Shown here piece after piece: positions 1-64,000 of a stretch of 64,000 nt of DNA. The notes under the pieces are model-generated. The model had not been told where the DNA came from, made no database searches, and saw only the letters and a program-made list of their open reading frames with translations. Location of the stretch: positions 1 to 64,000 of IMG/VR virus record IMGVR_UViG_3300032257_000005; one strand, given 5' to 3'. How positions within the stretch are numbered: position 1 is the first letter of the stretch; every line of letters begins with the position of its first letter. This stretch comes from a virus (Duplodnaviria; Heunggongvirae; Uroviricota; Caudoviricetes). The position numbers and the translations under genes are program-made.

Positions 1-126
1 GCGTTTGATTGTCCATATAGCAGTACGTTTGATTGCTCCATTAGGGACAGGCTTTTTCCACCATAAGTCTGATAGCTCACCACTATCTAATAATCTTCTA
101 CCTCTTGCGGAAAGTCGTGCTCTCAT
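1..126 (-). CDS. hypothetical protein; only the 5' part is in the window
   Basis: Open minus-strand frame runs from the ATG at 126..124 to the window edge. It is preceded by copy 1 of the conserved left-end leader motif. Confidence 0.3.
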   Translation of the reverse strand, partial: MRARLSARGRRLLDSGELSDLWWKKPVPNGAIKRTAIWTIKR

Positions 127-149
127 ACATCACCCTGTTAGTCTGTGTC
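124..149 (-). promoter_or_regulatory. conserved left-end leader/TIR motif, copy 1 (minus strand ...CAGACTAACAGGGTGATGT-ATG)
   Basis: Near-identical ~25 nt element directly abutting a minus-strand start codon. There are four copies at 124, 361, 513 and 888. Confidence 0.5.
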
Positions 150-362
150 TTTAATTCTGTTTCTCAATGCGTGGTATAAGCTTAAAGCTAGGCATAGCAA
201 TACAAACCACATAAGCCAGTGTGTATCCATCCAATTAGACTTTACTAGCCTTATATATTCATGTTTGCCATACATATCCTGAATCATTGAGACGCTGAAC
301 ATGGCAGACAAAAAGCCAAGTAAAAAACTATACCGCAATTGCTTTTTAGGCTTAATATTCAT
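138..362 (-). CDS. small hydrophobic membrane protein (74 aa)
   Basis: ORF with two hydrophobic segments. Its start codon is fused to leader motif copy 2. Confidence 0.4.
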   Translation of the reverse strand: MNIKPKKQLRYSFLLGFLSAMFSVSMIQDMYGKHEYIRLVKSNWMDTHWLMWFVLLCLALSLYHALRNRIKDTD

Positions 363-390
363 ATCATCACCCTGTTAGTCTGTTTACCTG
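361..390 (-). promoter_or_regulatory. conserved left-end leader/TIR motif, copy 2 (AAACAGACTAACAGGGTGATGAT-ATG)
   Basis: Sequence repeat, see copy 1. Confidence 0.5.
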
Positions 391-516
391 CATCTTGAAA
401 AACGGCTGTAGCATAATCTTCCTTACCGCCTTTAGCTTTTTCTTTTGGCGCAATATTTCTCGCTTAAGATATATTTCATCTAGCTCGTCCTGTGTTCTAT
501 CTCCGAAATAAGCCAT
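367..516 (-). CDS. small basic protein (~50 aa, MAYFGDRTQDELDEIYLKRE...). The start is reassigned to the ATG fused to leader copy 3.
   Basis: The ORF track gives 367..651, but motif copy 3 ends in an in-frame ATG at 516. The upstream in-frame 'RNDDM' is the translated motif itself. Confidence 0.3.
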   Translation of the reverse strand: MAYFGDRTQDELDEIYLKREILRQKKKLKAVRKIMLQPFFKMQVNRLTG

Positions 517-540
517 ATCATCATTCCTGTTAGTCTGTTT
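513..540 (-). promoter_or_regulatory. conserved left-end leader/TIR motif, copy 3 (AAACAGACTAACAGGAATGATGAT-ATG)
   Basis: Sequence repeat. Confidence 0.5.
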
Positions 541-890
541 GTTTGTGTCTATGATTTTTAATGCAGCCCTTAGTACCTTTCTCACACATTCTTGAACTAA
601 GTGTATTAACTTCACAAATGTCATTCCATAGGCCAAAATTATATTTTTCATCCAGTAAGTATGAATCTTGCATCAATCTACAATATAACCAGCTTGTTTT
701 GCTCACTAAATCACCAAGCCAAAAACTAAACCATGCAATAAGAAAATAATATCTATGTTTGGCTGTATTTTCATTTTGTTCAAGCCAATCAAAAAACGCA
801 TCAATTAAAAGAAATATAAACATTAGTAACGGCCATACAATAAATAGGCATATTAAAAAGCCAATTATTAAAGCAAATATAAACTCCTGC
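530..890 (-). CDS. membrane protein (~120 aa). The start is reassigned to the ATG at 890 behind leader copy 4.
   Basis: Multiple hydrophobic helices. The motif-fused ATG (MQEFIFALIIGFL...) lies inside the longer ORF 530..937. Confidence 0.4.
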
Positions 891-905
891 ATATCATCAT
901 TCCTG
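888..905 (-). promoter_or_regulatory. conserved left-end leader/TIR motif, copy 4 (short form CACAGGAATGATGAT-ATG)
   Basis: Sequence repeat. Confidence 0.45.
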
Positions 906-1634
906 TGTATCGGGTGCTGGTGTTTCTGGGAAATCAAGACCAGCTCTACACAGCTCGTCTAGTGCATTTTGAAATAGATCAACATAATTACTATCCATTT
1001 CTTTAGCCACAAGTTGTATTCCACGTTGAAGATTGCGCCTAACATTATGGAGATTTTCAACACTCACCCACTCAGAGCCTTGTCGCTGGTTATTCTGCTC
1101 TTTCCATAAATCATACATAGAATACATATCATCCAATCGATCTTTAATATCTCGTCGCAATGTTGTCAGCTCTTTATTTTTAGAGTCATTCATTGCTCGC
1201 AAAACATCCAAGTCTCTACGTAAGCAATATTCTATATTTAGCTCTTTATCATCACTCATATCATCCCACTTATCTGTGTTGTTGGTTTCATTATTAGGTA
1301 ATAGAAACTCCCTTGGTGTAATTTTTCCTGTTTCTAGGCTTAGCTTTATTGTGTTGGCTTTAGTAATCCCTAATAACTCGTCAGAGGATAGGCTTAATGC
1401 TTCACATATTAAAATTAAATTTCTTACGCTTAACCATGAGCTTGCATTTTCTATCATCACATATGAGGTTCTTTCTATATTCATATAATCAGCAAAACTA
1501 GCTTGAGATTCACCCATATTTTTTCTTATGGCTTTTAATTTATTAGCGATTTCTTTTTTAGGTTTATCTTTTTCAATATTAATCTTCTTCTTTAAATCAT
1601 TAATCTGCTTCTGTAAACCATCAATCTTATTCAT
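897..1634 (-). CDS. XRE-family helix-turn-helix transcriptional regulator with an N-terminal coiled coil
   Basis: Central segment ...IRKNMGESQASFADYMNIERTSYVMIENASSWLSVRNLILICEALSLSSDELLG has the classic Cro/C1-type HTH pattern. The N-terminal region is Lys/Glu-rich coiled coil. Confidence 0.5.
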   Translation of the reverse strand: MNKIDGLQKQINDLKKKINIEKDKPKKEIANKLKAIRKNMGESQASFADYMNIERTSYVMIENASSWLSVRNLILICEALSLSSDELLGITKANTIKLSLETGKITPREFLLPNNETNNTDKWDDMSDDKELNIEYCLRRDLDVLRAMNDSKNKELTTLRRDIKDRLDDMYSMYDLWKEQNNQRQGSEWVSVENLHNVRRNLQRGIQLVAKEMDSNYVDLFQNALDELCRAGLDFPETPAPDTQE

Positions 1635-2152
1635 CCTTCCACCTCATTATTACCACCAAAATGTTTAATAAATAACACTTCTATTTCTTCCCACTTTTGT
1701 TTTCTAGAAGCATCAGTATAAGCAGCAGCAGCAGCATTAGCAGCAGCATCATAAGCAGCATAAGCAGCATAAGCAGCATAAGCAGCAGCAGCAAGGGTTA
1801 TTTTATTTATATTACCTAACTTATACTCTCTAATAGCCGCTATGGCTTCGCGCGGAGCAGTGTTGTCATTATCTCTTTCATAGATATGCAAAACGCTTTC
1901 AGCAATATCAGCAAGAAATAAACAATAATCAAGGTAATCAAAACAGCGTAGACACCAGATAGCATCTTTAATGCCGTTAGACTTGAGTATAGTCATTAAG
2001 TCTATTGGCTCATCGTCTGGTTTGGTTTTACCCAGTGATTTTAATAGAGTCTCCCAGCCTGAAGTGCAAGGTAAATGGCTTTTAATATCATTCAGTGTTG
2101 TAATCATTATCATTCCCCTTGTGCATAGAAATAAACCCTCCAAGCTGGACAT
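1631..2152 (-). CDS. hypothetical protein with Ala/Tyr repeat (AAYAAYAAYAAYDAAANAAAAAY). The true start is probably internal, around 2107-2113.
   Basis: ORF. It contains a GCAGCAKMA microsatellite-like repeat at 1721-1800. Its 5' end overlaps ORF 2088..2294. Confidence 0.35.
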   Translation of the reverse strand: MSSLEGLFLCTRGMIMITTLNDIKSHLPCTSGWETLLKSLGKTKPDDEPIDLMTILKSNGIKDAIWCLRCFDYLDYCLFLADIAESVLHIYERDNDNTAPREAIAAIREYKLGNINKITLAAAAYAAYAAYAAYDAAANAAAAAYTDASRKQKWEEIEVLFIKHFGGNNEVEG

Positions 2153-2294
2153 ACTCTGATCGAGTAACCTCCACCCCGTCTACATAAAATTCATCAGGGG
2201 CAATAATACTTTTAGTATGCACATATTTATGGAAACTTTTCCAGAAAGCGACTGATGTTTCCTCCTGCCTGTCTATACTGTCTTTGTTAGTCAT
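2088..2294 (-). CDS. hypothetical protein
   Basis: ORF only. Confidence 0.3.
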   Translation of the reverse strand: MTNKDSIDRQEETSVAFWKSFHKYVHTKSIIAPDEFYVDGVEVTRSEYVQLGGFISMHKGNDNDYNTE

Positions 2295-2476
2295 ATTTTA
2301 CCCCTTGCTTGCTCAGATTTTTTAATTGCTTTTTTTATCTCTGATTCGCTGGGCACATACCCTGTGTTTAACCAATGCAAATAAATTTGATTTACAGGCT
2401 CAGGCGGTGAGCCAACACTATAAAGCCAAATACTCATATAATTTGTTAATAATCTACAACGGGCATGTTTCTTCAT
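2291..2476 (-). CDS. hypothetical protein
   Basis: ORF only; overlapping stop/start with its neighbour. Confidence 0.3.
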   Translation of the reverse strand: MKKHARCRLLTNYMSIWLYSVGSPPEPVNQIYLHWLNTGYVPSESEIKKAIKKSEQARGKI

Positions 2477-2502
2477 CCCTCACCCCTCCGCTTGCTGTTG
2501 TG

Positions 2503-2781
2503 CTATTCTTCATACAAATCATACTTTTTACAAATTTCATCTATTTCAGGTATTGCCCTGAAGATTGAAAACTCCCCTTCCCATTTTCCACTGAGTTTAA
2601 AATACTTTTCACCAGCTAATATTTTGAAACGTCTTAGCCTCATAGTTTCGATAACTGCCCAATCTTCAGGGCTGTATTCTTTTTTGTTTAATCCAAGAGA
2701 ATCAATAAGTATTCTAGACGCATCACAATGATATTCTTTACGCGCTTTAGGATACGTAACCGTTGTAAGCTCCCATGACAT
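2503..2781 (-). CDS. hypothetical protein
   Basis: ORF only. Confidence 0.35.
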   Translation of the reverse strand: MSWELTTVTYPKARKEYHCDASRILIDSLGLNKKEYSPEDWAVIETMRLRRFKILAGEKYFKLSGKWEGEFSIFRAIPEIDEICKKYDLYEE

Positions 2782-2783
2782 AA

Positions 2784-3137
2784 TTATTCCCCCGCCCCGT
2801 CTAGGGCTTGCTGAATCCTAACTAAGCATTTCATTAAATCATTATTCCTTTCTTCAAAATCTGCCGAACCTGCATAGCAAGACCAATCTTTTACTATTGC
2901 AGCAACTTTAACCATCTTCGCCTTTTCTGCCTCAAGCTCGGACTGTAACGCATCAGCTTGAAACGGCCATGTATTCATCATTGAATAGTGCATAACCTGC
3001 CTTTCTGCTGCCTCAAGCTCGGACTGAAAATGTTTAATAATTTGAATGACATTACTACACAGCTCACAGGCTAATTCATCATCCGACATATCCACAACAG
3101 CTTGCATATTATTTATCGCTACCTGTATATCACTCAT
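2784..3137 (-). CDS. hypothetical acidic coiled-coil protein
   Basis: ORF. It has an internal duplicated segment (..ALQSELEAEKAK.. / ..FQSELEAAERQ..; DNA repeat CTGCCTCAAGCTCGGACTG at ~2930 and ~3010). Confidence 0.35.
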   Translation of the reverse strand: MSDIQVAINNMQAVVDMSDDELACELCSNVIQIIKHFQSELEAAERQVMHYSMMNTWPFQADALQSELEAEKAKMVKVAAIVKDWSCYAGSADFEERNNDLMKCLVRIQQALDGAGE

Positions 3138-3640
3138 AACGGAACCCCATCTTTATCAAACCACTTATCCATTTCTTCCACCATATTATTGTAGTTTGTT
3201 CCTTTTACTTGGCTAAAAAGTATCTGCATTCTTGCGCCTCGTTGTGTGCAACATTTTTTAGCTGCCTCAAGCTCTGCCTTAGCTTCGGTTAGTTGTTGTC
3301 TTATACCCTCCACTTCTTCTAAAAAGTCTATATAATCCTCGCCGCTATATAATATCTGATCTTTCTCAAACTCAGCTATTGCTCCCTCAAGCTCACTGTT
3401 ACGTGCTTGTAGGTGTTCAACAGCTTTGAGGAAATTATCATATATGTTAGGTATCATTCTATGGTCACTCTTAAGCTGCTTTACTAAAGAGTCAATATCC
3501 TCCATAGATAGCTTATCAGTGCTCATGAATTTGGTAATATCAAATCTAAATTCCATATCAGTAAGCCTCGGCTTGTCCCTGCTGCCAACATTATCAAAGT
3601 CAGTCGCGTTTACGTGGTTTGGGTCTATGTGTTTAGTCAT
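3134..3640 (-). CDS. hypothetical protein
   Basis: ORF with stop/start overlap to the 2784..3137 gene. It shares the 'ELEAAKK' theme. Confidence 0.35.
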   Translation of the reverse strand: MTKHIDPNHVNATDFDNVGSRDKPRLTDMEFRFDITKFMSTDKLSMEDIDSLVKQLKSDHRMIPNIYDNFLKAVEHLQARNSELEGAIAEFEKDQILYSGEDYIDFLEEVEGIRQQLTEAKAELEAAKKCCTQRGARMQILFSQVKGTNYNNMVEEMDKWFDKDGVPL

Positions 3641-3650
3641 TGTCTGCTCC

Positions 3651-3866
3651 TTATTGGTTGGCTAGTCCGCATTTAATTTTTGTAGTGTCGCCGGGAAATC
3701 TATGCAAGTATTTATACTTCATTTCCCAAACGTAACTATTTCTTAAATTGCACCACCAGACAGATTCGTTACGCTTCCTTAATTTACGAGCGCGTTGCTT
3801 GCAAATTATTCTAACTGTATTCATACAACCTCCCACAATCCCCGCAACGCTTGGGGGTGTTAACAC
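3651..3866 (-). CDS. hypothetical basic protein
   Basis: ORF only. Confidence 0.25.
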   Translation of the reverse strand: MLTPPSVAGIVGGCMNTVRIICKQRARKLRKRNESVWWCNLRNSYVWEMKYKYLHRFPGDTTKIKCGLANQ

Positions 3867-4072
3867 CTAAACAAAGTATCATTGCCACCATGCGTTTGAT
3901 TTAATACGCTTGGGCTAGTTGACGTTTCACTTTCCCTTAATGGGTCAATTTCATGTTTAAATACTAAACTCAAATGACGTTTTATTGCTCGAACTTGGTC
4001 AATGGTTAATTCGTCAGTATCGGATATTTCAAAATACCCCTGTAACCAAAAGCAAAAATCAATAGTGTTCAT
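3860..4072 (-). CDS. hypothetical protein
   Basis: ORF only. Confidence 0.3.
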   Translation of the reverse strand: MNTIDFCFWLQGYFEISDTDELTIDQVRAIKRHLSLVFKHEIDPLRESETSTSPSVLNQTHGGNDTLFRC

Positions 4073-4089
4073 TTCTCTTTCCTTCTCTG

Positions 4090-4638
4090 TTAAACCGGCT
4101 CAATCACATTCAAAGCCTGCTCAATATCAGATACACGATAGTTTTTACCACCGATATTAATCGTTGCTTTTTCATTCACATCAATGCCAGAAATCTCTTT
4201 GAATATCTCAGCGTCAAAATTCGGCAGTTTAAACAGTTTGGCTTTATCTTCTTCGCTGGCTCTTGCGTACGAAGCCTTAAACGCTTCCTGATATTCGTAA
4301 ACTTTTAAATACCCGCCTGTAGTCTCATGTGATGGATGATCGGCTTTTTCTTTGTCTGTCATATTAGCCGCATCAATCCATTGAGTTAAATCGAAGTAAA
4401 GAAAATCAGGCTTATCGGCATTGTCCCAGTCATCTATAGAACATGGTTTATTGAACACACTAAAACCATCATAATCATTGGTGCTAAAATGGCCTGTTGA
4501 GTAATTACTAATTGACCAGCATCCTGTTGACCTGTGTCCCGTTGACCTATTCCCCGTTGACCAGTGTCCCGTTGACCAGTGTCCCGTTGACCAGTGTCCC
4601 GTTGACCTATTTCCCGTTGACCAGTTTCCCGTATTCAT
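4090..4638 (-). CDS. hypothetical protein with N-terminal (S-T-G-H/N-W/R)n pentapeptide repeats
   Basis: The N-terminus, NTGNWSTGNRSTGHWSTGHWSTGHWSTGNRSTGHRSTGCWS, is encoded by tandem 15-bp repeats at ~4501-4635. Confidence 0.4.
   Translation of the reverse strand: MNTGNWSTGNRSTGHWSTGHWSTGHWSTGNRSTGHRSTGCWSISNYSTGHFSTNDYDGFSVFNKPCSIDDWDNADKPDFLYFDLTQWIDAANMTDKEKADHPSHETTGGYLKVYEYQEAFKASYARASEEDKAKLFKLPNFDAEIFKEISGIDVNEKATINIGGKNYRVSDIEQALNVIEPV
4501..4635 (-). repeat. in-frame tandem 15-bp repeat (GTCCCGTTGACCAGT-like), about 9 units
   Basis: Directly visible in the sequence. Confidence 0.8.
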
Positions 4639-4717
4639 AATTCATTTCCTCGCTGTTGTTGTATGACTACCTCATGCAGCACAAGAGAGCCATAATCTTT
4701 ACTCACCGCAGTCATAA

Positions 4718-4933
4718 TTAATTAAAATGTAATAACCTATACTCAGTTCTCTTTGATGAAACTTTATAAGCTGAAATGAATAAACAAATACCTATAAGAC
4801 CTAATATAAATTCACCAGTAACTAAACATAGCAAACCTAAAACAACGTATAAAAAAGGTATATGTTCATAAATTAAATAAGGTATTTTAATATTCATAAT
4901 ATTATCCTGAATAAATAGATGAACTTTCTGCAT
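4718..4933 (-). CDS. small membrane protein (2 TM)
   Basis: ORF with hydrophobic helices. Confidence 0.3.
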   Translation of the reverse strand: MQKVHLFIQDNIMNIKIPYLIYEHIPFLYVVLGLLCLVTGEFILGLIGICLFISAYKVSSKRTEYRLLHFN

Positions 4934-5126
4934 TGAAATCTATTTCTTCAATTTCTTCAGGTTCATCATCGTAATGTTCTGCCCAATAGACTAATATTTG
5001 TTTAGCTTCACCATGACCAATATCAAATTCATTTATTAACTTGGCTCTAATTTCAACAATATTAGTTTCACCCATTTCACGTAGATTATCTAAAAATTCA
5101 AGATATATTTTCTTTGGTTTCTTCAT
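4902..5126 (-). CDS. hypothetical acidic protein
   Basis: ORF only. Confidence 0.3.
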   Translation of the reverse strand: MKKPKKIYLEFLDNLREMGETNIVEIRAKLINEFDIGHGEAKQILVYWAEHYDDEPEEIEEIDFNAESSSIYSG

Positions 5127-5403
5127 TAGTTTTCTCCTTGGTATCCAGTGTTGAGTTTAGCACACGATAAATACTTTTTATTTCATTCTCTATTGCTAGA
5201 GCAGACATTTTAGCCATTAACGGATCTGAATCAATTGAGTTTTTAATAACATCTACAGCCGATTCAATACCTATTAAATTGTCAATTAAAAATCTAATAT
5301 GTGATTCATATAAACCACATAATGCAGGGTAAGGTGATTCATCACCACGCGCTAATACATAATCATTAGCTTTTTCTTGATACTTTTCAAAAAATTCATT
5401 CAT
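5098..5403 (-). CDS. hypothetical protein (the start is probably the ATG at 5403, just downstream of the exonuclease stop)
   Basis: ORF; tight junction with the 5408..6085 gene. Confidence 0.3.
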   Translation of the reverse strand: MNEFFEKYQEKANDYVLARGDESPYPALCGLYESHIRFLIDNLIGIESAVDVIKNSIDSDPLMAKMSALAIENEIKSIYRVLNSTLDTKEKTNEETKENIS

Positions 5404-5407
5404 TGTA

Positions 5408-6085
5408 TTAATCCATAAATTGTAAACGTTTAAATATTTTACGTGCTTTAATGCAATCATTATTACAATATTCTGCAACTTTTTCATACTCACCATCTTT
5501 AATAGCTTGCCATACCATTGAACCATCAAAACCATCTTTACCTTCAATACCTAACAACTTACATAGGTTATCCATGCTGATCATTTTAGTAGAATCCCAT
5601 TCATGCATCGTATCGAATACACGATCTGACCACGGCCTTGCATCATGATAAAGAGGTATGGTTGGATGAACATTATTAATAACAGACCGTTTCCAGATAT
5701 ACTTTAAATCAAATCCGCAAATATTATGGCCTATCATCATAGGTATACTCATCCCGATAGCTTTACTAGCAGATTTATAAAACGTTATTAATAAACCAGC
5801 TTCAGATTCATCTAAATGTCGCATAACGTTTACAGGTGGTTCATCATCAATAGCATAACTAATACAAATTATCTCGCCGTAATTAGCATCTAGTGAAGTC
5901 TTGATCCATTTAGTTTCAGCATTCTTATCTGCATTAGCTATCTCAGTTGCAAACCATTTATCAAGCGTTTCCTGTTTCTTAATATTGCCGGGTGGATTTA
6001 AATTATCAATTATTTCTTTTTTAAATGTTTCAACAATTCCTTCTTGCTGGCATGGAATTGATTCGATATCTATGGTGAAATTCAT
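5408..6085 (-). CDS. 3'-5' exonuclease, DnaQ-like / PolB-exonuclease-related
   Basis: N-terminal Exo I-like motif MNFTIDIESIP (D-x-E). Later motifs ...ICGFDLKYIW... and ...EYCNNDC... (Y-x(3)-D) fit the fold of stand-alone PolB-type exonucleases. Confidence 0.55.
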   Translation of the reverse strand: MNFTIDIESIPCQQEGIVETFKKEIIDNLNPPGNIKKQETLDKWFATEIANADKNAETKWIKTSLDANYGEIICISYAIDDEPPVNVMRHLDESEAGLLITFYKSASKAIGMSIPMMIGHNICGFDLKYIWKRSVINNVHPTIPLYHDARPWSDRVFDTMHEWDSTKMISMDNLCKLLGIEGKDGFDGSMVWQAIKDGEYEKVAEYCNNDCIKARKIFKRLQFMD

Positions 6086-6103
6086 TTCATAACTCCCCTT
6101 TAA

Positions 6104-6790
6104 TCAAAATGAAATATCGTCATCAAAGTTACTTGGCATTGCATTAGGTGCAGGTTGCTGTTGTGGTGCAGGATTTTCAGACATAACCGGCATTTCATCT
6201 GGCAAAGCTGCGGCTGGTGGTTGTTCTGTTTTACTTTCACCTATTAATTCTTTCCATTCATTACTTTCTTTTATTTGTTTCTGCATACCATCAGATAACG
6301 TTTCAAATGTTTTCATATCAAAATCATCAAAATCAATAAACACTAATGGATTTATAGCTTTGGGTTTTTCCATACCTTCTATACATGAAATAACTGATGC
6401 AGGTTTAGCTTTCATTTTACCTTTGCTATTAGGTGAATGAATTATAGTCATTAAGCCGGGAGCATTAAGCATTTTTGAAATATCAAAATCTTCAGCTTCT
6501 TCATCAGAAACAAAATCCTTACCTCGCCATGTTACAATTCGTGCGCGTAGATTACCTAATTCGCTCATAGTTAAAGTTGGAAATTCAGCAATAATAAAAG
6601 GGCGTTGTACGCCTTTATCATCTGCTTCCATTAAACAACTAGTAAGCTCATACATCAAGCAAATTTTATGCTGATTTTTACTGTACATTTCGTTGTAAGT
6701 TGTACCTAAATCAATGATACGAATTAATCTACAAAAATGACTTCCTTCTGGTGCTAGTTGGAAATCTCCACTGTTTACGTGTGCTTTCAT
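6104..6790 (-). CDS. single-stranded DNA-binding protein-like (acidic C-terminal tail ...NFDDDISF)
   Basis: The C-terminal D-D-D-I-S-F closely mimics the conserved SSB or T7 gp2.5 acidic, aromatic-terminated tail. A Pro/Gln-rich linker precedes it. The gene sits next to the exonuclease. Confidence 0.45.
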   Translation of the reverse strand: MKAHVNSGDFQLAPEGSHFCRLIRIIDLGTTYNEMYSKNQHKICLMYELTSCLMEADDKGVQRPFIIAEFPTLTMSELGNLRARIVTWRGKDFVSDEEAEDFDISKMLNAPGLMTIIHSPNSKGKMKAKPASVISCIEGMEKPKAINPLVFIDFDDFDMKTFETLSDGMQKQIKESNEWKELIGESKTEQPPAAALPDEMPVMSENPAPQQQPAPNAMPSNFDDDISF

Positions 6791-6791
6791 T

Positions 6792-7739
6792 TTATTTACC
6801 TTCTCGGTTGTTTGCCTTAATCGGCGTTAATAGTTGCCGGTTACGGTTCCGGCTTGCTGTATCAATAAGCAACGTATATTGCACTATGGCGGCTTCTTTA
6901 ATAGCCTTCATCTGCATTGCCATTTCAAAAAGTGCTTTGTTAAGTTTAATATTTTTATCAATATTTTTAACTTCGCGTGTAGTGCTATTTCGATAGCCTT
7001 TACCGTCAGTCCACTTGGACATTCTAATACCACCGCGTAAAGCCTTTTCCTGTACTACGTTAAATGTACTCCATAAATCCATTCCTGTATCAGAACTTCT
7101 TTTAGGTCGTAACATTTGGCTAGTCAAATTTTCTGATGAAGTAATTATTTTTTGATTCTGCTTTGGTTCTGGCAAAATATAACCTAGTGCTGTACGTGCA
7201 AATATTTCTTGTTCAGCTCGATTTAGTTCAATCGCTTGCATACCTTCAATCTGACTAGTAATTAGTGGCACTTCATCAATTACGTTGTAACTACCTTCAA
7301 TTACACGTTCAGTAGCAAAACGGTTATGACGTACACTTACTTTATTAAAAGTTGAATCAGCAATAACAATACCATTAGCACATGCCATTCTAAAAACACC
7401 TGCATGTAATACAAAGCCGCTTGATCGGTCATGGCTATTAGTAAGTAGTAATTCTACAACTGAATCACCTACTGTAATATCATCGTTTAATCTGCGAAAT
7501 CGTACTAAATGTTTTGTGAAATCTTGCTTTGATTTGTCGCGTACATTTTTTTGAGTTGCATCAACTGGATACCAGCCTTCAGCACGTAGACCATCAATAA
7601 CATTAATGGTTGGTATAAAACCGTATTTGTCGGATACATCACTATGCGGTTGTTCAGCAAATACGCTTGGTGCGGTCATTATAATTTGATCGTTTTCAAG
7701 TGCTACTGAATGTGATTTTGTTTCTTCTCTATAGTACAT
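6792..7739 (-). CDS. conserved phage protein of unknown function (possibly DUF932-like). The start is reassigned to the ATG at 7739.
   Basis: Long ORF. The track start at 7748 is a GTG inside the Shine-Dalgarno sequence AAGGTGA of the conserved 5'UTR cassette. The next ATG at 7739 has proper spacing. Confidence 0.35.
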   Translation of the reverse strand: MYYREETKSHSVALENDQIIMTAPSVFAEQPHSDVSDKYGFIPTINVIDGLRAEGWYPVDATQKNVRDKSKQDFTKHLVRFRRLNDDITVGDSVVELLLTNSHDRSSGFVLHAGVFRMACANGIVIADSTFNKVSVRHNRFATERVIEGSYNVIDEVPLITSQIEGMQAIELNRAEQEIFARTALGYILPEPKQNQKIITSSENLTSQMLRPKRSSDTGMDLWSTFNVVQEKALRGGIRMSKWTDGKGYRNSTTREVKNIDKNIKLNKALFEMAMQMKAIKEAAIVQYTLLIDTASRNRNRQLLTPIKANNREGK

Positions 7740-7795
7740 AATATTCACCTTTTTTCGGTTTGTTTATTTAACTTACACTTTGAATTATACATACA
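7740..7795 (-). promoter_or_regulatory. conserved promoter + 5'UTR cassette copy a (minus strand TGTATAATT...N~22...AACCGAAAAAAGGTGAATATT-ATG)
   Basis: -10-like TGTATAAT box, then the conserved leader AACCGAAAAAAGGTGA. Five related copies exist. Confidence 0.5.
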
Positions 7796-7841
7796 TTATT
7801 ATGAATTGCAAACTTTTTTTAAGTGTATGAAATTCAACAAC

Positions 7842-8069
7842 TTATACCTGTATTCTATCTATTAATGCATCCCACCAGCCGTTTTTACTTTTAAAACTCT
7901 TAAAAACACGTACATGATCAGGAAAAGCCATTGCTAACTTAGCCATATTACCGATATCCGCTACAGAAATAGCGTTCATCAAATGAGTTTTAAAGCTACT
8001 CGACATACCATTATTCCATTCGTATAGGTCACGTTCAGCTTCAGTTAAAACAGTTAAATTAATTCTCAT
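7842..8069 (-). CDS. hypothetical protein
   Basis: ORF only. Confidence 0.3.
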   Translation of the reverse strand: MRINLTVLTEAERDLYEWNNGMSSSFKTHLMNAISVADIGNMAKLAMAFPDHVRVFKSFKSKNGWWDALIDRIQV

Positions 8070-8182
8070 AAATCACCTATTGCAATATTAAACAAGTTAA
8101 TGCATCATGAAATCTGACCTTTCCCTTAAAGGTCTTTCATTTCTAAACTCCCCTTTAGCGGTCTTTATGGCCGCTTTTTTAA

Positions 8183-9397
8183 TTATCCTTTTACATTTAT
8201 AACTTGCTTTAATGTATGAACGATATCAACTAAATCAGATTGATTTTCCATAACTACATCAATAGATTTATATGCCGATGGTATTTCATCAATTCTTGCT
8301 TCATCTTTTGGACATTCAATACCTTCTGTTTGTGAAATTAAATCATCAACTGTATACATTTTTTTAGCTTGATTTCGCCCTAACTTTCTACCAGCACCAT
8401 GAGAACATGAACAAAATGAATCTTTATTACCTTTACCTTTTACAATAAATGATTTTGCTCCCATACTGCCGGGTATAATTCCCATATCGCCTTCACGCGC
8501 ACGAATAGCACCTTTTCGAGTAACCCAAACATTTGAACCAAAATGGTTTTCTCTTGATATATAATTGTGGTGACAATTGATTGCACTTTTATCTGTTCCG
8601 AAATTTCCAAAATGATTATGTAGAACTTTTAAAACTGCTTGCATCATAACTAAACGACTTTGTTCAGCGAAATCTTGCGCCCATAAAACAGCATTACAAT
8701 AATCATCAAATATTTCTGTATGCTCAACTAAATAAGAAAGGTCTTTATCTGGAAGAAAAGGTGTAATATGATAACGTTCCATTTCACGTTTTGCTTGTTC
8801 AATAAAATATGAACCTATTTTATTTCCAGCACCCCTTGAGCCTGAATGTAACATAACCCAAACATTATCATTTTCATCAAGACATATTTCAATAAAATGA
8901 TTTCCTCCACCAAGCGTACCCATATGCTGCCATGAATTATAACCTTTAGCTTTAGGATGCTTGAGTATTATTTCATCATAACGTGATGCTAAGGGAATCC
9001 ATCTATCTGAAGCATCTACTGAAATTGTATCTTGCCAACCACCTTTATCATTTATACCGCCATTATCAGTACGTCCATGTGGTACAGCCGCTTCAATATC
9101 AGTTCTGATAGTATGTAAATTATCCGGTAATTCATTAGCAGTAATTGTTGTTTTTACTGCAATCATTCCGCAACCAAGATCAACACCAACCGCAGCAGGT
9201 ATAATTGCGCCTTTTGATGGAATAACAGAACCGATAGTTGCACCCATACCCCAATGAACATCAGGCATAGCCGCAATATGTTTATGAATGAAATTCATTT
9301 GCGACATGTTTTCTAATTGCTTCATAGCATTATCATCTATGTCATTAGTCCATATTTTTACTGGCTTACCTTTATTTATAACTTTTTTTATTGGCAT
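8183..9397 (-). CDS. rtcB: RtcB-family RNA 3'-phosphate/2',3'-cyclic-phosphate ligase
   Basis: 404 aa. Typical RtcB segments are present: N-terminal ...AAMPDVHWGMGATIGSV..., ...HSGSRGAGNKIG..., and C-terminal ...CSCSHGAGRKLGR.... Confidence 0.8.
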   Translation of the reverse strand: MPIKKVINKGKPVKIWTNDIDDNAMKQLENMSQMNFIHKHIAAMPDVHWGMGATIGSVIPSKGAIIPAAVGVDLGCGMIAVKTTITANELPDNLHTIRTDIEAAVPHGRTDNGGINDKGGWQDTISVDASDRWIPLASRYDEIILKHPKAKGYNSWQHMGTLGGGNHFIEICLDENDNVWVMLHSGSRGAGNKIGSYFIEQAKREMERYHITPFLPDKDLSYLVEHTEIFDDYCNAVLWAQDFAEQSRLVMMQAVLKVLHNHFGNFGTDKSAINCHHNYISRENHFGSNVWVTRKGAIRAREGDMGIIPGSMGAKSFIVKGKGNKDSFCSCSHGAGRKLGRNQAKKMYTVDDLISQTEGIECPKDEARIDEIPSAYKSIDVVMENQSDLVDIVHTLKQVINVKG

Positions 9398-9409
9398 AAT
9401 AATACCTCT

Positions 9410-9880
9410 TTAATTCCAATTTTCTCTCAATTTTACTTTCTCAAATACAGTTTTATGACCTGCAATATTATTACATTCTTTATGCGCTAATACTTTATTT
9501 TCCATTCTATTACTACCACCGTGTATTAAGCTTAATAAATGTTCTTCAGACATTTCATTGTCATTCATTTCCTGATTACAATAAAAACATTTATTACCAT
9601 CACGCGCTAAAAGTTGTCTTATTTGTTTTGATACATTTCTTTTAGTTGAATTAAATCTACCATCCCATTTTTTAGCTGTTAAAAAACAATCAATAGCTTC
9701 TGTTACAAATGGCGCGCTAACACTAATACCTCTTTTACCTTTATAAATAACACCAGTACCATGTTTACAATTAAACCTTAATAACTCATAAGGATTTGTT
9801 GCAGGTATTATTTCAGCACCTAATTGTTTTAACCATTTTTCAAAATTATTAATTCTATTAGTGCCTAATCGTCTAATCAT
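9410..9880 (-). CDS. HNH endonuclease
   Basis: C-terminal ...CFYCNQEM...EHLLSLIHGGSNRMENKVLAHKECNNIAGHK is an HNH motif with Cys pairs. Confidence 0.6.
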   Translation of the reverse strand: MIRRLGTNRINNFEKWLKQLGAEIIPATNPYELLRFNCKHGTGVIYKGKRGISVSAPFVTEAIDCFLTAKKWDGRFNSTKRNVSKQIRQLLARDGNKCFYCNQEMNDNEMSEEHLLSLIHGGSNRMENKVLAHKECNNIAGHKTVFEKVKLRENWN

Positions 9881-9894
9881 TTATAAACTCCCGA

Positions 9895-10215
9895 TTATGG
9901 TCTATACCGATTAATTAAAGTATCAGCAACTTCATCAAAATCAACTTTTCTTAATCCAGCTCTGATTAAATCATTATAGATAGATGCACTAACAACAGCA
10001 TCAGCTTCACTAAAGTAATGCTTTTCCATGTCTTTAGATAAAGTTTCAATAGGTGATTCATCCATTTCAATATTAGGTTGAATTTCTAATTGTGCATAAA
10101 ACTTAGCCTTATCATCCCACAATAGCATTTGTGTTTCTGATGTAGTAATCCAACTAACCATCATCCACGTTTCGATAGTTGAAAATTCATTTGGTTGCAT
10201 TATGCTGACTCCCAT
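9895..10215 (-). CDS. hypothetical protein
   Basis: ORF only. Confidence 0.3.
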   Translation of the reverse strand: MGVSIMQPNEFSTIETWMMVSWITTSETQMLLWDDKAKFYAQLEIQPNIEMDESPIETLSKDMEKHYFSEADAVVSASIYNDLIRAGLRKVDFDEVADTLINRYRP

Positions 10216-10409
10216 TGTAATTGTTGTGTATCATTTTCATAATTAAGCTGCTCAAATAACTGTACATGCCCATCATGCTTAGGCGTGTAAAAATTTATTA
10301 TTTGTTGTAATGAATAATCAGGTGTTTCATTAATACAATCCATTAGCTCATAATAAATATCAGTTGGGCATACAGTTAAAGCCTTTTGTTCTAAATCATC
10401 CCGTTTCAT
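10200..10409 (-). CDS. hypothetical protein
   Basis: ORF only. Confidence 0.3.
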   Translation of the reverse strand: MKRDDLEQKALTVCPTDIYYELMDCINETPDYSLQQIINFYTPKHDGHVQLFEQLNYENDTQQLQWESA

Positions 10410-10411
10410 TT

Positions 10412-10633
10412 TTAATTAACCTCAATTAATCCCTGTGGAAAATAACTTAGTAATTCATCTGTTATTTTATCTTCGGTATAGCAGTTATGAAATTCACCTT
10501 CAAACCATTCAAATGCTAACGCTCTACCACTTTTATAATCTTTTGCATTAATAACAGCTATACAATCTTTATCTAATGTTTTGCCATTTATAGAATGAAC
10601 ATGTATTTGACCAAATGTTATGTATACTTTCAT
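10412..10633 (-). CDS. hypothetical protein
   Basis: ORF only. Confidence 0.3.
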   Translation of the reverse strand: MKVYITFGQIHVHSINGKTLDKDCIAVINAKDYKSGRALAFEWFEGEFHNCYTEDKITDELLSYFPQGLIEVN

Positions 10634-10643
10634 TTTTTAATCC

Positions 10644-11708
10644 TTAATACGAAATTGTTATATGTGGTATTTGTCCTTTTGCTATCGCAATTATTGCTTT
10701 TTCTGCTTGTGTTTTATTCATACCACTAATAACAAAAGCATCTAAAGCAGCATTGTTTATTTTCTTTTTATGTGCTTTATTAGCCTCACGGTTTTTAGCA
10801 GCAATTTCTTCATTGATTCTTTCTTGCTCAATTCTATCTCGCTCGCGTTGTGCAGCTAATTCAATATCCTCCTTAGCTTTACGTTCTGCTTCAATAGCTT
10901 TTTTTTCAGCAAAAACCTTAGCTTGCAAAGCTTCATTTTTTTCTTTTTCTACGCGATCAGCATCTTCTTTGGCCTTCGCTTTTGCTTTAACCATTTCTTG
11001 CTCAATTCGTTTGGTTTCTATTTCCGCTTTTTCTTTAGCTTCTTTTTTTGCTCGTTCTTCACCTTCCAATCTTAATTTTTCTTCTTGGTCTTTGCGTTCA
11101 CGTTCTTCTGCTTCTTGTCTTAATTTTAATAGTTCAGCTTGTTCATCATCGTATTTAATACGTTTTTCTATAGCTTGTTTAACGTTAATCATTGCATTTT
11201 CTTTAGCTATAGCGGCCTCATTAGCATATTCTTCCCATGAATCATTTATTTTTTTTGATTCAATCTCTTTTAATATATCTTGTATGGCTTCTAGTTGTAA
11301 ATCCATCCAATTATCAAGAGAATAAATACCAGAACTTTTTATTTCTGAAATATTTGTAGTATGTTTTTCAATTCTATTTTTTTCAATTTCTTCCCATTCT
11401 GTTAATGGCTTACGAACTTCATCTTTCAGATTATCCAGATATTCACGTATTTTTTTACGTTCAGCATCAACTATTTTAGATTTAGCTTTCCAATCTGAAA
11501 CAAGATCTTTACCAGCATCATCAAGATATGTTTTTGATTTAGCAACCTTATAAGCCATACTAGCTATTTCTTTACGACCTTTACTTGTGGTTACATCAAA
11601 AGTAATATCAGTAACTTCATCCTTGATTTTTTTAAGTAGATCACTAGACCCGTCTTGGTTAAATACCTCTATAATATTTATTTTTTCTAAAACCGTTAAT
11701 TCATTCAT
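10644..11708 (-). CDS. hypothetical coiled-coil protein (Lys/Glu/Ala-rich, ERKAKEDIELAAQRERDRIEQERINEE...)
   Basis: Long ORF dominated by a charged heptad-like composition. Confidence 0.4.
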   Translation of the reverse strand: MNELTVLEKINIIEVFNQDGSSDLLKKIKDEVTDITFDVTTSKGRKEIASMAYKVAKSKTYLDDAGKDLVSDWKAKSKIVDAERKKIREYLDNLKDEVRKPLTEWEEIEKNRIEKHTTNISEIKSSGIYSLDNWMDLQLEAIQDILKEIESKKINDSWEEYANEAAIAKENAMINVKQAIEKRIKYDDEQAELLKLRQEAEERERKDQEEKLRLEGEERAKKEAKEKAEIETKRIEQEMVKAKAKAKEDADRVEKEKNEALQAKVFAEKKAIEAERKAKEDIELAAQRERDRIEQERINEEIAAKNREANKAHKKKINNAALDAFVISGMNKTQAEKAIIAIAKGQIPHITISY

Positions 11709-11710
11709 TT

Positions 11711-11911
11711 CTATTCCTCAACTTTATGTTTTTCATAGTAAGGTCGTGCATATTCCATAATTATTTTGCCTAACATCGGTTCGTTGTTAGTAACTATTGC
11801 GTATGATATTAATCCCGCAATCATTTCACCCTGATCTTTATCGTAATCTTCTTTAGGTATTCCATCAGGGCCAATAGCTTCCCATATAATATTTTGATTA
11901 TGTTTATTCAT
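11711..11911 (-). CDS. hypothetical protein
   Basis: ORF only. Confidence 0.3.
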   Translation of the reverse strand: MNKHNQNIIWEAIGPDGIPKEDYDKDQGEMIAGLISYAIVTNNEPMLGKIIMEYARPYYEKHKVEE

Positions 11912-11913
11912 TT

Positions 11914-12138
11914 CTAATCATCCAATTTAAAGTGTTCAGTTTCACCAGCGTTTTCAAAACGTTCTTTCATTTTTGTAAATTCACTATCAATTGCATTAAT
12001 AATTGCATCAATTTGTTTTTTATTATATTTATAATTTGATTTATCTGATAGATTACCAATTAAACGTATTTGTTTTATTGTTTTATTAGTTCTAATTGTG
12101 GCAAGACTTTTAAATTTTTCTTCACGATCAGTTTTCAT
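11914..12138 (-). CDS. hypothetical protein
   Basis: ORF. It is preceded by cassette copy e (AACCGAAAAAAGGTAAATGAA-ATG). Confidence 0.35.
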   Translation of the reverse strand: MKTDREEKFKSLATIRTNKTIKQIRLIGNLSDKSNYKYNKKQIDAIINAIDSEFTKMKERFENAGETEHFKLDD

Positions 12139-12356
12139 TTCATTTACCTTTTTTCGGTTGTTAGTTTAATGGCCGTATTGTTCAACAATAGTAAATTTAC
12201 CATTATTAGTATGATCTTTAGTAGTTATGCTTAAAATATAATCTTCAGCTTCATCTATTGTGTTGAATACTAAAGGTACATTTTTTCATTTGCAATATAT
12301 TCAGAACAATGTGTTTTATTATACGTGTATAATATTGAATACATTTTAATTCTCCT

Positions 12357-12665
12357 TTATAAACTCAAGTACAAGCCAGTTTCATTTTCAAAATATTCTT
12401 TCAGTTGATCAAAATAAAGACCTTCAACTTCAGAACGTACTGTGTAATTCATTGATCTGATATAACCAAATTCAGCACTATATGTATCATCAACTTTTAA
12501 TATCAGCTTAAAATAATTTGCTTTGTTACGTGCTTTACTAGGGAAGCGAAAGGATACTGAATTTTCATCCTTTGCAAAATTCTTTGCACCAATCATTGCT
12601 ACTAATCTATTGATACCGTTGTTAGCTTGGGCTAATTGGTTAAGTGCTGTATTTGCGTCTATCAT
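12357..12665 (-). CDS. hypothetical protein (the start is reassigned to the ATG at 12665)
   Basis: ORF. The track start is a GTG inside the Shine-Dalgarno sequence of cassette copy b. Confidence 0.35.
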   Translation of the reverse strand: MIDANTALNQLAQANNGINRLVAMIGAKNFAKDENSVSFRFPSKARNKANYFKLILKVDDTYSAEFGYIRSMNYTVRSEVEGLYFDQLKEYFENETGLYLSL

Positions 12666-12716
12666 GTTGTTCACCTTTTTTCGGTTCGTTTAAGTTATGA
12701 TTTAATTATACACACA
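12666..12716 (-). promoter_or_regulatory. conserved promoter + 5'UTR cassette copy b (GTGTATAATT...AACCGAAAAAAGGTGAACAAC-ATG)
   Basis: Sequence repeat, see 7740..7795. Confidence 0.5.
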
Positions 12717-12798
12717 ATAATCATAAATGCAAACAATTTGTAAGTTATTGATTTATATATGGATATAAAGATATATTGATACTACTATATATAACTTA

Positions 12799-13095
12799 TT
12801 GATATTATCGTATAATAATCAGATGAATTTAACGAAACGACAAAAATATAGACGTGATAACCCTGTACAGCCTAAAAAGAAATATCATAAATGGCAGAAC
12901 TATAAATTTTATAAAGTAATTGAAAAGGCTTTTGGAAAACCAAACGCTATTAAAAAATGTTCAGAACAAACAGGCTTTTCAATTTATACAATTTATAACT
13001 GGATAAAACGTTGTGGTGTTTATAATAAAAATTCACAAGATCTTTTACGCTATCGTGGGTTTGATCCTGAGACACTTGAGAAAATTGAAAAGTAA
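12799..13095 (+). CDS. small HTH-containing protein (possible early regulator)
   Basis: ...NAIKKCSEQTGFSIYTIYNWIKR... resembles an HTH. This is the first gene of the plus-strand block. Confidence 0.3.
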   Translation: MILSYNNQMNLTKRQKYRRDNPVQPKKKYHKWQNYKFYKVIEKAFGKPNAIKKCSEQTGFSIYTIYNWIKRCGVYNKNSQDLLRYRGFDPETLEKIEK

Positions 13096-13127
13096 TATTG
13101 ATATGACAACTTGAGGGTTATATAATT

Positions 13128-13397
13128 ATGTTTAGAAGAAAATGTATATTTTGTGGGTTAAAGGAAGGTTGTATAAAAAGAGTTGTTAAACGTTGGGCTT
13201 ATGAGTCAATTAAACATTCTTATCATGAAGATTGTTTTAAAAAAGTAATATGCAATCCTGAAGATAATGAAAAAATGGTAGATACAGCATTAGAGATTGA
13301 TGAAATATTATCTATTGAAAGAGAAAAGCAACGTAATAAAAAAGAATTTAAAAATAGAAAATTAACATATGCACAAGAATATCATTGCGATAAATGA
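13128..13397 (+). CDS. hypothetical Cys-containing protein
   Basis: ORF; CxxC...H..C pattern. Confidence 0.3.
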   Translation: MFRRKCIFCGLKEGCIKRVVKRWAYESIKHSYHEDCFKKVICNPEDNEKMVDTALEIDEILSIEREKQRNKKEFKNRKLTYAQEYHCDK

Positions 13398-13717
13398 TGA
13401 ATGGTGTAAAACCAAATCAACTAATGCAAAAACGTCATAATAATATGCGTGAGATAGGTTGTATTATTTGTAAAAAAGAAAAAGGTATTTTTACACCACC
13501 ACAAATTCATCATATTAACGGTTGTAAAACACAAGAACGACATGCTGAAACTTTAGCACTTTGTTACCTACATCATATGGCTGATCAGAACATGCCTATG
13601 GATGATCGTTACGTTAGTAGACACCCGTTTAAATGGCGTTTTGAAAGTCGCTATGGTACAGAACAAAAATTATTAGAATATCAAAATGAATTATTGGGAG
13701 AATATAATGGAGAATAG
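13394..13717 (+). CDS. hypothetical Cys/His-rich (zinc-binding, HNH-like?) protein
   Basis: CIICKK...IHHINGCK...CYLHH pattern. Confidence 0.3.
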   Translation: MMNGVKPNQLMQKRHNNMREIGCIICKKEKGIFTPPQIHHINGCKTQERHAETLALCYLHHMADQNMPMDDRYVSRHPFKWRFESRYGTEQKLLEYQNELLGEYNGE

Positions 13718-13719
13718 AA

Positions 13720-13899
13720 ATGCACATATTTCATAAATGGTCTAAATGGGAAAAGTATGAACAAAGTGTAATAGAATATCCGGGCATAATTGCACCTAAA
13801 AATATGCGAGGAAAACCAATTGAAAATACTCAATTAAGACAAAAACGATTATGTGAAAAATGTGGATATTTACAAGATAAAGAAATATATAGATATTGA
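13720..13899 (+). CDS. small KW-x-KWE / CxxC protein (59 aa), paralogue of 17213..17377; not in the ORF track
   Basis: MHIFHKWSKWEKYEQ...RLCEKCGY.... The start sits in the GAGAATAGAAATG context. Confidence 0.35.
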   Translation: MHIFHKWSKWEKYEQSVIEYPGIIAPKNMRGKPIENTQLRQKRLCEKCGYLQDKEIYRY

Positions 13900-14082
13900 T
13901 TTATTTAGAAAAAAAGCGTATAAAAAAAGACCAACCTCGTTAAAGGCTGGCCTCTTATCAAATCAAGTTCGTAGCTTGTTTGATAGCACCACTGGATTGT
14001 AAGGAATCCCTTGGAATGAATCTATTTTACATTCCAGAAAGTTCTATTTCAATCCTTTTATTAATTTAATAGGAGATTTTTA

Positions 14083-14688
14083 ATGACTACTTTAAAATTT
14101 AATTCAGAAAAAGATTTTGAAAATTATATATGTAAATTAATGGATGAAACAAAAGAGTGTCCATTGTTAGGAGAAAGTATTTCTGGATATCAACAAAAAT
14201 TTAATATTGGAAATTATGGTGAAATAGATATTATTAGATATCATTGTGATTATGAAGGCTATGTTTTTATAACAATAATTGAATTAAAAAAAGAAATTAT
14301 TGATATGAAAGCTGTTGCTCAAATATGTAGATATATAGAAGGTGTTAAAAATTTTATAGCTGATAAAACGAATAATTATATTAAAAATATAAATATTCAA
14401 GCTGTTCTGTCAGCACCCAATATAAAAATGAATGATGATACTATTTTCTTAATAAATGCTATTGAATGCTTATCTATATGTACAATAGACTTATCATTGG
14501 AGGATGGTTTTAAAAGTAATTGGATCTCAAGTGAAAATATTATAAATAAGCCTAATTATGGTGAAATGTGTCAATTATGGGAAAAAATAGATAAAGAAGT
14601 AAAAATATCTACTGAAGAATATCAATTATATTTAAAAAAAGAAAATTCAAATAACATTATAAATATAAATGGTGATAAGCATGACTGA
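14083..14688 (+). CDS. hypothetical protein, possible PD-(D/E)xK nuclease fold
   Basis: ...GEIDIIRYHCDYEGYVFITIIELKKE... resembles a D...E-x-K core. Confidence 0.3.
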   Translation: MTTLKFNSEKDFENYICKLMDETKECPLLGESISGYQQKFNIGNYGEIDIIRYHCDYEGYVFITIIELKKEIIDMKAVAQICRYIEGVKNFIADKTNNYIKNINIQAVLSAPNIKMNDDTIFLINAIECLSICTIDLSLEDGFKSNWISSENIINKPNYGEMCQLWEKIDKEVKISTEEYQLYLKKENSNNIININGDKHD

Positions 14689-15400
14689 ACAATCATCTTA
14701 TTACGCAATAATTCCTGCAAATGTTAGATATAGTGATAAATTAAAACCAATGGAAAAGTTAATGTATGGTGAAATAACTTGTTTAGCAAATAAAAAAGGT
14801 TATTGTTATGCATCAAATAAATATTTTGCTGAATTGTATAATGTTAGTAAAAATACAGTTAGTATTTGGATTAATAATCTTGTTAAACAAAGCTTTATAG
14901 ATACTAGGTTAATTAAAAAAGGAAAAGAAATTATAGAACGTAGGCTATATTTAAAAAACACTATACCTATCACTGAAAATGATGATAGGGGTATCATTAA
15001 AAACAGTGAGGATAATACTACAAGTATTAATAATACGAGAAAAGAAAGTGTCGAAAGAATTTTTGAATATTGGAAATTAATAATGAATACATCTAAATCG
15101 GTGTTTGATGATAAACGTGATAGAGATATACGAAAAGGTTTAAAGCTATTTAACGAAAATGAATTAATGCAAGCAATAGATGGTTGTAGTAAAACGCCTC
15201 ATAATATGGGTGACAATGATCAAAACACTAAGTATAATGGGTTGCATGTAATATTTAAAAATGCAGATCAAATTGAACGGTTTATAAATAATAATAAAAA
15301 TCCACCACGTAAACCAGAAAATGAAGTTGATAGGGTAAAAAGAAATTTATTAAATAATATAAATAATAGTCATGCAGTAATCGAAGGGGATTTTGAATGA
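14669..15400 (+). CDS. replication initiation/primosome-organiser-like protein (N-terminal DnaD-type HTH)
   Basis: N-terminal ...KLMYGEITCLANKKGYCYASNKYFAELYNVSKNTVSIWINNLVKQSFI... matches the HTH_36-type replisome-organiser motif. Confidence 0.45.
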   Translation: MVISMTEQSSYYAIIPANVRYSDKLKPMEKLMYGEITCLANKKGYCYASNKYFAELYNVSKNTVSIWINNLVKQSFIDTRLIKKGKEIIERRLYLKNTIPITENDDRGIIKNSEDNTTSINNTRKESVERIFEYWKLIMNTSKSVFDDKRDRDIRKGLKLFNENELMQAIDGCSKTPHNMGDNDQNTKYNGLHVIFKNADQIERFINNNKNPPRKPENEVDRVKRNLLNNINNSHAVIEGDFE

Positions 15401-15948
15401 TGAATGATAGATTTAGTGCATTTTGGTTTTCAATGATTGAATTATACGGTCAATCATGGATTAGAGAACATGGTGAACAACCCGGCCCACTTTGGGTAGA
15501 AGCTATAAAATCATTATCTGATGAACGTTTACAAGCTGCTATTTTAGTTTGTCGTGATTATGGTGATGATTACTGTATAAACTTATCTCAATTTATGGGT
15601 CGTGCTAGAGAAGTACGTTTACCACAAAAACATCCAGATGCTTTACCTGCACCAAAAGTTTCCAAAGAGAAACAACATCAAAATATCAAAAAAATAAATA
15701 AAGCAATTAAATCCATAAAATCTAAAAAATCAGTACGTAATGTTTATCTGCCTAACGAAACATTAGACGATTATAAAGATGCGCTTGGTCTTGCTGTACG
15801 TAAAGGTATTAGTGAGTTTGATTTTATATGGGATCGTTTAAAGCAAAATGGTTGGACGGTAGAAAAAGAAAAAACATACGCACAATGGGCAAGATCAATT
15901 CGATATAATTTATATAAAGGCACTATACAGTTGGTGTCATATGATTAA
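15397..15948 (+). CDS. hypothetical protein
   Basis: ORF with start/stop overlap to its neighbour. Confidence 0.35.
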   Translation: MMNDRFSAFWFSMIELYGQSWIREHGEQPGPLWVEAIKSLSDERLQAAILVCRDYGDDYCINLSQFMGRAREVRLPQKHPDALPAPKVSKEKQHQNIKKINKAIKSIKSKKSVRNVYLPNETLDDYKDALGLAVRKGISEFDFIWDRLKQNGWTVEKEKTYAQWARSIRYNLYKGTIQLVSYD

Positions 15949-16089
15949 TTTTTTTGATACTTTATTGACTGCACTTTTTAGTTTTTTCGGATCATTGCTT
16001 GTAGTTTTATTTCTTATAAGCATGGTATTAATAATACAGCCTTGGTTTTGGCTTGCAGTTATTGCTATTACTTTAATTTTAAATATCTA

Positions 16090-16275
16090 ATGGCAAAACA
16101 TAAAAAACAATACAAAAAAGAAAAAGTGGTAAAGATACCACACGAAATGTTATGGCCTAGAGAAATCGCGGCAGGGTACAGAAACGGAAAGACTATTGAA
16201 TGGGTGGTTGAACAATGTAAAAAATTTGCTAACCCTGAAGCTGCTTATGCATGGGTTAAATCATATATCAATTAG
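16090..16275 (+). CDS. hypothetical small basic protein (the start is probably MAKHKKQ)
   Basis: ORF only. Confidence 0.3.
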   Translation: MAKHKKQYKKEKVVKIPHEMLWPREIAAGYRNGKTIEWVVEQCKKFANPEAAYAWVKSYIN

Positions 16276-16284
16276 GAGAATACA

Positions 16285-16770
16285 ATGTCAGAAATGATGC
16301 AATTGAATAATGCAACAATTACCAAAACAGGTTTACAGATTCGTGAAGGTATTAATTTTGAAGAATGGGAACAAATAGGAAAGCAACTTGGTGAGGTTAA
16401 ACAGGGTTTGCTTTGGTGGATAGGTGATTGGTGTAATTATGGTGAGCGTAGTTACGGCGAGAAATATTCTCAAGCAATGGAAGAAACGGGTAAATCATAC
16501 GGCACAATTAAAAATGCTGCTTTTATGTCAAGACGTTTTCCACCACAACAACGTGATGATAAATTAACGTATTCACATTATGCAGTAGTAGCGGGTTTAC
16601 CTGATGAAATTTGTGATCGGTTATTAACATTAGCAAGTGATAATGATTTTACGGTTAAAGATTTAAAAGAAAAACGTTACGAAATGGAAGATAAGGTAAC
16701 ACCAAAAGTTAGAAATGAAGCGCATGTTACCTGTCCTGAATGTGGGCATAATTTTGAAGTAGAAAAATAG
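16285..16770 (+). CDS. hypothetical protein with a C-terminal zinc ribbon (CPECGHNFEVEK)
   Basis: ORF; CxxC...CxxC-like end. Confidence 0.35.
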   Translation: MSEMMQLNNATITKTGLQIREGINFEEWEQIGKQLGEVKQGLLWWIGDWCNYGERSYGEKYSQAMEETGKSYGTIKNAAFMSRRFPPQQRDDKLTYSHYAVVAGLPDEICDRLLTLASDNDFTVKDLKEKRYEMEDKVTPKVRNEAHVTCPECGHNFEVEK

Positions 16771-16807
16771 TTCACCAACTATAATTCATCAATAAAGGGG
16801 AATAATT

Positions 16808-17173
16808 ATGAGTAGCGAAATATTAACAGGAAAACTAGAAGGTGTAATTGCTAATCTAGCTGAATCATTTGGAACAACTGTACCACATCTTTATCAAGTT
16901 TTAACTAATCATGCTTATGTTAAAGCTTTACAAGCGGGAATGTTTTTTTTGCTTGTAGTTTTATTATGGTATCTATTCATAATAATAAACAAAAAAAAAG
17001 AAAGGTTTAATTTATTTTTTGATGATAATGAAGCTATAGATGTATTTAATTTTATTAGCAGTATTATTATTAGTTTAGCTTCTATAATTAGCCTAATTTG
17101 GATGATTGATGCATTTTCAATGCTTTTAAATCCAGAAAAATATGCTATAGACCAATTAATGAAGTTTTTTTAA
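16808..17173 (+). CDS. membrane protein
   Basis: Two long hydrophobic helices. Confidence 0.35.
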   Translation: MSSEILTGKLEGVIANLAESFGTTVPHLYQVLTNHAYVKALQAGMFFLLVVLLWYLFIIINKKKERFNLFFDDNEAIDVFNFISSIIISLASIISLIWMIDAFSMLLNPEKYAIDQLMKFF

Positions 17174-17212
17174 ATAAGTAATACCGATTCACCATCGTAT
17201 AGAGGAATATTA

Positions 17213-17377
17213 TGGATTTACCACTATGCAATAAATGGTATATACGACATGAATTCACAAAATGGGAGGATACAGAAAGATATAAAAAAGGTGAAATAGA
17301 ATTACAGAAACAAGAAAGAAGATGTATTTTTTGTAATAAATTAGAAAGTCAAATAATAGATGTAAAGCTTAATTACT
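17213..17377 (+). CDS. small KW-x-KWE / CxxC protein (54 aa), paralogue of 13720..13899; not in the ORF track
   Basis: MDLPLCNKWYIRHEFTKWEDTERY...RRCIFCNK.... Confidence 0.35.
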
Positions 17378-17394
17378 AAAAAGAGGAAATAGAA

Positions 17395-18405
17395 ATGGAA
17401 AATATAGAAGATTATATAGCAGGAAAGAAAAGTAAATTAATCAGATTATCTTTAATAGTTGTTCTATCTTGTATTGGTATTTTGTATGGATTATCTGGTA
17501 TTACAGATATTGAACCGGGTGAGGTTGGTCTTAAGGTACAGAAGATTGGTTTAGAACGTGGTATTGATAAACATACATTAGACACTGGTATTCATTGGAT
17601 TGAGCCATTTACAAATGATGTTGCGATTTATGATACACGATTAAAGCAATATGATTTACCTGATGTACCTGCACAAACTAAAGATGGTCAACCTATTCTT
17701 GTTGATATGTCGGTTGAGATAGGTTTGATTGATGAACACGTACCTACATTGCATGAAACAATTGGTAGTAATTATTATCATCAAGTTGTTTATCCTGCAT
17801 TACGTGCAGCATTAAGAAATAGTACAACACGTAAAATGTCTGATGAAATTTATACCGGTGTTGGTCGTGTGTTTATTCAAAACAGTATGGAAAAAACATT
17901 ACGTGATAAATTAAAACCAAAAGGTATTCATATTGCTTTGAACTTACGAGATATATCTTTTCAAAATCAAGATTTTGTTAAGACAATTGAATTGAAAGCT
18001 AAAGCTTCTCAACAAGTTGTTATTGAAACACGTAGAGCTGAAGCCGCAGTACAGGCTGCTATCAAAGTTAAGAATGTGGCTGAAGGTGAAAAACAAAAAC
18101 GTATTAAGGCCGCAGAAGCAAATGCTGAAGAACAACGTTTAGAGGGTGTAGGTAGACGCGCACAAAAAGAGCAAGATGCTAAAGGTATTTTGGCAATTGC
18201 TAAAGCTGAAGCTGAAGGTGTACGTTTACGCCGTGAAGCATTAAGTGGTGCAGGTGGTGCTGAATTAGTATCTATTGAATGGGCAAAAAATCTTGGCCCT
18301 AATGTGAAAGTATACGGTATTCCAACAGGTTCACCGGGTACAAGTGCTTTAATGGATCTAAATGGTTTATTAGGTGGTGCGTTTAAAGGAGCAATGCCAA
18401 AATGA
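17395..18405 (+). CDS. SPFH/band-7 (prohibitin/HflKC-like) membrane protein
   Basis: N-terminal TM, then ...IEPGEVGLKV...TGIHWIEPFTNDVAIYDTRLKQYDLP...TKDGQPILVDMSVEIGL.... This is the SPFH-domain pattern, with a coiled-coil Ala/Glu-rich C-terminus. Confidence 0.6.
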   Translation: MENIEDYIAGKKSKLIRLSLIVVLSCIGILYGLSGITDIEPGEVGLKVQKIGLERGIDKHTLDTGIHWIEPFTNDVAIYDTRLKQYDLPDVPAQTKDGQPILVDMSVEIGLIDEHVPTLHETIGSNYYHQVVYPALRAALRNSTTRKMSDEIYTGVGRVFIQNSMEKTLRDKLKPKGIHIALNLRDISFQNQDFVKTIELKAKASQQVVIETRRAEAAVQAAIKVKNVAEGEKQKRIKAAEANAEEQRLEGVGRRAQKEQDAKGILAIAKAEAEGVRLRREALSGAGGAELVSIEWAKNLGPNVKVYGIPTGSPGTSALMDLNGLLGGAFKGAMPK

Positions 18406-18649
18406 TGGATTGGGTAATTAATAATCCATTAACTCTTTTAGTTGGATTATCTGCGATAGTAATTATTGCGGTACTTATTATTACGCATTTTATTAGAAAT
18501 AAGGAGTGGAAAAAATGAGGTGGTTTATAGCAAGTATTGTTATAGGAATAATAGCTATTATTTTAGCGCCTTATGCCATGTGGTTAGGCAAGAAAATAAA
18601 AGCCTTTGTTATAGGTTTAGTTTCTAAACCAGACAATCAAGATAAATAA
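18402..18649 (+). CDS. two tandem tiny membrane peptides (18402..18516 and 18515..18649), possible SPFH partners
   Basis: Short hydrophobic ORFs (MMDWVINNPLTLLVGLSAIVIIAVLI..., MRWFIASIVIGIIAIILAPY...) not in the track. Each follows a GGAG-like RBS. Confidence 0.25.
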
Positions 18650-18650
18650 A

Positions 18651-19142
18651 ATGAATCTTATTGCTATTGATCCCGGTACTGAAATATCGGCAATTATTAT
18701 TTTTCATCAAAATGAAATTGTTTATGTTGGGATTGATGATAATTATGATATTTTAGAACGATTGAAAAAATTGTTTCAATATAGTGAAACTAGATATGAA
18801 ATAGCTATAGAAATGATTGCAAGTTATGGCATGAGTGTAGGGCAAACAACATTTGAAACTTGTGTATGGATAGGTAGATTTATACAGGCTTATGATGATG
18901 GTGATTGGGAGTTTGTGTATAGAAAAGAAGTTTGTATGCATTTATGTGGTTCTGCAAGAGCTAAAGATTCAAATATCAGGCAAGCGTTAATTGATATGTA
19001 CGGCGGTACAAAACAGATAGCAGTAGGTACAAAAAAGGCACAAGGCAAGCTGTACGGGTTCAAGTCACATCTTTGGGCAGCATTAGGTGTAGCTGAAACG
19101 TATAGAGAGAAAAAACGCTTAGAACGTATTACAGGGGTTTGA
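18651..19142 (+). CDS. RuvC-like Holliday-junction resolvase (putative)
   Basis: MNLIAIDPGTEISAIII... (D-P-G start), later ...IAIEMIASYG... acidic residues, 163 aa. This resembles phage RuvC/YqgF-type resolvases. Confidence 0.4.
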   Translation: MNLIAIDPGTEISAIIIFHQNEIVYVGIDDNYDILERLKKLFQYSETRYEIAIEMIASYGMSVGQTTFETCVWIGRFIQAYDDGDWEFVYRKEVCMHLCGSARAKDSNIRQALIDMYGGTKQIAVGTKKAQGKLYGFKSHLWAALGVAETYREKKRLERITGV

Positions 19143-19174
19143 TTAGTCTATAATAAGCCAAGGAGGGCGACATT

Positions 19175-19423
19175 ATGATACCGCCATTTATATTAGAATT
19201 ACTTGATAAAGAAATTGTTAAAAAAGTTTTAGATATTTTAAAAGACAGGAGGGTTTTATTAGGTATTGCATTAATAGCATCACATTATTTTGTATATTAC
19301 ATAGCATCAATGAATAAAGGCGATACTACGATTATTGAAAAAGTTGAAAAGCCAGTAATTGAAAAAAAGGAGGTTAAAAATGTTAAAGATTGTTATTACC
19401 AGCCTTATCCTAATAACCATTAG
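19175..19423 (+). CDS. membrane-anchored hypothetical protein
   Basis: ORF with a hydrophobic helix. Confidence 0.3.
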   Translation: MIPPFILELLDKEIVKKVLDILKDRRVLLGIALIASHYFVYYIASMNKGDTTIIEKVEKPVIEKKEVKNVKDCYYQPYPNNH

Positions 19424-19622
19424 TGCTTGCGGCTTACATCCTACAATTAAAGAAAATTGTGTTGTTGATACCAAGTTAGTTGAAAAACTATGGGTATTGG
19501 ATAGAGGTAAGACATACGGTGATTATATTAATAACACAAAACTGTATGAACAAATGATCAAACTTGATAACGCACGTAAAAATAAACTGAAAGAGGAATT
19601 AAAACAATGTTCAATAAAATAA
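19380..19622 (+). CDS. lipoprotein (start MLKIVITSLILITISAC-, lipobox ISAC)
   Basis: Signal peptide plus Cys lipobox. Confidence 0.4.
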   Translation: MLKIVITSLILITISACGLHPTIKENCVVDTKLVEKLWVLDRGKTYGDYINNTKLYEQMIKLDNARKNKLKEELKQCSIK

Positions 19623-19966
19623 TAAATGAATTTAAGTTGAATAGAGGTGATTTTGATGAAAAAAATAAATCAGGTTCTTTTGTTGTAAAAGGGTATGAGT
19701 ATGTTGGTAAGATTTGGCCTAAAGCTAATGATTATAGAGTTGTTGAGTATAAATTAAGAAGTTTTAATAGATATGGTATGCAAGCTAAGATTAATGAAGA
19801 ATGGATTGATGTTGTTGTATATGAAAATGGTTATGATGATGAAGGTAAAGTAAATCCTAGTAAGTGGTGTAAATTAAGTGATATTTGCTCATGGAGTAAA
19901 AACAGTATGACTTTATTTAAAAATTCAATTATTGGTATACCTGAAATACCTGAACCAGTTGAATAG
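19607..19966 (+). CDS. hypothetical protein
   Basis: ORF only. Confidence 0.3.
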   Translation: MFNKIINEFKLNRGDFDEKNKSGSFVVKGYEYVGKIWPKANDYRVVEYKLRSFNRYGMQAKINEEWIDVVVYENGYDDEGKVNPSKWCKLSDICSWSKNSMTLFKNSIIGIPEIPEPVE

Positions 19967-20004
19967 AATAAATTTAATATAATTAAAAATTAGGAGTTAA
20001 TAAA

Positions 20005-20574
20005 ATGCAAGAAAAATTAAAGATGCTTAGTATGATTCTATTATCTGCTTTATGGATATTCTTAATGGTACTGTTTTTTATATTACCCATTGAACAAGCC
20101 AAAGCGGATAACTCTGTTTTCTTTGGTATACGAACGCACGACTTTAAAGATATGGGCTATTCCGGGCAGATCTGCAATAAAGCGTGTATAGATATTGGTT
20201 ATCATAAAAACGTTTTACTAACGGGATTACTTTTTGATGCAACAACTGACAATAACAAATCATCATGGGGACGATTACAAGCCGGTGTAGGTTTATTAAA
20301 ACAAAACAATGTTTATACGATTGTTGGATTAGGTGGTGTAGGTGTAGGTGCTTTATCTGAAGATGGTGGTGTTGAAGTATCTTACAAGGTCGCTATTGAT
20401 AGAGATAAAATAGTCATGCGTGGATGGGATTTAGGAATACGATTACGTGAAAGTGAAGAAGATGAACTTATTACACCTATGAAGAAATTACCGACACCAC
20501 CAAAACATTATAATTGTAAACACCCGCATAAACATAAATGTGGTGATGATAAACATAGGAATAAGCATGATTAA
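20005..20574 (+). CDS. secreted/membrane protein with a His/Lys-rich C-terminus (KHPHKHKCGDDKHRNKHD)
   Basis: N-terminal signal/TM segment; His-rich tail. Confidence 0.35.
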   Translation: MQEKLKMLSMILLSALWIFLMVLFFILPIEQAKADNSVFFGIRTHDFKDMGYSGQICNKACIDIGYHKNVLLTGLLFDATTDNNKSSWGRLQAGVGLLKQNNVYTIVGLGGVGVGALSEDGGVEVSYKVAIDRDKIVMRGWDLGIRLRESEEDELITPMKKLPTPPKHYNCKHPHKHKCGDDKHRNKHD

Positions 20575-20751
20575 TTTGTTTAAACGATTATTATGTAGGC
20601 ATGAATTTGAATCATGGGTTACATATAATAAATTTGACTTTCCTATGCGAAGTTATAGGAAGTGTATTAAATGCGGAAACAATGAAATAAAGACAACGTA
20701 TAGAACGGGTTGTGAATCAATAAAATGGCTATGAAAGGAATGGACAAGTAA

Positions 20752-21009
20752 ATGACTGAAGAAAATAAAAAAATGAGAATGGAGAGAATTAATAGATTAC
20801 TTCATGAGCTTAGATATGAAATAGAGCGTGGGTTTATGGAGCATGAAATAGAAGAACGTATTGGATATGAATTTGTAGTGCCTATTAGTCGTGAAATAAA
20901 TAATGGTGTTGTTCATTGTAGATTTGAAACTAGGCCGGTACATATGGGTTCAGTTATGGGAAAAGATTTAAATATGGAGCCAAGATTAAAGATAATAAAA
21001 AATGAATGA
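20752..21009 (+). CDS. hypothetical protein
   Basis: ORF only. Confidence 0.3.
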   Translation: MTEENKKMRMERINRLLHELRYEIERGFMEHEIEERIGYEFVVPISREINNGVVHCRFETRPVHMGSVMGKDLNMEPRLKIIKNE

Positions 21010-21074
21010 TGATGATATTGAATACGTAGAAGAACGTGCAGCCATTCTTGAATACGATGCTGGCATGAATCGTT

Positions 21075-21320
21075 TTGATGCTGAAACTGAGGCTATTAGG
21101 TTATTACATGAACATAAACAACATAAAGAAATATCATGATGGTGTTGCTCATAACATAGATATATTTGTATGCCCTGAATGTGAGCAAGTGAAACCACAA
21201 CAGTATAAGAAAAGATACAAAGGAAGATCTATATGCATACGTTGCAAAAATAATTTACGTGCAGAAGTATTACGTAAAATACGTGAAGCTGATAAAAAGG
21301 TATTTGGGAGGATATTATGA
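21075..21320 (+). CDS. small zinc-ribbon protein (CPECE...CIRCKNN)
   Basis: CxxC...CxxC. Confidence 0.3.
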   Translation: MMLKLRLLGYYMNINNIKKYHDGVAHNIDIFVCPECEQVKPQQYKKRYKGRSICIRCKNNLRAEVLRKIREADKKVFGRIL

Positions 21321-21491
21321 GTGATGAAACATTTTTTTGTACAGGTTGTAGTATGCATAAGCCTATTCATTTAAAAACAAATCATAGAAAGCACAGACCG
21401 TTATGCGTGTCATGCAAAGAAAGAATGATTAATCGTATGAGTGAATTAAAGGCTGTAGAAGAAACTAAAAATATACTCAAGGAATTGAAAT
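21318..21491 (+). CDS. small zinc-ribbon protein (57 aa; CTGCS...CVSCKER); not in the track
   Basis: CxxC...CxxC; paralogue-like to 21075..21320. Confidence 0.3.
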
Positions 21492-21681
21492 GAGAATAAT
21501 AAGGAAAGAATCTGTAGCTGATAATTGCACTGAATGTATATATTTTAATACTGATTCAAATAATAATCCTTATTGTGAGCATGAAGAAGGTGGTAGCGTA
21601 TTAATTTTAATTATTGTAGAACGTGGATTTCCTAAAAATTGTCCACTTTATTATGATGAATCACTTGGAGTATGGAGGTAA
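21490..21681 (+). CDS. small Cys-rich protein
   Basis: ORF; CTEC...CEHE...NCP. Confidence 0.3.
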   Translation: MRIIRKESVADNCTECIYFNTDSNNNPYCEHEEGGSVLILIIVERGFPKNCPLYYDESLGVWR

Positions 21682-21950
21682 TGGATATTTATAAAGAAGT
21701 TTTAGATATTAAAAAGAAATATGATAAACAAGGAGCCTCTTATAATAATAGAACTATTTTTTTATCAAAAGATGAATGCAAAACGGTATTACGGCAAATA
21801 CATTTAAAATCCAAAGAAATAATATTATCACTTGAAAATATAGCTGTTATGGAAGCTTATCTTGAAATGGATGCTGAAGAATTATATTTTGATGGGCAAT
21901 TTAAGTTATTTGGATTTACTTTAAAATATGATTTTCAGGATGCGTTATGA
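21672..21950 (+). CDS. hypothetical protein
   Basis: ORF only. Confidence 0.3.
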   Translation: MEVMDIYKEVLDIKKKYDKQGASYNNRTIFLSKDECKTVLRQIHLKSKEIILSLENIAVMEAYLEMDAEELYFDGQFKLFGFTLKYDFQDAL

Positions 21951-22234
21951 AGTTATTTTTAGCTATTTGTATATTTGTAATTCCTTTTATTGTTATGTTA
22001 TGGGGTATCTTTAAGGTTAAGAAAAATAACAGAGTAAAAATATTTAAAAAATATGGTGTAGTTAAAGGTATGAAAGATGATAAATACGATATTTAATTAT
22101 TTGGTTACTATTTTTGGTTGTATAGGATTTTTTTATGTTTCAGATCAGCTTAGAGATTATGGATATAGTTGGGTAGTTGGAGCATTTGTTGCTATTGTTC
22201 TTTTGTCATTTGTTATTGATTGGAGTAGAAATAA

Positions 22235-22474
22235 ATGAAATTAATAACTGAAAAACAATATGCTGTATTAGTTGATTCATTAAAGTTTTATGCAGATCAA
22301 CATAATTATGATTCATTAACTGATGATGAAGATTTACGACATACTAAAATGAATAAAGATCATGGTGCAATAGCAAGAATGGCATTAGAATTTTATCAGG
22401 ATGAAGAAGAAAGAAATAAACAAAGAATAATTGATGAAGTGAATACGCACAATCAGAGATTAAGGGATAAATAA
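22235..22474 (+). CDS. hypothetical protein
   Basis: ORF only. Confidence 0.3.
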   Translation: MKLITEKQYAVLVDSLKFYADQHNYDSLTDDEDLRHTKMNKDHGAIARMALEFYQDEEERNKQRIIDEVNTHNQRLRDK

Positions 22475-22716
22475 TGTCAGATAAAATAGTTCATCATTTT
22501 CAGACTAACCATGAATTTAGAAAAGATGTAGGTTTTGCTACTGTAGAATTGAATATGATTGTATCAGAAGTATTAATGGAAAGACCTAATCATGATAATG
22601 AAGTTATATCAACTGCCGGTAAGGTTGTTGGTATTGTATTTAAAGAATCAGAAAAATTAGATACTGTCATTACTGGTTTAAAGACGTTAGTACGTAGATT
22701 AGAGGAATTAAAATAG
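22474..22716 (+). CDS. hypothetical protein
   Basis: ORF only. Confidence 0.3.
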   Translation: MSDKIVHHFQTNHEFRKDVGFATVELNMIVSEVLMERPNHDNEVISTAGKVVGIVFKESEKLDTVITGLKTLVRRLEELK

Positions 22717-23082
22717 TGGAATACTTTTACGTTTATTTGTTATTAAATTTAATTGCATCTTTAATAGGATATAGGTTAGATACTAGAACATCATATAACG
22801 TTAAAAATACTCATTGGTTAATACTCATATATATATTTTTATTTTTATTATTTTTATACATTCCGTGGTTGATTTTAACATTATCAGTTAGATATTTTTA
22901 TGATTGAATACATTCCATATTACATAGGGCTTAATTTAATATTAAGTATTATGTGTTTAAGACTGATACCTGTAAAAGCAGATACAAGTTTAATAGAAAA
23001 AATATTAGCGGCTACATTATCACTTTTATTTTTAGCACCATTAACATTATTAATTATGGTGAGAAATGCATTTAAAACCTAG
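22716..23082 (+). CDS. two small membrane proteins (22716..22907 and 22900..23082)
   Basis: Hydrophobic ORFs. Confidence 0.3.
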
Positions 23083-23560
23083 ACCTGTATACGAAAAGAA
23101 ATCTGATTTATCTAATGAATTAATGGTAGCTAATGCATTAGGTAAAGTTTGTAATTTTTATGCACAAAAAGCGGCTGAATTTTTTTGGTGTGATTTTATC
23201 ATGCGAAGGGATGCACGAATAATTAGTTATATGGAAGTAAAATGCCGTACAAATAAGCGTGATCAATACCCTACATACATGATAAGTAAGGCAAAATATG
23301 ATAAACTGATAGATATGGACAAGCCAGCAATACTTGCTGTTAGATGGATAGATTTCACTGGATTTATAAAACTAAATACGGCACAAATAAAAATAGAAAA
23401 AGGTGGTCGTAGGGATAGAAATGATAATAAAGATGTTGAAGAATGTGTGTTTATCAATATTGCTGATTTTAATTGTATTGCCAATAATGAATTAAGAGTA
23501 CGCGCACAAGAAACTGAGGAATGGTTAGCGGAATATACAAAGAATGAAATGTCATATTGA
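23066..23560 (+). CDS. hypothetical protein, possible PD-(D/E)xK nuclease
   Basis: ...ISYMEVKCRTNKRD... / ...AVRWIDFTGF... are D/E-x-K-like segments. Confidence 0.25.
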   Translation: MHLKPRPVYEKKSDLSNELMVANALGKVCNFYAQKAAEFFWCDFIMRRDARIISYMEVKCRTNKRDQYPTYMISKAKYDKLIDMDKPAILAVRWIDFTGFIKLNTAQIKIEKGGRRDRNDNKDVEECVFINIADFNCIANNELRVRAQETEEWLAEYTKNEMSY

Positions 23561-23581
23561 TATGACCTTTGGAGAATAGAA

Positions 23582-23782
23582 ATGGATATTAGCGTAAAAT
23601 TTATACTTACATCAATATTGTTTGTGCTTTTTTCTGGTTTAGTTGCTTCTTCAATAGAAGATGAAGCCAGTGGAGTTTATGTAGTATTGGCTATAATTTT
23701 TTATTTAAGCTTATTTTCTTTAATTTTTTATTTAAGCTTATTTTCTTTATTTGCATCTTGTTTTTATTGGGTATGGTCATGA
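23582..23782 (+). CDS. small membrane protein with an internal 27-bp tandem duplication (IFYLSLFSL x2)
   Basis: ORF; direct DNA duplication at ~23697-23750. Confidence 0.3.
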   Translation: MDISVKFILTSILFVLFSGLVASSIEDEASGVYVVLAIIFYLSLFSLIFYLSLFSLFASCFYWVWS

Positions 23783-23944
23783 ATGAAGATATAAAACATG
23801 AATTAGTAAAGTTAATGAAAGATGCTTTAGATAGAACAGTACCTGATATATGGTTTGATGCCTTTGCATTAGCTGCATTTAAAGTAGCTCACGGTGAGAA
23901 ATACAATATTGATATTGTAAATGATTGCAAGAAGGAGTTAATAA

Positions 23945-24280
23945 ATGAATGAAGAAATAGGTGATCATATGAGTGAAGAAATGATAGATGTTGAATTAAG
24001 GTGCGATAAAAAGTTAGCCGATAAAATAAATAAAATGACAAAAAAAGAGCTTATTGGTGAAATTATTGGAATCAGTGTTAAGGCATTAAATGATAATAAA
24101 AAACATAAAGTAGCAATGGAAGCTAAAAATGATGATATTTTTAAATTAAAAAATGAAATTAACTTATTAGAACGTGGAATTGTAATTTTAGATAAAAAAT
24201 TAGCTAAGTCTGAATCTTATGTAGAACAGGGTCGTGCTATGGTTGAATCAGTTATGGAACGTTGGTATCACTACGATTAA
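23945..24280 (+). CDS. hypothetical coiled-coil protein
   Basis: ORF only. Confidence 0.3.
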   Translation: MNEEIGDHMSEEMIDVELRCDKKLADKINKMTKKELIGEIIGISVKALNDNKKHKVAMEAKNDDIFKLKNEINLLERGIVILDKKLAKSESYVEQGRAMVESVMERWYHYD

Positions 24281-24291
24281 GGGGATAACAA

Positions 24292-24579
24292 ATGAAATTT
24301 GAAATAGGTGAAATAGCATACGCATATAGAGAAAGTACAAATGAATGGAATGAATGTGAAATAGTAGGTGGATTAGGGACATATCAAGTTGCCCCTAATA
24401 AATTTAAATCTAATCTTTATTTAATAAAAATTGAAGGTTACGTAAGTCATGTTAAAAGTGGTTATTGGTCAGTACCTCCATATAAATTAAAAAAGAAACA
24501 ACCTCCACAAGAACTAGGATCTTACGAAGCATTAAAGGATATATGGATACCTAATAGAAATGATTTAGTTGAATCATGA
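24292..24579 (+). CDS. hypothetical protein
   Basis: ORF only. Confidence 0.3.
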   Translation: MKFEIGEIAYAYRESTNEWNECEIVGGLGTYQVAPNKFKSNLYLIKIEGYVSHVKSGYWSVPPYKLKKKQPPQELGSYEALKDIWIPNRNDLVES

Positions 24580-25100
24580 AAATAAAAGATATGCAAAATG
24601 CATTTTATAGACATACAGTTCAAAGATACGAAATGTTAGCACCTAATATATATCTTGATTGGCGGTTTAATGAAATGGATTTACTTGGTTTACGTAAAAG
24701 TGGTTATATTGACGAGATTGAAATAAAACTTACCAAATCTGATTTTAAAGCTGATTTTAAAAAAACAGTTAAAGTTGATGGTGAAATGAAATCATTATTT
24801 CCCTGCGGTGTTAAGTATCCAGAAATAATTAATAAACCAAAGCATGATGCATTACAGGAAGGATTAAACCACTGTAATTATTTTTCATTTTTAATACCTG
24901 AAGAATTAGTTGATAAATGTGTAATACCAGAATATTCAGGTTTATATGTATATAAGGTTGATAATACTGGGATTGGTAGAGTTAGTGAAATAAAAAAAGC
25001 ACCTTTATTACATAAACGTAAAATAAGTGATCATTTTAAATATTGTATTGGTCGTAAAATGGCATACAGATATTGGAATAATGAATCAGATATATTTTAA
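24576..25100 (+). CDS. MmcB-like / PD-(D/E)xK nuclease-fold protein (putative)
   Basis: ...DWRFNEMDLLGLRKSGYIDEIEIKLTKSDF... is D...E-I-K-like core spacing typical of MmcB-type proteins. Confidence 0.35.
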   Translation: MKIKDMQNAFYRHTVQRYEMLAPNIYLDWRFNEMDLLGLRKSGYIDEIEIKLTKSDFKADFKKTVKVDGEMKSLFPCGVKYPEIINKPKHDALQEGLNHCNYFSFLIPEELVDKCVIPEYSGLYVYKVDNTGIGRVSEIKKAPLLHKRKISDHFKYCIGRKMAYRYWNNESDIF

Positions 25101-25110
25101 GGGGTAAGTT

Positions 25111-25374
25111 ATGAAGTTACAAGAATATTGCGATACTTTAAATATAGAAATAAGAATAATTTATTATCCAAATCAAGATAATAGATGGAGTGCTGCTTTT
25201 AATTGCTGTGAAGTATCTGAAGGATCTATGTTAATAAGTCAGTATGGAGATGGTAACAGTCCAGATGAAGCAATACGTGAGTACATTAACTGCATAGAAG
25301 GTAAAAAAATCGTGTTTAATGCGGGTAGTGATGATAGTAGAGAATATGTTGTACCAAAGGGAATTATATTATGA
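25111..25374 (+). CDS. hypothetical protein
   Basis: ORF only. Confidence 0.3.
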   Translation: MKLQEYCDTLNIEIRIIYYPNQDNRWSAAFNCCEVSEGSMLISQYGDGNSPDEAIREYINCIEGKKIVFNAGSDDSREYVVPKGIIL

Positions 25375-25545
25375 AACAAGACATAGGCGTAGAAAGGCCA
25401 AAAGAAAAAATATTGTTTGATGCTATTATAAGAACGATTGAAGAATACAGTGATGGTGTTCCATTCTTATCTACGCTTGGTGCATTAGAACTTGCGAAGA
25501 TAACGGTTATTGATGAACAAGTTGAATCTATACGGGGTGAATAGA

Positions 25546-25659
25546 AATGAATAAATCAATTAATGTTATATCAGCTATTATACTTGTTATTTTATTAACA
25601 CCGCTTTTATTGGCATGTATTATCCCTTGGTTTATGGGTAGAGCTGCGAGGCTATAAAT
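25546..25659 (+). CDS. tiny membrane peptide (MNKSINVISAIILVILLTPLLLACIIPWFMGRAARL); not in the track
   Basis: The start lies in the GTGAATAGAAATG context. Its stop overlaps the next start (TAAATG). Confidence 0.25.
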
Positions 25660-25900
25660 GAATAAAATAATTAATTCACCTCCACGAACAGGAATGAGTT
25701 CATTATCTAATTGTGGGGTAACTAAACAAGAATTTGAAAATGCAGTAAAAGTATTTAGTGTTCTTGGAGTCAGTCTTAATGATATCAATTTAAATTTAAA
25801 TAAATTTGCAAAATCAATTAAAGAATACAAAAAAAATAATAAGAAAAGCAACGGTTTTGATAAACGACATAATTTATTAATACGAAATAAGCATAGGTGA
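25658..25900 (+). CDS. hypothetical basic protein
   Basis: ORF. Preferred over antisense ORF 25528..25938 because of operon context. Confidence 0.35.
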   Translation: MNKIINSPPRTGMSSLSNCGVTKQEFENAVKVFSVLGVSLNDINLNLNKFAKSIKEYKKNNKKSNGFDKRHNLLIRNKHR

Positions 25901-25903
25901 TAT

Positions 25904-26134
25904 ATGAATAAGCTAATTATTATATTTATAATGCTCATGCCACTATCAGTATTTGGGACGAGGACTGATTATATTCAAACAAAAGTAATATGTGAGGAAG
26001 GCTATAAATTTCTCATTGTTTATGTATGGGGAGATAAAAACGAAAATGGCTCTATAAGATCGCCTTCAGTAGTGCAGATGTATGAAATTAACAGACAAAT
26101 ATCTTTACCACCAAGACCTATGAGATGTAAATAA
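25904..26134 (+). CDS. secreted small protein (signal peptide)
   Basis: N-terminal hydrophobic signal. Confidence 0.3.
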   Translation: MNKLIIIFIMLMPLSVFGTRTDYIQTKVICEEGYKFLIVYVWGDKNENGSIRSPSVVQMYEINRQISLPPRPMRCK

Positions 26135-26135
26135 T

Positions 26136-26708
26136 ATGAGTAGTTACATAATCATACGAGAAGATTTGGAAAACGAAACCAAGTGGCATATTGTTTGGGG
26201 TACTAATAATTTAGGCTCGGTTGTACCGAAAGAAGGTAAAGATGCTTTTTATGTCAGTCGATGGGCTGATGGATGTATTAGTATCAAACTTCCTTGGGAT
26301 TACATATATGCAGGTGAGCAACCAGAAAGGCTAGTTGAAGCTTTGCAGTTATCTATAAAAATGGATAAAGATGAAAAGGCAAAGAACCGAAAACGTTTTG
26401 AAAATAATTTCGATAGAGATTATGGTGATAGGGTTGATTTAAATTTAATTCAAACACGAGTGGTATTGGATAACCCCAAAGCCAGAATAAAAATAACAGA
26501 AAAATATGCAACACCAGAGATCTATTATAATGATAAATGGCTAGTGTTAGGTGGAACTGATTTGATTGATGATATTAAAACAACCACCTGTTTCAATTTG
26601 GACGAAGATTTAGAAAGTATGATTGAAGCTTACCGATCTCAAATTAACTTTGGTGCAAGAGTAACCGATACTGGTTTTTTTGTTGTTACTTCTTTAACGG
26701 ACGGATAA
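26136..26708 (+). CDS. hypothetical protein
   Basis: ORF only. Confidence 0.35.
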   Translation: MSSYIIIREDLENETKWHIVWGTNNLGSVVPKEGKDAFYVSRWADGCISIKLPWDYIYAGEQPERLVEALQLSIKMDKDEKAKNRKRFENNFDRDYGDRVDLNLIQTRVVLDNPKARIKITEKYATPEIYYNDKWLVLGGTDLIDDIKTTTCFNLDEDLESMIEAYRSQINFGARVTDTGFFVVTSLTDG

Positions 26709-26746
26709 TATGAGCAATTGGAAAAACAGAATAATAGGAACAGATA

Positions 26747-28015
26747 ATGCAATGGAAAAATAAAATAGTTGGTTACGGTGAAGATGCACCTGAAAACTTA
26801 TTGGCTAATCCTCAGAATTATAGATTGCATCCAAAGTACCAACAGGATGTACTAAAGGAGCAAATAGAAAAAGGCGGTATTATCGCACCTGTTATTGTCA
26901 ATAAACGCACAGGATTTATGATAGATGGTCACTTGCGAGTAACATTAGCTATTAGAGAAAATCAAAATACAATACCTATTGCTTATGTTGATCTATCTGA
27001 AGAAGATGAAAAGTTAATGCTTGCTACTTACGATGCTATAACTTATTTAGCAACAATAGAAGAAGATACGCGTAATACATTAGCGCAGGAAGTCGAAGAG
27101 CAGAAAGAAAATCTAGAAAAGTTATTAGATGAAATGCGTTTTGATCCACCTGCTGAAGATAATGAAGGTGAAGATGATGTACCAGAGGTTGAAGAAACTG
27201 CTATAAGTGTATTAGGCGATGTATGGATATTAGGAAATCATCGGTTAATGTGTGGTGACAGCACCAGTATAGATGCGGTTGAAAAGCTTATGGATGGACA
27301 GAAAGCCGATATGGTTTTTACAGATCCGCCTTATAACGTAAATTTTAAAGGTCAAGAATTAAGTAATACGACAAAAAATGGAAAAAAAATACTTCACCAT
27401 GAAGGTGCTAATACAAATCATGATAATATAAAAAATGATTGCATGGATGATAATTTATTTATTGAGTTTATAACATTATCATTAAATAATTTATCTAAAG
27501 TAAATAAAGGCGCATGGTATTTTTGTTTTGTTGATTTAAAGTTAGATTTAATTTTAGTGCCATTAAAGGAAACAGGTTTTTCTTGGAAATCAATAATTAT
27601 ATGGAAAAAAAATCAAGCTACTTTATCAGGCAAAGATTATAAAAGCAGATATGAGCCAATAGTGTATGGATGTCCTAGTAATTGCTTTTTTGGTGAAAGA
27701 TATAAACAGGAGGATATATGGGAGTTTACCCGAACACTTAAAAATGATTTGCATCCAACAATGAAGCCGATTCCGCTTATAGAAAATGCAATAAACAATT
27801 CATCTAAAGAAGAAATGAATGTAATAGATGTATTTGGCGGTTCAGGCTCTACTTTAATAGCTTGCGAGAAAACAAAACGTAATTGTTACATGATGGAACT
27901 AGACCCTAAATACATAGACGTAATAATTAAACGTTGGCAGGACTTCACAGGAAAACAAGCTACTCTTGAGAATACAGATAAAACATTTAAAGATATAGAA
28001 ACAGAACGATTATAA
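26747..28015 (+). CDS. ParB-like nuclease domain fused to a DNA (N6-adenine/N4-cytosine) methyltransferase
   Basis: N-terminal ...HPKYQQDVLKEQIEKGGIIAPVIVNKRTGFMIDGHLRVTLA... is a ParB-N/Srx fold. C-terminal ...MVFTDPPYNV... (motif IV DPPY) and ...DVFGGSGSTLIACEKTKRNCYMMELDPKY... (motif I) indicate a beta-class amino-methyltransferase. Confidence 0.7.
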   Translation: MQWKNKIVGYGEDAPENLLANPQNYRLHPKYQQDVLKEQIEKGGIIAPVIVNKRTGFMIDGHLRVTLAIRENQNTIPIAYVDLSEEDEKLMLATYDAITYLATIEEDTRNTLAQEVEEQKENLEKLLDEMRFDPPAEDNEGEDDVPEVEETAISVLGDVWILGNHRLMCGDSTSIDAVEKLMDGQKADMVFTDPPYNVNFKGQELSNTTKNGKKILHHEGANTNHDNIKNDCMDDNLFIEFITLSLNNLSKVNKGAWYFCFVDLKLDLILVPLKETGFSWKSIIIWKKNQATLSGKDYKSRYEPIVYGCPSNCFFGERYKQEDIWEFTRTLKNDLHPTMKPIPLIENAINNSSKEEMNVIDVFGGSGSTLIACEKTKRNCYMMELDPKYIDVIIKRWQDFTGKQATLENTDKTFKDIETERL

Positions 28016-28057
28016 TATGCTAAAATAAGTAAGTATCCATTTTTAACGGGGTTAGGA

Positions 28058-28453
28058 ATGAAAAAAGAATTACATTTAACAAAAAAAGATTTTCGTATTG
28101 AATGGTTTTCCGGTCAAGGTGCTGGTGGTCAGCATAGAAATAAACATCAGAACTGTTGTCGTATAATTCATAAAGAAACGGGATTAAAAGCACAAGGCAC
28201 TGAATCTAGAGAAAGACAATCAAATCAAAGAACAGCATTTACCAGACTTGCTAAATTAGTTATTGCTCATTATTACGCTGAAGATGAAAAAATAAGAATA
28301 AAAGCAGATGAAGTAATAAGGAATTATCACGGCGTTAGAAATGAAGTACATGATAAGGCTAGTGGGTTAAAATTATCATATAAAGATATTGTAGAAAACG
28401 GCAATATTGGAAAGATGATTGAAGCAAGACGTAAAATAATGGGATGCGAATAA
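28058..28453 (+). CDS. GGQ-motif peptidyl-tRNA hydrolase, ArfB/PrfH-like (release-factor catalytic domain only)
   Basis: ...FSGQGAGGQHRNKHQNCCRIIHKETGLKAQGTESRERQSNQRTAFTRLAKLV... matches the RF-1/ArfB GGQ-domain consensus (G-x-GGQHVNK...RSQ..NR..A...L). At 131 aa it has no codon-recognition domains. Confidence 0.65.
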   Translation: MKKELHLTKKDFRIEWFSGQGAGGQHRNKHQNCCRIIHKETGLKAQGTESRERQSNQRTAFTRLAKLVIAHYYAEDEKIRIKADEVIRNYHGVRNEVHDKASGLKLSYKDIVENGNIGKMIEARRKIMGCE

Positions 28454-28684
28454 ATGTCAGACGATAAAGATAATGTAGTTATGTTGAATGGATACACACG
28501 TTTAGATATTCCTGCTAATCGAGTATTAGAAGGTGCTAAAGATCAATTAAAAGATTGCATAATAATCGGATGGGATAAAGAAGATAAACTATACATAGCA
28601 AGCAGTACAGCTAAGACGGGTGATCTTATGGTATTAGTAAAATTAGCTGAAGATGATTTATTAAGTTATATGCGTGGGGATTAA
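28454..28684 (+). CDS. hypothetical protein
   Basis: ORF only. Confidence 0.3.
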   Translation: MSDDKDNVVMLNGYTRLDIPANRVLEGAKDQLKDCIIIGWDKEDKLYIASSTAKTGDLMVLVKLAEDDLLSYMRGD

Positions 28685-28883
28685 TATGATTAAGAAACCA
28701 GAATATTTAACCGATTGGAATTTCAGTGATACCGTAACTATTCCTGATGGTTATAATCTAAATAATGTGCCAGACATGACAAGGGATAATTTCAATACTC
28801 TTATTGAGGAACATAATAATCTAGTTACTGTTGTTAATCTATTATGTGAAAAGGCAGGAGTGGAGTTCAATGAAGGAGGCTAA
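28674..28883 (+). CDS. hypothetical protein
   Basis: ORF only. Confidence 0.3.
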   Translation: MGINMIKKPEYLTDWNFSDTVTIPDGYNLNNVPDMTRDNFNTLIEEHNNLVTVVNLLCEKAGVEFNEGG

Positions 28884-28894
28884 TAAAAAAGGAC

Positions 28895-29212
28895 TTGTTA
28901 GTTATGGAGATTGATATGTCTGATGATAATATTATAGATTTAAGTAAGCACTTAAAGAAACCATTTACTAATGAATGTATATTAGAAACCGATAGGGAAT
29001 TATTGTTAAGACATATCAAAGCGCGTCAATTAGATCTTACAGAGTATTTACAAATTATTGAACAACATAAAGATGGTTATTCATTAATGAAAGATAATAT
29101 GAAAAATACATTAAACGTAAAAGCTGAAAGGTTATACTCGTTAATAATATTAGCTGAAGGTATAGATCCTGATTCAGAGGACTGGAAGGTATGGGACGTA
29201 GAAAAACACTAA
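28895..29212 (+). CDS. hypothetical protein
   Basis: ORF only. Confidence 0.3.
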   Translation: MLVMEIDMSDDNIIDLSKHLKKPFTNECILETDRELLLRHIKARQLDLTEYLQIIEQHKDGYSLMKDNMKNTLNVKAERLYSLIILAEGIDPDSEDWKVWDVEKH

Positions 29213-29685
29213 CACCTGATTTATTAAAAAAGCTGGTAAATGTAATATCGGCTGGAAATTATATAAAGGTAGCGTGTCAATACGTAGGTATAAGCGAGGC
29301 TGCATTTTACAAATGGGGTGAACGCGGAAGGGCTGAGATAGAACGTATTGAGGCTGAAGAAGAAGCTACAGGAACGCATGTACGGGACGATAACGAATAT
29401 ATATACGTTGAGTTTGTTGAGTCCATTATGGAAGCTGAGGTAGCGGCAGAGGTTGCGTGTGTAACAAATATTAGGGTAGCGGCGGGTAACGGTAACGTAC
29501 AAGCGGCTATTGCTTACTTAGAACGCAAGCATAATAAACGATGGGGCAAGAAGGATCGACACCATATCGAATTAGAACAAACTAAGAAATACGATTTTAG
29601 CAATGTACCGACAGACGAATTAGAACGTGCTGAAGCTATACTAGCATTGGGTGTTATTGAAGATGATGAACATACGGAGGGTTAG
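29191..29685 (+). CDS. terS: terminase small subunit
   Basis: MGRRKTLTPDLLKKLVNVISAGNYIKVACQYVGISEAAFYKWGERGRAE... is the characteristic TerS N-terminal HTH. It lies ~4.5 kb upstream of TerL. Confidence 0.6.
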   Translation: MGRRKTLTPDLLKKLVNVISAGNYIKVACQYVGISEAAFYKWGERGRAEIERIEAEEEATGTHVRDDNEYIYVEFVESIMEAEVAAEVACVTNIRVAAGNGNVQAAIAYLERKHNKRWGKKDRHHIELEQTKKYDFSNVPTDELERAEAILALGVIEDDEHTEG

Positions 29686-29690
29686 TTATA

Positions 29691-30098
29691 ATGAATAAAG
29701 TATTTTTAGGTGGTACATGTAATGAAAGTAAATGGCGTGACGAATTAATATCATTATTAAATATTGAATATTTTAATCCGGTTGTAGAAGATTGGACACC
29801 AGAATGTATGCATGAAGAATTAAAACAACGTGAAATATGTGATTTTTGTTTATACGTAATTACACCTAGAATGACGGGTGTATATTCTATTGCTGAAGTT
29901 ATTGACGATAGTAATAAGAGGCCAGATAAGACGGTATTTTGTGTATTGGAATCAGATGTGAACGCATTTAGTTTTTCATCGGCGCAATTAAAAAGTTTAA
30001 ATCAAGTAGGACGAATGGTAGTTAGTAACGGCGGTTATTTTGCTGAAGATATGCAAGATGTTGCTAATTATTTAAACTATGCATCAGATAGAAATTAA
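29691..30098 (+). CDS. nucleoside 2-deoxyribosyltransferase-like protein (putative)
   Basis: MNKVFLGGTCNESKWRDELI...NPVVEDW... resembles the N-terminal signature of the Nuc_deoxyrib_tr-fold phage proteins. Confidence 0.3.
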   Translation: MNKVFLGGTCNESKWRDELISLLNIEYFNPVVEDWTPECMHEELKQREICDFCLYVITPRMTGVYSIAEVIDDSNKRPDKTVFCVLESDVNAFSFSSAQLKSLNQVGRMVVSNGGYFAEDMQDVANYLNYASDRN

Positions 30099-30119
30099 TT
30101 AAACAATGAGGAAATTATT

Positions 30120-30368
30120 ATGGAAGTAGGGGATAAGGTAGAGTTATATATAGATGTAGATGATGAATGTAATTCAGTATTAGGCGAAGGCGAAATAGTT
30201 GCTGTTACAGATAGGCTGTATAAAGTTTTGGTGTTAGGTAGTTATTTTAAGTTCAGCAAGAAAACATTAAAAGAAAATAGAGGCGGTAAGCATTTTATTA
30301 AGCCTATTGAAAAACCTGTTGAGCAATCCAATATATTTGTAAGATGGTTTAAAAAGTTATTCAGTTAA
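30120..30368 (+). CDS. hypothetical protein
   Basis: ORF only. Confidence 0.3.
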   Translation: MEVGDKVELYIDVDDECNSVLGEGEIVAVTDRLYKVLVLGSYFKFSKKTLKENRGGKHFIKPIEKPVEQSNIFVRWFKKLFS

Positions 30369-30544
30369 TCCCTGATCATACCGCTTAAAGAACGGTTGCT
30401 ACCCACACTTTGCCGGTAGTGTGATGATCGAGAATCCGGTATTCAATTATGGTGATCAGTTATCACAAAGCCGTCCATAAAAAACTACTTGCTAGACGGT
30501 GTAAGTAGGTGGTAACTGGTCGCCGCCATTTAAGGAGAATCGGA

Positions 30545-30694
30545 ATGTTAACAATAGAACAAATAAAAGAAGCACAACAAACGCTTAATCACCAACCCGT
30601 ATCAACAGAGGATAGGCAAATACAACCATTAAGTGATGAAGATGAAAAGCAGTTACTTGATGAAATGATGAAATTACAAGAGGAAATGTATTAA
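30545..30694 (+). CDS. hypothetical small acidic protein (start MLTIEQIKE)
   Basis: ORF only. Confidence 0.25.
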   Translation: MLTIEQIKEAQQTLNHQPVSTEDRQIQPLSDEDEKQLLDEMMKLQEEMY

Positions 30695-30715
30695 CTATAA
30701 GAAGGTTTTATATTA

Positions 30716-30880
30716 TGCCAAAATTAATAGATTTGAAAGGACAAGTTTTTAGTAGGCTTACAGTTATATCTCGTGCAGAAAATAGTAAGAGTGGTCAGGT
30801 AAGATGGAATTGCATTTGTAGTTGCGGTGAAGAATCGGTTATAGATGCGTGTAATTTAAGAAGTGGATCTACAAAATCAT
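30716..30880 (+). pseudogene. truncated N-terminal fragment of an HNH/YfdM-like endonuclease (54 aa, GQVFSRLTVI...WNCICSCGEE then stop)
   Basis: The N-terminus matches the common start of free-standing phage HNH proteins. The frame ends after ~54 codons and is followed by AT-rich non-coding DNA. Confidence 0.3.
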
Positions 30881-31101
30881 GAAGAAAATAATAATAATAA
30901 ACGTAATAATATAAAAATAAAATTTCGTAATAAATATAGATCGTTTATGGAAATGTGCAAAATATTTAATATTGATATTAATAAAGCCAGATCGAGAAGG
31001 CAGAGAGGATGGGGAGTTATAAAAATATTTACAGCTTAACTGTTGCAAAAGTAATAACATTACTGTATAGTATATGATTATATAATTAATGAGAATTTAC
31101 T

Positions 31102-31296
31102 ATGACTATTTACATTTGGGTACTTGTTATATTAATGTGTTTTGAATGTTTAGGTAGAATTTCTTGGTTACAACAAGGTAGAATTTCTTGGTTACAACAA
31201 GGTATAATTCCATCAAGAACTTCCACTAATATAGCATTTGATTTAATTATTTCTTTAGTGTTTATTTTTTGGGGTTTGTTTTTAGTATTAAAATGA
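31102..31296 (+). CDS. small membrane protein with a 24-bp in-frame tandem duplication (GRISWLQQ x2)
   Basis: ORF; direct repeat at 31157-31204. Confidence 0.3.
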   Translation: MTIYIWVLVILMCFECLGRISWLQQGRISWLQQGIIPSRTSTNIAFDLIISLVFIFWGLFLVLK

Positions 31297-31420
31297 GTAA
31301 GCAGTCTGATTATGACAAACGACAGGTATCTGAAGGTAATGTAAAAGTATGTCTTTGGATACCTGTTAAGAAGCGTAAGAAATTAATAGAATATGCCAAT
31401 AAGTTGAAGGGGAAATAGAA

Positions 31421-32173
31421 ATGACAAAATTACATGAGTTATTAGCAGTTGAAGGGGATCTTGAAGGTGTGTCTAAAAAGATCATTGATGAAGCGAATAA
31501 GACGTTTAAAGATAAGCCAGCGCATTTTTTAGGTGCTACTAAGCATTGGGATATGTTTGATGAAGTTGATCAATTAAATGCACCTACTGATGAACATCAG
31601 AAAATGGTTACTACTGTTAATCAAAAACTTGAATTTGTTTCAAAAAAGGTTGGCAAGTATTATGATGCTGTATTACAGAAAGAATCAACTAATCAACTAG
31701 CAAAATCAGATTTAATTGTTGATGGTGATATTTTGGCTAAAGATGTACCCGCTACTTTTTTATTAGGTATGGAAAAGCGATTAAAAGAATTGCGTAATAT
31801 GATGGATTCAATGCCAACATTGCAAGCAGGTAAAGCATGGGAACGTGACGATTCAACTAATACGTATAAAATGGTTCATCCTGATGTACGTTTTAAAACA
31901 GCTAAAACATTTCAGCATAAAGTTTTATATGATGCAACACCTGAACATCCTGCACAAATTGAACGATGGGAAGAAACAAAGAATGTAGGTAAATCAGTTC
32001 AAGACGTATGGTCAGGTATGCTATCAGTAAAAGAAAAGGCTGATATGATGGAACGAGTTGATAATTTAATGCGAGGTGTTAAGAAAGCACGTATGCGAGC
32101 TAATAATGTAGAAGCGGTTAAAAGTTCTATTGGTAGTAAGATGTTTCAATATATTATTAAAGGAAAGATTTAA
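31421..32173 (+). CDS. hypothetical protein (250 aa)
   Basis: ORF behind the duplicated leader TATGCCAATAAGTTGAAGGGGAAATAGAAATG. Confidence 0.4.
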   Translation: MTKLHELLAVEGDLEGVSKKIIDEANKTFKDKPAHFLGATKHWDMFDEVDQLNAPTDEHQKMVTTVNQKLEFVSKKVGKYYDAVLQKESTNQLAKSDLIVDGDILAKDVPATFLLGMEKRLKELRNMMDSMPTLQAGKAWERDDSTNTYKMVHPDVRFKTAKTFQHKVLYDATPEHPAQIERWEETKNVGKSVQDVWSGMLSVKEKADMMERVDNLMRGVKKARMRANNVEAVKSSIGSKMFQYIIKGKI

Positions 32174-32284
32174 AATTTTTATGGTAGCTTGAAATTTAGC
32201 TTTGTTGTTACTGAACTGAATCGACCACCATTTACACGGAAACTGATTCACAGATAAGCATTAGTTTTTTACCATAATAGATTT

Positions 32285-32357
32285 AAGCGAAAAAATAGTA
32301 AGACGGTTTCAGGTATTTTGATTAGAGGCGCGGGTTCGAATCCCGCTGATCACGCCA
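32285..32357 (+). ncRNA. tRNA-like 3' remnant (T-arm GCGGG-TTCGAAT-CCCGC + acceptor 3' strand TGATCAC + G + CCA) with no matching 5' acceptor strand
   Basis: The canonical T-loop TTCGAAT and encoded CCA end at 32357 are visible. No G-U-tolerant complement of TGATCAC occurs in the preceding 120 nt. Confidence 0.35.
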
Positions 32358-32565
32358 ATAAGTATTTATTAAGTATTTATTGGGTGATTATAGCAAAGTG
32401 GTAATGCGCTAATCACATTGATCTTAAAAAAACCTGATGAACATAATTACTTATAACGCTACTGTCAGCTATTAATTTAGCACTAGACTCATAATCTAAG
32501 ACAACGTTCCTGCTCGGTTGGCAATACCGGGCGGGGACTCTTTATTAATAACAAAAGAGTGAACT

Positions 32566-32913
32566 ATGAAAATTGATAATTTTTGTGATCCTAATAAACA
32601 AATGTCCCGATTAGGTAAGCATGAATGGGCCGTATCAAGACTTATTACGCTATCTAAAGATTTAAAAGTAATGAGTATACCGATAAACCATCTTAATATT
32701 TATTATATATATGAAAATTTAACATTAAGAGAAATGATAGGTCATATGAAATCAGTTTTAGATGCAGATTTAAAACATCCTATAATTTTAGATGAAGATG
32801 GGGAGGTTATGGATGGTCGGCATAGGATAATGAAGGCTATTATTGAAGGTAAAAAAATCATTAAGGCAGTCAGATTTGAAGAAAATCCATCGCCATGTAA
32901 GTTAATTGAATAA
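32566..32913 (+). CDS. ParB-like nuclease-domain protein (stand-alone)
   Basis: ...HPIILDEDGEVMDGRHRIMKAIIEGKK... (DGRHR motif). Confidence 0.45.
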   Translation: MKIDNFCDPNKQMSRLGKHEWAVSRLITLSKDLKVMSIPINHLNIYYIYENLTLREMIGHMKSVLDADLKHPIILDEDGEVMDGRHRIMKAIIEGKKIIKAVRFEENPSPCKLIE

Positions 32914-32956
32914 ATATACTTAAGTTAATTAAGTATGCTAATAAGTTGAAGGGGAA

Positions 32957-33139
32957 ATGAAAATGAGTGAAATAAAATTAAGCTTAGATGATGCAAGGCA
33001 ATTAAAAAAAGATTGCGAGAATGAAATAGATAGAATTATTAAGTCTTTTCAGGAAAGAACTAATATTGAAGTTGAAGAAATTCAGTTTAAGCATAAATCT
33101 GGAACTGGTCGATATACTGAAATTAAAGTAGATTTCTAA
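32957..33139 (+). CDS. hypothetical protein
   Basis: ORF behind the second copy of the duplicated leader. Confidence 0.3.
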   Translation: MKMSEIKLSLDDARQLKKDCENEIDRIIKSFQERTNIEVEEIQFKHKSGTGRYTEIKVDF

Positions 33140-33143
33140 TTGA

Positions 33144-33545
33144 ATGAAGATAGATTGGAAACAAGTATCTAAATGTGATGGATACAGATCTATGAAAGCT
33201 GTTGTAGCTAATGAAGCCAAGCGCAATGCTAAATGGAATCGTAAGCCTAACGAGCGGTATGCTAAAAAATTTAATTGGGCTATCAATAGAGCCAAGCATT
33301 ATGCGTATAAATTTTTAACATTAAATAATCAAATTATTCATAAAAATAGCTTAACGCTTACAATGATTATATTTTTAAATGAATGGGAAGCAAAACGTGA
33401 TTATTGTTTTCTTAATTACTATCAGGATGGTAAGTTTCCTAAATTTCATTCAAACAGTTTAAAGAATAAACGTGGTAAAACAGGTTATTTTAAAATGAAA
33501 GAAAAACCCCGATGGAATACAGTACGTAAAAAACGGGGATATTGA
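33144..33545 (+). CDS. hypothetical basic protein
   Basis: ORF only. Confidence 0.3.
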   Translation: MKIDWKQVSKCDGYRSMKAVVANEAKRNAKWNRKPNERYAKKFNWAINRAKHYAYKFLTLNNQIIHKNSLTLTMIIFLNEWEAKRDYCFLNYYQDGKFPKFHSNSLKNKRGKTGYFKMKEKPRWNTVRKKRGY

Positions 33546-33768
33546 GTCCGTAAGCAAATTGCTTGAAGGGAAAACGTAATAACCAGTAGTGAGTCAAGTC
33601 ATGGCCGTTATTGTAAGTACCAGATTAGAAGGGGAGGTTGCGTTAAACTTGAATAATATGCAAATATCCTTCTTTATGTAGACCGCATAAACCGTTTCTA
33701 TCGTTAATACCTTTGTGGCTAACGAGACATCTGTTCAATTTGCAGGGTAGGTAGAAGCACTAATTATT

Positions 33769-33867
33769 ACGGGAGTGGTGGAAATGGCAGACACGCTATA
33801 AGGTAGTGATGATAAAAGCATAGGCTGGTGCTTCATCGTGCAGGTTTGAATCCTGCCTTCCGTACCA
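33769..33867 (+). tRNA. non-canonical 99-nt tRNA-like gene (acceptor ACGGGAG/CTTCCGT with one G-U pair, T-arm GCAGG-TTTGAAT-CCTGC, discriminator A, CCA encoded); anticodon not assignable
   Basis: Acceptor and T-arm pairings are exact and a 3-bp D-stem (GTG/CAC) is possible. The body is ~10-20 nt too long for any standard class. A 5-bp stem (AAGCA/TGCTT) closes an 8-nt loop TAGGCTGG. Confidence 0.35.
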
Positions 33868-33888
33868 TACAAGCCAAGCATTTATTAA

Positions 33889-33963
33889 GTCGAGTTCATC
33901 TAACGGTTAGGATATCAGGTTTTCAACCTGAGTATGGGAGTTCAATTCTCCCACTCGACACCA
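33889..33963 (+). tRNA. tRNA-Glu (anticodon UUC)
   Basis: Clean cloverleaf: acceptor GTCGAGT/ACTCGAC, anticodon arm TCAGG-TTTTCAA-CCTGA (anticodon TTC), T-arm GGGAG-TTCAATT-CTCCC, discriminator A, CCA encoded. Confidence 0.8.
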
Positions 33964-34257
33964 TATAAGCCAAGCATTTACCTGAAGTCGCACCAGCATC
34001 GAGCTGGCCTAGGCGCGAAGGTAAAGAGGGAAGTTTCTAGAGCTTGATGGAGTTGCGACCATCCAATTTTTTAAAGGTGAAATATGATTATTTGGAACAG
34101 CACTAAGATAAAACAACGTACTTTAACGGTAAGAACTGGTTCAAGTGTTCAAGTTAAGTTTATGATAACAACTTGGTGGTTTTTATTTATTCCAATATTC
34201 AGAAATGAAAAATTAATATCAACTCAATAAAAAGTAATAACATCATGCTATGATAGA

Positions 34258-35694
34258 TTGATGCATGACGAAGAAAGAATAAAACAAGTAATAGCTTTAC
34301 AGGCTGAATTATACAAACGTGATTTCAGAAAATTCTTTTATGAATCATGGAAAATAATAGAACCATCTAATCCCGTTATTCCAAATTGGCATTACGATTG
34401 TATTGCTGAATATCTTGAGGCCGTTACTGCCGGTCAAATCAAACGATTAATTATAAACATCGCACCTCGTACAGGTAAGAGCCGACAAATCACAACGGCT
34501 TGGCCTGTATGGGAATGGATTAAAAAACCTCATAACCGATATCTATTTAGTTCATATTCAGGTGATCTTGCGCGTGATCATTCGCGTGAGCGTAGACTTA
34601 TTATTGAAAGCGATTGGTATCAAGAACGATGGGGTGATGTGTTCAAGATGCAAGGCGATCAGAACGTAGTTACTTACTTTGCTAATGATAAAGGCGGTAG
34701 ACAGCAAGCGCGTGGTACAGGCGGTGGTGGTACAGGTAAGGGTGGATCAAGAGTGATTATTGATGATCCGCATAATGTTAAAGAAGCTAAATCACCTGTA
34801 CAAATTATAAAAGCTGTTCATGATTTTGATGAAAATCTATCAACACGTTTAGATAATCCAAATACAGGCGCGTTTGTATTGGTTATGCAGCGACTTAATA
34901 ACAATGATTTAACAGGTCATATATTAAGAGAAATTGGTGGATATGAAATATTAAAATTACCAACAATAGCTAAATCAAAAACAATCGTTATATTTCCTAT
35001 TAGCAAAAAAGAAAGAATACGTGAAGAAGGTGATATATTATTTCCGTCAAGGCATGGCCCTGAATATCTTGCAGAACAAAAACGATCATTAGGAACGGCA
35101 GGTTTTGAAGCACAACATGAACAAGAACCTTTAATTGTTGGTGGTGATCGAATTAAACTAGATTGGTTTGATCGTTATGCAGTAAGACCTCAAAAATGGT
35201 TTAGATGTATTCAGTCATGGGATACGGGTTTAAAGCCTAAAGACACAGCCGCACCAAGCGTATGCTTAACGTTTATTCAAGATGCTAAAGATCATCCGTG
35301 GAAGATAGTTGATGTATATAGGGAAAAAGTTGGTTATCCTAAATTACGTAAAGCGGTAATAGATCTACATACAAAATGGAATCCTGAAGCAATATTAATA
35401 GAAAACAAAGCGAGTGGTATACAGTTAGTGCAAGAATTAAAAGGTAATCTACCTGTTATACCGATTGAACCTGAATCTGATAAGCAAACAAGAATGGAAA
35501 CGCAATCACCGCATGTTGAATCAGGTCAACTATCATTGCCTGATGAAGCTAAATGGTTAGGTGATTTTGAAACTGAAATTATGCAATTTCCAAACTGCGA
35601 TACATGGGATCAGATAGATACATTAAGCCAATTCTTAAAATACATATTTACTAAAAAGAAAAAAATAGAGCAAAGGAAGTTGTCAGGGCTTTAA
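34258..35694 (+). CDS. terL: terminase large subunit
   Basis: Walker-A-like ...INIAPRTGKSRQ.... 478 aa. Acidic nuclease-domain residues lie in the C-terminal half. It is followed by the portal gene. Confidence 0.7.
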   Translation: MMHDEERIKQVIALQAELYKRDFRKFFYESWKIIEPSNPVIPNWHYDCIAEYLEAVTAGQIKRLIINIAPRTGKSRQITTAWPVWEWIKKPHNRYLFSSYSGDLARDHSRERRLIIESDWYQERWGDVFKMQGDQNVVTYFANDKGGRQQARGTGGGGTGKGGSRVIIDDPHNVKEAKSPVQIIKAVHDFDENLSTRLDNPNTGAFVLVMQRLNNNDLTGHILREIGGYEILKLPTIAKSKTIVIFPISKKERIREEGDILFPSRHGPEYLAEQKRSLGTAGFEAQHEQEPLIVGGDRIKLDWFDRYAVRPQKWFRCIQSWDTGLKPKDTAAPSVCLTFIQDAKDHPWKIVDVYREKVGYPKLRKAVIDLHTKWNPEAILIENKASGIQLVQELKGNLPVIPIEPESDKQTRMETQSPHVESGQLSLPDEAKWLGDFETEIMQFPNCDTWDQIDTLSQFLKYIFTKKKKIEQRKLSGL

Positions 35695-35760
35695 TAAGTG
35701 TACTATACTGTATAAAATTGCTGGCGGGGCTGGCTAATCTTTAATCAGGAGTAGCCCGAT

Positions 35761-37239
35761 ATGCCAGTTAGTGATAAGCATAAAGAATATCAAAAATACG
35801 AAGAAGAATGGGAAAAATGCCGCGATACCATAGCCGGATCTAAAGCGGTTAAATTAGCTGGTCAGAAATACATTCCTAAATTGAGCGGTCAAGATTCACC
35901 TGAGTATGAAGCTTATATCAATCGTGCATTATTTTACAGTGCAACATCACGAACCGTTCAAGCACTTATGGGTTCAATTTTCCGCAAAGAATACACCTTA
36001 GAATACCCATCACATTTAGAACATCAATTAGAAGCCATTACATTAGACGGTAAGCCGTTTGATTCATTCTTGCGTTCAGTTGTTCGGCATGTCATATCTA
36101 CAGGCAGATTAGGTATATTAACTGATGTACTAGATACAGGTAACACAGTTGATTTCAGAGCGTACCTTGCATTGTATAAAACTGAAGCCGTTATTAATTG
36201 GCGTGAAGCTGTTGTAGGTAGTAGCAAGATAACAACCATGGTTGTTATGTATGAAAATTATGAAGTGTTAGCTGATGATGGATTTACGATTAATGAACGT
36301 CCACAATATCGTGTATTAACTTTAAACAAAGAAAAAGGTAGTGAAAATATACGTTATATGCAAGATGTCTATCGAAAAAATAAAGGTGATGAAAGATATA
36401 CACCTGTACCTGATATGCATACAGCACCTACACGAATGGGATTACCTTTAGATAAAATACCGTTTCAATTTATCAACACTTATGATCTGGATGTATCACC
36501 TGATCAACCACCTTTAATTCATTTAGCTGAAGTTAATCTTTCTCATTATCGTACCAGTGCTGATTTAGAACACGGCGCACATTTTACGGCATTACCGACA
36601 GCATGGGTTGCAGGTTTTAGTACAGATAGTGATTTAAGAATAGGATCGGCTACAGCGTGGGTTACTGAAGAAGTAGGTGCTAAAGTTGGATTTTTAGAAT
36701 ATACGGGTCAAGGCTTAAGTGCTTTACGTGATATTAAAAACGATAAAGAACAGTTAATGGCTATATTAGGTGCGCGTTTACTTGAAGAAAATAAGAAAGC
36801 GGCTGAAGCGGCTGATACATTAAAAATACGTGCAGCGGGTGAAAGCGGTTCATTAACAGCAATAGCTAAAAATATTTCTGCCGGTGTAGAGAAAGCGTTA
36901 AAAACATTAGCGTGGTGGAGTGGTGCAACAGATGCACAAATTGATGCTATTAAATTTGAATTAAATACTGACTTTATTGATAGTAAATTAACACCTCAAG
37001 AAATAGCAGAATTAACTAAAATGTATCAATCAGGTGCTATCAGTCAGGATACATTTTTATATAATCTTAAGCGTGGTGAAATATTACCTGAAGATATTAG
37101 TATTGAAGATGAAAAAAGTCTTATTGATACTCAAGGTGGTGGAATAGAAAATGATCCAGCTAATATTATTCCTATGAAGCGTAACTTTTCTATTGAATCA
37201 GATGATAATGGTAAGCCTATTGGTTTTAAGGAACAATAA
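35761..37239 (+). CDS. portal protein (putative)
   Basis: 492 aa; gene order TerL - this gene - MuF-like protein. Confidence 0.5.
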   Translation: MPVSDKHKEYQKYEEEWEKCRDTIAGSKAVKLAGQKYIPKLSGQDSPEYEAYINRALFYSATSRTVQALMGSIFRKEYTLEYPSHLEHQLEAITLDGKPFDSFLRSVVRHVISTGRLGILTDVLDTGNTVDFRAYLALYKTEAVINWREAVVGSSKITTMVVMYENYEVLADDGFTINERPQYRVLTLNKEKGSENIRYMQDVYRKNKGDERYTPVPDMHTAPTRMGLPLDKIPFQFINTYDLDVSPDQPPLIHLAEVNLSHYRTSADLEHGAHFTALPTAWVAGFSTDSDLRIGSATAWVTEEVGAKVGFLEYTGQGLSALRDIKNDKEQLMAILGARLLEENKKAAEAADTLKIRAAGESGSLTAIAKNISAGVEKALKTLAWWSGATDAQIDAIKFELNTDFIDSKLTPQEIAELTKMYQSGAISQDTFLYNLKRGEILPEDISIEDEKSLIDTQGGGIENDPANIIPMKRNFSIESDDNGKPIGFKEQ

Positions 37240-37372
37240 CATATAAGCACTATATGATAAAAAATGCCTATTGATAGGCTAAAGTTTCGCAGCCTGTTTA
37301 TTCCTCTGGGTTGGTGAGCATGTTTTGTCCGGTGCATGTGCGAAGAAAATCGGACTATTTATTATTTAAGGA

Positions 37373-37600
37373 TTGATTATGTCTATACGTAGGATAGATA
37401 CATTTAAAGATAATCCAGATGATATTGAATTAAGTTCAATACATACTATTGTTTTTGAATGTTCTGATTATGCGATTAGTAAGGATGTTTCACAATTTGT
37501 ATTAGTTGTAGAAGATGGTTTATCTAATCTTGAATTAGCGCAAAATTTACGTGAGTTTGCAGATATGGTTCAATTTGGAATAACAGGTGAGTTTCATTGA
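37373..37600 (+). CDS. hypothetical protein
   Basis: ORF only. Confidence 0.3.
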   Translation: MIMSIRRIDTFKDNPDDIELSSIHTIVFECSDYAISKDVSQFVLVVEDGLSNLELAQNLREFADMVQFGITGEFH

Positions 37601-37723
37601 TCATTGATAATATAAAAACGATTGAAAATTCAATAAATGATAATTCTACAAATGAAGATAATCAACAAGTAATATATAATTATGATGAAGCTGTTTATTT
37701 AATGTTGATCAATATGATATTAG

Positions 37724-39241
37724 ATGAAGATGACTAACTTAACAGATAAAATAGTTGATATACTAACTAAGCATGATATTGATTTACATCGTGTAGAAGC
37801 TAGTGTTAGTAAAGAGATCATAGGTATGATAAATGGTCTTTCTGCACAATTGCGTAAGCGTATTTTAAAATTTGATCCAACTAGTGTAAAAAATCCTATC
37901 TTTATTAATAAACGATTAAAACAACTTGTGAGTGTTGCCGGTGGTGATATAGATCAGGTTTATGCAACACTTGAGAAAACGTTAGCGGCTGAATTAAAAG
38001 ATATTGCATTATTAGAAGGTAGAACAACAACAGATACAATAAACAGAGCTATGCAGGTTGAACTTGCAAGTAAACATGTTAATGCATCTAAATTAAAAGC
38101 GTTAGCTAGTCGATCTATGATTGAAGGCGCGGTTGTTAAGTCGTGGTGGAAAAATCAAAGCACATGGTTAAAAGATGCCTTTAAGCGAAACATGCAAGAA
38201 GGTATTATAGGCGGTGAAGATATAGGTACATTAGTTAGGCGTATTCGTGGTACAAGAGAATCAGGTTTTACTGATGGGTTAATGCGTACACCTACACACG
38301 CTGCAAGACGTTTAGCAAGATCTGCCGTTATTACTGTTGCTAATGATGCGCGTGTTATGACGTTTGAAGAAAATGCTGATGTAATAAAAGGGATGCAATG
38401 GCTCAGCACTTTTGATTCTAGAACAAGTGACCAGTGTATCGCTCTTGACGGACAATCTTGGTTCCTCGACGGGAGGAAGATGAAAGGTACAACCGCAGAC
38501 TGGCGTGGCCCTCCGCCAGCGCACTGGAATGCTTATTCAGAAGGAACATTAATCACTACCGAAAAAGGCCAAGTACCAATTGAAAATATTAAAATTGGCG
38601 ACAGTGTTCTAACACATAAAGGTCGATACAAAAAAGTATCAGCTACTATGAGTAAGCGCAATGACACGAACTTCATCAATCGTCTTACAACGGATTCAGG
38701 TCGTATTTTTTTTGCAACAGATGATCATCCAATACTTGTTGTTGATAGAGGATGGATTAGAATTGATGATATTATAATTAATGATAAATTATTTGAATTA
38801 AATAATGGTATTAAATGGAATACCCCATTAGTTATTGACATACATAAAATAGATTATATAGGAATGGTTTATAATCTTTCAGTTGAAGATGATGAAAGTT
38901 ATATTGCTGAAAATATAGTTACGCATAATTGCCGTTCAACTATCGTACCTATTACAAAAACGTTTTCTGAAATGAATCGTAATCCAGATCTGAAAGGTAA
39001 ATTAAAAAAAGCAGATAAAGCTACACAAAATACATTACGACAAAGTGCTGATGGTGGTGCTAGTGCAAAACTAAATTATGAAGGTTGGTTAAAGAAACGA
39101 CCAAAATCAGAACAGATAGAAGTGCTTGGTCGTACAAAATATAAATTATGGAAAGAAGGTAAGATAGGGTTTACAGATCTTATAGATCAGTCGCATAATT
39201 CGATATCTACAGATGTTCTATTAAAAAGATTTGATAAATAA
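37724..39241 (+). CDS. head morphogenesis protein, Mu F / SPP1 gp7 family, interrupted by a mini-intein
   Basis: Family motif ...MQWLSTFDSRTSDQCIALDGQ...GPPPAHWN | CRSTIVPI... is split by a ~133-aa insertion with intein blocks. Confidence 0.65.
   Translation: MKMTNLTDKIVDILTKHDIDLHRVEASVSKEIIGMINGLSAQLRKRILKFDPTSVKNPIFINKRLKQLVSVAGGDIDQVYATLEKTLAAELKDIALLEGRTTTDTINRAMQVELASKHVNASKLKALASRSMIEGAVVKSWWKNQSTWLKDAFKRNMQEGIIGGEDIGTLVRRIRGTRESGFTDGLMRTPTHAARRLARSAVITVANDARVMTFEENADVIKGMQWLSTFDSRTSDQCIALDGQSWFLDGRKMKGTTADWRGPPPAHWNAYSEGTLITTEKGQVPIENIKIGDSVLTHKGRYKKVSATMSKRNDTNFINRLTTDSGRIFFATDDHPILVVDRGWIRIDDIIINDKLFELNNGIKWNTPLVIDIHKIDYIGMVYNLSVEDDESYIAENIVTHNCRSTIVPITKTFSEMNRNPDLKGKLKKADKATQNTLRQSADGGASAKLNYEGWLKKRPKSEQIEVLGRTKYKLWKEGKIGFTDLIDQSHNSISTDVLLKRFDK
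38531..38929 (+). mobile_element. mini-intein (~133 aa, no homing endonuclease domain) inside the Mu F-like protein; +1 Cys at 38930
   Basis: Block A-like SEGTLITTEKGQVPIENIKIGDSVLT, block B T-x-x-H (FATDDHPILV), block G VYNLSVEDDESYIAENIVTHN followed by Cys. Flanking exteins reconstitute the PP-x-H-x-N-C-R motif. Confidence 0.6.
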
Positions 39242-39357
39242 ATCAATAACTTAGCATAAATATAGAAAATAATTAATAAAAACACTTGCACAATATGAAA
39301 AGGTGTGTATAATTAAACTATAACTTAAACAAAGCAACCGAGTAAAGGTGAATTAAA

Positions 39358-39777
39358 ATGAGTACAAATAGCGCAATAGCAATGATTAATGATAACGAAG
39401 AAGTAACCGCAGTATATTGTCACTGGGATGGTTATCCTCAACATGTTGGTAATCTGCTTTTTAATAATTACAACACAAACGAAAAAGTAGAAGCATTGAT
39501 TGACTTGGGTAATATCTCAAGTTTAGATGAAAGCATTGAATGTCCTGAAGGTCATGATTTTGATAATAGAGCTGAAGGGTGTACTACTTTCTATGGTCGT
39601 GATCGAGGTGAAGAAAATCAAGAAGCTAATATATTTGATACATTGGATGATTTTGTAAAAGGGTATAAAGATAATTCATATTGTGAATATTTATATGTTT
39701 TTGCTCAAGGTAAGTGGAATTGCTTTGATGTTAGTAAAAATGATTGGATTATTTTAGATAAAAATAATACTAAGTAA
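39358..39777 (+). CDS. hypothetical protein
   Basis: ORF followed by a terminator. Confidence 0.35.
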   Translation: MSTNSAIAMINDNEEVTAVYCHWDGYPQHVGNLLFNNYNTNEKVEALIDLGNISSLDESIECPEGHDFDNRAEGCTTFYGRDRGEENQEANIFDTLDDFVKGYKDNSYCEYLYVFAQGKWNCFDVSKNDWIILDKNNTK

Positions 39778-39810
39778 CTTGTAACGATCTAAAAAAAGCG
39801 TAATATATTG

Positions 39811-39838
39811 AAACCAGCTTAACGGCTGGTTTTTTTAT
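39811..39838 (+). terminator. rho-independent terminator (AACCAGC-TTAACG-GCTGGTT + TTTTTT)
   Basis: Perfect 7-bp stem plus T-run. Confidence 0.6.
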
Positions 39839-39880
39839 GTCTGAAAAGTCATATTAATATTACCACTTAGAGGAAGTTAT

Positions 39881-40927
39881 ATGATTGCACAACCACTTGA
39901 AGCACCTATACATCTACGGGGTTTAAGTTTAGCCGCTACCAAACAGAAAGGCGGCAATAAAATAAAGTTCGTAAATCCAAATACAGACAACTATGAACGA
40001 AATCTAAATTATGCAGCCGCTTTACATAAGGCAGGTGTTGCTACTATCAAACGAAATGAGCTAAAAGGTAAAAACGCAGTTATTATTGGATCAGGTTCAA
40101 CATTAAAAGATCCTGATGTTATGGTTGAATTACTTAGATTGAAAGATGAAGGTTATATTTTATTTGCCTGTAAGCAAGCCATTAAAGTTTTAGTTGATGC
40201 AGGTATAACACCTCAATACGCGGTAACAATGGACCCCGGCCAGCACATTGCTAGACCTGAAAAGATATACAAAGCTGAAGGCACTACACATATTGTAGCC
40301 AGTTCAAGCGATCCGTTATTATGGCAATACTTATTAGCTGGTATGCCTTTTGGTGATTGGATTAAATCATTAAGCGAAGAAGATCAGAAAAAAGTATTAG
40401 AGAAAGATTACGATAATTACAAATCTGGAACCTACGAATTAAATGATGCTGGTGTTGATAAAGCTGAAGTATTAATATTTCATTCTGCTACAGGCTATGA
40501 AAATGAAGTAAAAATGTATAATGAATTATTTGATTTACATGATTGTATGGGTGGTGGATATAACGTTGTGAACAGAGCGTTATCTGCTGCAATGTTTATG
40601 GGTGTTGATAATATCGTTATGGCTGGTACTGATTGTGGCTGGCGCGTAGATGGAAAATTTTATGCTGATGATACAAATAATCGTCCCGGTGTTGATATGA
40701 ACGATGGGATGATGGTTGAAGGGACTGATAAAAACGGACAAAAAATAAATAACCCAAACGCTAGAGAATGGTTCACAAGACCTGATATGCTTGCATCTGG
40801 CGTAGCATTAGCTAAACTTGCAATTAAGTTCAATGGAAAAATTAAATTCATTGGTGATACACTTCCTGCAAAACTTATTGAGAAGGATGATTCTTTTTTA
40901 AATAAGTGTGCAAGTTTTCATAGTTGA
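39881..40927 (+). CDS. hypothetical protein, possibly Maf/DUF115-like (MptE-like) glycosyltransferase fold
   Basis: ...NAVIIGSGSTLKDPDVMVELLRLKDEGYILFACKQAIKVLVDAGITPQYAVTMDP... resembles the iiGxGPSL...ac..a...L...gI.PDy..s.D signature of the motility-associated-factor family. This is memory-based, not verified. Confidence 0.25.
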   Translation: MIAQPLEAPIHLRGLSLAATKQKGGNKIKFVNPNTDNYERNLNYAAALHKAGVATIKRNELKGKNAVIIGSGSTLKDPDVMVELLRLKDEGYILFACKQAIKVLVDAGITPQYAVTMDPGQHIARPEKIYKAEGTTHIVASSSDPLLWQYLLAGMPFGDWIKSLSEEDQKKVLEKDYDNYKSGTYELNDAGVDKAEVLIFHSATGYENEVKMYNELFDLHDCMGGGYNVVNRALSAAMFMGVDNIVMAGTDCGWRVDGKFYADDTNNRPGVDMNDGMMVEGTDKNGQKINNPNAREWFTRPDMLASGVALAKLAIKFNGKIKFIGDTLPAKLIEKDDSFLNKCASFHS

Positions 40928-40966
40928 AATATTTGAAATTTAAATTATACTATTCATCAATATAGG

Positions 40967-41791
40967 TTGGAGAGAACAATGGCTTTAAAATTAATCATCA
41001 AATCATTAGAAGAAGTTTCAGAGGCATTACGTAGCGAATACATTAAAGATGGTGATAGTTACGTATTAGATACGGACGATACAGAACTAAAAGCAAAGAT
41101 TGCTGAATTCAGAAATGAAAATATTACATTACGACAAAAGAATGAACTTTTGGGTGAATCTGAAAAAGAACTAACAGAATTACGTGAAAAATACGAACAA
41201 TACAAAGATCTTGATCCAGTGAAAGCGCGTGAAGCGGTTGAGAAAATGAACGCTATTGAAGAAAATCAATTGATTGATGCTGGTAAATTAGATGAAGTTG
41301 TTGAACAGCGTATCAGTAGGCGTGTAGAACGTATGCAGTCTGATTACGATGGTAAGATAACAGCATTGCAATCAGCTTTAGATAAAGCACAAGGTAACGA
41401 AAAAACTTATCGAGGTAAACTTGAAGAAGTAGTAATTGATAACGCATTGCAAACAGCATTAACTAATGCCGGTGCAATTCGTCAAGGTGCTATGACAGAT
41501 GCACTATCAAGAGGTAGGAACACTTGGAAATTGGATACGGACGGTAATCCAATTCCTATGAATGGCAGCGAGGTAATTTACGGAAAAGACGGCAAACAAC
41601 CTATTTCAACGGAGGAATGGGCGCAATCTTTAGTAGTAGATGCACCTTGGTTATTCGAGGGTAGTACCGGCGGCGGAGCTGGCGGAAATACAAATTCAAA
41701 TTTAGAAAGTGGAAAGATTAGTTTAACTGATCAAGACAGTTTAAATGCGAATATTGAAGCAATTGCTAAAGGTGAAGTCACTGTAGGCTAA
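40967..41791 (+). CDS. scaffolding protein (putative)
   Basis: Acidic, coiled-coil-rich 274-aa protein immediately upstream of the capsid gene. Confidence 0.45.
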   Translation: MERTMALKLIIKSLEEVSEALRSEYIKDGDSYVLDTDDTELKAKIAEFRNENITLRQKNELLGESEKELTELREKYEQYKDLDPVKAREAVEKMNAIEENQLIDAGKLDEVVEQRISRRVERMQSDYDGKITALQSALDKAQGNEKTYRGKLEEVVIDNALQTALTNAGAIRQGAMTDALSRGRNTWKLDTDGNPIPMNGSEVIYGKDGKQPISTEEWAQSLVVDAPWLFEGSTGGGAGGNTNSNLESGKISLTDQDSLNANIEAIAKGEVTVG

Positions 41792-41873
41792 TTGTATATC
41801 CGTGAACGGGGTTCACAAATTGAATCGGGGATTCAAGCTAACTTAATTTTAACGTAACTAGGAAACATATATC

Positions 41874-43013
41874 ATGGCTAATTCATTAGACAATATTATG
41901 GCTAAAATCCTTGCGCGTGGCTTGATGGTTCTACGTGAACAAGCAACCATGCCAAGAATCGTAAACGGTGACTACTCGCGTGAAGCTGCGCAAAAAGGCA
42001 CTACAATTGATATTCCAATATCTTCAGGTAAGACAGCTAGTGATGTAACACCATCACCAACTTATTCAAGTGCGCCTGATAGCTCTCCCGGTATTGTTCA
42101 AGTTCCTTTGAACAACTGGAAAAAGGTAGCATTTAGTCTTACTGATAAAGATCAGGTAGAGATTGATAAAAATGAACACTTTATGCCGCTAGAAATGGGT
42201 GAAGCAATTCGCGCACTTTCAAACGTTGTAAATGAAGATATTTTTGCAGAATACAAAGGCGTATATGGTTATGCTGGAACGGCTGGTACTACACCATTCG
42301 CTTCAACCGTAACTGCTGCAACCGATGCACGTAAAGTGCTTCATCAACAGCTTGCCCCTCGTATGGATCGCCGTGCAGTTCTTGATTATACTGCTGAAGC
42401 AAATGCACTGGCATTATCACCATTTTCTGATGCTGATAAAATCGGTACTAACGATATTCGTATTGAAGGTGAAGTTGGTAAAAAGTACGGTATTGATTGG
42501 TATGCTGATGATGCTGTACCTACGCATACACGAGGTACAGTAGCTTCTGTTGCTGTAGGTTCAACTACTGCTATAGGCGCATCTTCTTTAGGTGTAACGG
42601 GTGGAGGTGCTTTGGGTACAATGACTCACGGTGATGTTTTCACAATCGCTGGTGATACTCAAACATACGTGGTTAACGCCACTGTTACTATTGCATCTGC
42701 AACTACTAACATTTCAATTGATCCACCTTTGAAAGTTATTGCTTCTGCAACATCAGTTATTACTATAAAAGGTAGTCATACTGTTAACATGGCGTTCCAT
42801 CGTGATGCGTTTGCATTTGCGACACGTCCATTGATGCAGTCAACTACTGATACAGCTTTAGGCAGTAAGATTATGTCTATGACTGATCCACAAACAGGTA
42901 TTAGTTTGAGGCTGGAAGTGTCACGTCAATATAAACAGGTCACATGGGAACTAGACATTCTCTGGGGAGCTAAACTTGTACGCGCACCACTTGCTATGAG
43001 AATTGCAGGTTAA
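41874..43013 (+). CDS. major capsid protein (putative)
   Basis: 379 aa, follows the scaffold, Ala/Thr/Gly-rich. A strong terminator lies immediately downstream. Confidence 0.55.
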   Translation: MANSLDNIMAKILARGLMVLREQATMPRIVNGDYSREAAQKGTTIDIPISSGKTASDVTPSPTYSSAPDSSPGIVQVPLNNWKKVAFSLTDKDQVEIDKNEHFMPLEMGEAIRALSNVVNEDIFAEYKGVYGYAGTAGTTPFASTVTAATDARKVLHQQLAPRMDRRAVLDYTAEANALALSPFSDADKIGTNDIRIEGEVGKKYGIDWYADDAVPTHTRGTVASVAVGSTTAIGASSLGVTGGGALGTMTHGDVFTIAGDTQTYVVNATVTIASATTNISIDPPLKVIASATSVITIKGSHTVNMAFHRDAFAFATRPLMQSTTDTALGSKIMSMTDPQTGISLRLEVSRQYKQVTWELDILWGAKLVRAPLAMRIAG

Positions 43014-43036
43014 TAGATTAGTAACTAAAATAAAAC

Positions 43037-43070
43037 CTCGTTATGTATAAAAACATAGCGGGGTTTTTTT
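43037..43070 (+). terminator. rho-independent terminator after the capsid gene (CCTCGTTATGT..ACATAGCGGGG + TTTTTTT)
   Basis: Imperfect GC-containing hairpin plus T7 run. Confidence 0.5.
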
Positions 43071-43084
43071 ATAAGGAAAAATAT

Positions 43085-43483
43085 ATGAGATTACCAAAAG
43101 TAAAAATTGTAAATGATGCTACAGGTAAAACAAAAAAAGTAAATCAAATTGAATATGCTAATGATCTTGGTTTAGGAAAATTTATAGGATGGAGTTTAGC
43201 AGGTGAAATTCGTGGTGAATTTAACGAATCAGATCAGGTTTTAGCAAACAATGATCAAGCGATACATTCACCTAAAACATTTGAAGAAGGTGGCTGGGAA
43301 GTAGCTGCTGAGGCTGAATCAATTGTTGTAACACCTAGCGAAGAAGTAACAACAAGTGATAAAATTGAACTTGTAGAAAATAGTGATAATCAAGAAGTTC
43401 AAAATGAAGTTGCAGAAAGTGACGCAAAACAAAAAGTACAACCTAAGCGTGGTAGAGGAAAACGTAAAAAAGAGGAAGAATAA
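43085..43483 (+). CDS. hypothetical protein (possible head decoration/accessory), start MRLPKVKIV
   Basis: ORF with a Lys/Glu-rich tail. Confidence 0.3.
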   Translation: MRLPKVKIVNDATGKTKKVNQIEYANDLGLGKFIGWSLAGEIRGEFNESDQVLANNDQAIHSPKTFEEGGWEVAAEAESIVVTPSEEVTTSDKIELVENSDNQEVQNEVAESDAKQKVQPKRGRGKRKKEEE

Positions 43484-44241
43484 TGATCATTACATCGTTC
43501 AGTCAAAAAGGTTATCATGAGTATGGTAAACGGTTCATCACCACCTTTTTAGAACATTGGAAAGATGAAAAACTAACTGTTTATTATGAAAACGGTATAC
43601 CTTCAAGCAGGCCACAAGATAAACGTATTCAATATATTAATCTATGTCAATATGACGATTTCAATTCGTTTGAAAAAACATTATTAGAATCAGATCCAAT
43701 GTATCAAGGTATGATTGCATCACCTCCTAATGGTGATAAAGCGTATAACTTTAGATATAACGCCGCTAAATTCTTCAAAAAAGTATTTTGTATTGCTCAT
43801 GCTACTCGTAAGACTAAAGAAAAAGTTACGTGGGTTGATGCTGATGTTGAGTTTGTAAAAGAACTTCCTGAAGGTTTTATAGATAGCATATTACCTGATG
43901 ATATGTATTTAGCACATTTAGCACGTGAATGGCTTTATACTGAAGCTGGGTTTATGATTTTCAATTGTAATCATGCATCACATGAATACTTTATGCCGTT
44001 ATATTTAAACATGTATTTCACAGGTGCGTTTAAATACTTAGGTGAGTTTCATGATTGTTATGTATTGGATTGTTTAACTAAATTATTACAAGTTCCATGC
44101 GTTAATATTAATCCTAATGAAAAATCAAATCATCCATTCCAAGAATCTGTTATAGGTGAGTATATGCATCACTATAAAGGGCCAGAACGTAAAAAAGCTG
44201 GTGCTTTACTTGATACCGATCCTAAGAGGAAAACAGCATGA
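43483..44241 (+). CDS. hypothetical protein, possible nucleotide-sugar transferase (DxD-like VDADVEF)
   Basis: ORF; weak DxD context. First gene of the sugar island. Confidence 0.25.
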   Translation: MIITSFSQKGYHEYGKRFITTFLEHWKDEKLTVYYENGIPSSRPQDKRIQYINLCQYDDFNSFEKTLLESDPMYQGMIASPPNGDKAYNFRYNAAKFFKKVFCIAHATRKTKEKVTWVDADVEFVKELPEGFIDSILPDDMYLAHLAREWLYTEAGFMIFNCNHASHEYFMPLYLNMYFTGAFKYLGEFHDCYVLDCLTKLLQVPCVNINPNEKSNHPFQESVIGEYMHHYKGPERKKAGALLDTDPKRKTA

Positions 44242-44669
44242 AACGTAGATCATTCTTAACAAGTTTAGGTTTAATTGGAGCAGCTTCTTTTACAAAAGCA
44301 TCTGAACACTTGCCAGAAAAAATGATTGAAGCTACTAACGATGAGATATCTAATAGATTTTCAGTAGTTACAAAACCAGTTGAAAATATAACTAATGTGG
44401 ATTTTGGATTAATTATTAATGGTGTTAGCTATCGCACTATTGATTATTCAATATCTTATGAATCAGGTTTTATAATAAACAGAGAATTAAATGCGTCAAT
44501 ATATCTAGATAAGCTATCACTTGATTCCGGTGAAGAAGTAACCGTTGAATTAATACATAAAGAAGTTAATATTCATGAAAAGTTTAACGCCGTTATTACT
44601 CGTACAACAACAAGCATAGGATATGATAGCCCTTTAATTATGGATATAATTTTGAAGGAAGTATCATGA
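44238..44669 (+). CDS. exported protein with a twin-arginine (Tat) signal peptide
   Basis: MKRRSFLTSLGLIGAASFTKASE... has the S/T-R-R-x-F-L pattern plus a hydrophobic core and an A-x-A-like cleavage region. Confidence 0.45.
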   Translation: MKRRSFLTSLGLIGAASFTKASEHLPEKMIEATNDEISNRFSVVTKPVENITNVDFGLIINGVSYRTIDYSISYESGFIINRELNASIYLDKLSLDSGEEVTVELIHKEVNIHEKFNAVITRTTTSIGYDSPLIMDIILKEVS

Positions 44670-46681
44670 AGAAAGCACTTATAACTGGCATCACCGGCCA
44701 AGATGCAGCTTATCTTTCTGAATTACTTTTATCTAAAGGCTATGAAGTTCATGGAGCATCACCACGTAGAGCGTCCGGTAATTATTGGCGGCTACAATCA
44801 ATAGGGATACTTGATGATGAAGATAATCCTAGAGATAAGAATTTTAAATTAAAGTCACTAGATGTTACCTGTAGTTCATCAGTCACCAATATTATTAAGG
44901 ATGGACAATACGATGAAATTTATAATCTCGCTGCTCAAAGTTTTGTTGCCGAATCGTTTAATTCGCCTACAGCGACTTTCAACATCAATGCGATTGGAGT
45001 CCTCAATCTCCTTGAAGCGATTAAAATAAACTCACCAGAAAGTAAATTTTACCAAGCATCAACATCTGAAATGTTTGGATTAGTTAATATGGAGGCACAA
45101 AATGAAGAAACACCATTCCATCCACGTTCCCCTTACGGGGTGGCAAAAGTTGCAGCGCATTATGCGGTATGTAATTACCGCGAAGCATACGGATTATTTG
45201 CGAGCTGCGGAATCTTGTTCAACCACGAAAGTCCCTTGCGAGGAATCGAATTTGTCACAAGAAAAATTACTGATGGAGTGGCAAAAATCATTGCAGGTAA
45301 GCAAGAGAAATTATCGTTAGGTAATTTAGATGCATATCGTGATTGGGGTCATGCAAAAGATTATTGTATAAATAAAGATGTTCCAATGCTTACACCTAAT
45401 GGCTGGAAGTATTTTAATGAATTAAATATTGGTGATGAAGTTATTAACTTTAATCCTGAAACAAATTCACTATCAAGAGATATTATATTACAGGTTGTTG
45501 AACCTAAAATAGATTCATCTAAGAAAATACGTTTAACTGGTAGGTCAATAGATTTAACTTGTACACAAAACCATAGAATTTATTATCAACAAAAATCTAT
45601 AAATTCAAAAGGTGGTTGGAGTGATTGGAAAGTTACAACTGCTAGTGAATTTAATTATAAATTGAATATACTTGAAAATAGATCAAAATATGATTATAGA
45701 TTGCCACATTTTCAAGATTATAATGGTATTGAAAATAACAAAGTAACTGATAATCAAATATATCTTGTTGGTGCTTTATTAGCAGAAGGTCATTTAAGAA
45801 CAATACATAAACAGGGTAGAGGGCATAATGTAACAGTTTCTCAATCTGAAATTGCTAATCCTAGAATACATAATAAAATAAAATCAATACTAGATAATTT
45901 TAATTTTAAATATAGCGAAAGATTAAATAATTCAGGTGTTACTGAATGGGTTATTAATGCAGAAAATACTGAAGATATACTTAAATGGTTTGATAGTAAT
46001 GACTTACATAAAATGCCTACTTGGTGTTTTTCATTATCACAACGACAATCGAAAATATTATTTGATTCAATGATGGATTGTGATGGTTGTTGGGGTTCTA
46101 TGCAATACATTTCAAAACGATATAAATTATTAACAGATTTTCAAACAATAGCAGCAATTAGTGGTTATCAAACAACGAATCCAAAACAAGATAAATTTGG
46201 GTGCTGGAGAATAGCAAGTATTGTACAAAGAAGAAAATACTCATATATAACTAAAGCAGAAGAAATTGATGATGGAATTACAGATGTTTGGTGTATAACT
46301 ACAAATAATGGAACAATTATATCAAGAGATAAAGGATTGATATCAATATCTGGAAATTGTTACGGCATGTATTTAATGATGCAACAAGAAACACCTGATG
46401 ATTACGTATTAGCTACAGGTGTAAAACATTCTGTAAGAGATGTATTACGAATATGTTTTGAACGCTTTGATATGTTTTATCCTGACTATGTTGAAATGGA
46501 TCAACGGTATATGCGGCCTAGTGATGTTCCATTATTATTAGGTGATGCAACTAAAGCACATGAAAAACTTAATTGGCATCCATCATATGATTTTGAATTA
46601 TTAATAACTGAAATGCTTGATTATGATTTAGCGTGTCAAGGTGTCGATGCTATTAAATTGTTAGCGGATAGCTATAAATAA
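44666..46681 (+). CDS. gmd: GDP-mannose 4,6-dehydratase interrupted by a full-size LAGLIDADG intein
   Basis: Exteins [30 protein letters not shown]...[10 protein letters not shown]...FNHESPLRG...RDWGHAKDY | [21 protein letters not shown]...[16 protein letters not shown] are near-collinear with bacterial Gmd. Confidence 0.8.
   Translation: [671 protein letters not shown]
45365..46357 (+). mobile_element. intein with a LAGLIDADG homing-endonuclease domain (331 aa) inside gmd; +1 Cys at 46358
   Basis: Starts [13 protein letters not shown] (block A) and ends ...ISGN. The two dodecapeptide motifs are ...[12 protein letters not shown]... and ...[13 protein letters not shown].... The insertion site lies inside the conserved [9 protein letters not shown]/C-xxMWLMLQ segment. 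Confidence 0.7.
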
Positions 46682-46703
46682 TTACTAAATAGAGGAATAT
46701 TAA

Positions 46704-47348
46704 ATGTTACCACAAACAGGTGAAAGACAAGTTGCAGAACATATCGAAGGTATTAAACCAAACCATCGACAGCGTTATCAATTTGGTATAGATAAAATTA
46801 AAGAACATTTTTGTGCGCTAGAAAGGCCTATTACAATATTGGATGCTGCATGTGGTGTTGGTTACGGTACTATGATGATAGCTGAATCATTAGCTGATGG
46901 ATCTGATTTAAAAGGTAGTGTATTAGGTGTTGATATATTTGAAGGTGCTGTAGAGGCTGCAAAACGTGCATATAAATTAGATAACAATGATTTCATGCAA
47001 TTAGATTTAGGTAATTCTGATTTATGGAATGAAAAAATAGATAATGTCGATGCTATTGTCAGTATTGAAACTATTGAACATGTTAAAGATGCTGAAGATT
47101 TAATAAAGCGATATGCAGAAAAAACTAATTTTCTTATAGGTTCGGTTCCAAATGAAGATGTAGTCCCTTTTAATGCAATTACACATCCATTTCATTTTAG
47201 ACATTATACAAATAGTGAATTTGAAACATTGCTTAACGATTATGGTTTTAAAATAAAAGCGATAGGAACTCAATACGATAAAATTCCCGGCTTTGTTTAT
47301 CCGGGAGATGATGGTTATGGGAACGTTGTTTGTGCTATTAAAGAATAA
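46704..47348 (+). CDS. class I SAM-dependent methyltransferase
   Basis: Motif I ...ILDAACGVGYGT.... Confidence 0.5.
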   Translation: MLPQTGERQVAEHIEGIKPNHRQRYQFGIDKIKEHFCALERPITILDAACGVGYGTMMIAESLADGSDLKGSVLGVDIFEGAVEAAKRAYKLDNNDFMQLDLGNSDLWNEKIDNVDAIVSIETIEHVKDAEDLIKRYAEKTNFLIGSVPNEDVVPFNAITHPFHFRHYTNSEFETLLNDYGFKIKAIGTQYDKIPGFVYPGDDGYGNVVCAIKE

Positions 47349-47349
47349 T

Positions 47350-47814
47350 ATGAAAACTTTATTAGAAAGATTTAATGAAAAATGGATACCTGTAACAGAA
47401 AGTGGTTGCTGGATATGGACTGCCTTTGTAAATGAAAAAGGATATGGAAAATTTACCAATAATGGTAAAACTTATAGATCACATAGACTTTCATATGAAT
47501 TGTATATTGGTGAAATACCTGATGGTTTATATGTTTGTCATGAATGTGATAATACTTTTTGCGTTAATCCAAATCATCTTTTTTTAGGAAGTCAATTAGA
47601 TAATATACATGATATGTTAAACAAAGGTAGAGGATCAGCACCTCCTTTATTTAAAGGTGAAGATCATTCATTGTCAAAATTAACAGAAAATAATGTGATT
47701 GAGATTCGTAAATCTAAACATATGACACATAGACAATTAGCGGAAAAATATAATGTTAGTAAAAAACTTATATTTAATGTAATACATAAAAAAGCTTGGA
47801 GTCATGTACCGTGA
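47350..47814 (+). CDS. HNH homing endonuclease (paralogue of 51965..52437)
   Basis: ...GCWIWTAFVNEKGYGKFTNNGKTYRSHRLSYELYIGEIPDGLYVCHECDNTFCVNPNHLFLGSQLDN... is the HNH_3 pattern. It is wedged between the methyltransferase and the next gene with overlapping stop/start. Confidence 0.7.
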   Translation: MKTLLERFNEKWIPVTESGCWIWTAFVNEKGYGKFTNNGKTYRSHRLSYELYIGEIPDGLYVCHECDNTFCVNPNHLFLGSQLDNIHDMLNKGRGSAPPLFKGEDHSLSKLTENNVIEIRKSKHMTHRQLAEKYNVSKKLIFNVIHKKAWSHVP

Positions 47815-48671
47815 AAGTAGGTGTTTTCATAACTGAAAATAATCATGAGCATGATAAAATGCTTACTGCTTTTGCAAAAGGATTATGTGCAACAGGAATT
47901 GAACCGATTATATCTAATGTCAATAATTATGTTGATGTTGATATAGCGGTTATTTTTGGCGTATATAAAAAATCAGTACCCATTAGTTTTGCGCGTGGTG
48001 AGATTATGCGTAAACAAACTGAGGCTAATAGATTAACAATTGTTATTGAGAAAGGTTTTATTGATCGTGATGAATATTATATGGTTGGTATGAACGGATT
48101 AAATAATCGAGCTTATTTTAATAATGATGATTGTGATGATTTAAGATGGAATCAGTTAGATAAAAAAATTAAACAAATGAACTTAAACGGTAAGAATATT
48201 GTCATTTGTGGACAAGTACCATCTGATGCAAGCGTACAGGCTGTTGATATTGTGGATTGGTATGGATTATTGATAAAACAAATACGTGATATATCACAAA
48301 GACCGATAGTATTTAGACCGCATCCGTTAGCATTAAACACAACACCTGAATTTATTGGCACGACACGATCACACAAGACGCTACAGGAGGATTTCGATGA
48401 TGCCTATTGCGTTGTAACCTATAATTCAAATACAGCCGTAGACGCTGTAATAGCCGGTGTGCCGGTTGTTGCATTTGATTGCGGTTCTATGGTTTGGGAT
48501 ATATGCGGTAAATCTGTTAATTCAATTGAATTTCCATTAATACCTTTTGCAAAAGATATTGATCAGTGGGCTAATAATATTGCCTATGCACAATGGAATA
48601 TAGATGAATTCAGACAGGGGTTGCCATTTACTCATTTAATGCAAGTTCTAAAGCAGGAGATAGTTTTATGA
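47796..48671 (+). CDS. hypothetical protein (possible glycosyl/phosphotransferase); start uncertain (GTG 47811 or a later ATG)
   Basis: ORF only. Confidence 0.3.
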   Translation: MESCTVKVGVFITENNHEHDKMLTAFAKGLCATGIEPIISNVNNYVDVDIAVIFGVYKKSVPISFARGEIMRKQTEANRLTIVIEKGFIDRDEYYMVGMNGLNNRAYFNNDDCDDLRWNQLDKKIKQMNLNGKNIVICGQVPSDASVQAVDIVDWYGLLIKQIRDISQRPIVFRPHPLALNTTPEFIGTTRSHKTLQEDFDDAYCVVTYNSNTAVDAVIAGVPVVAFDCGSMVWDICGKSVNSIEFPLIPFAKDIDQWANNIAYAQWNIDEFRQGLPFTHLMQVLKQEIVL

Positions 48672-48964
48672 ATATTCTTGTTAGTATTGGATCTATTGCG
48701 GCTGTTGTTGGTTCTATTTCTGGTGGTATTTATTTTTATGAAAATCGTTTTGAAACAAAAATACACCATGAAGTTACATTAGCTGAAAATGAAAAAAGAG
48801 TTTCAGATCATTTATTAGATTTGCGTATTGATTTGTATGAATCAAGATTAGATAGATTAATTGATAAAAAATCACGCCAGACGATATCACCAAGAGAACA
48901 GCGTATAATTAAACGATTAAATAAAAGCTTAGATATTTTATATAAACGTAAAGAGGAAAAGTAA
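48668..48964 (+). CDS. membrane-anchored small protein
   Basis: N-terminal TM helix. Confidence 0.3.
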   Translation: MNILVSIGSIAAVVGSISGGIYFYENRFETKIHHEVTLAENEKRVSDHLLDLRIDLYESRLDRLIDKKSRQTISPREQRIIKRLNKSLDILYKRKEEK

Positions 48965-49194
48965 TGAATAGAGTTGCACATAATTTATCAGTATCAAGTG
49001 ATTTCATTCAAGATCAATTACATTGGATGCATACATTGTCAGTTGTAATATCTGATGTTAATGATGAAGATAAAACAATTGATCATTCTGAACAAATGAA
49101 CATGACGGTTGAACCTGCTATGAAGCCTGAAGATATTATTAGTGGTTTACGTGCGTTAGCAGATAAGATTGAGGAATACACAGGTGAGGCTTGA
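48964..49194 (+). CDS. hypothetical protein
   Basis: ORF only. Confidence 0.3.
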   Translation: MNRVAHNLSVSSDFIQDQLHWMHTLSVVISDVNDEDKTIDHSEQMNMTVEPAMKPEDIISGLRALADKIEEYTGEA

Positions 49195-50176
49195 TAATGG
49201 GATACTAGATCATGGTTTTAAATTTCCTGATTTAGCTGAATTTCCTGATTACGAAAATGAAGATAGATTTGATGAAGATGTTGATTTATCACCCCTGTAT
49301 AAACATTTTGTTGAAGCAAATGGAAAAGCATTTTTAAAAGAACTATCAAAATACACTAACGTTAATGAGCCTTGGATAAATAAGTTAATGTCTTATTTTT
49401 ACATATACTCTGGTTATGATAGGCATAGCAGTATAATTGATGGTGATTGTTTTTATAATTTATATAACAAAGGAATACACATAACCAGTTTACCTTTTGG
49501 TGATTTAGATGTAAGTAAAACAGTTGATAAATTATTGAATGATCCAGATTGGAAACCTGAACCGGGTACTTATGATCGTGGTGTTTATCTGGATGCAAAA
49601 AATATAGCATTTGTTAATGATAAGTTTAAAAAGGCTGGAATATTGAAAGCGGTAAGTGCTTATTCAGGTGGTTTAAAAGAAGTTAAAAATGTATTTCTTC
49701 ACGTATCAACACCAACAGATTATCATTATAAGCAGTTTATGTCCGATGCTACCACTACACCTAAATGGACTAATTTACATATAGATCCTAAAGAAGATGC
49801 TATGAAGGCTATTGTTTATTTAGAGGATAATGTAGGTGAAGAAAATGGTGCTTTTGGATACGTACCTAAATCGAATAGATTTCTGTATAAAGATTTAGAT
49901 AGTGTTTTTGCAAGAGCTATATCGACAGGTAATTATTGTCGCACTCCTGAAATGCGTAAAAGCGTTTTTAGTTTACCTAAACGATTCAGAATATCTAATA
50001 ACTTTGGTCGATGTATTTTAGATGGAAGTGAAATGTCAAAATATTTTGATGAACGATTTTTACGTGTAACATCTAATATGGGTAACGTATCTATTTTTGA
50101 TGCTGGTGCTGGTATGCATATGGGGGGCAAATGCAAAACAGGACGGCGTATTGCACTTCAGGTACTTATGAAATGA
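49169..50176 (+). CDS. hypothetical protein (335 aa) in the sugar island
   Basis: ORF only. Confidence 0.35.
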   Translation: MRNTQVRLDNGILDHGFKFPDLAEFPDYENEDRFDEDVDLSPLYKHFVEANGKAFLKELSKYTNVNEPWINKLMSYFYIYSGYDRHSSIIDGDCFYNLYNKGIHITSLPFGDLDVSKTVDKLLNDPDWKPEPGTYDRGVYLDAKNIAFVNDKFKKAGILKAVSAYSGGLKEVKNVFLHVSTPTDYHYKQFMSDATTTPKWTNLHIDPKEDAMKAIVYLEDNVGEENGAFGYVPKSNRFLYKDLDSVFARAISTGNYCRTPEMRKSVFSLPKRFRISNNFGRCILDGSEMSKYFDERFLRVTSNMGNVSIFDAGAGMHMGGKCKTGRRIALQVLMK

Positions 50177-50673
50177 TTACACAAAAAGTATTAAAAGAAT
50201 TATTTTTGCATGATGAAGAAAAAGGTGTTCTTTATTGGAAAAATCCTACGTCATTTAGGGTTAAGAAAGGTGAATTTGCTGGAACTGTATATCATGATGG
50301 GAATGTAAATATTCAAATTAAAGGAAAAGTATATAAAAGGCATCGTTTAATTTGGATGTTTAAACATGGCTACTTTCCTAAACAACTTGATCACATAGAT
50401 CGTGATCGAAGTAATGATAGATTAAATAATTTAAGAGAAAGTAACCAATCTGAGAATAATGCAAATAAAGCTAAAACAAATAAAAAAACATCTTCAATTT
50501 ATATTGGTGTTAGTTGGAGTGAATCTCGTAAACGATGGGAATCTAAAGTTATGAAGAACAGAAAAACTTATCATTTAGGTAGATTTAAATGTGAAATTGA
50601 AGCGGCAAAAGCTAGAGATAAGAAAGCAGTAGAATTATTTGGTGAATTTGCAGAGAGGAATTTTAATGAGTGA
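50173..50673 (+). CDS. HNH homing endonuclease with a C-terminal AP2 DNA-binding domain
   Basis: ...KRHRLIWMFKHGYFPKQLDHIDRDRSNDRLNNLRESNQSEN... (HNH), then ...SIYIGVSWSESRKRWESKVMKNRKTYHLGRFKCEIEAAKARDKKAVELFGEFA... (AP2). Confidence 0.7.
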   Translation: MITQKVLKELFLHDEEKGVLYWKNPTSFRVKKGEFAGTVYHDGNVNIQIKGKVYKRHRLIWMFKHGYFPKQLDHIDRDRSNDRLNNLRESNQSENNANKAKTNKKTSSIYIGVSWSESRKRWESKVMKNRKTYHLGRFKCEIEAAKARDKKAVELFGEFAERNFNE

Positions 50674-51376
50674 GTTAAATTTAAATGAAGATGTATTAAA
50701 ACGTAGGGTTTGGAATCAGAGTATTTATGATTCACATATAAAGGATTTCATGTTAGGTCAAACTCCACCATATATCAATAAAGATAGAAATGTTATAGAT
50801 GTTGGTGCTGCTGTCGGATTATATTCTAATTTTTGGGCTGATAAATGTAAAAATATTTATTCGTTTGAAGCGGTAACGCCAGTGTATGAACAACTAAAAC
50901 TAGTTGAAGCCAAGCATGGAAATATGGCTGCATTTAATGTTGCTGTATCTAATTTTGTTGGTAAGGCTGATTTTTGGGTTGATGATAAGCGATTATCTAA
51001 TTCATCATTTAGAGATTTAGTAGGCGGTCAGAAAATTACTGTACCTGTTACAACGATTGATCATGAAGATCTTGGTAAAGTTGGTTTTATTAAGATTGAT
51101 GTTGAAGGTCATGAATTAGATGTTTTGAAAGGTGCTGAAAAGACTATTGAAAAATATCATCCTACTATCATGTGTGAAATTTATCCTAAATTTAATAACG
51201 GTGATGTATCACATACATTTGATTTTTTATTTGATCGTGGTTATAACTGTTACTACAATATTAAAGGTCAAGGTTTAAGTCGGGTTATGGATACAGCGCG
51301 TGGTGTATTGGCTGCTACCAATGAAGGTTTGATTAAACAACACGATGGGGATTTTCTTTTTACTTATGGCAACTAA
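50666..51376 (+). CDS. FkbM-family methyltransferase
   Basis: ...VIDVGAAVGLYSNFWA...FEAV... plus overall FkbM-like length. Confidence 0.5.
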   Translation: MSELNLNEDVLKRRVWNQSIYDSHIKDFMLGQTPPYINKDRNVIDVGAAVGLYSNFWADKCKNIYSFEAVTPVYEQLKLVEAKHGNMAAFNVAVSNFVGKADFWVDDKRLSNSSFRDLVGGQKITVPVTTIDHEDLGKVGFIKIDVEGHELDVLKGAEKTIEKYHPTIMCEIYPKFNNGDVSHTFDFLFDRGYNCYYNIKGQGLSRVMDTARGVLAATNEGLIKQHDGDFLFTYGN

Positions 51377-51974
51377 ATTACAAAATAGTATGTTTATCCA
51401 TATACCAAAAACAGGCGGAAGATGGGTAAACAATATGCTTTTCAAAGCAGTTAAAGGTGCTGAATCTATTGGTGATCCTATTTATGATGCCCATGATTCA
51501 CCTGATATTGATTTACCTGTATTTGCTTTTGTGCGACATCCTATTGAGCTTGCTAATAGCTTATGGTGTCATAGATCAAGAAAGCATAGTAATACACGAC
51601 ATAAAGATTGGAACTGGCAACAAGATATAGAGTTTGAACGTGTATGTGGTGATTCAGATTATAATAAGTATTTTGAAAATGTTGCTGCTAATCCAAAAAT
51701 AATTACTAGTTATTATTATCATTTTATAGGTAAATATAAAAAAGTAAGATTAGGTCGAATGGAAACAATAGCTGAAGATCTTGTTAAGATACTTATTAAT
51801 TATGAAGAATCATTTAATGAAGATTTTATACGTGCTAATGCAATGAATAAGATTGGAAGCGGATCTGATCAGATTAATTTACCTAAAGACATATACAACC
51901 AAATAATGAAAAATGAAGAAGATTTTTGTTTGCAGTTTGGTTATACAGAACAGGAAGAAGTTAATGCATCGTAA
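51366..51974 (+). CDS. sulfotransferase (PAPS-dependent) family protein
   Basis: ...MFIHIPKTGGRWVNN... matches the 5'-PSB loop (h-I-P-K-T-G-T/S). Confidence 0.45.
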   Translation: MATKLQNSMFIHIPKTGGRWVNNMLFKAVKGAESIGDPIYDAHDSPDIDLPVFAFVRHPIELANSLWCHRSRKHSNTRHKDWNWQQDIEFERVCGDSDYNKYFENVAANPKIITSYYYHFIGKYKKVRLGRMETIAEDLVKILINYEESFNEDFIRANAMNKIGSGSDQINLPKDIYNQIMKNEEDFCLQFGYTEQEEVNAS

Positions 51975-52437
51975 ATATAAAAATAAATTAGAATCATTTA
52001 ATGATAAATACGAAGTTGTTGAAGAATTAGGTTGTTGGGTATGGACTGCATCAATATTAAAAGTAGGATATGGTTGCATGAGATGGGATGGTAAGACACA
52101 ATTATCACATAGAGTTTCTTATGATCTGCATAAAGGAAAAATACCAGATGGTATGCATGTTTTACATAAATGTGATAATAGATTTTGTGTAAATCCTAAT
52201 CATCTTTTTATTGGGACAAACTTAGATAATATAAAGGATAGATTATCTAAGAATAGACCAAAAACAGGATGTGTAGGTGAGAAATCTGGTAGAGCAATAT
52301 TATCAGAAGTTGATGTTAATAATATAAGAGCGATAAAAAAATATTGCAAATGCACACAGCAACAGTTAGCAGATATATATAATGTTTCAAAATCATGTAT
52401 AAATCATGCAATTCACTACAATTGGAAACATATATGA
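51965..52437 (+). CDS. HNH homing endonuclease (paralogue of 47350..47814)
   Basis: ...GCWVWTASILKVGYGCMRWDGKTQLSHRVSYDLHKGKIPDGMHVLHKCDNRFCVNPNHLFIGTNLDN.... Confidence 0.7.
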
Positions 52438-53174
52438 ACTACTTAGATAATGATATGCCAAAATGCTTCATTGGTTATGATAGAGCTGAATCTGCGGCTT
52501 TTTATACTTTATGTCATTCAATATGGAGGCGAGCATCAAGACCTGTTCATATTATACCTATTATGCTATCTGAACTTAAAGGTTTGATGTGGCGTGATCG
52601 TGATCCAATGCAAAGCAATGATTTTTCATTCAGTCGATTTTTAGTGCCGTATCTTTGTAATTATGAAGGTAAGGCGTTATTCATAGATGCGGATATGATG
52701 GTTGTTGATGATATTAATAACTTGTTTGATTTGTTTGATGATAGCTATTCAGTTCAATGTGTAAAGCATAATCATGTACCTATAGAAGAAGTAAAATATT
52801 TAGGTAATGTACAAACAAAATATAACAAGAAAAATTGGTCAAGTGTGCTATTATTCAATAATAGTAAGTGTTCTGCTCTCACCCCTGAATACATCAATAC
52901 TGCAAGTGGCTTAGATTTACATCAATTTAAGTGGCTTGATTCTGACAGTGAAATTGGTGATTTGCCTTTGCGTTGGAATTTTTTAGTATCGTACTATCAT
53001 GATTTACCTATAGAGGAAATTAGCTTACTTCACTGGACTGAGGGAGGGGCTTATTTTAATGACTACAAGAATTGTCCATATGCAGATATTTGGCAAGATG
53101 AATATAAAGATATGATTCATGTAACACAACCAGCAAGTGTTCATTATAGTGAAGTATCAGAAAAAATAGTATAG
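52434..53174 (+). CDS. glycosyltransferase family 8-like protein
   Basis: ...FSRFLVPYLCNYEGKALFIDADMMVVDDINNLFD... is a GT8-type DxD region. Confidence 0.45.
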   Translation: MNYLDNDMPKCFIGYDRAESAAFYTLCHSIWRRASRPVHIIPIMLSELKGLMWRDRDPMQSNDFSFSRFLVPYLCNYEGKALFIDADMMVVDDINNLFDLFDDSYSVQCVKHNHVPIEEVKYLGNVQTKYNKKNWSSVLLFNNSKCSALTPEYINTASGLDLHQFKWLDSDSEIGDLPLRWNFLVSYYHDLPIEEISLLHWTEGGAYFNDYKNCPYADIWQDEYKDMIHVTQPASVHYSEVSEKIV

Positions 53175-53181
53175 GTGAATT

Positions 53182-53697
53182 ATGACTACAGTTAACGCAA
53201 CAGTTTCACATGCAAGTGCTAATAGTTACATTACGTTAATTGAAGCTAATGCATATTGGGCTGATCATTTTTATAGTGAAACATGGGATGCATTACAAAG
53301 CGGTGATAAAAATACATTGATCGTTATGTCTACACGTTTGCTTGATGAATGGGTTGATTGGAAAGGTATTAAATCAAGTGATACGCAAGCACTACGTTGG
53401 CCTCGTTATAATACTGTAGATCGTGATAACTATTGGATTGATGGTGATGTTATACCTGTTGAGGTTAAAAATGCTACGGCTGAACTTGCAGGTTATTTAG
53501 CAAAAGGTGATGCAACTGCTGAACCTGATACTAAAGGCTTTAGTGAATTAAAGGTTGGTGAATTGCAATTAAAAATTGATAAATCAGATCGTGATAATAC
53601 CACAGTAATTCCTGATTCTGTTTTGGCTATCATTTCACATTATGGTGTTGTCAGATCAAGAAAGAATCCAAGCACTGTTAGTTTAATTAGAACTTAA
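53182..53697 (+). CDS. hypothetical structural protein
   Basis: ORF just upstream of the fibre gene. Confidence 0.3.
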   Translation: MTTVNATVSHASANSYITLIEANAYWADHFYSETWDALQSGDKNTLIVMSTRLLDEWVDWKGIKSSDTQALRWPRYNTVDRDNYWIDGDVIPVEVKNATAELAGYLAKGDATAEPDTKGFSELKVGELQLKIDKSDRDNTTVIPDSVLAIISHYGVVRSRKNPSTVSLIRT

Positions 53698-53701
53698 TAC
53701 C

Positions 53702-56509
53702 ATGCCTCGTTATTTTAACGGATTAAACGAATACTTAACTGCTGCTGCATTATCTGCACATCAGATAACAGGTGATGTTTCTATTGCTGTTACATTTAAT
53801 CCAGATACTTTACCGGCAAGTAATGCCGCAGAATGGGCTGTATTTCAATCTATAGGTGGAGAAACAACAGCTACTAATGCTCTTTATGGTGTTGGAATAA
53901 GAAATAATAGTGGAACATCATATTTTTCATTTTTTCATGAAAGTGGATCAGGAGTGAATCATAGGGTTGATTCAAATATTACCGTTAGTGCGGATACTGA
54001 ATATAAAATTATTGTTATACGTAATACATCAGCATTAACATATCAACTTATTGTTAACGGAACTGATCATGGTACTTTTTCATACACAACAAATCCTTCA
54101 GGAGGAAGTAGTACAAGATTAAGAATAGGTTCTGCATACAGTGGAGGTACTTCTGCTGCTCAATGGTTTAATGGTACTATAAGTGAGGTAGGTATATGGG
54201 ATGCAGGAATAAGTACCGCTGAAGCTATTTCATATACGGATGGATCGTATGAAGTTAAAAATATTGATACTTCTAATCTTGTTAGTCATTATAGAATAAC
54301 AGGTGGTATATCACCGGAACCTGATACCTTTGGATCAGTTGGAAGTTTAGTTATAAGTGGTACGCCAAATTCACCAGTTATAACAACACAAACTAGTATA
54401 ACGCCAAACTTAACTAATAATTCAAAACAAGGTTATGCTAGAAGTGGTGTTTTTAATATTATAAGTGATAATGAATCTTTATATATAAGAGATTCTCAAT
54501 GGTCTGTTATCGCTTCTGATACAGCCGTACTATCTGCTTTAACCAGTGTAACTAATCATCTTGGTGATATAGACGTTTATAACGGAATGATCTATACGGT
54601 AGCTAATAGATTTTCTACTTGTGCTGATAAAACAAATCATCAAATAGCAATTTATAACGCTTCAACTTTAGCATTAACTTCATCAAGAAGTATATCCGCA
54701 TCAGATCATACCGCCGCAGCCGCGATAGCGATAAACCATAGAGCTAATGAAATATATCTAGGATCTTTTTGTGATGGTGCGAATATAGAGATCCATGATT
54801 TAGATACATTAGCCTATTCAAGTTCATTAACACTTAGTTATAACGTTTCAAGCATTCAAGGTATCGCATATAAGAATGGTTATATTTATGCAATGGGTAC
54901 GGATGGAGATCTTTTTCAAATAAGACGAAGTGATGGAGATATAATTTGGCATGAGAATATGGGCGGTGGTTATCCTGAATATGAAGGTATTGATTTTTCA
55001 GGTGATGAATTTAGATACTTAGTTCATGCTTCATCAATTGTATATAACATACTGTTTATAACAGGTGTTCCAGTTGGTAATATTGATTTTAATGTAACTG
55101 GATCAAAGCATTTACATAAAGCAGATAGTACAAATGTATCGGTAATAACAGATTCAACTATTAACTTAGATGTACTTGATTCAAAACACATTCATAAATC
55201 AGATATATTTAACATAGTACAAACATATAATTTAAATATATTAGATTCTAAGCACTCACATAAAGCAGATAAAACTAATTTAAGTTTAACTGTTGATTTA
55301 GATACAAAAGACTCAAAACATACTCACAAGTCTGATAAAGTTAATTTAAATCAAACTCATGATTTAAATACACTAGATAGTAAGCATATTAATAAATCTG
55401 ATAATTTAATAATTGATCAAATACATAATTTAAACGCATTAGATAGCAAACACTTACACAAATCTGATAAGACTAATTTAGATCAAACTAATAACTTAAT
55501 TATATTTGATTCTAAACACATTCATAAATCTGATAAATCTAATTTAGATCAAACGCATTATTTAAATATTATTGATAGTAAACATCTGCATAAATCAGAT
55601 GAAACTTTATTCAATTTAACAATAACGCTTAATACATTAGATTCAAAACATATTCATAAATCTGAAAATAATGCTGTTGATCAAACTCATAATATCAATG
55701 TATTAGATAGTAAGCATTTACATAAATCAGATATTGCTGGATTAGAAGTTACAGAAGGTCTTGATGTACGAGATTCAAAACATCTTCATAAATCTGATAA
55801 AACTAACTTAGATCAAATACATGATTTAGGTGTTTTAGATAATACGCATAATCATACATCAGAACAAACTTCATTTAATTTAACTGTTGAATTAAATACT
55901 AAAGATTCTAAGCATATTCATAAATCTGATAATACTGCTATTGATCAGATACATAATTTAAATGCTTTAGATAGTAAACATACACATACTTCTGATAATG
56001 CTGCACTTGAATCAACAGTAGGATTACAAGTAAATGATTCTAAGCATCTACATAAATCGGATAAAACTAATTTAGATCAAGTTCATAATTTATCAGTTAA
56101 AAGTACAAAACATATTCATAAATCTGAAAATGTTGTAATACAATCTACATTAGAACTTGATGTACATGATAATAAGCATTTACATAAATCTGAAAATGCA
56201 GGTTTAATACAAACATTAACGTTATCAATTAAGAGTGCAAAACATATTCATAAGTCAGATAATGCTCAGGTAAATCAAACTAATATATTAAGAGCATTAG
56301 ACGGAAAACATTTGCATAAGTCTGATAAAGCTAATATTGTACAGAAGCATATATTAAAACCGAAAGATGCTAAACATTTACACAAGTCTGATTTCATTGA
56401 TTGGACACCAGCCGTTCCGTATGTTTCTTCACCAGAACGTACTATACTAGGAAAATATGAGGATAGAACTATATACTCTAAATATGTATCTAGGGTAATA
56501 CAATCATAA
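53702..56509 (+). CDS. tail fibre/spike-like protein (935 aa) with an N-terminal lectin/LamG-like jelly-roll region and ~19 tandem 22-aa His/Lys-rich repeats
   Basis: N-terminus ...VSIAVTFNP...EWAVFQSIGG...LRIGSAYSGG...WFNGTISEVGIWD... is LamG-like. The repeat unit is LDSKH(L/I)HKSDKTNLDQ(T/I)HNLN(A/I). Confidence 0.5.
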   Translation: MPRYFNGLNEYLTAAALSAHQITGDVSIAVTFNPDTLPASNAAEWAVFQSIGGETTATNALYGVGIRNNSGTSYFSFFHESGSGVNHRVDSNITVSADTEYKIIVIRNTSALTYQLIVNGTDHGTFSYTTNPSGGSSTRLRIGSAYSGGTSAAQWFNGTISEVGIWDAGISTAEAISYTDGSYEVKNIDTSNLVSHYRITGGISPEPDTFGSVGSLVISGTPNSPVITTQTSITPNLTNNSKQGYARSGVFNIISDNESLYIRDSQWSVIASDTAVLSALTSVTNHLGDIDVYNGMIYTVANRFSTCADKTNHQIAIYNASTLALTSSRSISASDHTAAAAIAINHRANEIYLGSFCDGANIEIHDLDTLAYSSSLTLSYNVSSIQGIAYKNGYIYAMGTDGDLFQIRRSDGDIIWHENMGGGYPEYEGIDFSGDEFRYLVHASSIVYNILFITGVPVGNIDFNVTGSKHLHKADSTNVSVITDSTINLDVLDSKHIHKSDIFNIVQTYNLNILDSKHSHKADKTNLSLTVDLDTKDSKHTHKSDKVNLNQTHDLNTLDSKHINKSDNLIIDQIHNLNALDSKHLHKSDKTNLDQTNNLIIFDSKHIHKSDKSNLDQTHYLNIIDSKHLHKSDETLFNLTITLNTLDSKHIHKSENNAVDQTHNINVLDSKHLHKSDIAGLEVTEGLDVRDSKHLHKSDKTNLDQIHDLGVLDNTHNHTSEQTSFNLTVELNTKDSKHIHKSDNTAIDQIHNLNALDSKHTHTSDNAALESTVGLQVNDSKHLHKSDKTNLDQVHNLSVKSTKHIHKSENVVIQSTLELDVHDNKHLHKSENAGLIQTLTLSIKSAKHIHKSDNAQVNQTNILRALDGKHLHKSDKANIVQKHILKPKDAKHLHKSDFIDWTPAVPYVSSPERTILGKYEDRTIYSKYVSRVIQS
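55090..56400 (+). repeat. 66-bp tandem coding repeat array (~19-20 units, DSKHxHKSDK...)
   Basis: Directly visible periodicity. Confidence 0.85.
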
Positions 56510-56532
56510 TTTAATTACTTAGGAGAAATACA

Positions 56533-56916
56533 ATGCCACGTTATCAAAATGACTCAATGCTAGATGCAGCGATAAACTGGGTAAAAGACAATACAGATAA
56601 GATTTTTATTTTATCATCAGGTACAACATCATTAACATATGATCAAGCTAAATCTTTTACGCTTGCTTCGGCTGCTGTCGCATCAACTATTTTTAGTATT
56701 GCGAATGGTGATGTATCAGGTAGAAAAGGAACAGTTGGTATTGTTTCTGCTGTATCGGTAACAACAACAGGTAGTGCAACACATTTTTGTTGTGTTAATG
56801 CATCAGCTTCAAGTGTTACGTATTTAACTGAAACATCTGCACAAGTATTAACGGCAGGTAATAGTTTAAATACACAGGCTTGGGATTTTGAGCTTGAGGA
56901 CAGCGTAGCTCCTTGA
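56533..56916 (+). CDS. hypothetical structural protein (Ser/Thr/Ala-rich)
   Basis: ORF with a terminator downstream. Confidence 0.35.
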   Translation: MPRYQNDSMLDAAINWVKDNTDKIFILSSGTTSLTYDQAKSFTLASAAVASTIFSIANGDVSGRKGTVGIVSAVSVTTTGSATHFCCVNASASSVTYLTETSAQVLTAGNSLNTQAWDFELEDSVAP

Positions 56917-56923
56917 TTTTTAA

Positions 56924-56955
56924 AGAGTTTTTCTTTTAACTCTTTTTTTATTTCT
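56924..56955 (+). terminator. rho-independent terminator (AAAGAGTT-TTTCTTTT-AACTCTTT + TTTTT)
   Basis: 8-bp perfect stem plus T-run. Confidence 0.55.
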
Positions 56956-57076
56956 AGCAGCGCAACATTTTCTACAAATAGATGCATAACCATCATAACG
57001 TGCTTTGTTTTTATTGAAATTGGAAATTGGATAATATGTTGAGCAATCAGGACAATGTTTATAATCATATTGAGGA

Positions 57077-57391
57077 TTGTATATGTCTACTATAAAAGTT
57101 GACTCAGATGGAGTTCAATTTTTTGATATATTAACGGGTGAGCATTTAGATTATACGGCTAAACATGCTGATTCGTTAGATCCTTTAGGGGATACTATAT
57201 CAAGTGCTGAATTTTCATCTACAGATACAGGACTTGCTTTTACTTCTGTTACCAAAACAACTTCTACTGTAGTTGGATGGGTAACACCTAGCGCGGGTAA
57301 TACTAACACTACTTATAATTTTACTAGTAAAGTATTTACGGCAGGTGGTCGTGTAGATAAGCTACCATTTAAAATTAAGGTAGGTAACTAA
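57077..57391 (+). CDS. hypothetical structural protein
   Basis: ORF only. Confidence 0.3.
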   Translation: MYMSTIKVDSDGVQFFDILTGEHLDYTAKHADSLDPLGDTISSAEFSSTDTGLAFTSVTKTTSTVVGWVTPSAGNTNTTYNFTSKVFTAGGRVDKLPFKIKVGN

Positions 57392-57765
57392 TGGGCTTGC
57401 GTGATACATTTAAAAATGCAGCACAAACGGCATTATCTGCGGCTGGTGATGTTGTTGAAAATGCTCATCTTTATCAAGAAGGATCTTCTGTTCATAATGT
57501 ATCATCAGGTACAGTATCAACAATTGATTCACGTTATTTATTAAGTGCTATTTTTAGCAAGTATAAAGCGTATGAAATAGTTGGCAGTCATATACAGCCG
57601 CATGACTTAAAGGCAACACTTGCTCAAAAAGGCTTTTCACCAATCCCAACTGTTAATGATTATGTTGTACGTATAGAAGATAATTGTAGTACACGTTATG
57701 ATGTAGTTGATGTAAAACAAGATGCTGCTGGTGCAACTTGGAATTTACAAATACGGAAAGCATAA
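57391..57765 (+). CDS. hypothetical structural protein
   Basis: ORF; ATGG/TAATG junctions. Confidence 0.3.
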   Translation: MGLRDTFKNAAQTALSAAGDVVENAHLYQEGSSVHNVSSGTVSTIDSRYLLSAIFSKYKAYEIVGSHIQPHDLKATLAQKGFSPIPTVNDYVVRIEDNCSTRYDVVDVKQDAAGATWNLQIRKA

Positions 57766-58211
57766 TGCCATTTATTAGTTTTACAAATTTACCAAGCTTT
57801 GAACATCGTTTAGATGCTTATGCAAAACTATTAAATGTAAAATCAGAAAAACTTGTTAGAAAAGTTGGCTTTGATTTATTTCGTGGAATAACTGAAAGAA
57901 CACCTGTTGATACAGGTTACGCAAGAGCCAGTTGGAATATTAGTGTCGGTTCACCTGATAGAACTGTACCTGATAAAATTGAAGGTGGTGAATCAGCCGC
58001 TAAACAAAGAAATCAACAACAGCTTGGTGGTATAAATGCTGCTGCACTTAAAAACTTTCCTGTTATCTATATAACTAATCCATTGGATTATATTGTATTT
58101 CTTGAACAGGGTAGAACAAAACAACTACCTGAAGGAAAAGGTTACATGGTGCAACGTACATTGGCTGATGTTGAAATGAAATTAAAATTAGCTATCAGTG
58201 AGTTATTATAA
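57764..58211 (+). CDS. hypothetical structural protein (head-tail connector/adaptor class by position)
   Basis: ORF only. Confidence 0.3.
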
Positions 58212-58606
58212 TGTCATTCACTACGATAAGGCGTGATATTTTTAATCGATTTGAAGCTAATTGGGTTACAACACCTATAGCTTATCAAAACATACCTTAT
58301 AAACCATCATTCAATCAGCCGTGGGTTAAGATTAATTTATTTGATGAAAGTTCAAGCCGTATTAATGTAGGACTACCTGCTATTTACAGACAAGTTGGAA
58401 CAGTTATCATTGAAATACATACAGAAGATGCAAAAGGTATTCAGGAAGGTCGTGGATATGGCGATACTATAGCGGCTATTTTTCGTGATCAGCAATTCAG
58501 TGGTTTAACGTTTAGTGATGTTAATGTAACAGCCGTAGGCAAGAATAACGGATATTGGCAAACTAATGTTATAGCGCCTTTTTATTGGGATGGTACTTAT
58601 CCGTGA
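58211..58606 (+). CDS. hypothetical structural protein
   Basis: ORF only. Confidence 0.3.
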   Translation: MSFTTIRRDIFNRFEANWVTTPIAYQNIPYKPSFNQPWVKINLFDESSSRINVGLPAIYRQVGTVIIEIHTEDAKGIQEGRGYGDTIAAIFRDQQFSGLTFSDVNVTAVGKNNGYWQTNVIAPFYWDGTYP

Positions 58607-58722
58607 GTCCTGCCACAAGGGTCTTGCATGAAACCTTAATACGAATATTAAAAGGTGGAGTAAAAGCATATGAGGTTTGGTATAAAGCTACACTTGAAGA
58701 AAATAAATTAAAAAAGAAATAA

Positions 58723-59298
58723 TTATTTATATCTCCAACATAATGCTCTACACCAAGATCCCTGCCAATCTGTACGCCTTCCATATTTTCTATGTAGCTT
58801 TGTCATTTCTGTTAAATTATCCCCACAAATATTATCCCAAATATCATGCCAAACAGCATTATATCTTTTACCTTTTGGTGGTTTCCATTCAAAGGCATCT
58901 GCATTTATAATATTTACACGTTTATCCTTATTATAATATTCAGCAACTAATGAAATAACATCACTGGATTTTTCAATCACTGTTACAGAGGTAACTAAAT
59001 CACTTTTTAATATTTCAGTAAGTGCAACACCAAGACCAAGACCGTTAATTAAAATATCACCACCTTTTTTAGCTTCTCTAATAAACTCATGATGATCTTC
59101 TATTTCTGCTGGCGTATTAGACATAATAGCTGTACCGTTACGCATTAATCGTTTAAATTTTCCGGGCTTAACATATCTTGAACCCATATGAAAAGAAGCC
59201 CTAATATTATAAAGCTTTGCATCATCTTCTGTTATTTCAAAATCTTCTACTGTCCAATTACCTGAATTGCCATTAGGAATATTAATATCTATTTTCAT
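58723..59298 (-). CDS. class I SAM-dependent methyltransferase-like protein
   Basis: ...GGDILINGLGLGVALTEIL... is a glycine-rich motif-I loop followed by an acidic residue. Confidence 0.35.
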   Translation of the reverse strand: MKIDINIPNGNSGNWTVEDFEITEDDAKLYNIRASFHMGSRYVKPGKFKRLMRNGTAIMSNTPAEIEDHHEFIREAKKGGDILINGLGLGVALTEILKSDLVTSVTVIEKSSDVISLVAEYYNKDKRVNIINADAFEWKPPKGKRYNAVWHDIWDNICGDNLTEMTKLHRKYGRRTDWQGSWCRALCWRYK

Positions 59299-59555
59299 TA
59301 TATTGTCCTATAAGATCGTAATACACCAAATTCAGCATAACTTTGCCGCATTTGTGTTTCGTTAATAGTCGCATCAATCAATCCAAGTAATTGATCGTTT
59401 TCAACACAATGAACACGCATTAACATTAATGAATGTATTGCTGCATCAAATTGCTCATGGGTTGTATTTGTATTATAAATTTTACGTACTTCACATAAGT
59501 CTTTATAGCAATTTTTAATATCAGAATAATAATCTTTCAGTTCGTCTACTTGCAT
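59298..59555 (-). CDS. hypothetical protein
   Basis: ORF only. Confidence 0.3.
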   Translation of the reverse strand: MQVDELKDYYSDIKNCYKDLCEVRKIYNTNTTHEQFDAAIHSLMLMRVHCVENDQLLGLIDATINETQMRQSYAEFGVLRSYRTI

Positions 59556-59556
59556 T

Positions 59557-59880
59557 TTAATCCACCTTTTTATTACTTAAAACTTTATTTGCAACATCCC
59601 AACCTTTTAAATATCTTTCGATGTAATCACTACTTTTACCTTCTCGATTTAATGATGCTATTGATATATCTCTTGCATTTTCATTTGAAACATTAAATAT
59701 AACAATTGAATCAAGAACACCCGCTAAAAAATTACTAAGCTGATCTTTTGTAATTATGTTTTTTTCACCAGTTAGCGCGATAGAAATAAGATCAACTTCA
59801 GCACCCCATAATTGCCATTTAAAATCTATCTCCATATTTTGATTTTTAATTAAACTTTCATACATTTTATTTAACCTCAT
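59557..59880 (-). CDS. hypothetical protein
   Basis: ORF only. Confidence 0.3.
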   Translation of the reverse strand: MRLNKMYESLIKNQNMEIDFKWQLWGAEVDLISIALTGEKNIITKDQLSNFLAGVLDSIVIFNVSNENARDISIASLNREGKSSDYIERYLKGWDVANKVLSNKKVD

Positions 59881-60073
59881 TAAAAGTACATAATGAAATT
59901 CTTACAGTTAACGCTTCCCCTTTCTCTTTTTCATTATAATTATTCATTACTTTAGTTTTACCTTCAACTATAGTTCCACTTGCCCATTCATCATCTAATG
60001 ATTCAACCATCATAGTAAAATTACCTTTACGATTATGACTAACGTTATAAATTTTACCTGTTTCAATTTTCAT
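59867..60073 (-). CDS. hypothetical protein
   Basis: ORF only. Confidence 0.3.
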   Translation of the reverse strand: MKIETGKIYNVSHNRKGNFTMMVESLDDEWASGTIVEGKTKVMNNYNEKEKGEALTVRISLCTFNEVK

Positions 60074-60416
60074 TTCTTTTTATCCTCTATCCACCATTGC
60101 AGCCAATCAATAAGTTTTTGTGCCTGCTCAATGTTAGTAGGCTGTATTTTACTAGTATGTAAAAGTTCGCCGCTAATTTGTATAAATTTAGATTCACCAT
60201 TCATCACCATGTATTAGTAATGTACATATATCACCTTCTCTATCCATAACATCAATATGATCTAATTTTAAACCATTTTCTTCACTCATTTCTTCCACAC
60301 TCCATTTAATAATCTACCTAACAATGTATTAAATAATCTACCGATTACCTTACCCTTACTTGCAGCGTTTACATGACCTAATAAACGTGCAAGTGCGTAT
60401 AGTGTTGAACGTATTT

Positions 60417-61223
60417 TCATAATGTTTCAGCTTTAGCTATACGCTGTACAAAAGTTTGATTTTCATCTTTATATTCTTCATGACTTTTTATTGTTGCTTT
60501 AAATGTTGCTGGTAAACCTAAATCTAAACCTGTTGGCGCACTACCTTTATATACAATAAGTTCACCAGTATCTTTAACAAACTTTTCTATATAAACAGTT
60601 CCATAAAACCCATCAAAAGAAAACCTAGCAATCGGCGTAACATTAAAATCTTCACGCTTTTTTACTTCACCATAATATTCACCATTTGGCTCAGGTAATT
60701 TAATAAGGTGAGGAAATACATTTTTTAATGCTTCCTGAAGTGATTGTAAAATAACATCATCTTCAGAATCTAATGATAAGAAATATAAAATATAGCTATC
60801 AGGTGCATTTTCAAATGCTTCTGTATGACATTGACCAAACGGCCATACTTTACGACTGATTTTATCAAAAGCATCTTCACGGCGTTGGCGTTCACGTTCC
60901 TCAAAACGCTCTTGTGCTTCTTTTTCTGATGCTAATCTTGCAGCTTCAACTTCTTCACTAGTACGGCGGCGTATTTCTTCAAGACTTTCAAGCGTACTAT
61001 CAACAAACTTTCCATCTAATCTGCTAACAATATCCTTTGCTTTAACTTCAGCTTTTTCTTTGTCTATAGATAGATTACGCACATAGTAATCACGAGTGAT
61101 TGTAAAAGAACCTTCTGGTGTAAAAACTTTTTCAGGATAGCGAACTCGCAAAGTATACATTTTTGTTTGTTCGCCAGTGCTGATGTAGTAAATAGTATTG
61201 CTTGTGTTGTCTTGTGGTAACAT
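60417..61223 (-). CDS. hypothetical protein with a central acidic coiled coil (the start is reassigned to the ATG at 61223)
   Basis: ORF. The track start is a GTG inside the Shine-Dalgarno sequence of cassette copy c. Confidence 0.35.
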   Translation of the reverse strand: MLPQDNTSNTIYYISTGEQTKMYTLRVRYPEKVFTPEGSFTITRDYYVRNLSIDKEKAEVKAKDIVSRLDGKFVDSTLESLEEIRRRTSEEVEAARLASEKEAQERFEERERQRREDAFDKISRKVWPFGQCHTEAFENAPDSYILYFLSLDSEDDVILQSLQEALKNVFPHLIKLPEPNGEYYGEVKKREDFNVTPIARFSFDGFYGTVYIEKFVKDTGELIVYKGSAPTGLDLGLPATFKATIKSHEEYKDENQTFVQRIAKAETL

Positions 61224-61262
61224 ATCATTCACCTTTTTTCGGTTAGTTGTTTATTTAATTCT
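61224..61262 (-). promoter_or_regulatory. conserved 5'UTR cassette copy c (AACCGAAAAAAGGTGAATGAT-ATG)
   Basis: Sequence repeat. The -10 box is weaker here and lies in the upstream coding sequence. Confidence 0.4.
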
Positions 61263-61474
61263 TTATATTTATTTTTAAAATAATCTTCCTGATATGACTT
61301 AACAGTTAAAGTATAAAATGATTCATTTTTACAAAACTCAACACCATTAACATCATCTTCTTTAGATAATAAATCACCAATTTTTTCTATTTTATCAGAT
61401 TCTTCTGTATTTCCTTCAATTGAAAATAATCTTACTGATCTACTTCTATTTGCTGATAATTTAATTAATCTCAT
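61229..61474 (-). CDS. hypothetical protein
   Basis: ORF only. Confidence 0.3.
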   Translation of the reverse strand: MRLIKLSANRSRSVRLFSIEGNTEESDKIEKIGDLLSKEDDVNGVEFCKNESFYTLTVKSYQEDYFKNKYKELNKQLTEKR

Positions 61475-61483
61475 AACAATACC

Positions 61484-61615
61484 TTAAGCTTTAACTAATT
61501 CGCCGTTTTTATATTTGTAAATTGTTTGGTGTTGGTTTTCTTTTTCTACCTTAACAACATAAGTGCCTATTGCTGTTGTTAGAACTAATGCTAATGCGAT
61601 CAATATTGTTTCCAT
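61484..61615 (-). CDS. tiny membrane protein (~43 aa, METILIALALVLTTAIGTYVV...); not in the track
   Basis: Start ATG behind cassette copy d. Confidence 0.3.
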   Translation of the reverse strand: METILIALALVLTTAIGTYVVKVEKENQHQTIYKYKNGELVKA

Positions 61616-61670
61616 TTCGTTTCACCTTTATTCGGTTAATTTGTTACTCTATGATTCAAATTATACACAT
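61616..61670 (-). promoter_or_regulatory. conserved promoter + 5'UTR cassette copy d (GTGTATAATTT...AACCGAATAAAGGTGAAACGAA-ATG)
   Basis: Sequence repeat. Confidence 0.5.
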
Positions 61671-61856
61671 ATATTCAAGATATACAAGTGAATTTATGAA
61701 AAAAGATGAAAATAATTTCAATATCCAGCTAAGTTATTGTTTTTGTTTGTAATATTAACATGACATTGTGGGCGATTCTAAGCCGTTCTAAGCGGTCTTA
61801 CTGTTAACCCATGTAACGCCATTGGATTTCATTTAAAATAGCCCACGTATTGACTA

Positions 61857-62027
61857 CTATAGCGATTCAAGTGCTAACCGTATGCCTTTACTCAGATTAC
61901 CACCACCTAATTTCTCACCTTTTTCAGCTAATCTATCGCACAACGTAATATTGCGGCGTTTCTGCACATCTTTATCAAGTCGATTTCGACCAGCACCTTT
62001 ACGCTTACCACCATGTTTGTTTTTCAT
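61857..62027 (-). CDS. small basic protein (56 aa, MKNKHGGKRKGAGRNRLDKDVQKRRNITLCDRLAEKGEKLGG...); not in the track
   Basis: Clean ORF with a stop/start junction to the 62030..62215 gene. Possibly nucleic-acid binding. Confidence 0.3.
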   Translation of the reverse strand: MKNKHGGKRKGAGRNRLDKDVQKRRNITLCDRLAEKGEKLGGGNLSKGIRLALESL

Positions 62028-62029
62028 TA

Positions 62030-62215
62030 CTATAGCCTTACTTTTTTATTTATATTAAAAAACGTACCATCATTGCATCGAACATTATTATTATTAACCA
62101 CTAAGTAATCAACTCCATTATGTTTTAAACATTCAGCAACAGCTATATTAATTTCCCATCCGTTAACTGTGCTACACCCACTTAAAAATAAAATAGATAT
62201 TAGTATTGTTTTCAT
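62030..62215 (-). CDS. lipoprotein-like small secreted protein (MKTILISILFLSGCS)
   Basis: Signal peptide plus lipobox LSGC. Confidence 0.35.
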   Translation of the reverse strand: MKTILISILFLSGCSTVNGWEINIAVAECLKHNGVDYLVVNNNNVRCNDGTFFNINKKVRL

Positions 62216-62219
62216 CTTA

Positions 62220-62594
62220 TTATTCCTTGCTTATTAAAAGTCTTAATTTATTCATTTCTTCTATATGAAATTCATAATCATCAACTATGCCAGTTTCCCA
62301 ATCTTTATGTGTATGAAAGCTACACGTAATTTCATATATACCGGGATCTTCATCAGGTAAATCGACAGGTAATCCAATGTATTCCGCTTCTGAACCATTA
62401 TCAAAAAATGATGGATGAATATTAGGTGCTACTATTACAAATACATTATGAGATATATCTACACCTATAATCCATTGTGAATTATGTTCTGAATCCCAAT
62501 TAGGTTCCGTTTCATCATCAGTTAATGTTATATTTTCAGGTGCTTGAACTTTTAATATATCATCAAGTAATTTATTCATATTTTCACCATCCAC
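62220..62594 (-). CDS. hypothetical protein
   Basis: ORF only. Confidence 0.3.
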   Translation of the reverse strand: MDGENMNKLLDDILKVQAPENITLTDDETEPNWDSEHNSQWIIGVDISHNVFVIVAPNIHPSFFDNGSEAEYIGLPVDLPDEDPGIYEITCSFHTHKDWETGIVDDYEFHIEEMNKLRLLISKE

Positions 62595-63249
62595 TATGTA
62601 TATCTGTATATACTTGTACTTGTTTTCTTATCTGATTCATTGCTGGCATATGATAAAAAGATAATCTAAAAAAATAACGCCAACCTCTAGTAGTAGCTGG
62701 CATACACTTATGTAATGTGCTTCGACTAAATTTTAAAATATGTCCTGCCTGTAAAATATCAATAAAACTATCATCAGAAATTTTATCAATTCTTTTTGAT
62801 ACTGATTGCCATACTTTATTTTCATCTACGTCTAAATATAAATCAGTATTCATAAAAGCTGTATTACATAAATCATGTTCGGTATCAATATGACAAATAT
62901 AATGTTTTATATCATTATTCAATGTAGATAAATCAGGTTGTGAACTTCTATCTTTTCTTACAACACCGTCACAATGCCAACCGGGTATACATGGATAAAA
63001 ATCCTGCATTAACATAACAGATTTAGTATCTATTACGGGATGATAACCCATTAAACTATGTCTATATATTTCTTTTTCTACATCTTTTATTATTTTATCC
63101 ATAATATTATTAGTTAATGGCCCTGCATTTTGTCTGCACCACTTCCATGATCCACCATATATCATAGGTTCATCTTGAATAACATGTTGAGATTCAACAC
63201 CAGTAACACTATTTATATATTGATAGTTTGATTTAAATTTATACTTCAT
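62584..63249 (-). CDS. hypothetical protein, possibly 2OG-Fe(II) oxygenase-like (H-x-D ... H)
   Basis: ...CIPGWHCDGV... and later ...HILKF... His residues. Weak evidence. Confidence 0.25.
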   Translation of the reverse strand: MKYKFKSNYQYINSVTGVESQHVIQDEPMIYGGSWKWCRQNAGPLTNNIMDKIIKDVEKEIYRHSLMGYHPVIDTKSVMLMQDFYPCIPGWHCDGVVRKDRSSQPDLSTLNNDIKHYICHIDTEHDLCNTAFMNTDLYLDVDENKVWQSVSKRIDKISDDSFIDILQAGHILKFSRSTLHKCMPATTRGWRYFFRLSFYHMPAMNQIRKQVQVYTDIHSGW

Positions 63250-63673
63250 TTTGTTTTACCATTCTATCGTATAAAACTACATTTACAGTTGCGGCTAAAT
63301 TCATACAACCGTTAGTTGGTATATAAACAGTATCACGACACCATGAAGTAATACGTTCACCTAATGTTGCATCTTCAGCACCAAATATATAAAACGCACG
63401 TTCTGGATGCTTGTATTCACTCAAAGGTATAGCACCTTCAATTAAATCAACTGCAACAGGTACGCAACCATGTGGAATAATATCTTTTAGATTATCAACA
63501 TTAAATAATGGTTTATGCCTAATCTGTTTCATGGTATCAGTTGGAAATGCTTTAAATCGCTTATTTGTATAAGCAATAAATTTAGCATCGTAACAACCAA
63601 CAGCACGTAAAGCTGCACCAACATTAACACCTGATTTCGGATTATCTAATCCTATACATGCATAGCCTCTCAT
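63239..63673 (-). CDS. SPOUT-family RNA 2'-O-methyltransferase (TrmL/TrmH-like)
   Basis: ...YACIGLDNPKSGVNVGAALRAVGCY... (motif 1), ...RAFYIFGAEDATLGERI... (motif 2), ...VYIPTNGCMNLAATVNVVLYDR... (motif 3). At 144 aa it matches the TrmL size. Confidence 0.6.
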   Translation of the reverse strand: MRGYACIGLDNPKSGVNVGAALRAVGCYDAKFIAYTNKRFKAFPTDTMKQIRHKPLFNVDNLKDIIPHGCVPVAVDLIEGAIPLSEYKHPERAFYIFGAEDATLGERITSWCRDTVYIPTNGCMNLAATVNVVLYDRMVKQNEV

Positions 63674-63972
63674 AACAATTCACATACAGGTGCTTTAACA
63701 AAACCTGATTTAATTCGCTTGCCTGTATCCTTAACAATACCTGCACTAATTAAAGCATCAAGCATACCTTCATTTTCACTGTAATCTTTAATAACAACTT
63801 CGTTATCATAAATTTCTTCTTGAACGTTAATAGTTGCAACAGCTATACGTTCACCAGTCGCTTTTTCATTTAGAACTAAAGCAGTTCTACCGTTATAATA
63901 AGTTTGACGTTCTATTACACAATCCCAATGTTTAAATATCATTTCAAATAACCTCCATTGATATGAAATCAT
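63670..63972 (-). CDS. hypothetical protein
   Basis: ORF with stop/start overlap to the SPOUT gene. Confidence 0.3.
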   Translation of the reverse strand: MISYQWRLFEMIFKHWDCVIERQTYYNGRTALVLNEKATGERIAVATINVQEEIYDNEVVIKDYSENEGMLDALISAGIVKDTGKRIKSGFVKAPVCELL

Positions 63973-64000
63973 TTTTAGATTTTTCTTTTATTTCATTTGC

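What the first reader, a model, noticed from the sequence alone, without database searches (positions are those of the whole stretch)
124..905. Four copies of a 25-nt leader motif fused to start codons of small membrane-protein genes at the left end
AAACAGACTAACAGG(GT/AA)TGATGAT-ATG occurs at 124, 361, 513 and 888 (minus strand), always ending in the initiator ATG. Translated in frame it yields R-N-D-D-M. Three of the four downstream genes encode tiny hydrophobic proteins.
Such a rigidly conserved element including the Shine-Dalgarno sequence (AGGGTGA/AGGAATGA) suggests a shared translational operator. It may be an RNA-binding-protein or sRNA target, or a site for a phage-specific ribosome-loading factor. 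It could also be a recombination hotspot generating a small-gene family, as in pre-early regions of large virulent phages.
Basis: seen in the sequence. Interest (0 to 1): 0.55.

Follow-up and report, generated by a model that had tools for sequence, protein, structure and literature searches.

The report
Repeated leader at phage gene junctions
Four back-to-back small genes at the far end of an uncultured phage's early operon are each preceded by nearly the same ~25-base stretch (previous gene's stop codon, ribosome-binding site, next gene's ATG); the repeat is real and resembles the "start-associated sequences" of some mycobacteriophages, but it occurs only in this phage and its function is unproven.

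Summary
Three minus-strand copies share the exact 13-mer ACAGACTAACAGG and are 80-88% identical over 25 nt, ending at ATGs at 126, 362 and 516. A fourth copy (ATG 892) keeps only the 3' 17 nt. Similarity stops at the ATG: the next 30 nt are 10-27% identical.

Each copy is a gene junction. It holds the upstream gene's stop codon (TAA or TGA, read in different frames), a Shine-Dalgarno sequence and the next ATG, 4-13 nt after the stop.

Only two downstream proteins are hydrophobic (g3, g1). The other two (g2, g0) are basic paralogs whose synonymous sites are saturated, yet their leaders remain near-identical. That points to selection or homogenisation rather than recent copying.

No RNA structure, promoter, terminator or Rfam match was found. 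The motif exists only in this phage, which appears identically in four metagenomes, and g3, g4 and g0/g2 have no homologs. Comparative tests were therefore impossible.

The same genome carries a second, dispersed leader family (AACCGAAAAAAGGTGAA, 6-7 copies) and a third duplicated leader.

My best reading is a start-associated translation-initiation and coupling cassette, analogous to Cluster K mycobacteriophage SAS. Interest is modest.

The parts
124..152 (-). Junction copy g1->g0 (G-type, 1-nt deletion): AAAGACACAGACTAACAGGGTGATGT-ATG. g1 stops at TAA 138-140; the g0 ATG is at 124-126.
   Evidence: score 40
360..385 (-). Junction copy g2->g1 (G-type): AAACAGACTAACAGGGTGATGAT-ATG. g2 reads the motif in another frame (..N R L T G) and stops at TGA 367-369; the g1 ATG is at 360-362.
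   Evidence: score 52
514..550 (-). Junction copy g3->g2 (AA-type): AGACACAAACAAACAGACTAACAGGAATGATGAT-ATG. g3 stops at TAA 530-532 (..T D *); the g2 ATG is at 514-516.
   Evidence: score 54
890..911 (-). Partial junction copy g4->g3: GATACACAGGAATGATGAT-ATG. The 3' 17 nt are identical to the g3->g2 copy. g4 stops at TGA 897-899; the g3 ATG is at 890-892.
   Evidence: score 34
897..1634 (-). g4: 245-aa HTH_3 protein, the gene upstream of the array. It has no homolog outside this phage.
530..892 (-). g3: 120-aa ORFan with a strongly hydrophobic N-terminus (KD19 maximum 3.06).
367..516 (-). g2: 49-aa basic hydrophilic protein, paralog of g0. Its last 8 residues are encoded by the next junction motif.
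138..362 (-). g1: 74-aa ORFan with two moderately hydrophobic segments.
1..126 (-). g0: 5' part of a 47-aa basic protein (complete in L018 1079-1222 and L016 531-674), paralog of g2.
26724..26749 (+). Possible diverged copy AAACAGAATAATAGGAACAGATA-ATG in the intergenic leader of the N6_N4 DNA methylase gene. It is at the noise ceiling by sequence alone.
   Evidence: (score 24 vs shuffle maximum 22-26)

Best explanation
The motif is a start-associated gene-junction cassette. On the mRNA of the leftward non-structural operon, each copy supplies four things in about 25-37 nt:
- an unstructured A/C-rich stretch (AAACAGACTAAC);
- the stop codon of the upstream gene (the TAA inside ACTAAC, or the first TGA of TGATGA);
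- a Shine-Dalgarno sequence (GGGTGAT or AGGA);
- a fixed 7-9-nt spacer ending in ATG.

Ribosomes finishing one small gene therefore terminate 4-13 nt from an exposed, standardised initiation site for the next gene, giving translational coupling with a common initiation region.

The array grew by duplication or recombination of units carrying this leader; g2 and g0 are ancient paralogs. The leader has since been kept nearly identical while the adjacent coding DNA diverged to saturation.

Shown: the anatomy, the orientation, the lack of structure, the SD content and the differential conservation. Inferred: that the conservation reflects selection for a translation-level function, and what (if anything) reads the 5' half.
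For: - Non-random repeat that ends exactly at the ATG: upstream 25 columns are 80-88% identical among three copies, downstream 30 nt are 10-27% identical.
- All four upstream stop codons lie inside the motif, 4-13 nt from the next ATG. They are read in two different frames, so the conservation is at nucleotide level, not peptide level.
- g0 and g2 are paralogs (Smith-Waterman score 48 against 20 +/- 3.9; 0 of 2000 shuffles). Third codon positions are 8/33 identical, i.e. saturated, yet their leaders are 20/25 identical.
- The junctions fold no better than shuffled sequence and the motif is unpaired (z +0.4 to +1.4). No terminator and no excess of promoters was found, and there is no Rfam family.
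- An SD is present. G-type copies rank 12-13 of 138 genes for anti-SD pairing (-10 kcal/mol) and AA-type copies are at the median. SD strength therefore does not explain the conserved 5' half or the spacer.
- The spacer TGATGAT is not the genome's generic RBS.
- The same genome holds other leaders shared by unrelated genes, always in sense orientation and ending at an ATG. These are T1, AACCGAAAAAAGGTGAA (7 hits against 0.31 expected), and T3. T1 copies rank directly after the motif's own copies in similarity to its 5' half among 137 gene starts.
- An unrelated phage contig, L055, has its own 22-nt leader in 9 copies.
- Cluster K mycobacteriophage SAS show the same anatomy, including upstream stop codons inside the element (PMC3203893).
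Against: - There is no experimental or comparative evidence. The motif is absent from IMG/VR, GTDB genomes and JGI metagenomes except in this same phage, and the four available contigs are about 100% identical.
- Only 3-4 copies exist, clustered in 0.8 kb, which is what a local duplication history alone would give.
- Neighbouring copies are the most alike (AA-AA, G-G), as expected from stepwise duplication.
- Two of the SDs are only average in strength.
- Coding potential is weak for g2 and g1.
- g1 and g3 are not detectably paralogous, so the 'ancient duplication' argument rests on one gene pair.
Confidence: 0.5

Rival explanations
1. The repeat is a neutral scar of how the array was built. 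Small foreign genes were stitched in, or duplicated, by short-homology recombination at an existing junction. Each event copied the junction. The sequence has no role beyond being an ordinary RBS, and its identity reflects recency or homogenisation.
For: - The copies are confined to consecutive junctions within 0.8 kb, and adjacent copies are the most similar.
- g2's C-terminal 8 residues are simply read-through into the next junction copy, as expected at a duplication joint.
- The region has higher GC (35-39% against about 31%) and atypical codon usage, suggesting acquired DNA.
- All flanked genes are ORFans.
- PeSL elements show that short shared cassettes can drive such shuffling in phages (PMC2839356).
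Against: - The coding DNA of the g0/g2 paralogs is saturated at synonymous sites while the leader is about 80-85% identical. A neutral 25-nt tract of the same age should have decayed.
- Gene conversion confined to 25 nt between non-homologous flanks is hard to achieve.
- No variant arrangement, deletion or cassette swap was seen in four independent samples.
Confidence: 0.27
2. The motif is an operator for a trans-acting factor that co-regulates translation of these genes. The factor could be a phage RNA-binding protein (for example the small basic paralogs g2/g0), an sRNA, or a modified ribosome.
For: - Positions with no plausible pairing to 16S rRNA (ACAGACTAAC and the spacer) are the best conserved.
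- g2 and g0 are 47-49 aa with 12 Lys+Arg each and sit directly behind two copies.
- The phage carries several translation/RNA-related genes: RtcB, an RF-1-domain protein and a SpoU methylase.
- The same open question stands for Cluster K SAS.
Against: - No complementary sequence exists anywhere in the window at up to 2 mismatches in 13 nt.
- g2 and g0 have no recognisable RNA-binding domain.
- No ribosomal protein such as bS21 was found among 100 non-structural ORFs.
- A regulon of four adjacent genes is unusually small.
Confidence: 0.13
3. The motif is a DNA-level signal. It could be a stoperator-like binding site for the adjacent HTH protein g4, or a promoter for phage-specific transcription (ACTAACAGGGTGA loosely resembles the T3-type CACTAAAGGGAGA).
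For: The core is an asymmetric 13-mer in one orientation relative to transcription, located at gene boundaries next to an HTH_3 gene. The resemblance to T3/T7-class promoters is from memory only.
Against: - The position is fixed to within 1 nt of the ATG and the SD is included, which points to mRNA rather than DNA.
- The motif is not dispersed through the genome as stoperators are.
- No single-subunit RNA polymerase family was found among 100 non-structural ORFs.
- There is no sigma70-type promoter excess.
Confidence: 0.06
4. The repeat is only the duplicated 5' ends of paralogous genes, or a chance similarity of RBS regions.
For: g0 and g2 are paralogs.
Against: - Similarity lies upstream of the ATG and vanishes downstream (3-8 of 30 nt identical).
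- g1 and g3 are not similar to g0/g2 or to each other.
- The chance expectation is 0.
Confidence: 0.02

Closest known systems
Start-associated sequences (SAS) of Cluster K mycobacteriophages (Pope et al. 2011, PMC3203893; function still unverified in 2025, PMC12699233)
   Same: - Short, asymmetric, highly conserved sequence lying a few nt upstream of the start codon.
- Almost always ATG, in one orientation, only at non-structural genes.
- Contains the SD core plus conserved positions that cannot pair with 16S rRNA.
- The upstream gene's stop codon often lies inside it.
- Sits in front of unrelated gene families.
   Different: - Unrelated sequence: GGGATAGGAGCCC is absent here.
- 3-4 copies clustered at consecutive junctions, instead of 11-19 dispersed copies.
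- Longer conserved block (25-37 nt) with 1-nt indel variants.
- No ESAS-type inverted repeats.
- Low-GC uncultured phage with no relatives available to show conservation.
PeSL (promoter-early stem-loop) cassettes of T4-type phages (Arbiol et al. 2010, PMC2839356; Comeau et al. 2014, PMC4122927)
   Same: Short repeated regulatory cassettes flanking small ORFan genes in a plastic region. Recombination between copies could add or delete genes.
   Different: - PeSLs are a sigma70 promoter plus a terminator hairpin. Here there is no promoter excess, no terminator and no stable structure.
- The element here is an intra-operon stop/SD/ATG junction.
- No shuffled variants were found.
Stoperators of mycobacteriophage L5 / Cluster A (13-bp asymmetric repressor sites; cited in PMC3203893, details from my own knowledge)
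   Same: 13-nt asymmetric core in one orientation relative to transcription, located at gene boundaries.
   Different: Stoperators are dispersed genome-wide (tens of copies) and act on DNA by repressor binding. Here the register with the ATG and the SD content point to mRNA.
Ordinary translational coupling junctions, and the 'linker/boundary sequence' idea for lambdoid mosaicism (Susskind & Botstein; Clark et al. 2001; from my own knowledge, not checked here)
   Same: Stop and start codons lie within a few nt, with the SD in or next to the upstream gene's end. Short shared sequences at gene boundaries are proposed as crossover points.
   Different: Ordinary coupled junctions do not share 13-25 nt of identical sequence between unrelated gene pairs.

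Membership tests
Cluster K SAS | Match to the consensus GGGATAGGAGCCC with at most 2 mismatches | tested here: not met
   0 matches in the window. The element is an analogue, not a sequence member.
Cluster K SAS | Located within a few bp upstream of a start codon (mostly ATG), in one orientation | tested here: met
   The core ends 7-9 nt before an ATG in all 4 copies, all in sense orientation.
Cluster K SAS | Restricted to non-structural genes | tested here: met
   All copies are in the leftward non-structural operon. None is in the terminase-to-tail region.
Cluster K SAS | Many dispersed copies per genome (11-19) | tested here: not met
   3 full copies and 1 partial copy lie within 0.8 kb, with one doubtful copy at 26724. 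The separate T1 leader family is dispersed (6-7 copies).
Cluster K SAS | Contains an SD core plus conserved positions that cannot pair with 16S rRNA | tested here: met
   GGGTGAT/AGGA pair with the anti-SD (-10 and -6.4 kcal/mol). ACAGACTAAC and the spacer are conserved without pairing.
Cluster K SAS | Conserved across related phages in front of different gene families | not testable with these tools
   No relatives carrying the motif or the flanking genes were found.
PeSL cassettes | Strong sigma70-like promoter within the repeat | tested here: not met
   7 promoter-like sites against 8.6 expected; none lies in the motif.
PeSL cassettes | Stem-loop or terminator within the repeat | tested here: not met
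   0 terminator-like sites. Folds are no better than shuffles and the motif is unpaired.
PeSL cassettes | Indels or replacements between close relatives bounded by the repeats; mini-circles | tested here: inconclusive
   Contigs from four samples show the identical arrangement. Reads could not be examined.
L5-type stoperators | Dispersed genome-wide and bound by the phage repressor | tested here: not met
   The motif is not dispersed. Binding is not testable.
Tandem paralogous gene family (duplicated 5' ends) | Downstream proteins or DNA align beyond the start codon | tested here: not met
   Downstream 30 nt are 10-27% identical. Only g0/g2 are paralogs, at 35% aa identity; all other pairs are not significant.
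RNase III-type processing sites between early genes (T7-like) | Conserved hairpin at each junction | tested here: not met
   No structure above shuffled controls, and no Rfam hit.

The most novel reading that the evidence does not exclude
The junction motif, and perhaps the T1 and T3 leaders of the same genome, could be the recognition sequence of a phage-encoded trans-acting translation factor. Candidates are the small basic paralogs g2/g0 that sit directly behind two copies, or a factor linked to the phage's RNA/ribosome toolkit (RtcB, ArfB-like RF-1 protein, SpoU methylase). It would define a phage-private translational regulon for accessory genes. This would be a tractable non-mycobacterial counterpart of the still-unexplained Cluster K SAS.
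Probability: 0.13. Interest if true: 0.65.

Novelty: new variant of a known kind. Interest (0 to 1): 0.3.

Why it matters
Start-associated sequences have been described mainly in Cluster K mycobacteriophages, and they remain functionally unexplained 14 years on. This window shows the same phenomenon in an unrelated, low-GC, uncultured phage: unrelated genes share a leader far more conserved than an RBS needs to be. It occurs in three separate leader families in this one genome, and an independent example turned up in another metagenomic phage (L055). That hints that phage-private, standardised translation-initiation cassettes may be widespread and under-annotated.

If the elements are functional, they would be useful for gene-start prediction of ORFans and as portable translational coupling parts. 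They would also be an entry point to phage control of host ribosomes. If they are only recombination scars, they mark where and how accessory genes are stitched into operons.

Tried and rejected
- **Relatives.** Exact or gapped motif scans of IMG/VR, GTDB genomes and JGI metagenomes returned only chance single hits, plus L016, which is the same phage. Protein-based searches with g4, g3 and the g0/g2 profile found only self-hits.
- **Distant anchors.** I fetched loci around homologs of the convergent 261-aa protein, DUF932 and the Imm5-like protein. None carries the motif, and these phages are not close relatives (GC 35-51%).
- **T1 leader in IMG/VR.** Only chance single hits.
- **Cassette variants.** Look-ups of g1, g2 and g3 found no alternative neighbourhoods.
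- **Fossil fifth copy inside g4.** The sequence at 1257-1277 (ACAGATAAGTGGGATGATATG, T-D-K-W-D-D-M) would suggest g4 is a gene fusion. It scores below the shuffle ceiling, and g4 shows no similarity to a short HTH gene in the same position in L071. Dropped.
- **+1 frameshift at GGG-UGA or GAA-UGA.** This would fuse g2-g1 or g4-g3, because the ATG frame equals the stop frame +1. The frame relations differ among the four copies and there is no slippery context. Dropped.
- **TGA recoding.** Long standard-code ORFs and gene calls argue against it.
- **RNA element.** No Rfam hit and no structure.
- **T7/T3-like promoter.** No single-subunit RNA polymerase family among 100 ORFs.
- **Rest of the contig.** I could not read bases 73.7-86.3 kb of the ENA contig, because look-ups are limited to window proteins.

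Full report
**Context.** The window is about 32% GC and belongs to a tailed phage known only from metagenomes.
- An 86,295-bp ENA contig (ERZ27251083 k141_623775) contains it. Near-identical pieces occur in ERZ27251093, Logan SRR9045858 and JGI 3300032253.
- Genes run leftward from about 12.7 kb to position 1. They include RtcB, HNH, DUF932, a PolB-like exonuclease and an HTH_3 protein.
- Genes run rightward from about 12.8 kb. They include a methylase, terminase, portal and tail genes.
- The nearest isolate terminase is only 37% identical, and there is no DNA match to phage or E. coli collections.
- The finding lies at the distal end of the leftward operon. The window starts about 15 nt from the end of the ENA contig, but L016 and L018 show that the DNA continues. 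g0 is completed there (47 aa), followed by two further small ORFs without the motif and then convergent genes including a holin. 'Left end' is therefore an assembly artefact, not a genome end.

**The observation.**
- On the minus strand the exact 13-mer ACAGACTAACAGG occurs at 134-146, 371-383 and 526-538, and nowhere else. Allowing up to 2 mismatches gives 5 hits against 1.05 expected.
- The 27-nt pattern as written matches once, because the copies differ by 1-nt indels.
- By gapped scoring the four junctions score 54, 52, 40 and 34, against a shuffle maximum of 22-26.
- Hand alignment:
  - g1->g0: AAAGACACAGACTAACAGGG-TGATG-TATG
  - g2->g1: GGTAAACAGACTAACAGGG-TGATGATATG
  - g3->g2: AACAAACAGACTAACAGGAATGATGATATG
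  - g4->g3: CACCCGATACACAGGAATGATGATATG
- Pairwise identity over the 25 columns before the ATG is 80-88% for the three full copies and 56-72% against the fourth. Over the 30 nt after the ATG it is 10-27%, which is random. The repeat is real, has a sharp 3' edge at the ATG, and is less rigid than described.

**Anatomy.** Each copy is a gene junction.
- g3 and g1 end ...ACA GAC TAA (T-D-stop), using the TAA inside ACTAAC.
- g2 reads the same bases in another frame (AAC AGA CTA ACA GGG TGA). g4 ends CAG GAA TGA. Both use the first TGA of TGATGA.
- The next ATG follows 4-13 nt after the stop.
- Because upstream genes read the motif in different frames, the conservation is at nucleotide level.
- The 3' half holds an SD. 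GGGUGAU pairs with the anti-SD at -10 kcal/mol, ranking 12-13 of 138 starts. The AA-type AGGA is only at the median, -6.4 kcal/mol.
- The spacer TGATGAT is not the genome's usual RBS context.
- The four junction RNAs fold no better than shuffled controls (z +0.4 to +1.4) and the motif is unpaired in every fold.
- There is no terminator, no promoter excess and no Rfam family.

**The genes.**
- Gene callers of three pipelines call g4, g3, g1 and g0. g2 is either missed or called in a longer in-frame version.
- Codon-usage support is good for g4, g3 and g0 and weak for g1 and g2.
- g3 has a strongly hydrophobic N-terminus and g1 is moderately hydrophobic. g2 and g0 are basic and hydrophilic. 'Small membrane-protein genes' is therefore only half right.
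- g4, g3 and the g0/g2 family have no homologs among 5.8 billion proteins or 1.8 billion representatives.

- Among all pairs, only g0 and g2 are significantly similar: Smith-Waterman score 48 against 20 +/- 3.9, with 0 of 2000 shuffles reaching it. They share a collinear 31-aa block ending QPFFK.
- In that block nucleotide identity is 44%, and third codon positions are 8/33 identical, i.e. saturated. The leaders in front of the two genes are 20/25 identical.
- So a duplication, or two acquisitions of related genes, did happen, but it is old. The leader has been preserved far beyond the neutral expectation.
- g2's last eight residues (MQVNRLTG) are read-through into the next junction copy, consistent with a duplication joint.
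- Adjacent copies share the subtype (AA-AA, G-G), which also fits stepwise local growth.

**Wider pattern in the genome.** Listing the sequence upstream of all predicted starts exposed further leader families.
- T1 is AACCGAAAAAAGGTGAA followed by 5-6 nt and ATG. It lies at 7744, 12143, 12670, 61228 and 61621 (minus strand) and at 39336 (plus strand), always in sense orientation. There are 7 hits against 0.31 expected. Some copies sit behind sigma70-like promoters that are themselves duplicated (families D11 and D18). One copy (61228) overlaps the upstream stop codon, as in the finding.
- When all 137 start regions are ranked by similarity to the 5' half of the finding's motif, T1 copies come directly after the motif's own copies (scores 14-20 against a median of 9). 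The alignment AAACAAAC[A/C]GA..AA.AGG suggests common ancestry, although the sequences are A-rich.
- A possible extra copy of the finding's motif sits in the leader of the DNA methylase gene (26724-26749). By sequence alone it is at the noise ceiling.
- T3, a leader of about 40 nt, is shared by the genes at 31421 and 32957.
- Another metagenomic phage, L055 (46% GC, sharing only a DUF932 homolog), has its own 22-nt leader AACCAAGAGGGCTAGGAAAATG. It occurs 9 times, always ending in an ATG, on both strands and in front of consecutive small genes.

**Interpretation.** The most economical reading is a start-associated junction cassette acting on the mRNA. It combines an unstructured A/C-rich stretch, a stop codon, an SD and a fixed spacer ending in ATG, so that a run of accessory ORFans is translated by coupling from a common initiation region.
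- Shown: position, orientation, frame-independence, lack of structure, SD content and differential conservation.
- Inferred: that selection for translation maintains it, and what reads the non-SD positions.
- The conserved block (about -37 to +3) falls within the region that a 30S initiation complex covers (established knowledge). That is compatible with direct ribosome/S1 contact or with a dedicated factor.
- The main rival is a neutral scar of short-homology recombination or duplication. It fits the clustering and the ORFan, higher-GC content of the region. It does not fit the saturated divergence next to the motif.
No complementary sequence exists in the window, and no RNA-binding domain or ribosomal protein was found.
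- DNA-level roles are unlikely, given the register with the ATG.

**Comparison with known systems.**
- The closest analogue is the Cluster K mycobacteriophage SAS. These are 13 bp long, lie 3-7 bp before mostly ATG starts, have one orientation, occur only at non-structural genes, combine an SD core with unpairable conserved positions, and sometimes contain the upstream stop. Their function is unknown.
- The present element is not a sequence member of that family. It differs in copy number, clustering and length.
- PeSLs of T4-type phages share the idea of repeated cassettes around ORFans, but they are promoter-plus-terminator units, which were tested here and not found.
- Stoperators share the asymmetric 13-mer and the orientation, but not the dispersion or the register with the start codon.

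**Verdict.** It is best filed as a new variant of a known but unexplained kind. The evidence for function is indirect, resting on one paralogous pair plus anatomy, and no relatives are available. Interest is modest (0.3). It would be higher if the broader pattern of genome-private leaders proves general, or if a trans-acting reader of the motif exists.

Noticed in passing
window 7744-7760(-), 12143-12159(-), 12670-12686(-), 61228-61244(-), 61621-61637(-), 39336-39352(+): A second, dispersed start-associated leader family, AACCGAAAAAAGGTGAA followed by 5-6 nt and ATG (7 hits against 0.31 expected). Every copy is in sense orientation directly before a start codon. It resembles the 5' half of the finding's motif.
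   Followed up: partly
window 7737-7824 vs 12663-12745 (minus-strand genes): A duplicated block of about 90 nt: a sigma70-like promoter (TTGCAA-16-TATAAT) plus the T1 leader. It sits in front of the DUF932 gene and in front of the first gene of the leftward operon.
   Followed up: partly
window 31380-31423 and 32922-32965 (+): A third shared leader (about 40 nt, ...ATGC.AATAAGTTGAAGGGGAAAT..AAATG) in front of two unrelated genes (250 aa and 60 aa).
   Followed up: partly
L055 (IMGVR_UViG_3300028399_000007) 5161-8158 and 20495-20739: An unrelated 46%-GC phage contig has its own 22-nt leader AACCAAGAGGGCTAGGAAAATG in at least 9 copies on both strands, each ending in a gene's ATG. Several are preceded by a GCGCCAAGGATGGCGC hairpin.
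   Followed up: partly
window 4512-4632 (gene 4090-4638, minus): A 15-nt tandem repeat (about 8 copies) encodes an N-terminal pentapeptide array (W/R)STG(H/N). The window has one more unit than the otherwise identical ENA contig, so copy number varies between samples.
   Followed up: partly
window 1709-1793 (Imm5-like gene 1631-2110/2152, minus): A 9/18-nt GCT/GCA-rich repeat encodes an AAY/AAA array. The window has one extra 9-nt unit relative to the ENA contig. This protein family has 489 homologs in diverse phage contigs.
   Followed up: partly
window 8183-9397(-), 28058-28453(+), 63239-63673(-): The phage carries an RtcB RNA ligase, a 131-aa RF-1-domain protein (ArfB/PrfH-like) and a SpoU-type RNA methylase. 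These may form an RNA/ribosome repair or counter-defence toolkit. The RF-1 gene lies directly after the methylase gene that carries the motif-like leader.
   Followed up: no
window about 58650-64000 and L017 (contig to about 66 kb): A block of about 7 kb of small minus-strand genes (including SpoU, DUF8046 and DUF7736) interrupts the plus-strand tail module, between the tail-terminator-like gene and the tail tube / tape measure genes.
   Followed up: no
window 33769-33963 (+): tRNA-Glu(TTC) preceded by an odd 99-nt tRNA-like call with a 4-base anticodon (tagt). Only the tRNA-Glu passes Rfam.
   Followed up: no
window 1-4000: The distal part of the leftward operon has higher GC (35-39%) than the rest of the genome (about 27-34%), and the small ORFs there have atypical codon usage, suggesting acquired DNA.
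   Followed up: partly

Follow-up and report, generated by a model that had tools for sequence, protein, structure and literature searches.

The phage DNA analyzed here encodes an intact, full-length RtcB, and the reading we favour, at a probability of about 60%, is that this RtcB reseals RNA cut by nucleases, that the HNH gene upstream of it is a selfish element, and that the GGQ protein and the SPOUT methyltransferase are products of separate, independently mobile accessory genes. The window, i.e. the whole stretch of 64,000 nt that was analyzed, comes from a metagenomic contig of 86,295 bp and holds the following features:

8183..9397, minus strand: rtcB, predicted 404-aa 3'-phosphate/5'-OH RNA ligase of the E. 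coli RtcB type
9398..9409, minus strand: HNH-rtcB junction, 12 nt, with an AGAGG Shine-Dalgarno sequence read from the sequence
9410..9880, minus strand: free-standing HNH endonuclease, 156 aa (HNH_5 profile, PHROG 7785)
28058..28453, plus strand: mini release factor, 131 aa, with a GGQ (RF-1) domain and an RF1/RF2 C-terminal segment
33769..33867, plus strand: aberrant 99-nt type-II tRNA-like gene (ARAGORN 'tRNA-???'; Rfam 14 bits, E=5)
33889..33963, plus strand: tRNA-Glu(UUC), the only sound tRNA in the window (ARAGORN; Rfam RF00005, 62.8 bits)
63239..63673, minus strand: single-domain SpoU-class SPOUT methyltransferase, 144 aa (PF00588)

Tailed-phage genes in the window include those for TerS, TerL, portal and major head protein. 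The TerL shares no more than 37% identity with that of any cultured phage, and the phage is a previously unsampled, uncultured low-GC lineage of ~86 kb; a marine origin, suggested by MAG and TARA sample names, is only a guess. A megablast search with positions 7800-10300 against 50,697 phage records gave no match and no record was found for the exact RtcB protein, so there was no near-identical genome for comparison. No terminal or direct repeats that would link the ends of the window were found. Judged by the strength of their profile matches, the features listed above are not chance ORFs.

The initial annotation had described a full-length RtcB with an HGAGR motif, and both points were confirmed. 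The protein matched PF01139 over the entire profile (1-426/426, E=7.3e-122, 408 bits) and PHROG 1075, 'tRNA splicing ligase' (E=4e-149), its full-length alignment with E. coli K-12 RtcB gave 54% identity (E=2e-164), and the HGAGR motif was found at H333-R337. In E. coli RtcB, Mn1 is bound by Cys78/His185/His281 and Mn2 by Asp75/Cys78/His168, and His337 is guanylylated (PMC9745838). In the alignment, phage residues D73, C76, H167 and H184 correspond to E. coli D75, C78, H168 and H185, and H277, H333, R337 and R341 to H281, H337, R341 and R345. The metal-ligand His and Cys residues, on which the earlier claim of a working ligase had been made to depend, are thus conserved: both Mn2+ sites (C76/H184/H277 and D73/C76/H167) are kept with identical residues throughout, as is the guanylylated histidine (H333). 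By this comparison the phage RtcB looks catalytically competent. A classification as 'not E. coli type' from NCBIfam scores was rejected, since E. coli K-12 RtcB, at 54% identity, gives the same score pattern.

The rtcB block runs leftward together with genes for an HTH regulator, a PolB-like exonuclease and a DUF932 protein, and the ORFs flanking rtcB are the HNH gene, small ORFs without assignment and DUF932. Neither the RtcA cyclase nor the RtcR regulator was found among these flanking ORFs; at related bacterial rtcB loci RtcA was present in 5/80 and RtcR in 7/80. Scans for promoters and terminators over 5.8-13.5 kb gave fewer sites than, or no more sites than, shuffled sequence, so that the operon boundaries and the early timing of the block are read from gene order only. 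PADLOC gave no defence-system match for RtcB, the GGQ protein, SPOUT, DUF932 or a 354-aa ORF.

If active as the conserved residues suggest, RtcB would guanylylate itself on H333 and pass the GMP to the 3'-phosphate of an RNA, and the 5'-OH would then attack the GMP-activated 3' end. During infection the enzyme would most likely reseal tRNAs, and possibly other RNAs of translation, that have been cut by metal-independent RNases of the host, such as anticodon nucleases, toxin RNases and abortive-infection effectors. Such resealing would keep phage translation going and would make RtcB a one-enzyme equivalent of T4 Pnkp plus Rnl1. We infer the ligase activity, the in vivo substrate and the counter-defence role from family and residues; to our knowledge there is no direct in vivo experiment on the function of any phage RtcB, and the published papers likewise infer its role. 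RNA repair against host nucleases, as proposed in the initial annotation, is the accepted reading for phage RtcB, which has been interpreted as repairing cleaved tRNAs (PMC7824862), but the joint action of three genes that had been attached to it found no support as a linked system.

Phage RtcB is already a common and known class of accessory gene, and the one described here is an ordinary member of it. RtcB (PHROG 1075) was present in 691 of the 50,697 phage records, and IMG/VR contained 28 RtcB loci with 42-78% identity, the closest relatives (65-78%) being found only on uncultured viral or MAG contigs. Viral contigs with an RtcB up to 78% identical share almost no other gene with the window, and this, together with the low TerL identity (≤37%), indicates that rtcB is mobile in its own right, separately from the phage backbone. 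When the 148 genes neighbouring rtcB in 27 viral loci were assigned to Pfam families, no family recurred in more than two of the 148. A conserved rtcB operon in phages was therefore rejected, as no partner family recurred among the neighbours. An affinity for tRNA genes was observed, as a tRNA lies within 500 nt of rtcB in 5 of 26 de-duplicated viral loci versus 1.1±0.9 expected (observed value reached in 1/2000 permutations), with no tRNA nearby in the remaining 21. In the closest relative (L001) rtcB follows directly after a tRNA located 25 nt upstream, and in two other loci (L025 and L081) rtcB lies inside a tRNA array. The phage studied here has only one sound tRNA, and its rtcB thus stands outside any tRNA-array context.

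The 131-aa GGQ protein had been described as ArfB/PrfH-like. Its presence, its RF-1 domain (PF00472, E=1.6e-15, 57.5 bits versus 35, starting at residue 3) and its GGQ motif, G23-G24-Q25, invariant across 64 family members, were all verified, but the likeness did not hold, as the protein fell far below the cut-offs of the PrfH model TIGR03072 (41.4 bits, cut-off 166.65, profile positions 99-169/200 only) and of the ArfB model (25 bits, cut-off 100). The N-terminal domain of PrfH, an RF-domain-2-like module for recognition of the damaged decoding centre, is missing and PrfH structures align over only ~66 columns. The last 45 residues correspond to the C-terminal end of RF1/RF2, unlike the basic tail of ArfB. 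In both profile and fold comparisons the nearest solved relatives were RF2/RF1 (residues ~232-362), and ArfB/ICT1 chains were absent both at E≤1e-3 and from the 50 best matches by fold. On sequence and predicted fold, we therefore class the protein as an RF1/RF2-derived mini-factor that is neither PrfH nor ArfB. Its gene is located between a ParB-methyltransferase gene and the gene for the small terminase. The family is large, with ~1,200 metagenomic relatives, and in 24 of 57 de-duplicated viral loci it is wedged between tRNAs, often with tmRNA genes nearby. That the family is a phage codon-independent rescue factor, which in phages like the present one would form with RtcB, in trans, a viral equivalent of PrfH-RtcB divided over two genes, is a tentative and rather unlikely idea; if true, the GGQ protein would free stalled ribosomes and the ligase would reseal the tRNA or rRNA cut by the host.

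The SPOUT protein had been proposed to be a TrmL-like 2'-O-methyltransferase, of which the general class could be retained and the specific likeness could not. It matched PF00588 (SpoU_methylase, E=4.8e-14, 53 bits versus 29.7) and its AF2 model (pLDDT 88) has a knotted alpha/beta fold. Scores to the TrmL model TIGR00185 (17 bits, cut-off 190.6) and to RlmB (18 bits, cut-off 160) were both low, and Foldseek matched the model to many SpoU-class enzymes (probability 1.00, TM 0.7-0.8), rRNA and tRNA 2'-O-methyltransferases equally well. A profile of the family gave matches of only 19-22 bits against the PDB, and hence no substrate could be assigned. The gene is located in a separate 7-kb accessory island inside the tail module.

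These assignments bear on the wider proposal of a coordinated toolkit for RNA repair and ribosome rescue, in which RtcB would reseal cut tRNA or rRNA, the GGQ protein release peptidyl-tRNA and SPOUT re-modify or immunise the repaired site, so that phages would have their own form of PrfH-RtcB2 or Pnkp-Hen1 with the components acting in trans. We consider this improbable. All three genes are intact, phage tRNA arrays are enriched in both the RtcB and the GGQ family, which occur together inside one array of 28 tRNAs (L081), and on one viral contig (L006/L032) rtcB lies 2.7 kb from a 72%-identical SPOUT gene on the same strand. Two gammaproteobacterial RtcBs of the same subfamily are operonic with a protein that passes the PrfH cut-off, the true PrfHs at bacterial loci L139 and L144 scoring 209 and 181 bits on TIGR03072, and rescue followed by repair has been demonstrated for PrfH-RtcB2 (PMC9304027). 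Against this, the genes lie in three modules on differing strands, GGQ 18.7 kb and SPOUT 53.8 kb from rtcB, and within the fetched flanks of ±6-10 kb the families co-occurred rarely (RtcB-GGQ in 1/80 loci, RtcB-SPOUT in 2/12, GGQ-SPOUT in none). The GGQ protein is without the N-terminal recognition domain of PrfH and fails the PrfH and ArfB models, and SPOUT is assignable neither to TrmL nor to any target. In mycobacteriophages the RtcB and RF-1-domain genes belong to different genome groups; an apparent co-occurrence (counts of 221 and 200) was rejected because the phages listed are of ~56-84 kb versus ~155 kb, the RtcB list being a spread sample down the ranking. With the proposed memberships of the PrfH and TrmL families failing and no linkage between the genes, the three should not be annotated as a system. 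What survives is a looser link, as each of the three families, RtcB, GGQ and HNH, shows significant enrichment beside phage tRNA arrays, and they are so connected via the tRNA-array gene pool, which has already been described.

The tRNA genes mentioned in the initial annotation are one sound tRNA-Glu(UUC) and the 99-nt tRNA-like gene, which fails Rfam and in which we read a tRNA-Leu-like D arm and an 8-nt anticodon loop. Such an unusual gene raises the alternative that RtcB serves RNA processing of the phage itself, e.g. by maturing or joining tRNA-like transcripts of this kind. This would agree with the role of RtcB as the tRNA-splicing ligase of archaea and metazoa (PMC10630183) and with the position of rtcB directly after a tRNA in L001 and inside the arrays of L025 and L081. 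We nevertheless regard it as very unlikely: the ARAGORN intron search found no intron-bearing tRNA, which counts against a splicing role, a splicing endonuclease was not found either, the odd tRNA-like gene lies 24 kb from rtcB on the other strand, and most phage rtcB loci (21/26) have no tRNA nearby.

The placement of the HNH gene directly upstream of rtcB in the same operon, as first proposed, is reasonable. The 12-nt gap with its AGAGG ribosome-binding site leaves no room for a separate promoter, and the two genes are thus probably co-transcribed. The protein is composed of an N-terminal domain of ~75 aa, to which no function was assigned, and a C-terminal HNH domain (HNH_5, E=2.2e-8, 34 bits, cut-off 27.5, residues 98-144) with an intact motif (CFYC, i.e. 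CxxC, at 98-101, H114 and H133); the match to PHROG 7785 spans residues 18-153. From the side of rtcB, an HNH gene was adjacent in 0/27 other viral loci. From the side of HNH, only three relatives were found in 5.8e9 metagenomic clusters; two of them lie on contigs that extend to the downstream gene, which in neither case was rtcB. Full-length relatives in Bordetella and Burkholderia phages are found among early/recombination genes, without rtcB, and five relatives of the HNH domain all lie between tRNAs in arrays. The family is thus rare and its presence sporadic, in unrelated contexts, and PADLOC gave only weak generic PtuB (HNH) matches. By these comparisons, made from both sides, the HNH gene and rtcB do not form a conserved pair.

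A functional pair, in which HNH attacks nucleic acid of the host or of a competitor and RtcB protects or repairs the RNA of the phage, is most improbable. In its favour, only 12 nt separate the two genes, which are translationally coupled, HNH-Rnl2 ligase fusions with a similar proposed role exist in some jumbo phages (PMC7824862), and a lineage-specific partnership is compatible with the absent synteny elsewhere. Against it, no other contig among those compared shows this adjacency, and the 5'-phosphate/3'-OH ends produced by HNH nucleases are not ones on which RtcB acts. Among the cargo of tRNA arrays, HNH homing endonucleases are the most widespread, and they co-occur with rtcB near the arrays (PMC5966550, PMC8421152). 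The HNH protein is probably a selfish, free-standing homing endonuclease of this sort, which would travel with tRNA-array cargo, be co-transcribed with rtcB here without being a biochemical partner of the ligase, and perhaps help the rtcB cassette to move between phages.

Taken together, what this check yields in practice is a negative, in that a label such as 'RtcB + PrfH-like + TrmL-like toolkit' is unwarranted. If the RtcB is active, the phage is one more lineage among many with a one-step RNA-repair ligase, and this would support RNA-cleaving host defences as a widespread pressure on phages. Of more use are two by-products, both testable leads to the way in which ribosome rescue is combined with RNA repair: the existence of bona fide rtcB-prfH operons built on an E. 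coli RtcB1-like ligase, and the abundance of a mini-release-factor family in phage tRNA arrays.

Compared with known systems, the SPOUT protein resembles TrmL (YibK), the tRNA Cm34/Um34 methyltransferase, in size, in having a single SPOUT domain and in its knotted fold of the SpoU class, and JGI labels its relatives TrmL, but in sequence and fold it is no closer to TrmL than to RlmB, TrmH, TrmJ or AviRb. As in the cargo of phage tRNA arrays (HNH, RF-1-domain, Pth, tmRNA and rtcB genes, with T4 SegB as the mobility paradigm), the HNH, GGQ and RtcB families recur by arrays (PMC5966550, PMC8421152), whereas this phage has no array and carries the three genes dispersed over its genome. With PrfH-RtcB2 the phage shares a GGQ hydrolase and an RtcB in one genome; in contrast to that system its GGQ protein has only 131 aa, is without the PrfH N-terminal domain and is encoded 18.7 kb away on the opposite strand. 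The phage RtcB also scored 128.6 bits on the model of PrfH-coupled RtcB (TIGR03073, cut-off 271.8), a failure that is not decisive since the RtcB of L144, operonic with a true PrfH, fails as well (143.7).

The ligase itself is close to E. coli RtcB in length (404 vs 408 aa), identity (54%), Mn2+ sites, histidine nucleophile, HGAGR motif and NCBIfam score pattern, and differs from the E. coli rtcBA/RtcR arrangement by being phage-encoded in a leftward block with neither RtcA nor RtcR nearby. Like the RtcBs of other phages (jumbo Erwinia, Pseudomonas and Caulobacter phages, Pseudomonas phage pf16 and mycobacteriophages of ~60-84 kb; 42-61% identity), it stands alone as an accessory gene without a constant set of neighbours, of a family recurrently found near tRNA genes, and unlike those this copy has an HNH gene in its transcription unit. 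In T4, Pnkp and Rnl1 repair tRNA that has been cut by the PrrC anticodon nuclease. RtcB differs from these in joining 3'-phosphate and 5'-OH ends directly with GTP, with no healing by a kinase-phosphatase and no ATP-grasp ligase, but by analogy the role would be the same, the resealing of host-cut tRNA so that the phage can keep translating.

The rtcB gene and the HNH endonuclease gene directly upstream of it are encoded as follows:

8183-9397, minus strand, rtcB, 404-aa protein; Pfam RtcB from end to end (E=7e-122) and PHROG 1075 "tRNA splicing ligase" (E=4e-149)
9410-9880, minus strand, HNH gene, 156-aa protein; HNH_5/HNH domain in the C-terminal third

These ORFs and those of the GGQ and SPOUT proteins below agree exactly with the initial annotation, and the end-to-end match bears out a full-length rtcB. 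E. coli K-12 RtcB aligns over its full length with 54% identity (E=2e-164). Defined roles are assigned in the E. coli enzyme to two manganese-binding sites and a guanylylated histidine (PMC9745838), which align as follows:

Residues of E. coli RtcB and their counterparts in the window RtcB
Mn1 site: E. coli Cys78, His185, His281; window RtcB C76, H184, H277
Mn2 site: E. coli Asp75, Cys78, His168; window RtcB D73, C76, H167
Guanylylated histidine: E. coli His337; window RtcB H333

In the HGAGR region R337 and R341 are also conserved. Loss of the metal-ligand His/Cys had been named as the observation that would speak against the ligase; since the Mn-site residues and the guanylylated histidine are conserved, RtcB stands as a predicted ligase. 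Its mechanism would most likely be one-step resealing of host-cleaved tRNA/RNA. NCBIfam scores alone would set the protein apart from the E. coli type, but E. coli K-12 RtcB gave the same score pattern, and this reading was dropped. Among the NCBIfam models the best match is one for RtcB with an intein, split at residue 75/76, that is at the catalytic cysteine C76, and therefore some relatives have an intein at this position; the window copy is intein-free. Judged from this model, the intein would be a second kind of selfish element targeting rtcB, besides the HNH gene.

The HNH protein has its motif residues in place (CxxC at 98-101, H114 and H133). Only 12 nt, with an AGAGG ribosome-binding site, separate its stop codon from the rtcB ATG, which makes co-transcription very likely and agrees with the single operon proposed earlier. 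The HNH gene as a conserved partner of rtcB was rejected from both sides. HNH adjoined rtcB in none of 27 other viral rtcB loci, and in a Pfam survey of 148 neighbours of rtcB each family turned up twice at most. In the locus with the closest rtcB relative (L001) the place of the HNH gene is occupied by a terminator and a promoter together with a tRNA whose end is 25 nt upstream of rtcB. The HNH protein itself is rare: a search of 5.8 billion clusters gave three relatives (53-59%). rtcB was absent downstream in both relatives with a visible downstream gene, where small unknown ORFs are found, and the third has only short contigs that reveal no neighbouring genes. In Bordetella and Burkholderia phages, full-length relatives lie among early/recombination genes, and HNH-domain relatives in other viral loci were in five of five cases placed between tRNA genes within arrays. 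HNH homing endonucleases are the commonest tRNA-array cargo and are found with rtcB near arrays, and T4 SegB drives inheritance of the T4 tRNA region (PMC5966550, PMC8421152). Because its distribution fits this published pattern, we read the HNH gene as a putative selfish homing endonuclease that landed in the rtcB transcription unit; it may also mobilise rtcB.

RtcB in a phage is not unusual. Homologues were found by tblastn in 691 of 50,697 phage records, ranging from jumbo Erwinia, Pseudomonas and Caulobacter phages to ~60-kb mycobacteriophages, and IMG/VR yielded 28 RtcB loci with 42-78% identity. Viral contigs bearing copies up to 78% identical share almost no other gene with the window, and rtcB here thus acts like a mobile accessory gene.

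The window comes from a tailed phage: it encodes both terminase subunits, small and large, a portal, a head-morphogenesis protein and the major head protein. It has no close cultured relative: megablast of 7800-10300 against the phage collection gave no match, and no entry exceeds 37% identity to its large terminase. An 86,295-bp metagenomic contig on record carries the exact GGQ, SPOUT and HNH proteins. An independent assembly of the same phage (L129, a 65,241-bp contig of Logan assembly SRR9045858) ends 168 nt past the HNH stop codon, within the first 52 rtcB codons; this break could stem from variation within the population at the HNH/rtcB junction. A conserved motif of ~30 nt (7737-7769, 12136-12168, 12663-12692 and 61221-61253; minus-strand reading AACCGAAAAAAGGTGAA..ATG) lies at or close to start codons of leftward genes, three of them visible in the ORF list, and may be a common translation-initiation or early regulatory element. 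A 935-aa ORF (53702-56509, plus strand) with a Laminin_G_3 match in the contig annotation carries ~18 tandem 66-nt (22-aa) repeats at 55.1-56.4 kb with a recurring SKHxHKSD motif, and probably serves as tail fibre or decoration protein. A 182-aa ORF (4090-4638, minus strand) begins with seven 15-nt (5-aa) tandem repeats, G-H/N-W/R-S-T, and has no Pfam match.

The initial annotation had joined RtcB, a PrfH/ArfB-like GGQ hydrolase and a TrmL-like SPOUT methyltransferase into one RNA-repair and ribosome-rescue toolkit. This proposal held neither by membership (PrfH, ArfB, TrmL) nor by linkage; the observation behind it proved correct, and part of the interpretation has support. The 131-aa GGQ protein (28058..28453, plus strand) contains a well-supported RF-1 domain in which the GGQ motif is invariant, but it is neither PrfH (41 bits, cut-off 166.65) nor ArfB (25 bits, cut-off 100). 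An N-terminal recognition domain is absent. Family profile and AlphaFold model were nearest to the last third of RF2/RF1, i.e. the GGQ domain plus C-terminal segment; the PrfH match was confined to the GGQ core, and ArfB was not among the matches. Its gene sits 18.7 kb away from rtcB on the opposite strand, with the gene for a ParB-methyltransferase on one side and that for the small terminase on the other.

The SPOUT protein (63239..63673, minus strand) is a genuine SpoU-class methyltransferase, but its TrmL identity was not upheld (17 bits against 190.6); the predicted fold is equally like rRNA and tRNA 2'-O-methyltransferases, with TrmL ranking 19th and lower. The gene lies outside the rtcB-bearing block; it belongs to a ~7-kb island, made up of 23 small leftward genes and inserted between the genes for tail terminator and tail tube. 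The position is unusual for what appears to be an accessory or moron island. The island (58569-64000, minus strand, continuing to ~65.7 kb of the contig; L124:7992-15105 in the fetched locus) breaks the rightward structural module and is bordered by the tail terminator at 58211-58606. In it a 191-aa ORF (58723-59298, minus strand) has a marginal match to the rRNA adenine dimethylase family (RrnaAD) over residues 88-142 (23.7 bits, cut-off 24), and may be a second SAM-dependent methyltransferase.

Co-occurrence of the toolkit pairs in fetched flanks was rare: RtcB and SPOUT in 2 of 12 loci, RtcB and GGQ in 1 of 80, SPOUT and GGQ in none. Among the mycobacteriophages listed, those bearing RtcB are ~56-84 kb, whereas those bearing an RF-1 domain are ~155 kb. 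In two gammaproteobacterial MAG loci (L139:4962-6827 and L144:5001-6812) rtcB is followed within 1-4 nt by a protein above the PrfH equivalog cut-off. Their RtcB is of the same, E. coli RtcB1-like subfamily as the window protein and fails the curated PrfH-coupled RtcB model; the predicted gene order thereby shows that rtcB-prfH operons exist on a different RtcB clade. Because of these two loci the window's ligase subfamily is compatible with a ribosome-repair pairing, and we therefore keep a modest probability for cooperation of phage RtcB and the mini-release-factor (mini-RF) GGQ protein in trans.

Upstream of tRNA-Glu, at a distance of 21 nt, is an aberrant tRNA-like gene of 99 nt (33769-33867, plus strand). 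The acceptor stem is perfect, CCA is encoded, the T arm is canonical and the variable arm long; the D arm we read as tRNA-Leu-like, by comparison with E. coli tRNA-Leu. The anticodon stem consists of A and U alone and contains a mismatch, the 8-nt loop reads GGTAGTGA, and the Rfam tRNA score reaches only 14 bits. Aberrant type-II-like genes that look similar by eye occur in phage arrays (L080:12086-12172, L112:18836-18926). The window gene may be a tRNA in decay, one of the frameshift-suppressor kind, or a decoy for nucleases. A family of long (95-101 nt) tRNA genes, called tRNA-Ile(UAU) or '???', with the anticodon-loop sequence TTATAC and a conserved long variable arm, also recurs in phage arrays (L060:4400-4494, L080:13692-13786, L096:1969-2063, L108:8876-8971; related genes at L058:4700-4800 and L072:14788-14887).

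Phage tRNA arrays are a strikingly frequent setting of the mini-RF family, with a tRNA within 100 nt in 24 of 57 de-duplicated viral loci against 3.1±1.7 (maximum 9) in 2,000 permutations of random placement within the same loci. In 23 of the 57 loci, tRNAs lie on both sides, and tmRNA is nearby in several. Enrichment near tRNAs holds for rtcB as well (a tRNA within 500 nt in 5 of 26 de-duplicated viral loci, 1.1±0.9 expected), and a single 28-tRNA array (L081) holds both genes. RF-1-domain proteins, Pth, tmRNA and HNH genes have already been linked to tRNA arrays in mycobacterial arrays (PMC5966550), so the association of mini-RF and rtcB with arrays extends known biology. Phage RtcB is likewise already known: in a comparative study of jumbo phages, RtcB ligases are described as supplementing the phage tRNAs by resealing tRNAs cut by metal-independent RNases (PMC7824862), and the window presents such a phage RtcB with a hitch-hiking HNH gene.

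Follow-up and report, generated by a model that had tools for sequence, protein, structure and literature searches.

A minimal release-factor-like protein in a tailed phage, predicted to combine RF domain 3 with a domain-4 remnant

The locus studied here raises the question of what a stand-alone protein of only 131 amino acids, bearing the GGQ motif of release factors, is and does in the genome of a tailed phage. The window (the whole stretch of DNA that was analysed, 64,000 nucleotides) belongs to a metagenomic contig of 86,295 bp (ENA ERZ27251083). The phage has a GC content of ~31%, uses the standard genetic code as judged from ORF statistics in the window, and encodes terminase, portal, scaffold and tail genes together with several HNH endonucleases. 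Exact-sequence look-ups of two left-arm proteins gave no record. The gene of interest, hereafter mini-RF, is one of a long run of co-directional genes, upstream of those for terminase and structural proteins. It directly follows the gene for a ParB-N/N6-N4 DNA methyltransferase and is itself followed by small ORFs without assigned function; a downstream 76-aa ORF (28454-28684) overlaps its end. The reading frame runs on the plus strand from an ATG at 28058 to a TAA at 28451-28453, and family homologues align with the same start (M..ELHLTKKDF), so the start position is kept. A promoter and terminator scan near the gene gave counts at or modestly above shuffle expectation in this AT-rich DNA. 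Membership of a defence system was ruled out, since PADLOC returned only a marginal match (E=0.004). The features of the gene are as follows.

28058..28453, plus strand: mini-RF gene (putative RF domain 3 plus domain-4 remnant), a complete ORF of 131 aa plus TAA (ORF list, Pfam RF-1)
28058..28276, plus strand: predicted RF-PH/GGQ catalytic domain, aa 1-73 (AF2 secondary structure, RF1/RF2 alignments)
28124..28132, plus strand: GGQ motif, GGT GGT CAG, aa 23-25 (sequence)
28277..28315, plus strand: variable acidic linker, aa 74-86, at the RF switch-loop position (conservation, alignment to E. coli RF2)
28316..28450, plus strand: putative domain-4 remnant, aa 87-131 (C-terminal profile A3, conservation)

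The original prediction placed an RF-1 GGQ domain in this ORF, and this was borne out. Pfam RF-1 (PF00472) matched residues 3-83 of the 131-aa protein with E=1.6e-15 and 57.5 bits (gathering cut-off, 35 bits), and the peptide quoted in that prediction corresponds to residues 18-68. A phmmer search of all PDB sequences with mini-RF as the query retrieved 46 release-factor chains. In an AlphaFold2 model (31 homologues in the input; mean pLDDT 79, pTM 0.55), the GGQ domain comprises beta-strands at aa 12-17, 33-38 and 44-47 and a helix at aa 53-73. The GGQ sits in a loop between strands 1 and 2, inside the family signature SGxGxGGQHRNKHxNCCRIxH. As modelled, the domain appears to have the GGQ-domain fold of the RF-1 superfamily. 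The best 45 Foldseek matches of the model were RF1, RF2 and mitochondrial RF1/RF1a. Judged from these comparisons, the similarity to release factors is more than a chance motif match, and mini-RF is predicted to be a ribosome-dependent peptidyl-tRNA hydrolase.

The alignments go well past the GGQ domain. The single sequence aligns to residues 227-356 (of 371) of Streptococcus mutans RF1 (phmmer, PDB), and the family profile aligns to 232-362 (of 365) of E. coli RF2 with E=2.4e-15 and to RF1 229-356. Both the RF1 and the RF2 alignments end only a few residues short of the C-terminus and contain a single gap of 9-10 residues, located in the alpha7/switch-loop region. The helix at aa 53-73 is the counterpart of RF helix alpha7, shorter by ~9-10 residues than in RF1/RF2. 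The linker that follows (aa 74-86) has a net charge of -2, is poorly conserved and was modelled with a pLDDT of 61-67; when aligned to E. coli RF2, the family consensus has no Trp at the SDIGWGSQ switch-loop segment. Beyond it, the domain-4 remnant was modelled as two short strands (aa 88-91 and 96-99) plus two helices.

This C-terminal part carries a near-invariant family motif, IRNYHxxRNEVxDxxSG, homologous to the RF1 sequence IRTYNFPQNRVTDHRxG and the C-terminal helix. The mini-RF version, IRNYHGVRNEVHDKASGL, is the counterpart of the RF1 motif IRTYNFPQNRVTDHRIGL, and more distant family members read IRTYHEPDNRVVDHASGL, still closer to the RF1 motif. Within the domain-4 segment, IRNYHxxRNEVxD of mini-RF pairs with IRTYNFPQNRVTDH of RF1, and IRNYHGVRNEVHDKASG of mini-RF aligns to the class-I RF segment (IRTYNFPQxRVTDHR plus the terminal helix), which is thus present. 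An independent test used a profile, A3, built from only the last ~54 residues of the mini-RF family: against the PDB its matches were nearly all RF1 chains and lay where expected, at the C-termini (best match 1zbt 316-356, E=1.5e-5). Because the alignments extend past the GGQ domain and A3 matches RF1 C-termini, mini-RF is best described, from its sequence, as a minimal class-I release factor consisting of domain 3, a shortened alpha7/switch region and a C-terminal domain-4 segment. In structural terms it would be an insert together with the C-terminal flank of the insert's host domain. In full-length factors the domain-4 strands complete a beta-sheet with domain 2. In mini-RF, which has no domain 2, these strands may or may not fold alone, given the pTM of 0.55 and the low linker confidence.

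Domain 1 of release factors interacts with RF3 and domain 2 reads the stop codon. Both are missing from mini-RF, which lacks ~220 N-terminal residues relative to RF1/RF2 and has only ~10 residues ahead of the first domain-3 strand. Pfam gave no match in mini-RF to the PCRF region with its PxT/SPF codon-recognition motif, and the Pfam lists, which span most of the larger ORFs of the window, contain no PCRF domain. The earlier statement that a protein of 131 aa has no codon-reading domains is therefore supported, with alignment beginning only at RF residues ~227-232 and no PCRF. RF1/RF2 are the best structural matches and are homologous to mini-RF along its whole 131 aa, sharing domain 3, helix alpha7 and the domain-4 segment. 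The NCBIfam equivalog scores nevertheless fell far below their cut-offs (prfB, 46.4 vs 370; prfA, 44.0 vs 400 and 40.3 vs 423). A split or intron-interrupted release factor was ruled out, given that there is no PCRF and that a length of ~124-140 aa is kept in unrelated neighbourhoods. Stop-codon recoding was likewise excluded: reassignment of TAG, TGA or TAA hardly lengthens the longest ORFs, and the standard code gives dense long ORFs. Release factors of stop-codon-recoding phages are full-length and codon-specific, whereas mini-RF has no codon-reading domain and its phage uses the standard code.

With mini-RF as the query and a limit of E<=0.001, a search of word-indexed protein collections found at least 1,201 proteins (as 90%-identity clusters). 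Throughout the best 120, lengths are 126-160 aa and identities to mini-RF 66-100%; because these figures describe the best 120, the true family may number fewer than 1,201. An exhaustive profile search of 1.84 billion 50%-identity representatives gave 22 matches at E<=1e-30 and 464 at E<=1e-10. Every one of the 150 top-ranking representatives is short (median 133 aa), and most span the whole profile. Among the viral contigs of IMG/VR, 403 encode a relative, and these range from fragments of ~4 kb to jumbo phages of 344-374 kb. A scan of GTDB with one genome per species gave near-full-length matches that were all on MAG contigs, and in isolate genomes only partial, GGQ-region matches. The distribution of the family is almost confined to viral contigs. 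Megablast of 5 kb of the window against 50,697 deposited phage records found no match, and in tblastn against the 50,697 phage genomes no match spanning 80% or more of mini-RF was above 31% identity. The family thus seems to be large, abundant and phage-borne.

The original prediction called the protein ArfB/PrfH-like. What stood was the comparison at the level of a stand-alone GGQ protein: ArfB (YaeJ)/ICT1 are, like mini-RF, small stand-alone GGQ proteins of similar length, and they act without a codon, as is predicted here for mini-RF. However, the features that set these families apart were not found. In ArfB, a flexible linker leads into a C-terminal helix that is strongly basic and fills the empty mRNA channel. 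A charge count over the C-terminal 45 residues of mini-RF gave a net value of +3 (family median +1), so that the tail is unlike that of ArfB, and no basic tail of the ArfB/ICT1 type was found by this count. The ArfB equivalog NF006718 scored 25.1 bits against a cut-off of 100, its best stretch covering residues 2-33 only. The PrfH equivalog TIGR03072 scored 41.4 bits against a cut-off of 166.65 and aligned at positions 99-169 only of its 200-position model. PrfH has a domain-2-type module, whereas in mini-RF such a module is absent, with ~10 residues preceding the first strand of the GGQ domain. Taken on these sequence features, the assignment to an ArfB/PrfH-like family is wrong in what defines those families.

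PrfH, acting with RtcB2, rescues ribosomes with a damaged decoding centre. It pairs with RtcB in an operon, and the window phage does encode an RtcB, on the opposite strand and 19 kb from mini-RF.

8183..9397, minus strand: full-length RtcB RNA ligase, 404 aa (Pfam RtcB, E=8.8e-122), not operonic with mini-RF

The presence of both genes in one phage genome echoes the bacterial PrfH-RtcB2 theme, although here they stand far apart and on opposite strands. An ORF for an HNH endonuclease (9410-9880, minus strand) adjoins the RtcB gene. Among 84 family loci, RtcB was found within 6 kb of mini-RF in a single one (L050), and 28 IMG/VR contigs with close RtcB relatives shared no name with the best 80 of the 403 family contigs, all of these contigs being fragments. 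With the RtcB of the window distant and one locus in 84 having RtcB within 6 kb, a pairing of the PrfH-RtcB type was ruled out.

The original prediction also considered phage-borne examples to be rarely annotated, and on this point it was inaccurate. Annotated phage RF-1 proteins include gp204 of Bixzunavirus ScottMcG (118 aa) and gp53 of Tunturiibacter phage Tunturi_4 (115 aa), and proteins of this type are 38-41% identical to mini-RF over its first 66-80 residues. Matches to deposited phages by tblastn cover residues 1-66 or 2-80 of mini-RF and are of the gp204/gp53 type, while PHROG 3122 and 20323 match residues 3-67 and 9-72 only. All of these resemble mini-RF in being small phage GGQ proteins with a function predicted from annotation. 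The domain-4 motif (IRxYH..N.V.D) is absent from gp204 and gp53, and their C-termini are unrelated to that of mini-RF. In mycobacterial elements, RF-1-domain genes occur in tRNA arrays alongside Pth and tmRNA (PMC5966550). The best structural match in BFVD was UniProt A0A6J5T9T2, a 164-aa protein of an uncultured Caudovirales phage named "PrfB protein chain release factor B", which is 36% identical to mini-RF over 126 alignment columns. It is probably a member of the mini-RF family that was automatically named as RF2, and our literature search found no study of it.

What recurs among the family loci is a kind of neighbourhood, one with tRNA genes. Of 55 non-redundant loci examined with ARAGORN, 30 have a tRNA or tmRNA gene no farther than 6 kb away and 17 have at least five tRNAs, with 41 in one case. 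In 16 of the 55 a tRNA lies no more than 150 nt from the mini-RF ORF, often on both sides, and in loci with flanking tRNAs mini-RF is a protein-coding cassette inside a tRNA array. Ten loci with a tRNA-flanked mini-RF ORF at ~6001-6370 (L028, L030, L032, L040, L046, L051, L055, L057, L061 and L076) have tRNAs that stop a few to ~100 nt ahead of the start of the mini-RF match and restart 5-25 nt past the stop. In these distant relatives the mini-RF mRNA would have to be excised from a tRNA precursor transcript and could have a very short leader. The other 25 of the 55 loci, which include most of the closest relatives of the window, show no tRNA over the same 6-kb distance. For comparison, a control set was built around relatives of the methyltransferase next to mini-RF; it comprised 80 IMG/VR loci (587 kb in all), and not one tRNA was found in it. 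This control is imperfect, the loci lying on shorter contigs and coming from different phages than the mini-RF loci, and the enrichment is therefore probably in part a "large phage" effect.

Three loci, all on IMG/VR contigs, also carry a tmRNA gene (L030, 7867-8414; L059, 4020-4391; L075, 91-460) whose tag ends in ALAA. It lies within a few kb of mini-RF, so that two ribosome-rescue devices would stand side by side, given the role predicted for mini-RF. Array loci (L034, L043, L055, L067 and others; ORF clusters 2, 4, 6 and 9) have recurrent genes, namely those for an AAA_33 P-loop kinase, a DSP/PTP-type phosphatase, an RNaseH-like protein, a DUF2828/DUF7788 protein and an unannotated protein of ~190 aa with no Pfam match. 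The kinase and phosphatase recall enzymes of RNA end healing, a hint that these loci may form a broader island for RNA repair.

The window itself contains a tRNA gene, whose link to mini-RF we infer from the family-wide association.

33889..33963, plus strand: tRNA-Glu(UUC) (ARAGORN; Rfam tRNA, 62.8 bits), ~5.4 kb downstream of mini-RF on the same strand

Just upstream of it, at 33769-33867 on the plus strand, ARAGORN reported a 99-nt "tRNA-???" with a 4-base anticodon. Its acceptor stem is 7 bp long, its T arm is good, CCA is encoded and there is a long extra arm, but no normal anticodon arm. Rfam gave it no tRNA score, and its fold was no better than those of shuffled sequences (z = -1.07). 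We regard it as a possible tRNA-like element, either degenerate or of an unusual kind; the idea of a suppressor tRNA was set aside, there being neither Rfam support nor a normal anticodon arm.

The results presented above suggest a model in which mini-RF is, probably, a codon-independent, ribosome-dependent peptidyl-tRNA hydrolase belonging to a phage toolkit for translation maintenance. Characterised GGQ proteins bind in the A site of a ribosome carrying peptidyl-tRNA and hydrolyse the ester bond. By this precedent, mini-RF would enter the A site of a ribosome with peptidyl-tRNA in the P site and place its GGQ in the peptidyl-transferase centre, where the ester bond would be hydrolysed without codon reading. 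Since it has no domain 2, it would have to act regardless of the codon. No stall-sensing device of a known type was found in mini-RF, which has neither the basic tail of ArfB/ICT1 nor domain 2 of PrfH/RF. The most economical assumption is that selectivity would be kinetic, with mini-RF competing with ternary complexes and so acting mainly at a persistently vacant A site. Stalls of this kind might occur at the 3' ends of truncated or cleaved mRNAs, or at codons whose tRNA is depleted or cleaved, the loss being due to host anticodon nucleases or to phage-induced degradation. Hydrolysis would recycle ribosomes and tRNAs and allow phage protein synthesis to continue, with tRNA arrays, tmRNA and enzymes of RNA repair (in the window phage, RtcB) as further components of the toolkit. 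The domain-4 remnant might contact the ribosome near H69/h44, lend stability to domain 3 or interact with a partner provided in trans.

The genomic company of the family, that is tRNA arrays, tmRNA and RtcB, fits a role in the upkeep of translation under RNA damage, and the tRNA-cluster setting of this phage-borne family leads us to think that mini-RF probably frees stalled ribosomes during infection. The function first guessed for the protein is in this respect reasonable. To our knowledge, none of tmRNA, ArfA and ArfB is efficient on a ribosome with an empty A site at a sense codon of an intact mRNA. A more speculative idea, to which we would give a rather low chance, is that the family represents a class of ribosome rescue factor specific to phages, with a new way of selecting its substrate. 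Here, domains 3 and 4 would release chains at tRNA-starved sense codons on intact mRNA with an empty A site, as a protein partner of phage tRNA arrays that evolved against tRNA-targeting host defences or phage-induced depletion.

An alternative to action on the 70S ribosome is that mini-RF works on split 50S subunits with peptidyl-tRNA or on drop-off products, which, arguing by analogy, we regard as unlikely. The parallel is the mitochondrial protein mtRF-R/C12orf65, for which split 39S subunits are the substrate. However, its likeness to mini-RF is confined to the GGQ domain (residues 7-89), whereas the matches to RF1/RF2 are stronger and run over the whole length, and the two proteins differ in C-terminal extension and in partner dependence. 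C12orf65 needs a partner, MTRES1. For mini-RF, we clustered 2,242 neighbouring ORFs from 105 sequences (104 family loci and the window segment), with counts made over 84 loci, and found no conserved neighbour protein: no cluster was common to more than seven of the 84 loci at any position. We conclude that no obligate partner is encoded alongside mini-RF. In addition, the retained RF domain-4 motif suggests the geometry of the 70S A site.

The same data bear on the possibility that mini-RF supplies only the catalysis in a factor made of two parts, in which a separate phage or host protein senses the state of the ribosome, much as ArfA or BrfA does with RF2. Such a partner might also complete the domain-4 beta-sheet. 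The near-invariant residues R88, Y90, H91, N95, V97 and D99 lie in the strands that pair with domain 2 in release factors, and the strong conservation of this orphan sheet edge would be explained by a binding partner. Against this, no neighbour cluster is conserved over the 84 loci, the commonest immediate neighbour being found in seven, and an ArfA-like adaptor or other conserved partner gene next door was thereby ruled out. The overlapping 76-aa ORF at 28454-28684 has no homologue in other family loci and no Pfam or PADLOC match. A partner encoded by the host would still be conceivable. On balance, this analogy-based reading seems distinctly unlikely.

It is highly improbable, in our judgement, that the protein serves instead as a weapon, either by terminating host translation prematurely (host shutoff) or by altering termination and readthrough in competition with host RF1/RF2. 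The loss of codon specificity with an intact catalytic motif, and the position of the gene among small function-unassigned genes upstream of the terminase and structural genes, would be in keeping with such a role. However, host and phage mRNAs would be indistinguishable to mini-RF, and indeed a codon-blind release factor could harm phage translation too. Moreover, family members lie together with tRNA arrays and tmRNA, which support translation, and the standard code in the window leaves no logic for recoding.

Conservation was assessed in an alignment of 188 unique sequences, for which the family loci and the best 120 protein matches were the source. G21, G23, G24, Q25 and R27 are invariant in all 188, and H26, N28, K29, R35, H38, R53 and N56 are each kept in at least 182. 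In the domain-4 remnant, R88, Y90, H91, N95, V97, D99, S102 and G103 are each kept in at least 92% of the sequences. Both the catalytic motif and the domain-4 motif therefore show the sequence signature of strong purifying conservation. A Cys-Cys pair at residues 33-34 (window 28154-28159) is present in at least 180 of the 188, in contrast to RF1/RF2, which have Ser-Ala or Thr-Ala at the aligned site, in the ..AVRITH strand. The resemblance of mini-RF to the 3' third of a release-factor gene might suggest a decaying prfA/prfB fragment or a non-catalytic decoy, but this is hardly credible, being essentially excluded by the family-wide conservation: length and sequence are kept across the 188 sequences and in very different phage genomes, with the GGQ invariant and the start position kept, and a decoy would not need every residue that contacts the peptidyl-transferase centre.

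Several other genes of the window phage may be mentioned. A SpoU-family RNA 2'-O-methyltransferase (63239-63673, minus strand; E=4.7e-14) and an ORF with a weak rRNA-adenine-dimethylase-like match (58723-59298, minus strand; E=3e-5, just under the Pfam cut-off) are candidate RNA- or translation-modifying genes. The gene for a 505-aa Mu-F-like head morphogenesis protein (37724-39241, plus strand) has Hint/intein domains (PF13403, with faint PT-HINT and Intein_splicing matches), which suggests that it holds an intein insertion. Between the head and tail genes lies a block for sugar and methyl transfer (44666-53174, plus strand) with a 671-aa epimerase/dehydratase fusion, several methyltransferases, a glycosyltransferase-like ORF and three interspersed HNH_3 endonucleases. 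This block, unusual inside a structural module, may serve virion or DNA glycosylation.

In the literature, we found phage GGQ/RF-1 proteins in annotation-level mentions only and no experimental study of them, and our search found no description of an architecture composed of RF domains 3 and 4. For bacteria, a 2019 survey of the diversity of release factors names RF1, RF2, ArfB and PrfH; it makes no mention of phages, and the combination of domain 3 with a domain-4 remnant is absent from it (PMC6514570). A survey of jumbo phages discusses PTH2, tRNAs and RNA repair and does not discuss release-factor-like proteins. The catalytic module and general purpose of mini-RF are familiar, and its biochemical class is expected rather than surprising. 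What appears to be new is the architecture, together with the apparently phage-borne distribution and the location within tRNA arrays.

ArfB, ICT1, C12orf65 and PrfH share one catalytic domain, each combined with a different sensor of broken ribosomes. The mini-RF family would add to these stand-alone GGQ proteins a further architecture, RF domain 3 with a domain-4 remnant. It would also provide a natural experiment on the role of the RF domain-4 motif in a protein with no codon-reading domain, and a codon-independent release factor of 131 aa could be of service in in vitro translation and ribosome-profiling work. If mini-RF is active, it would tie together two questions: that of the tRNA arrays and tmRNAs of large phages, and that of how ribosomes are maintained when tRNA and mRNA are damaged by host defences or by the phage's own nucleases.
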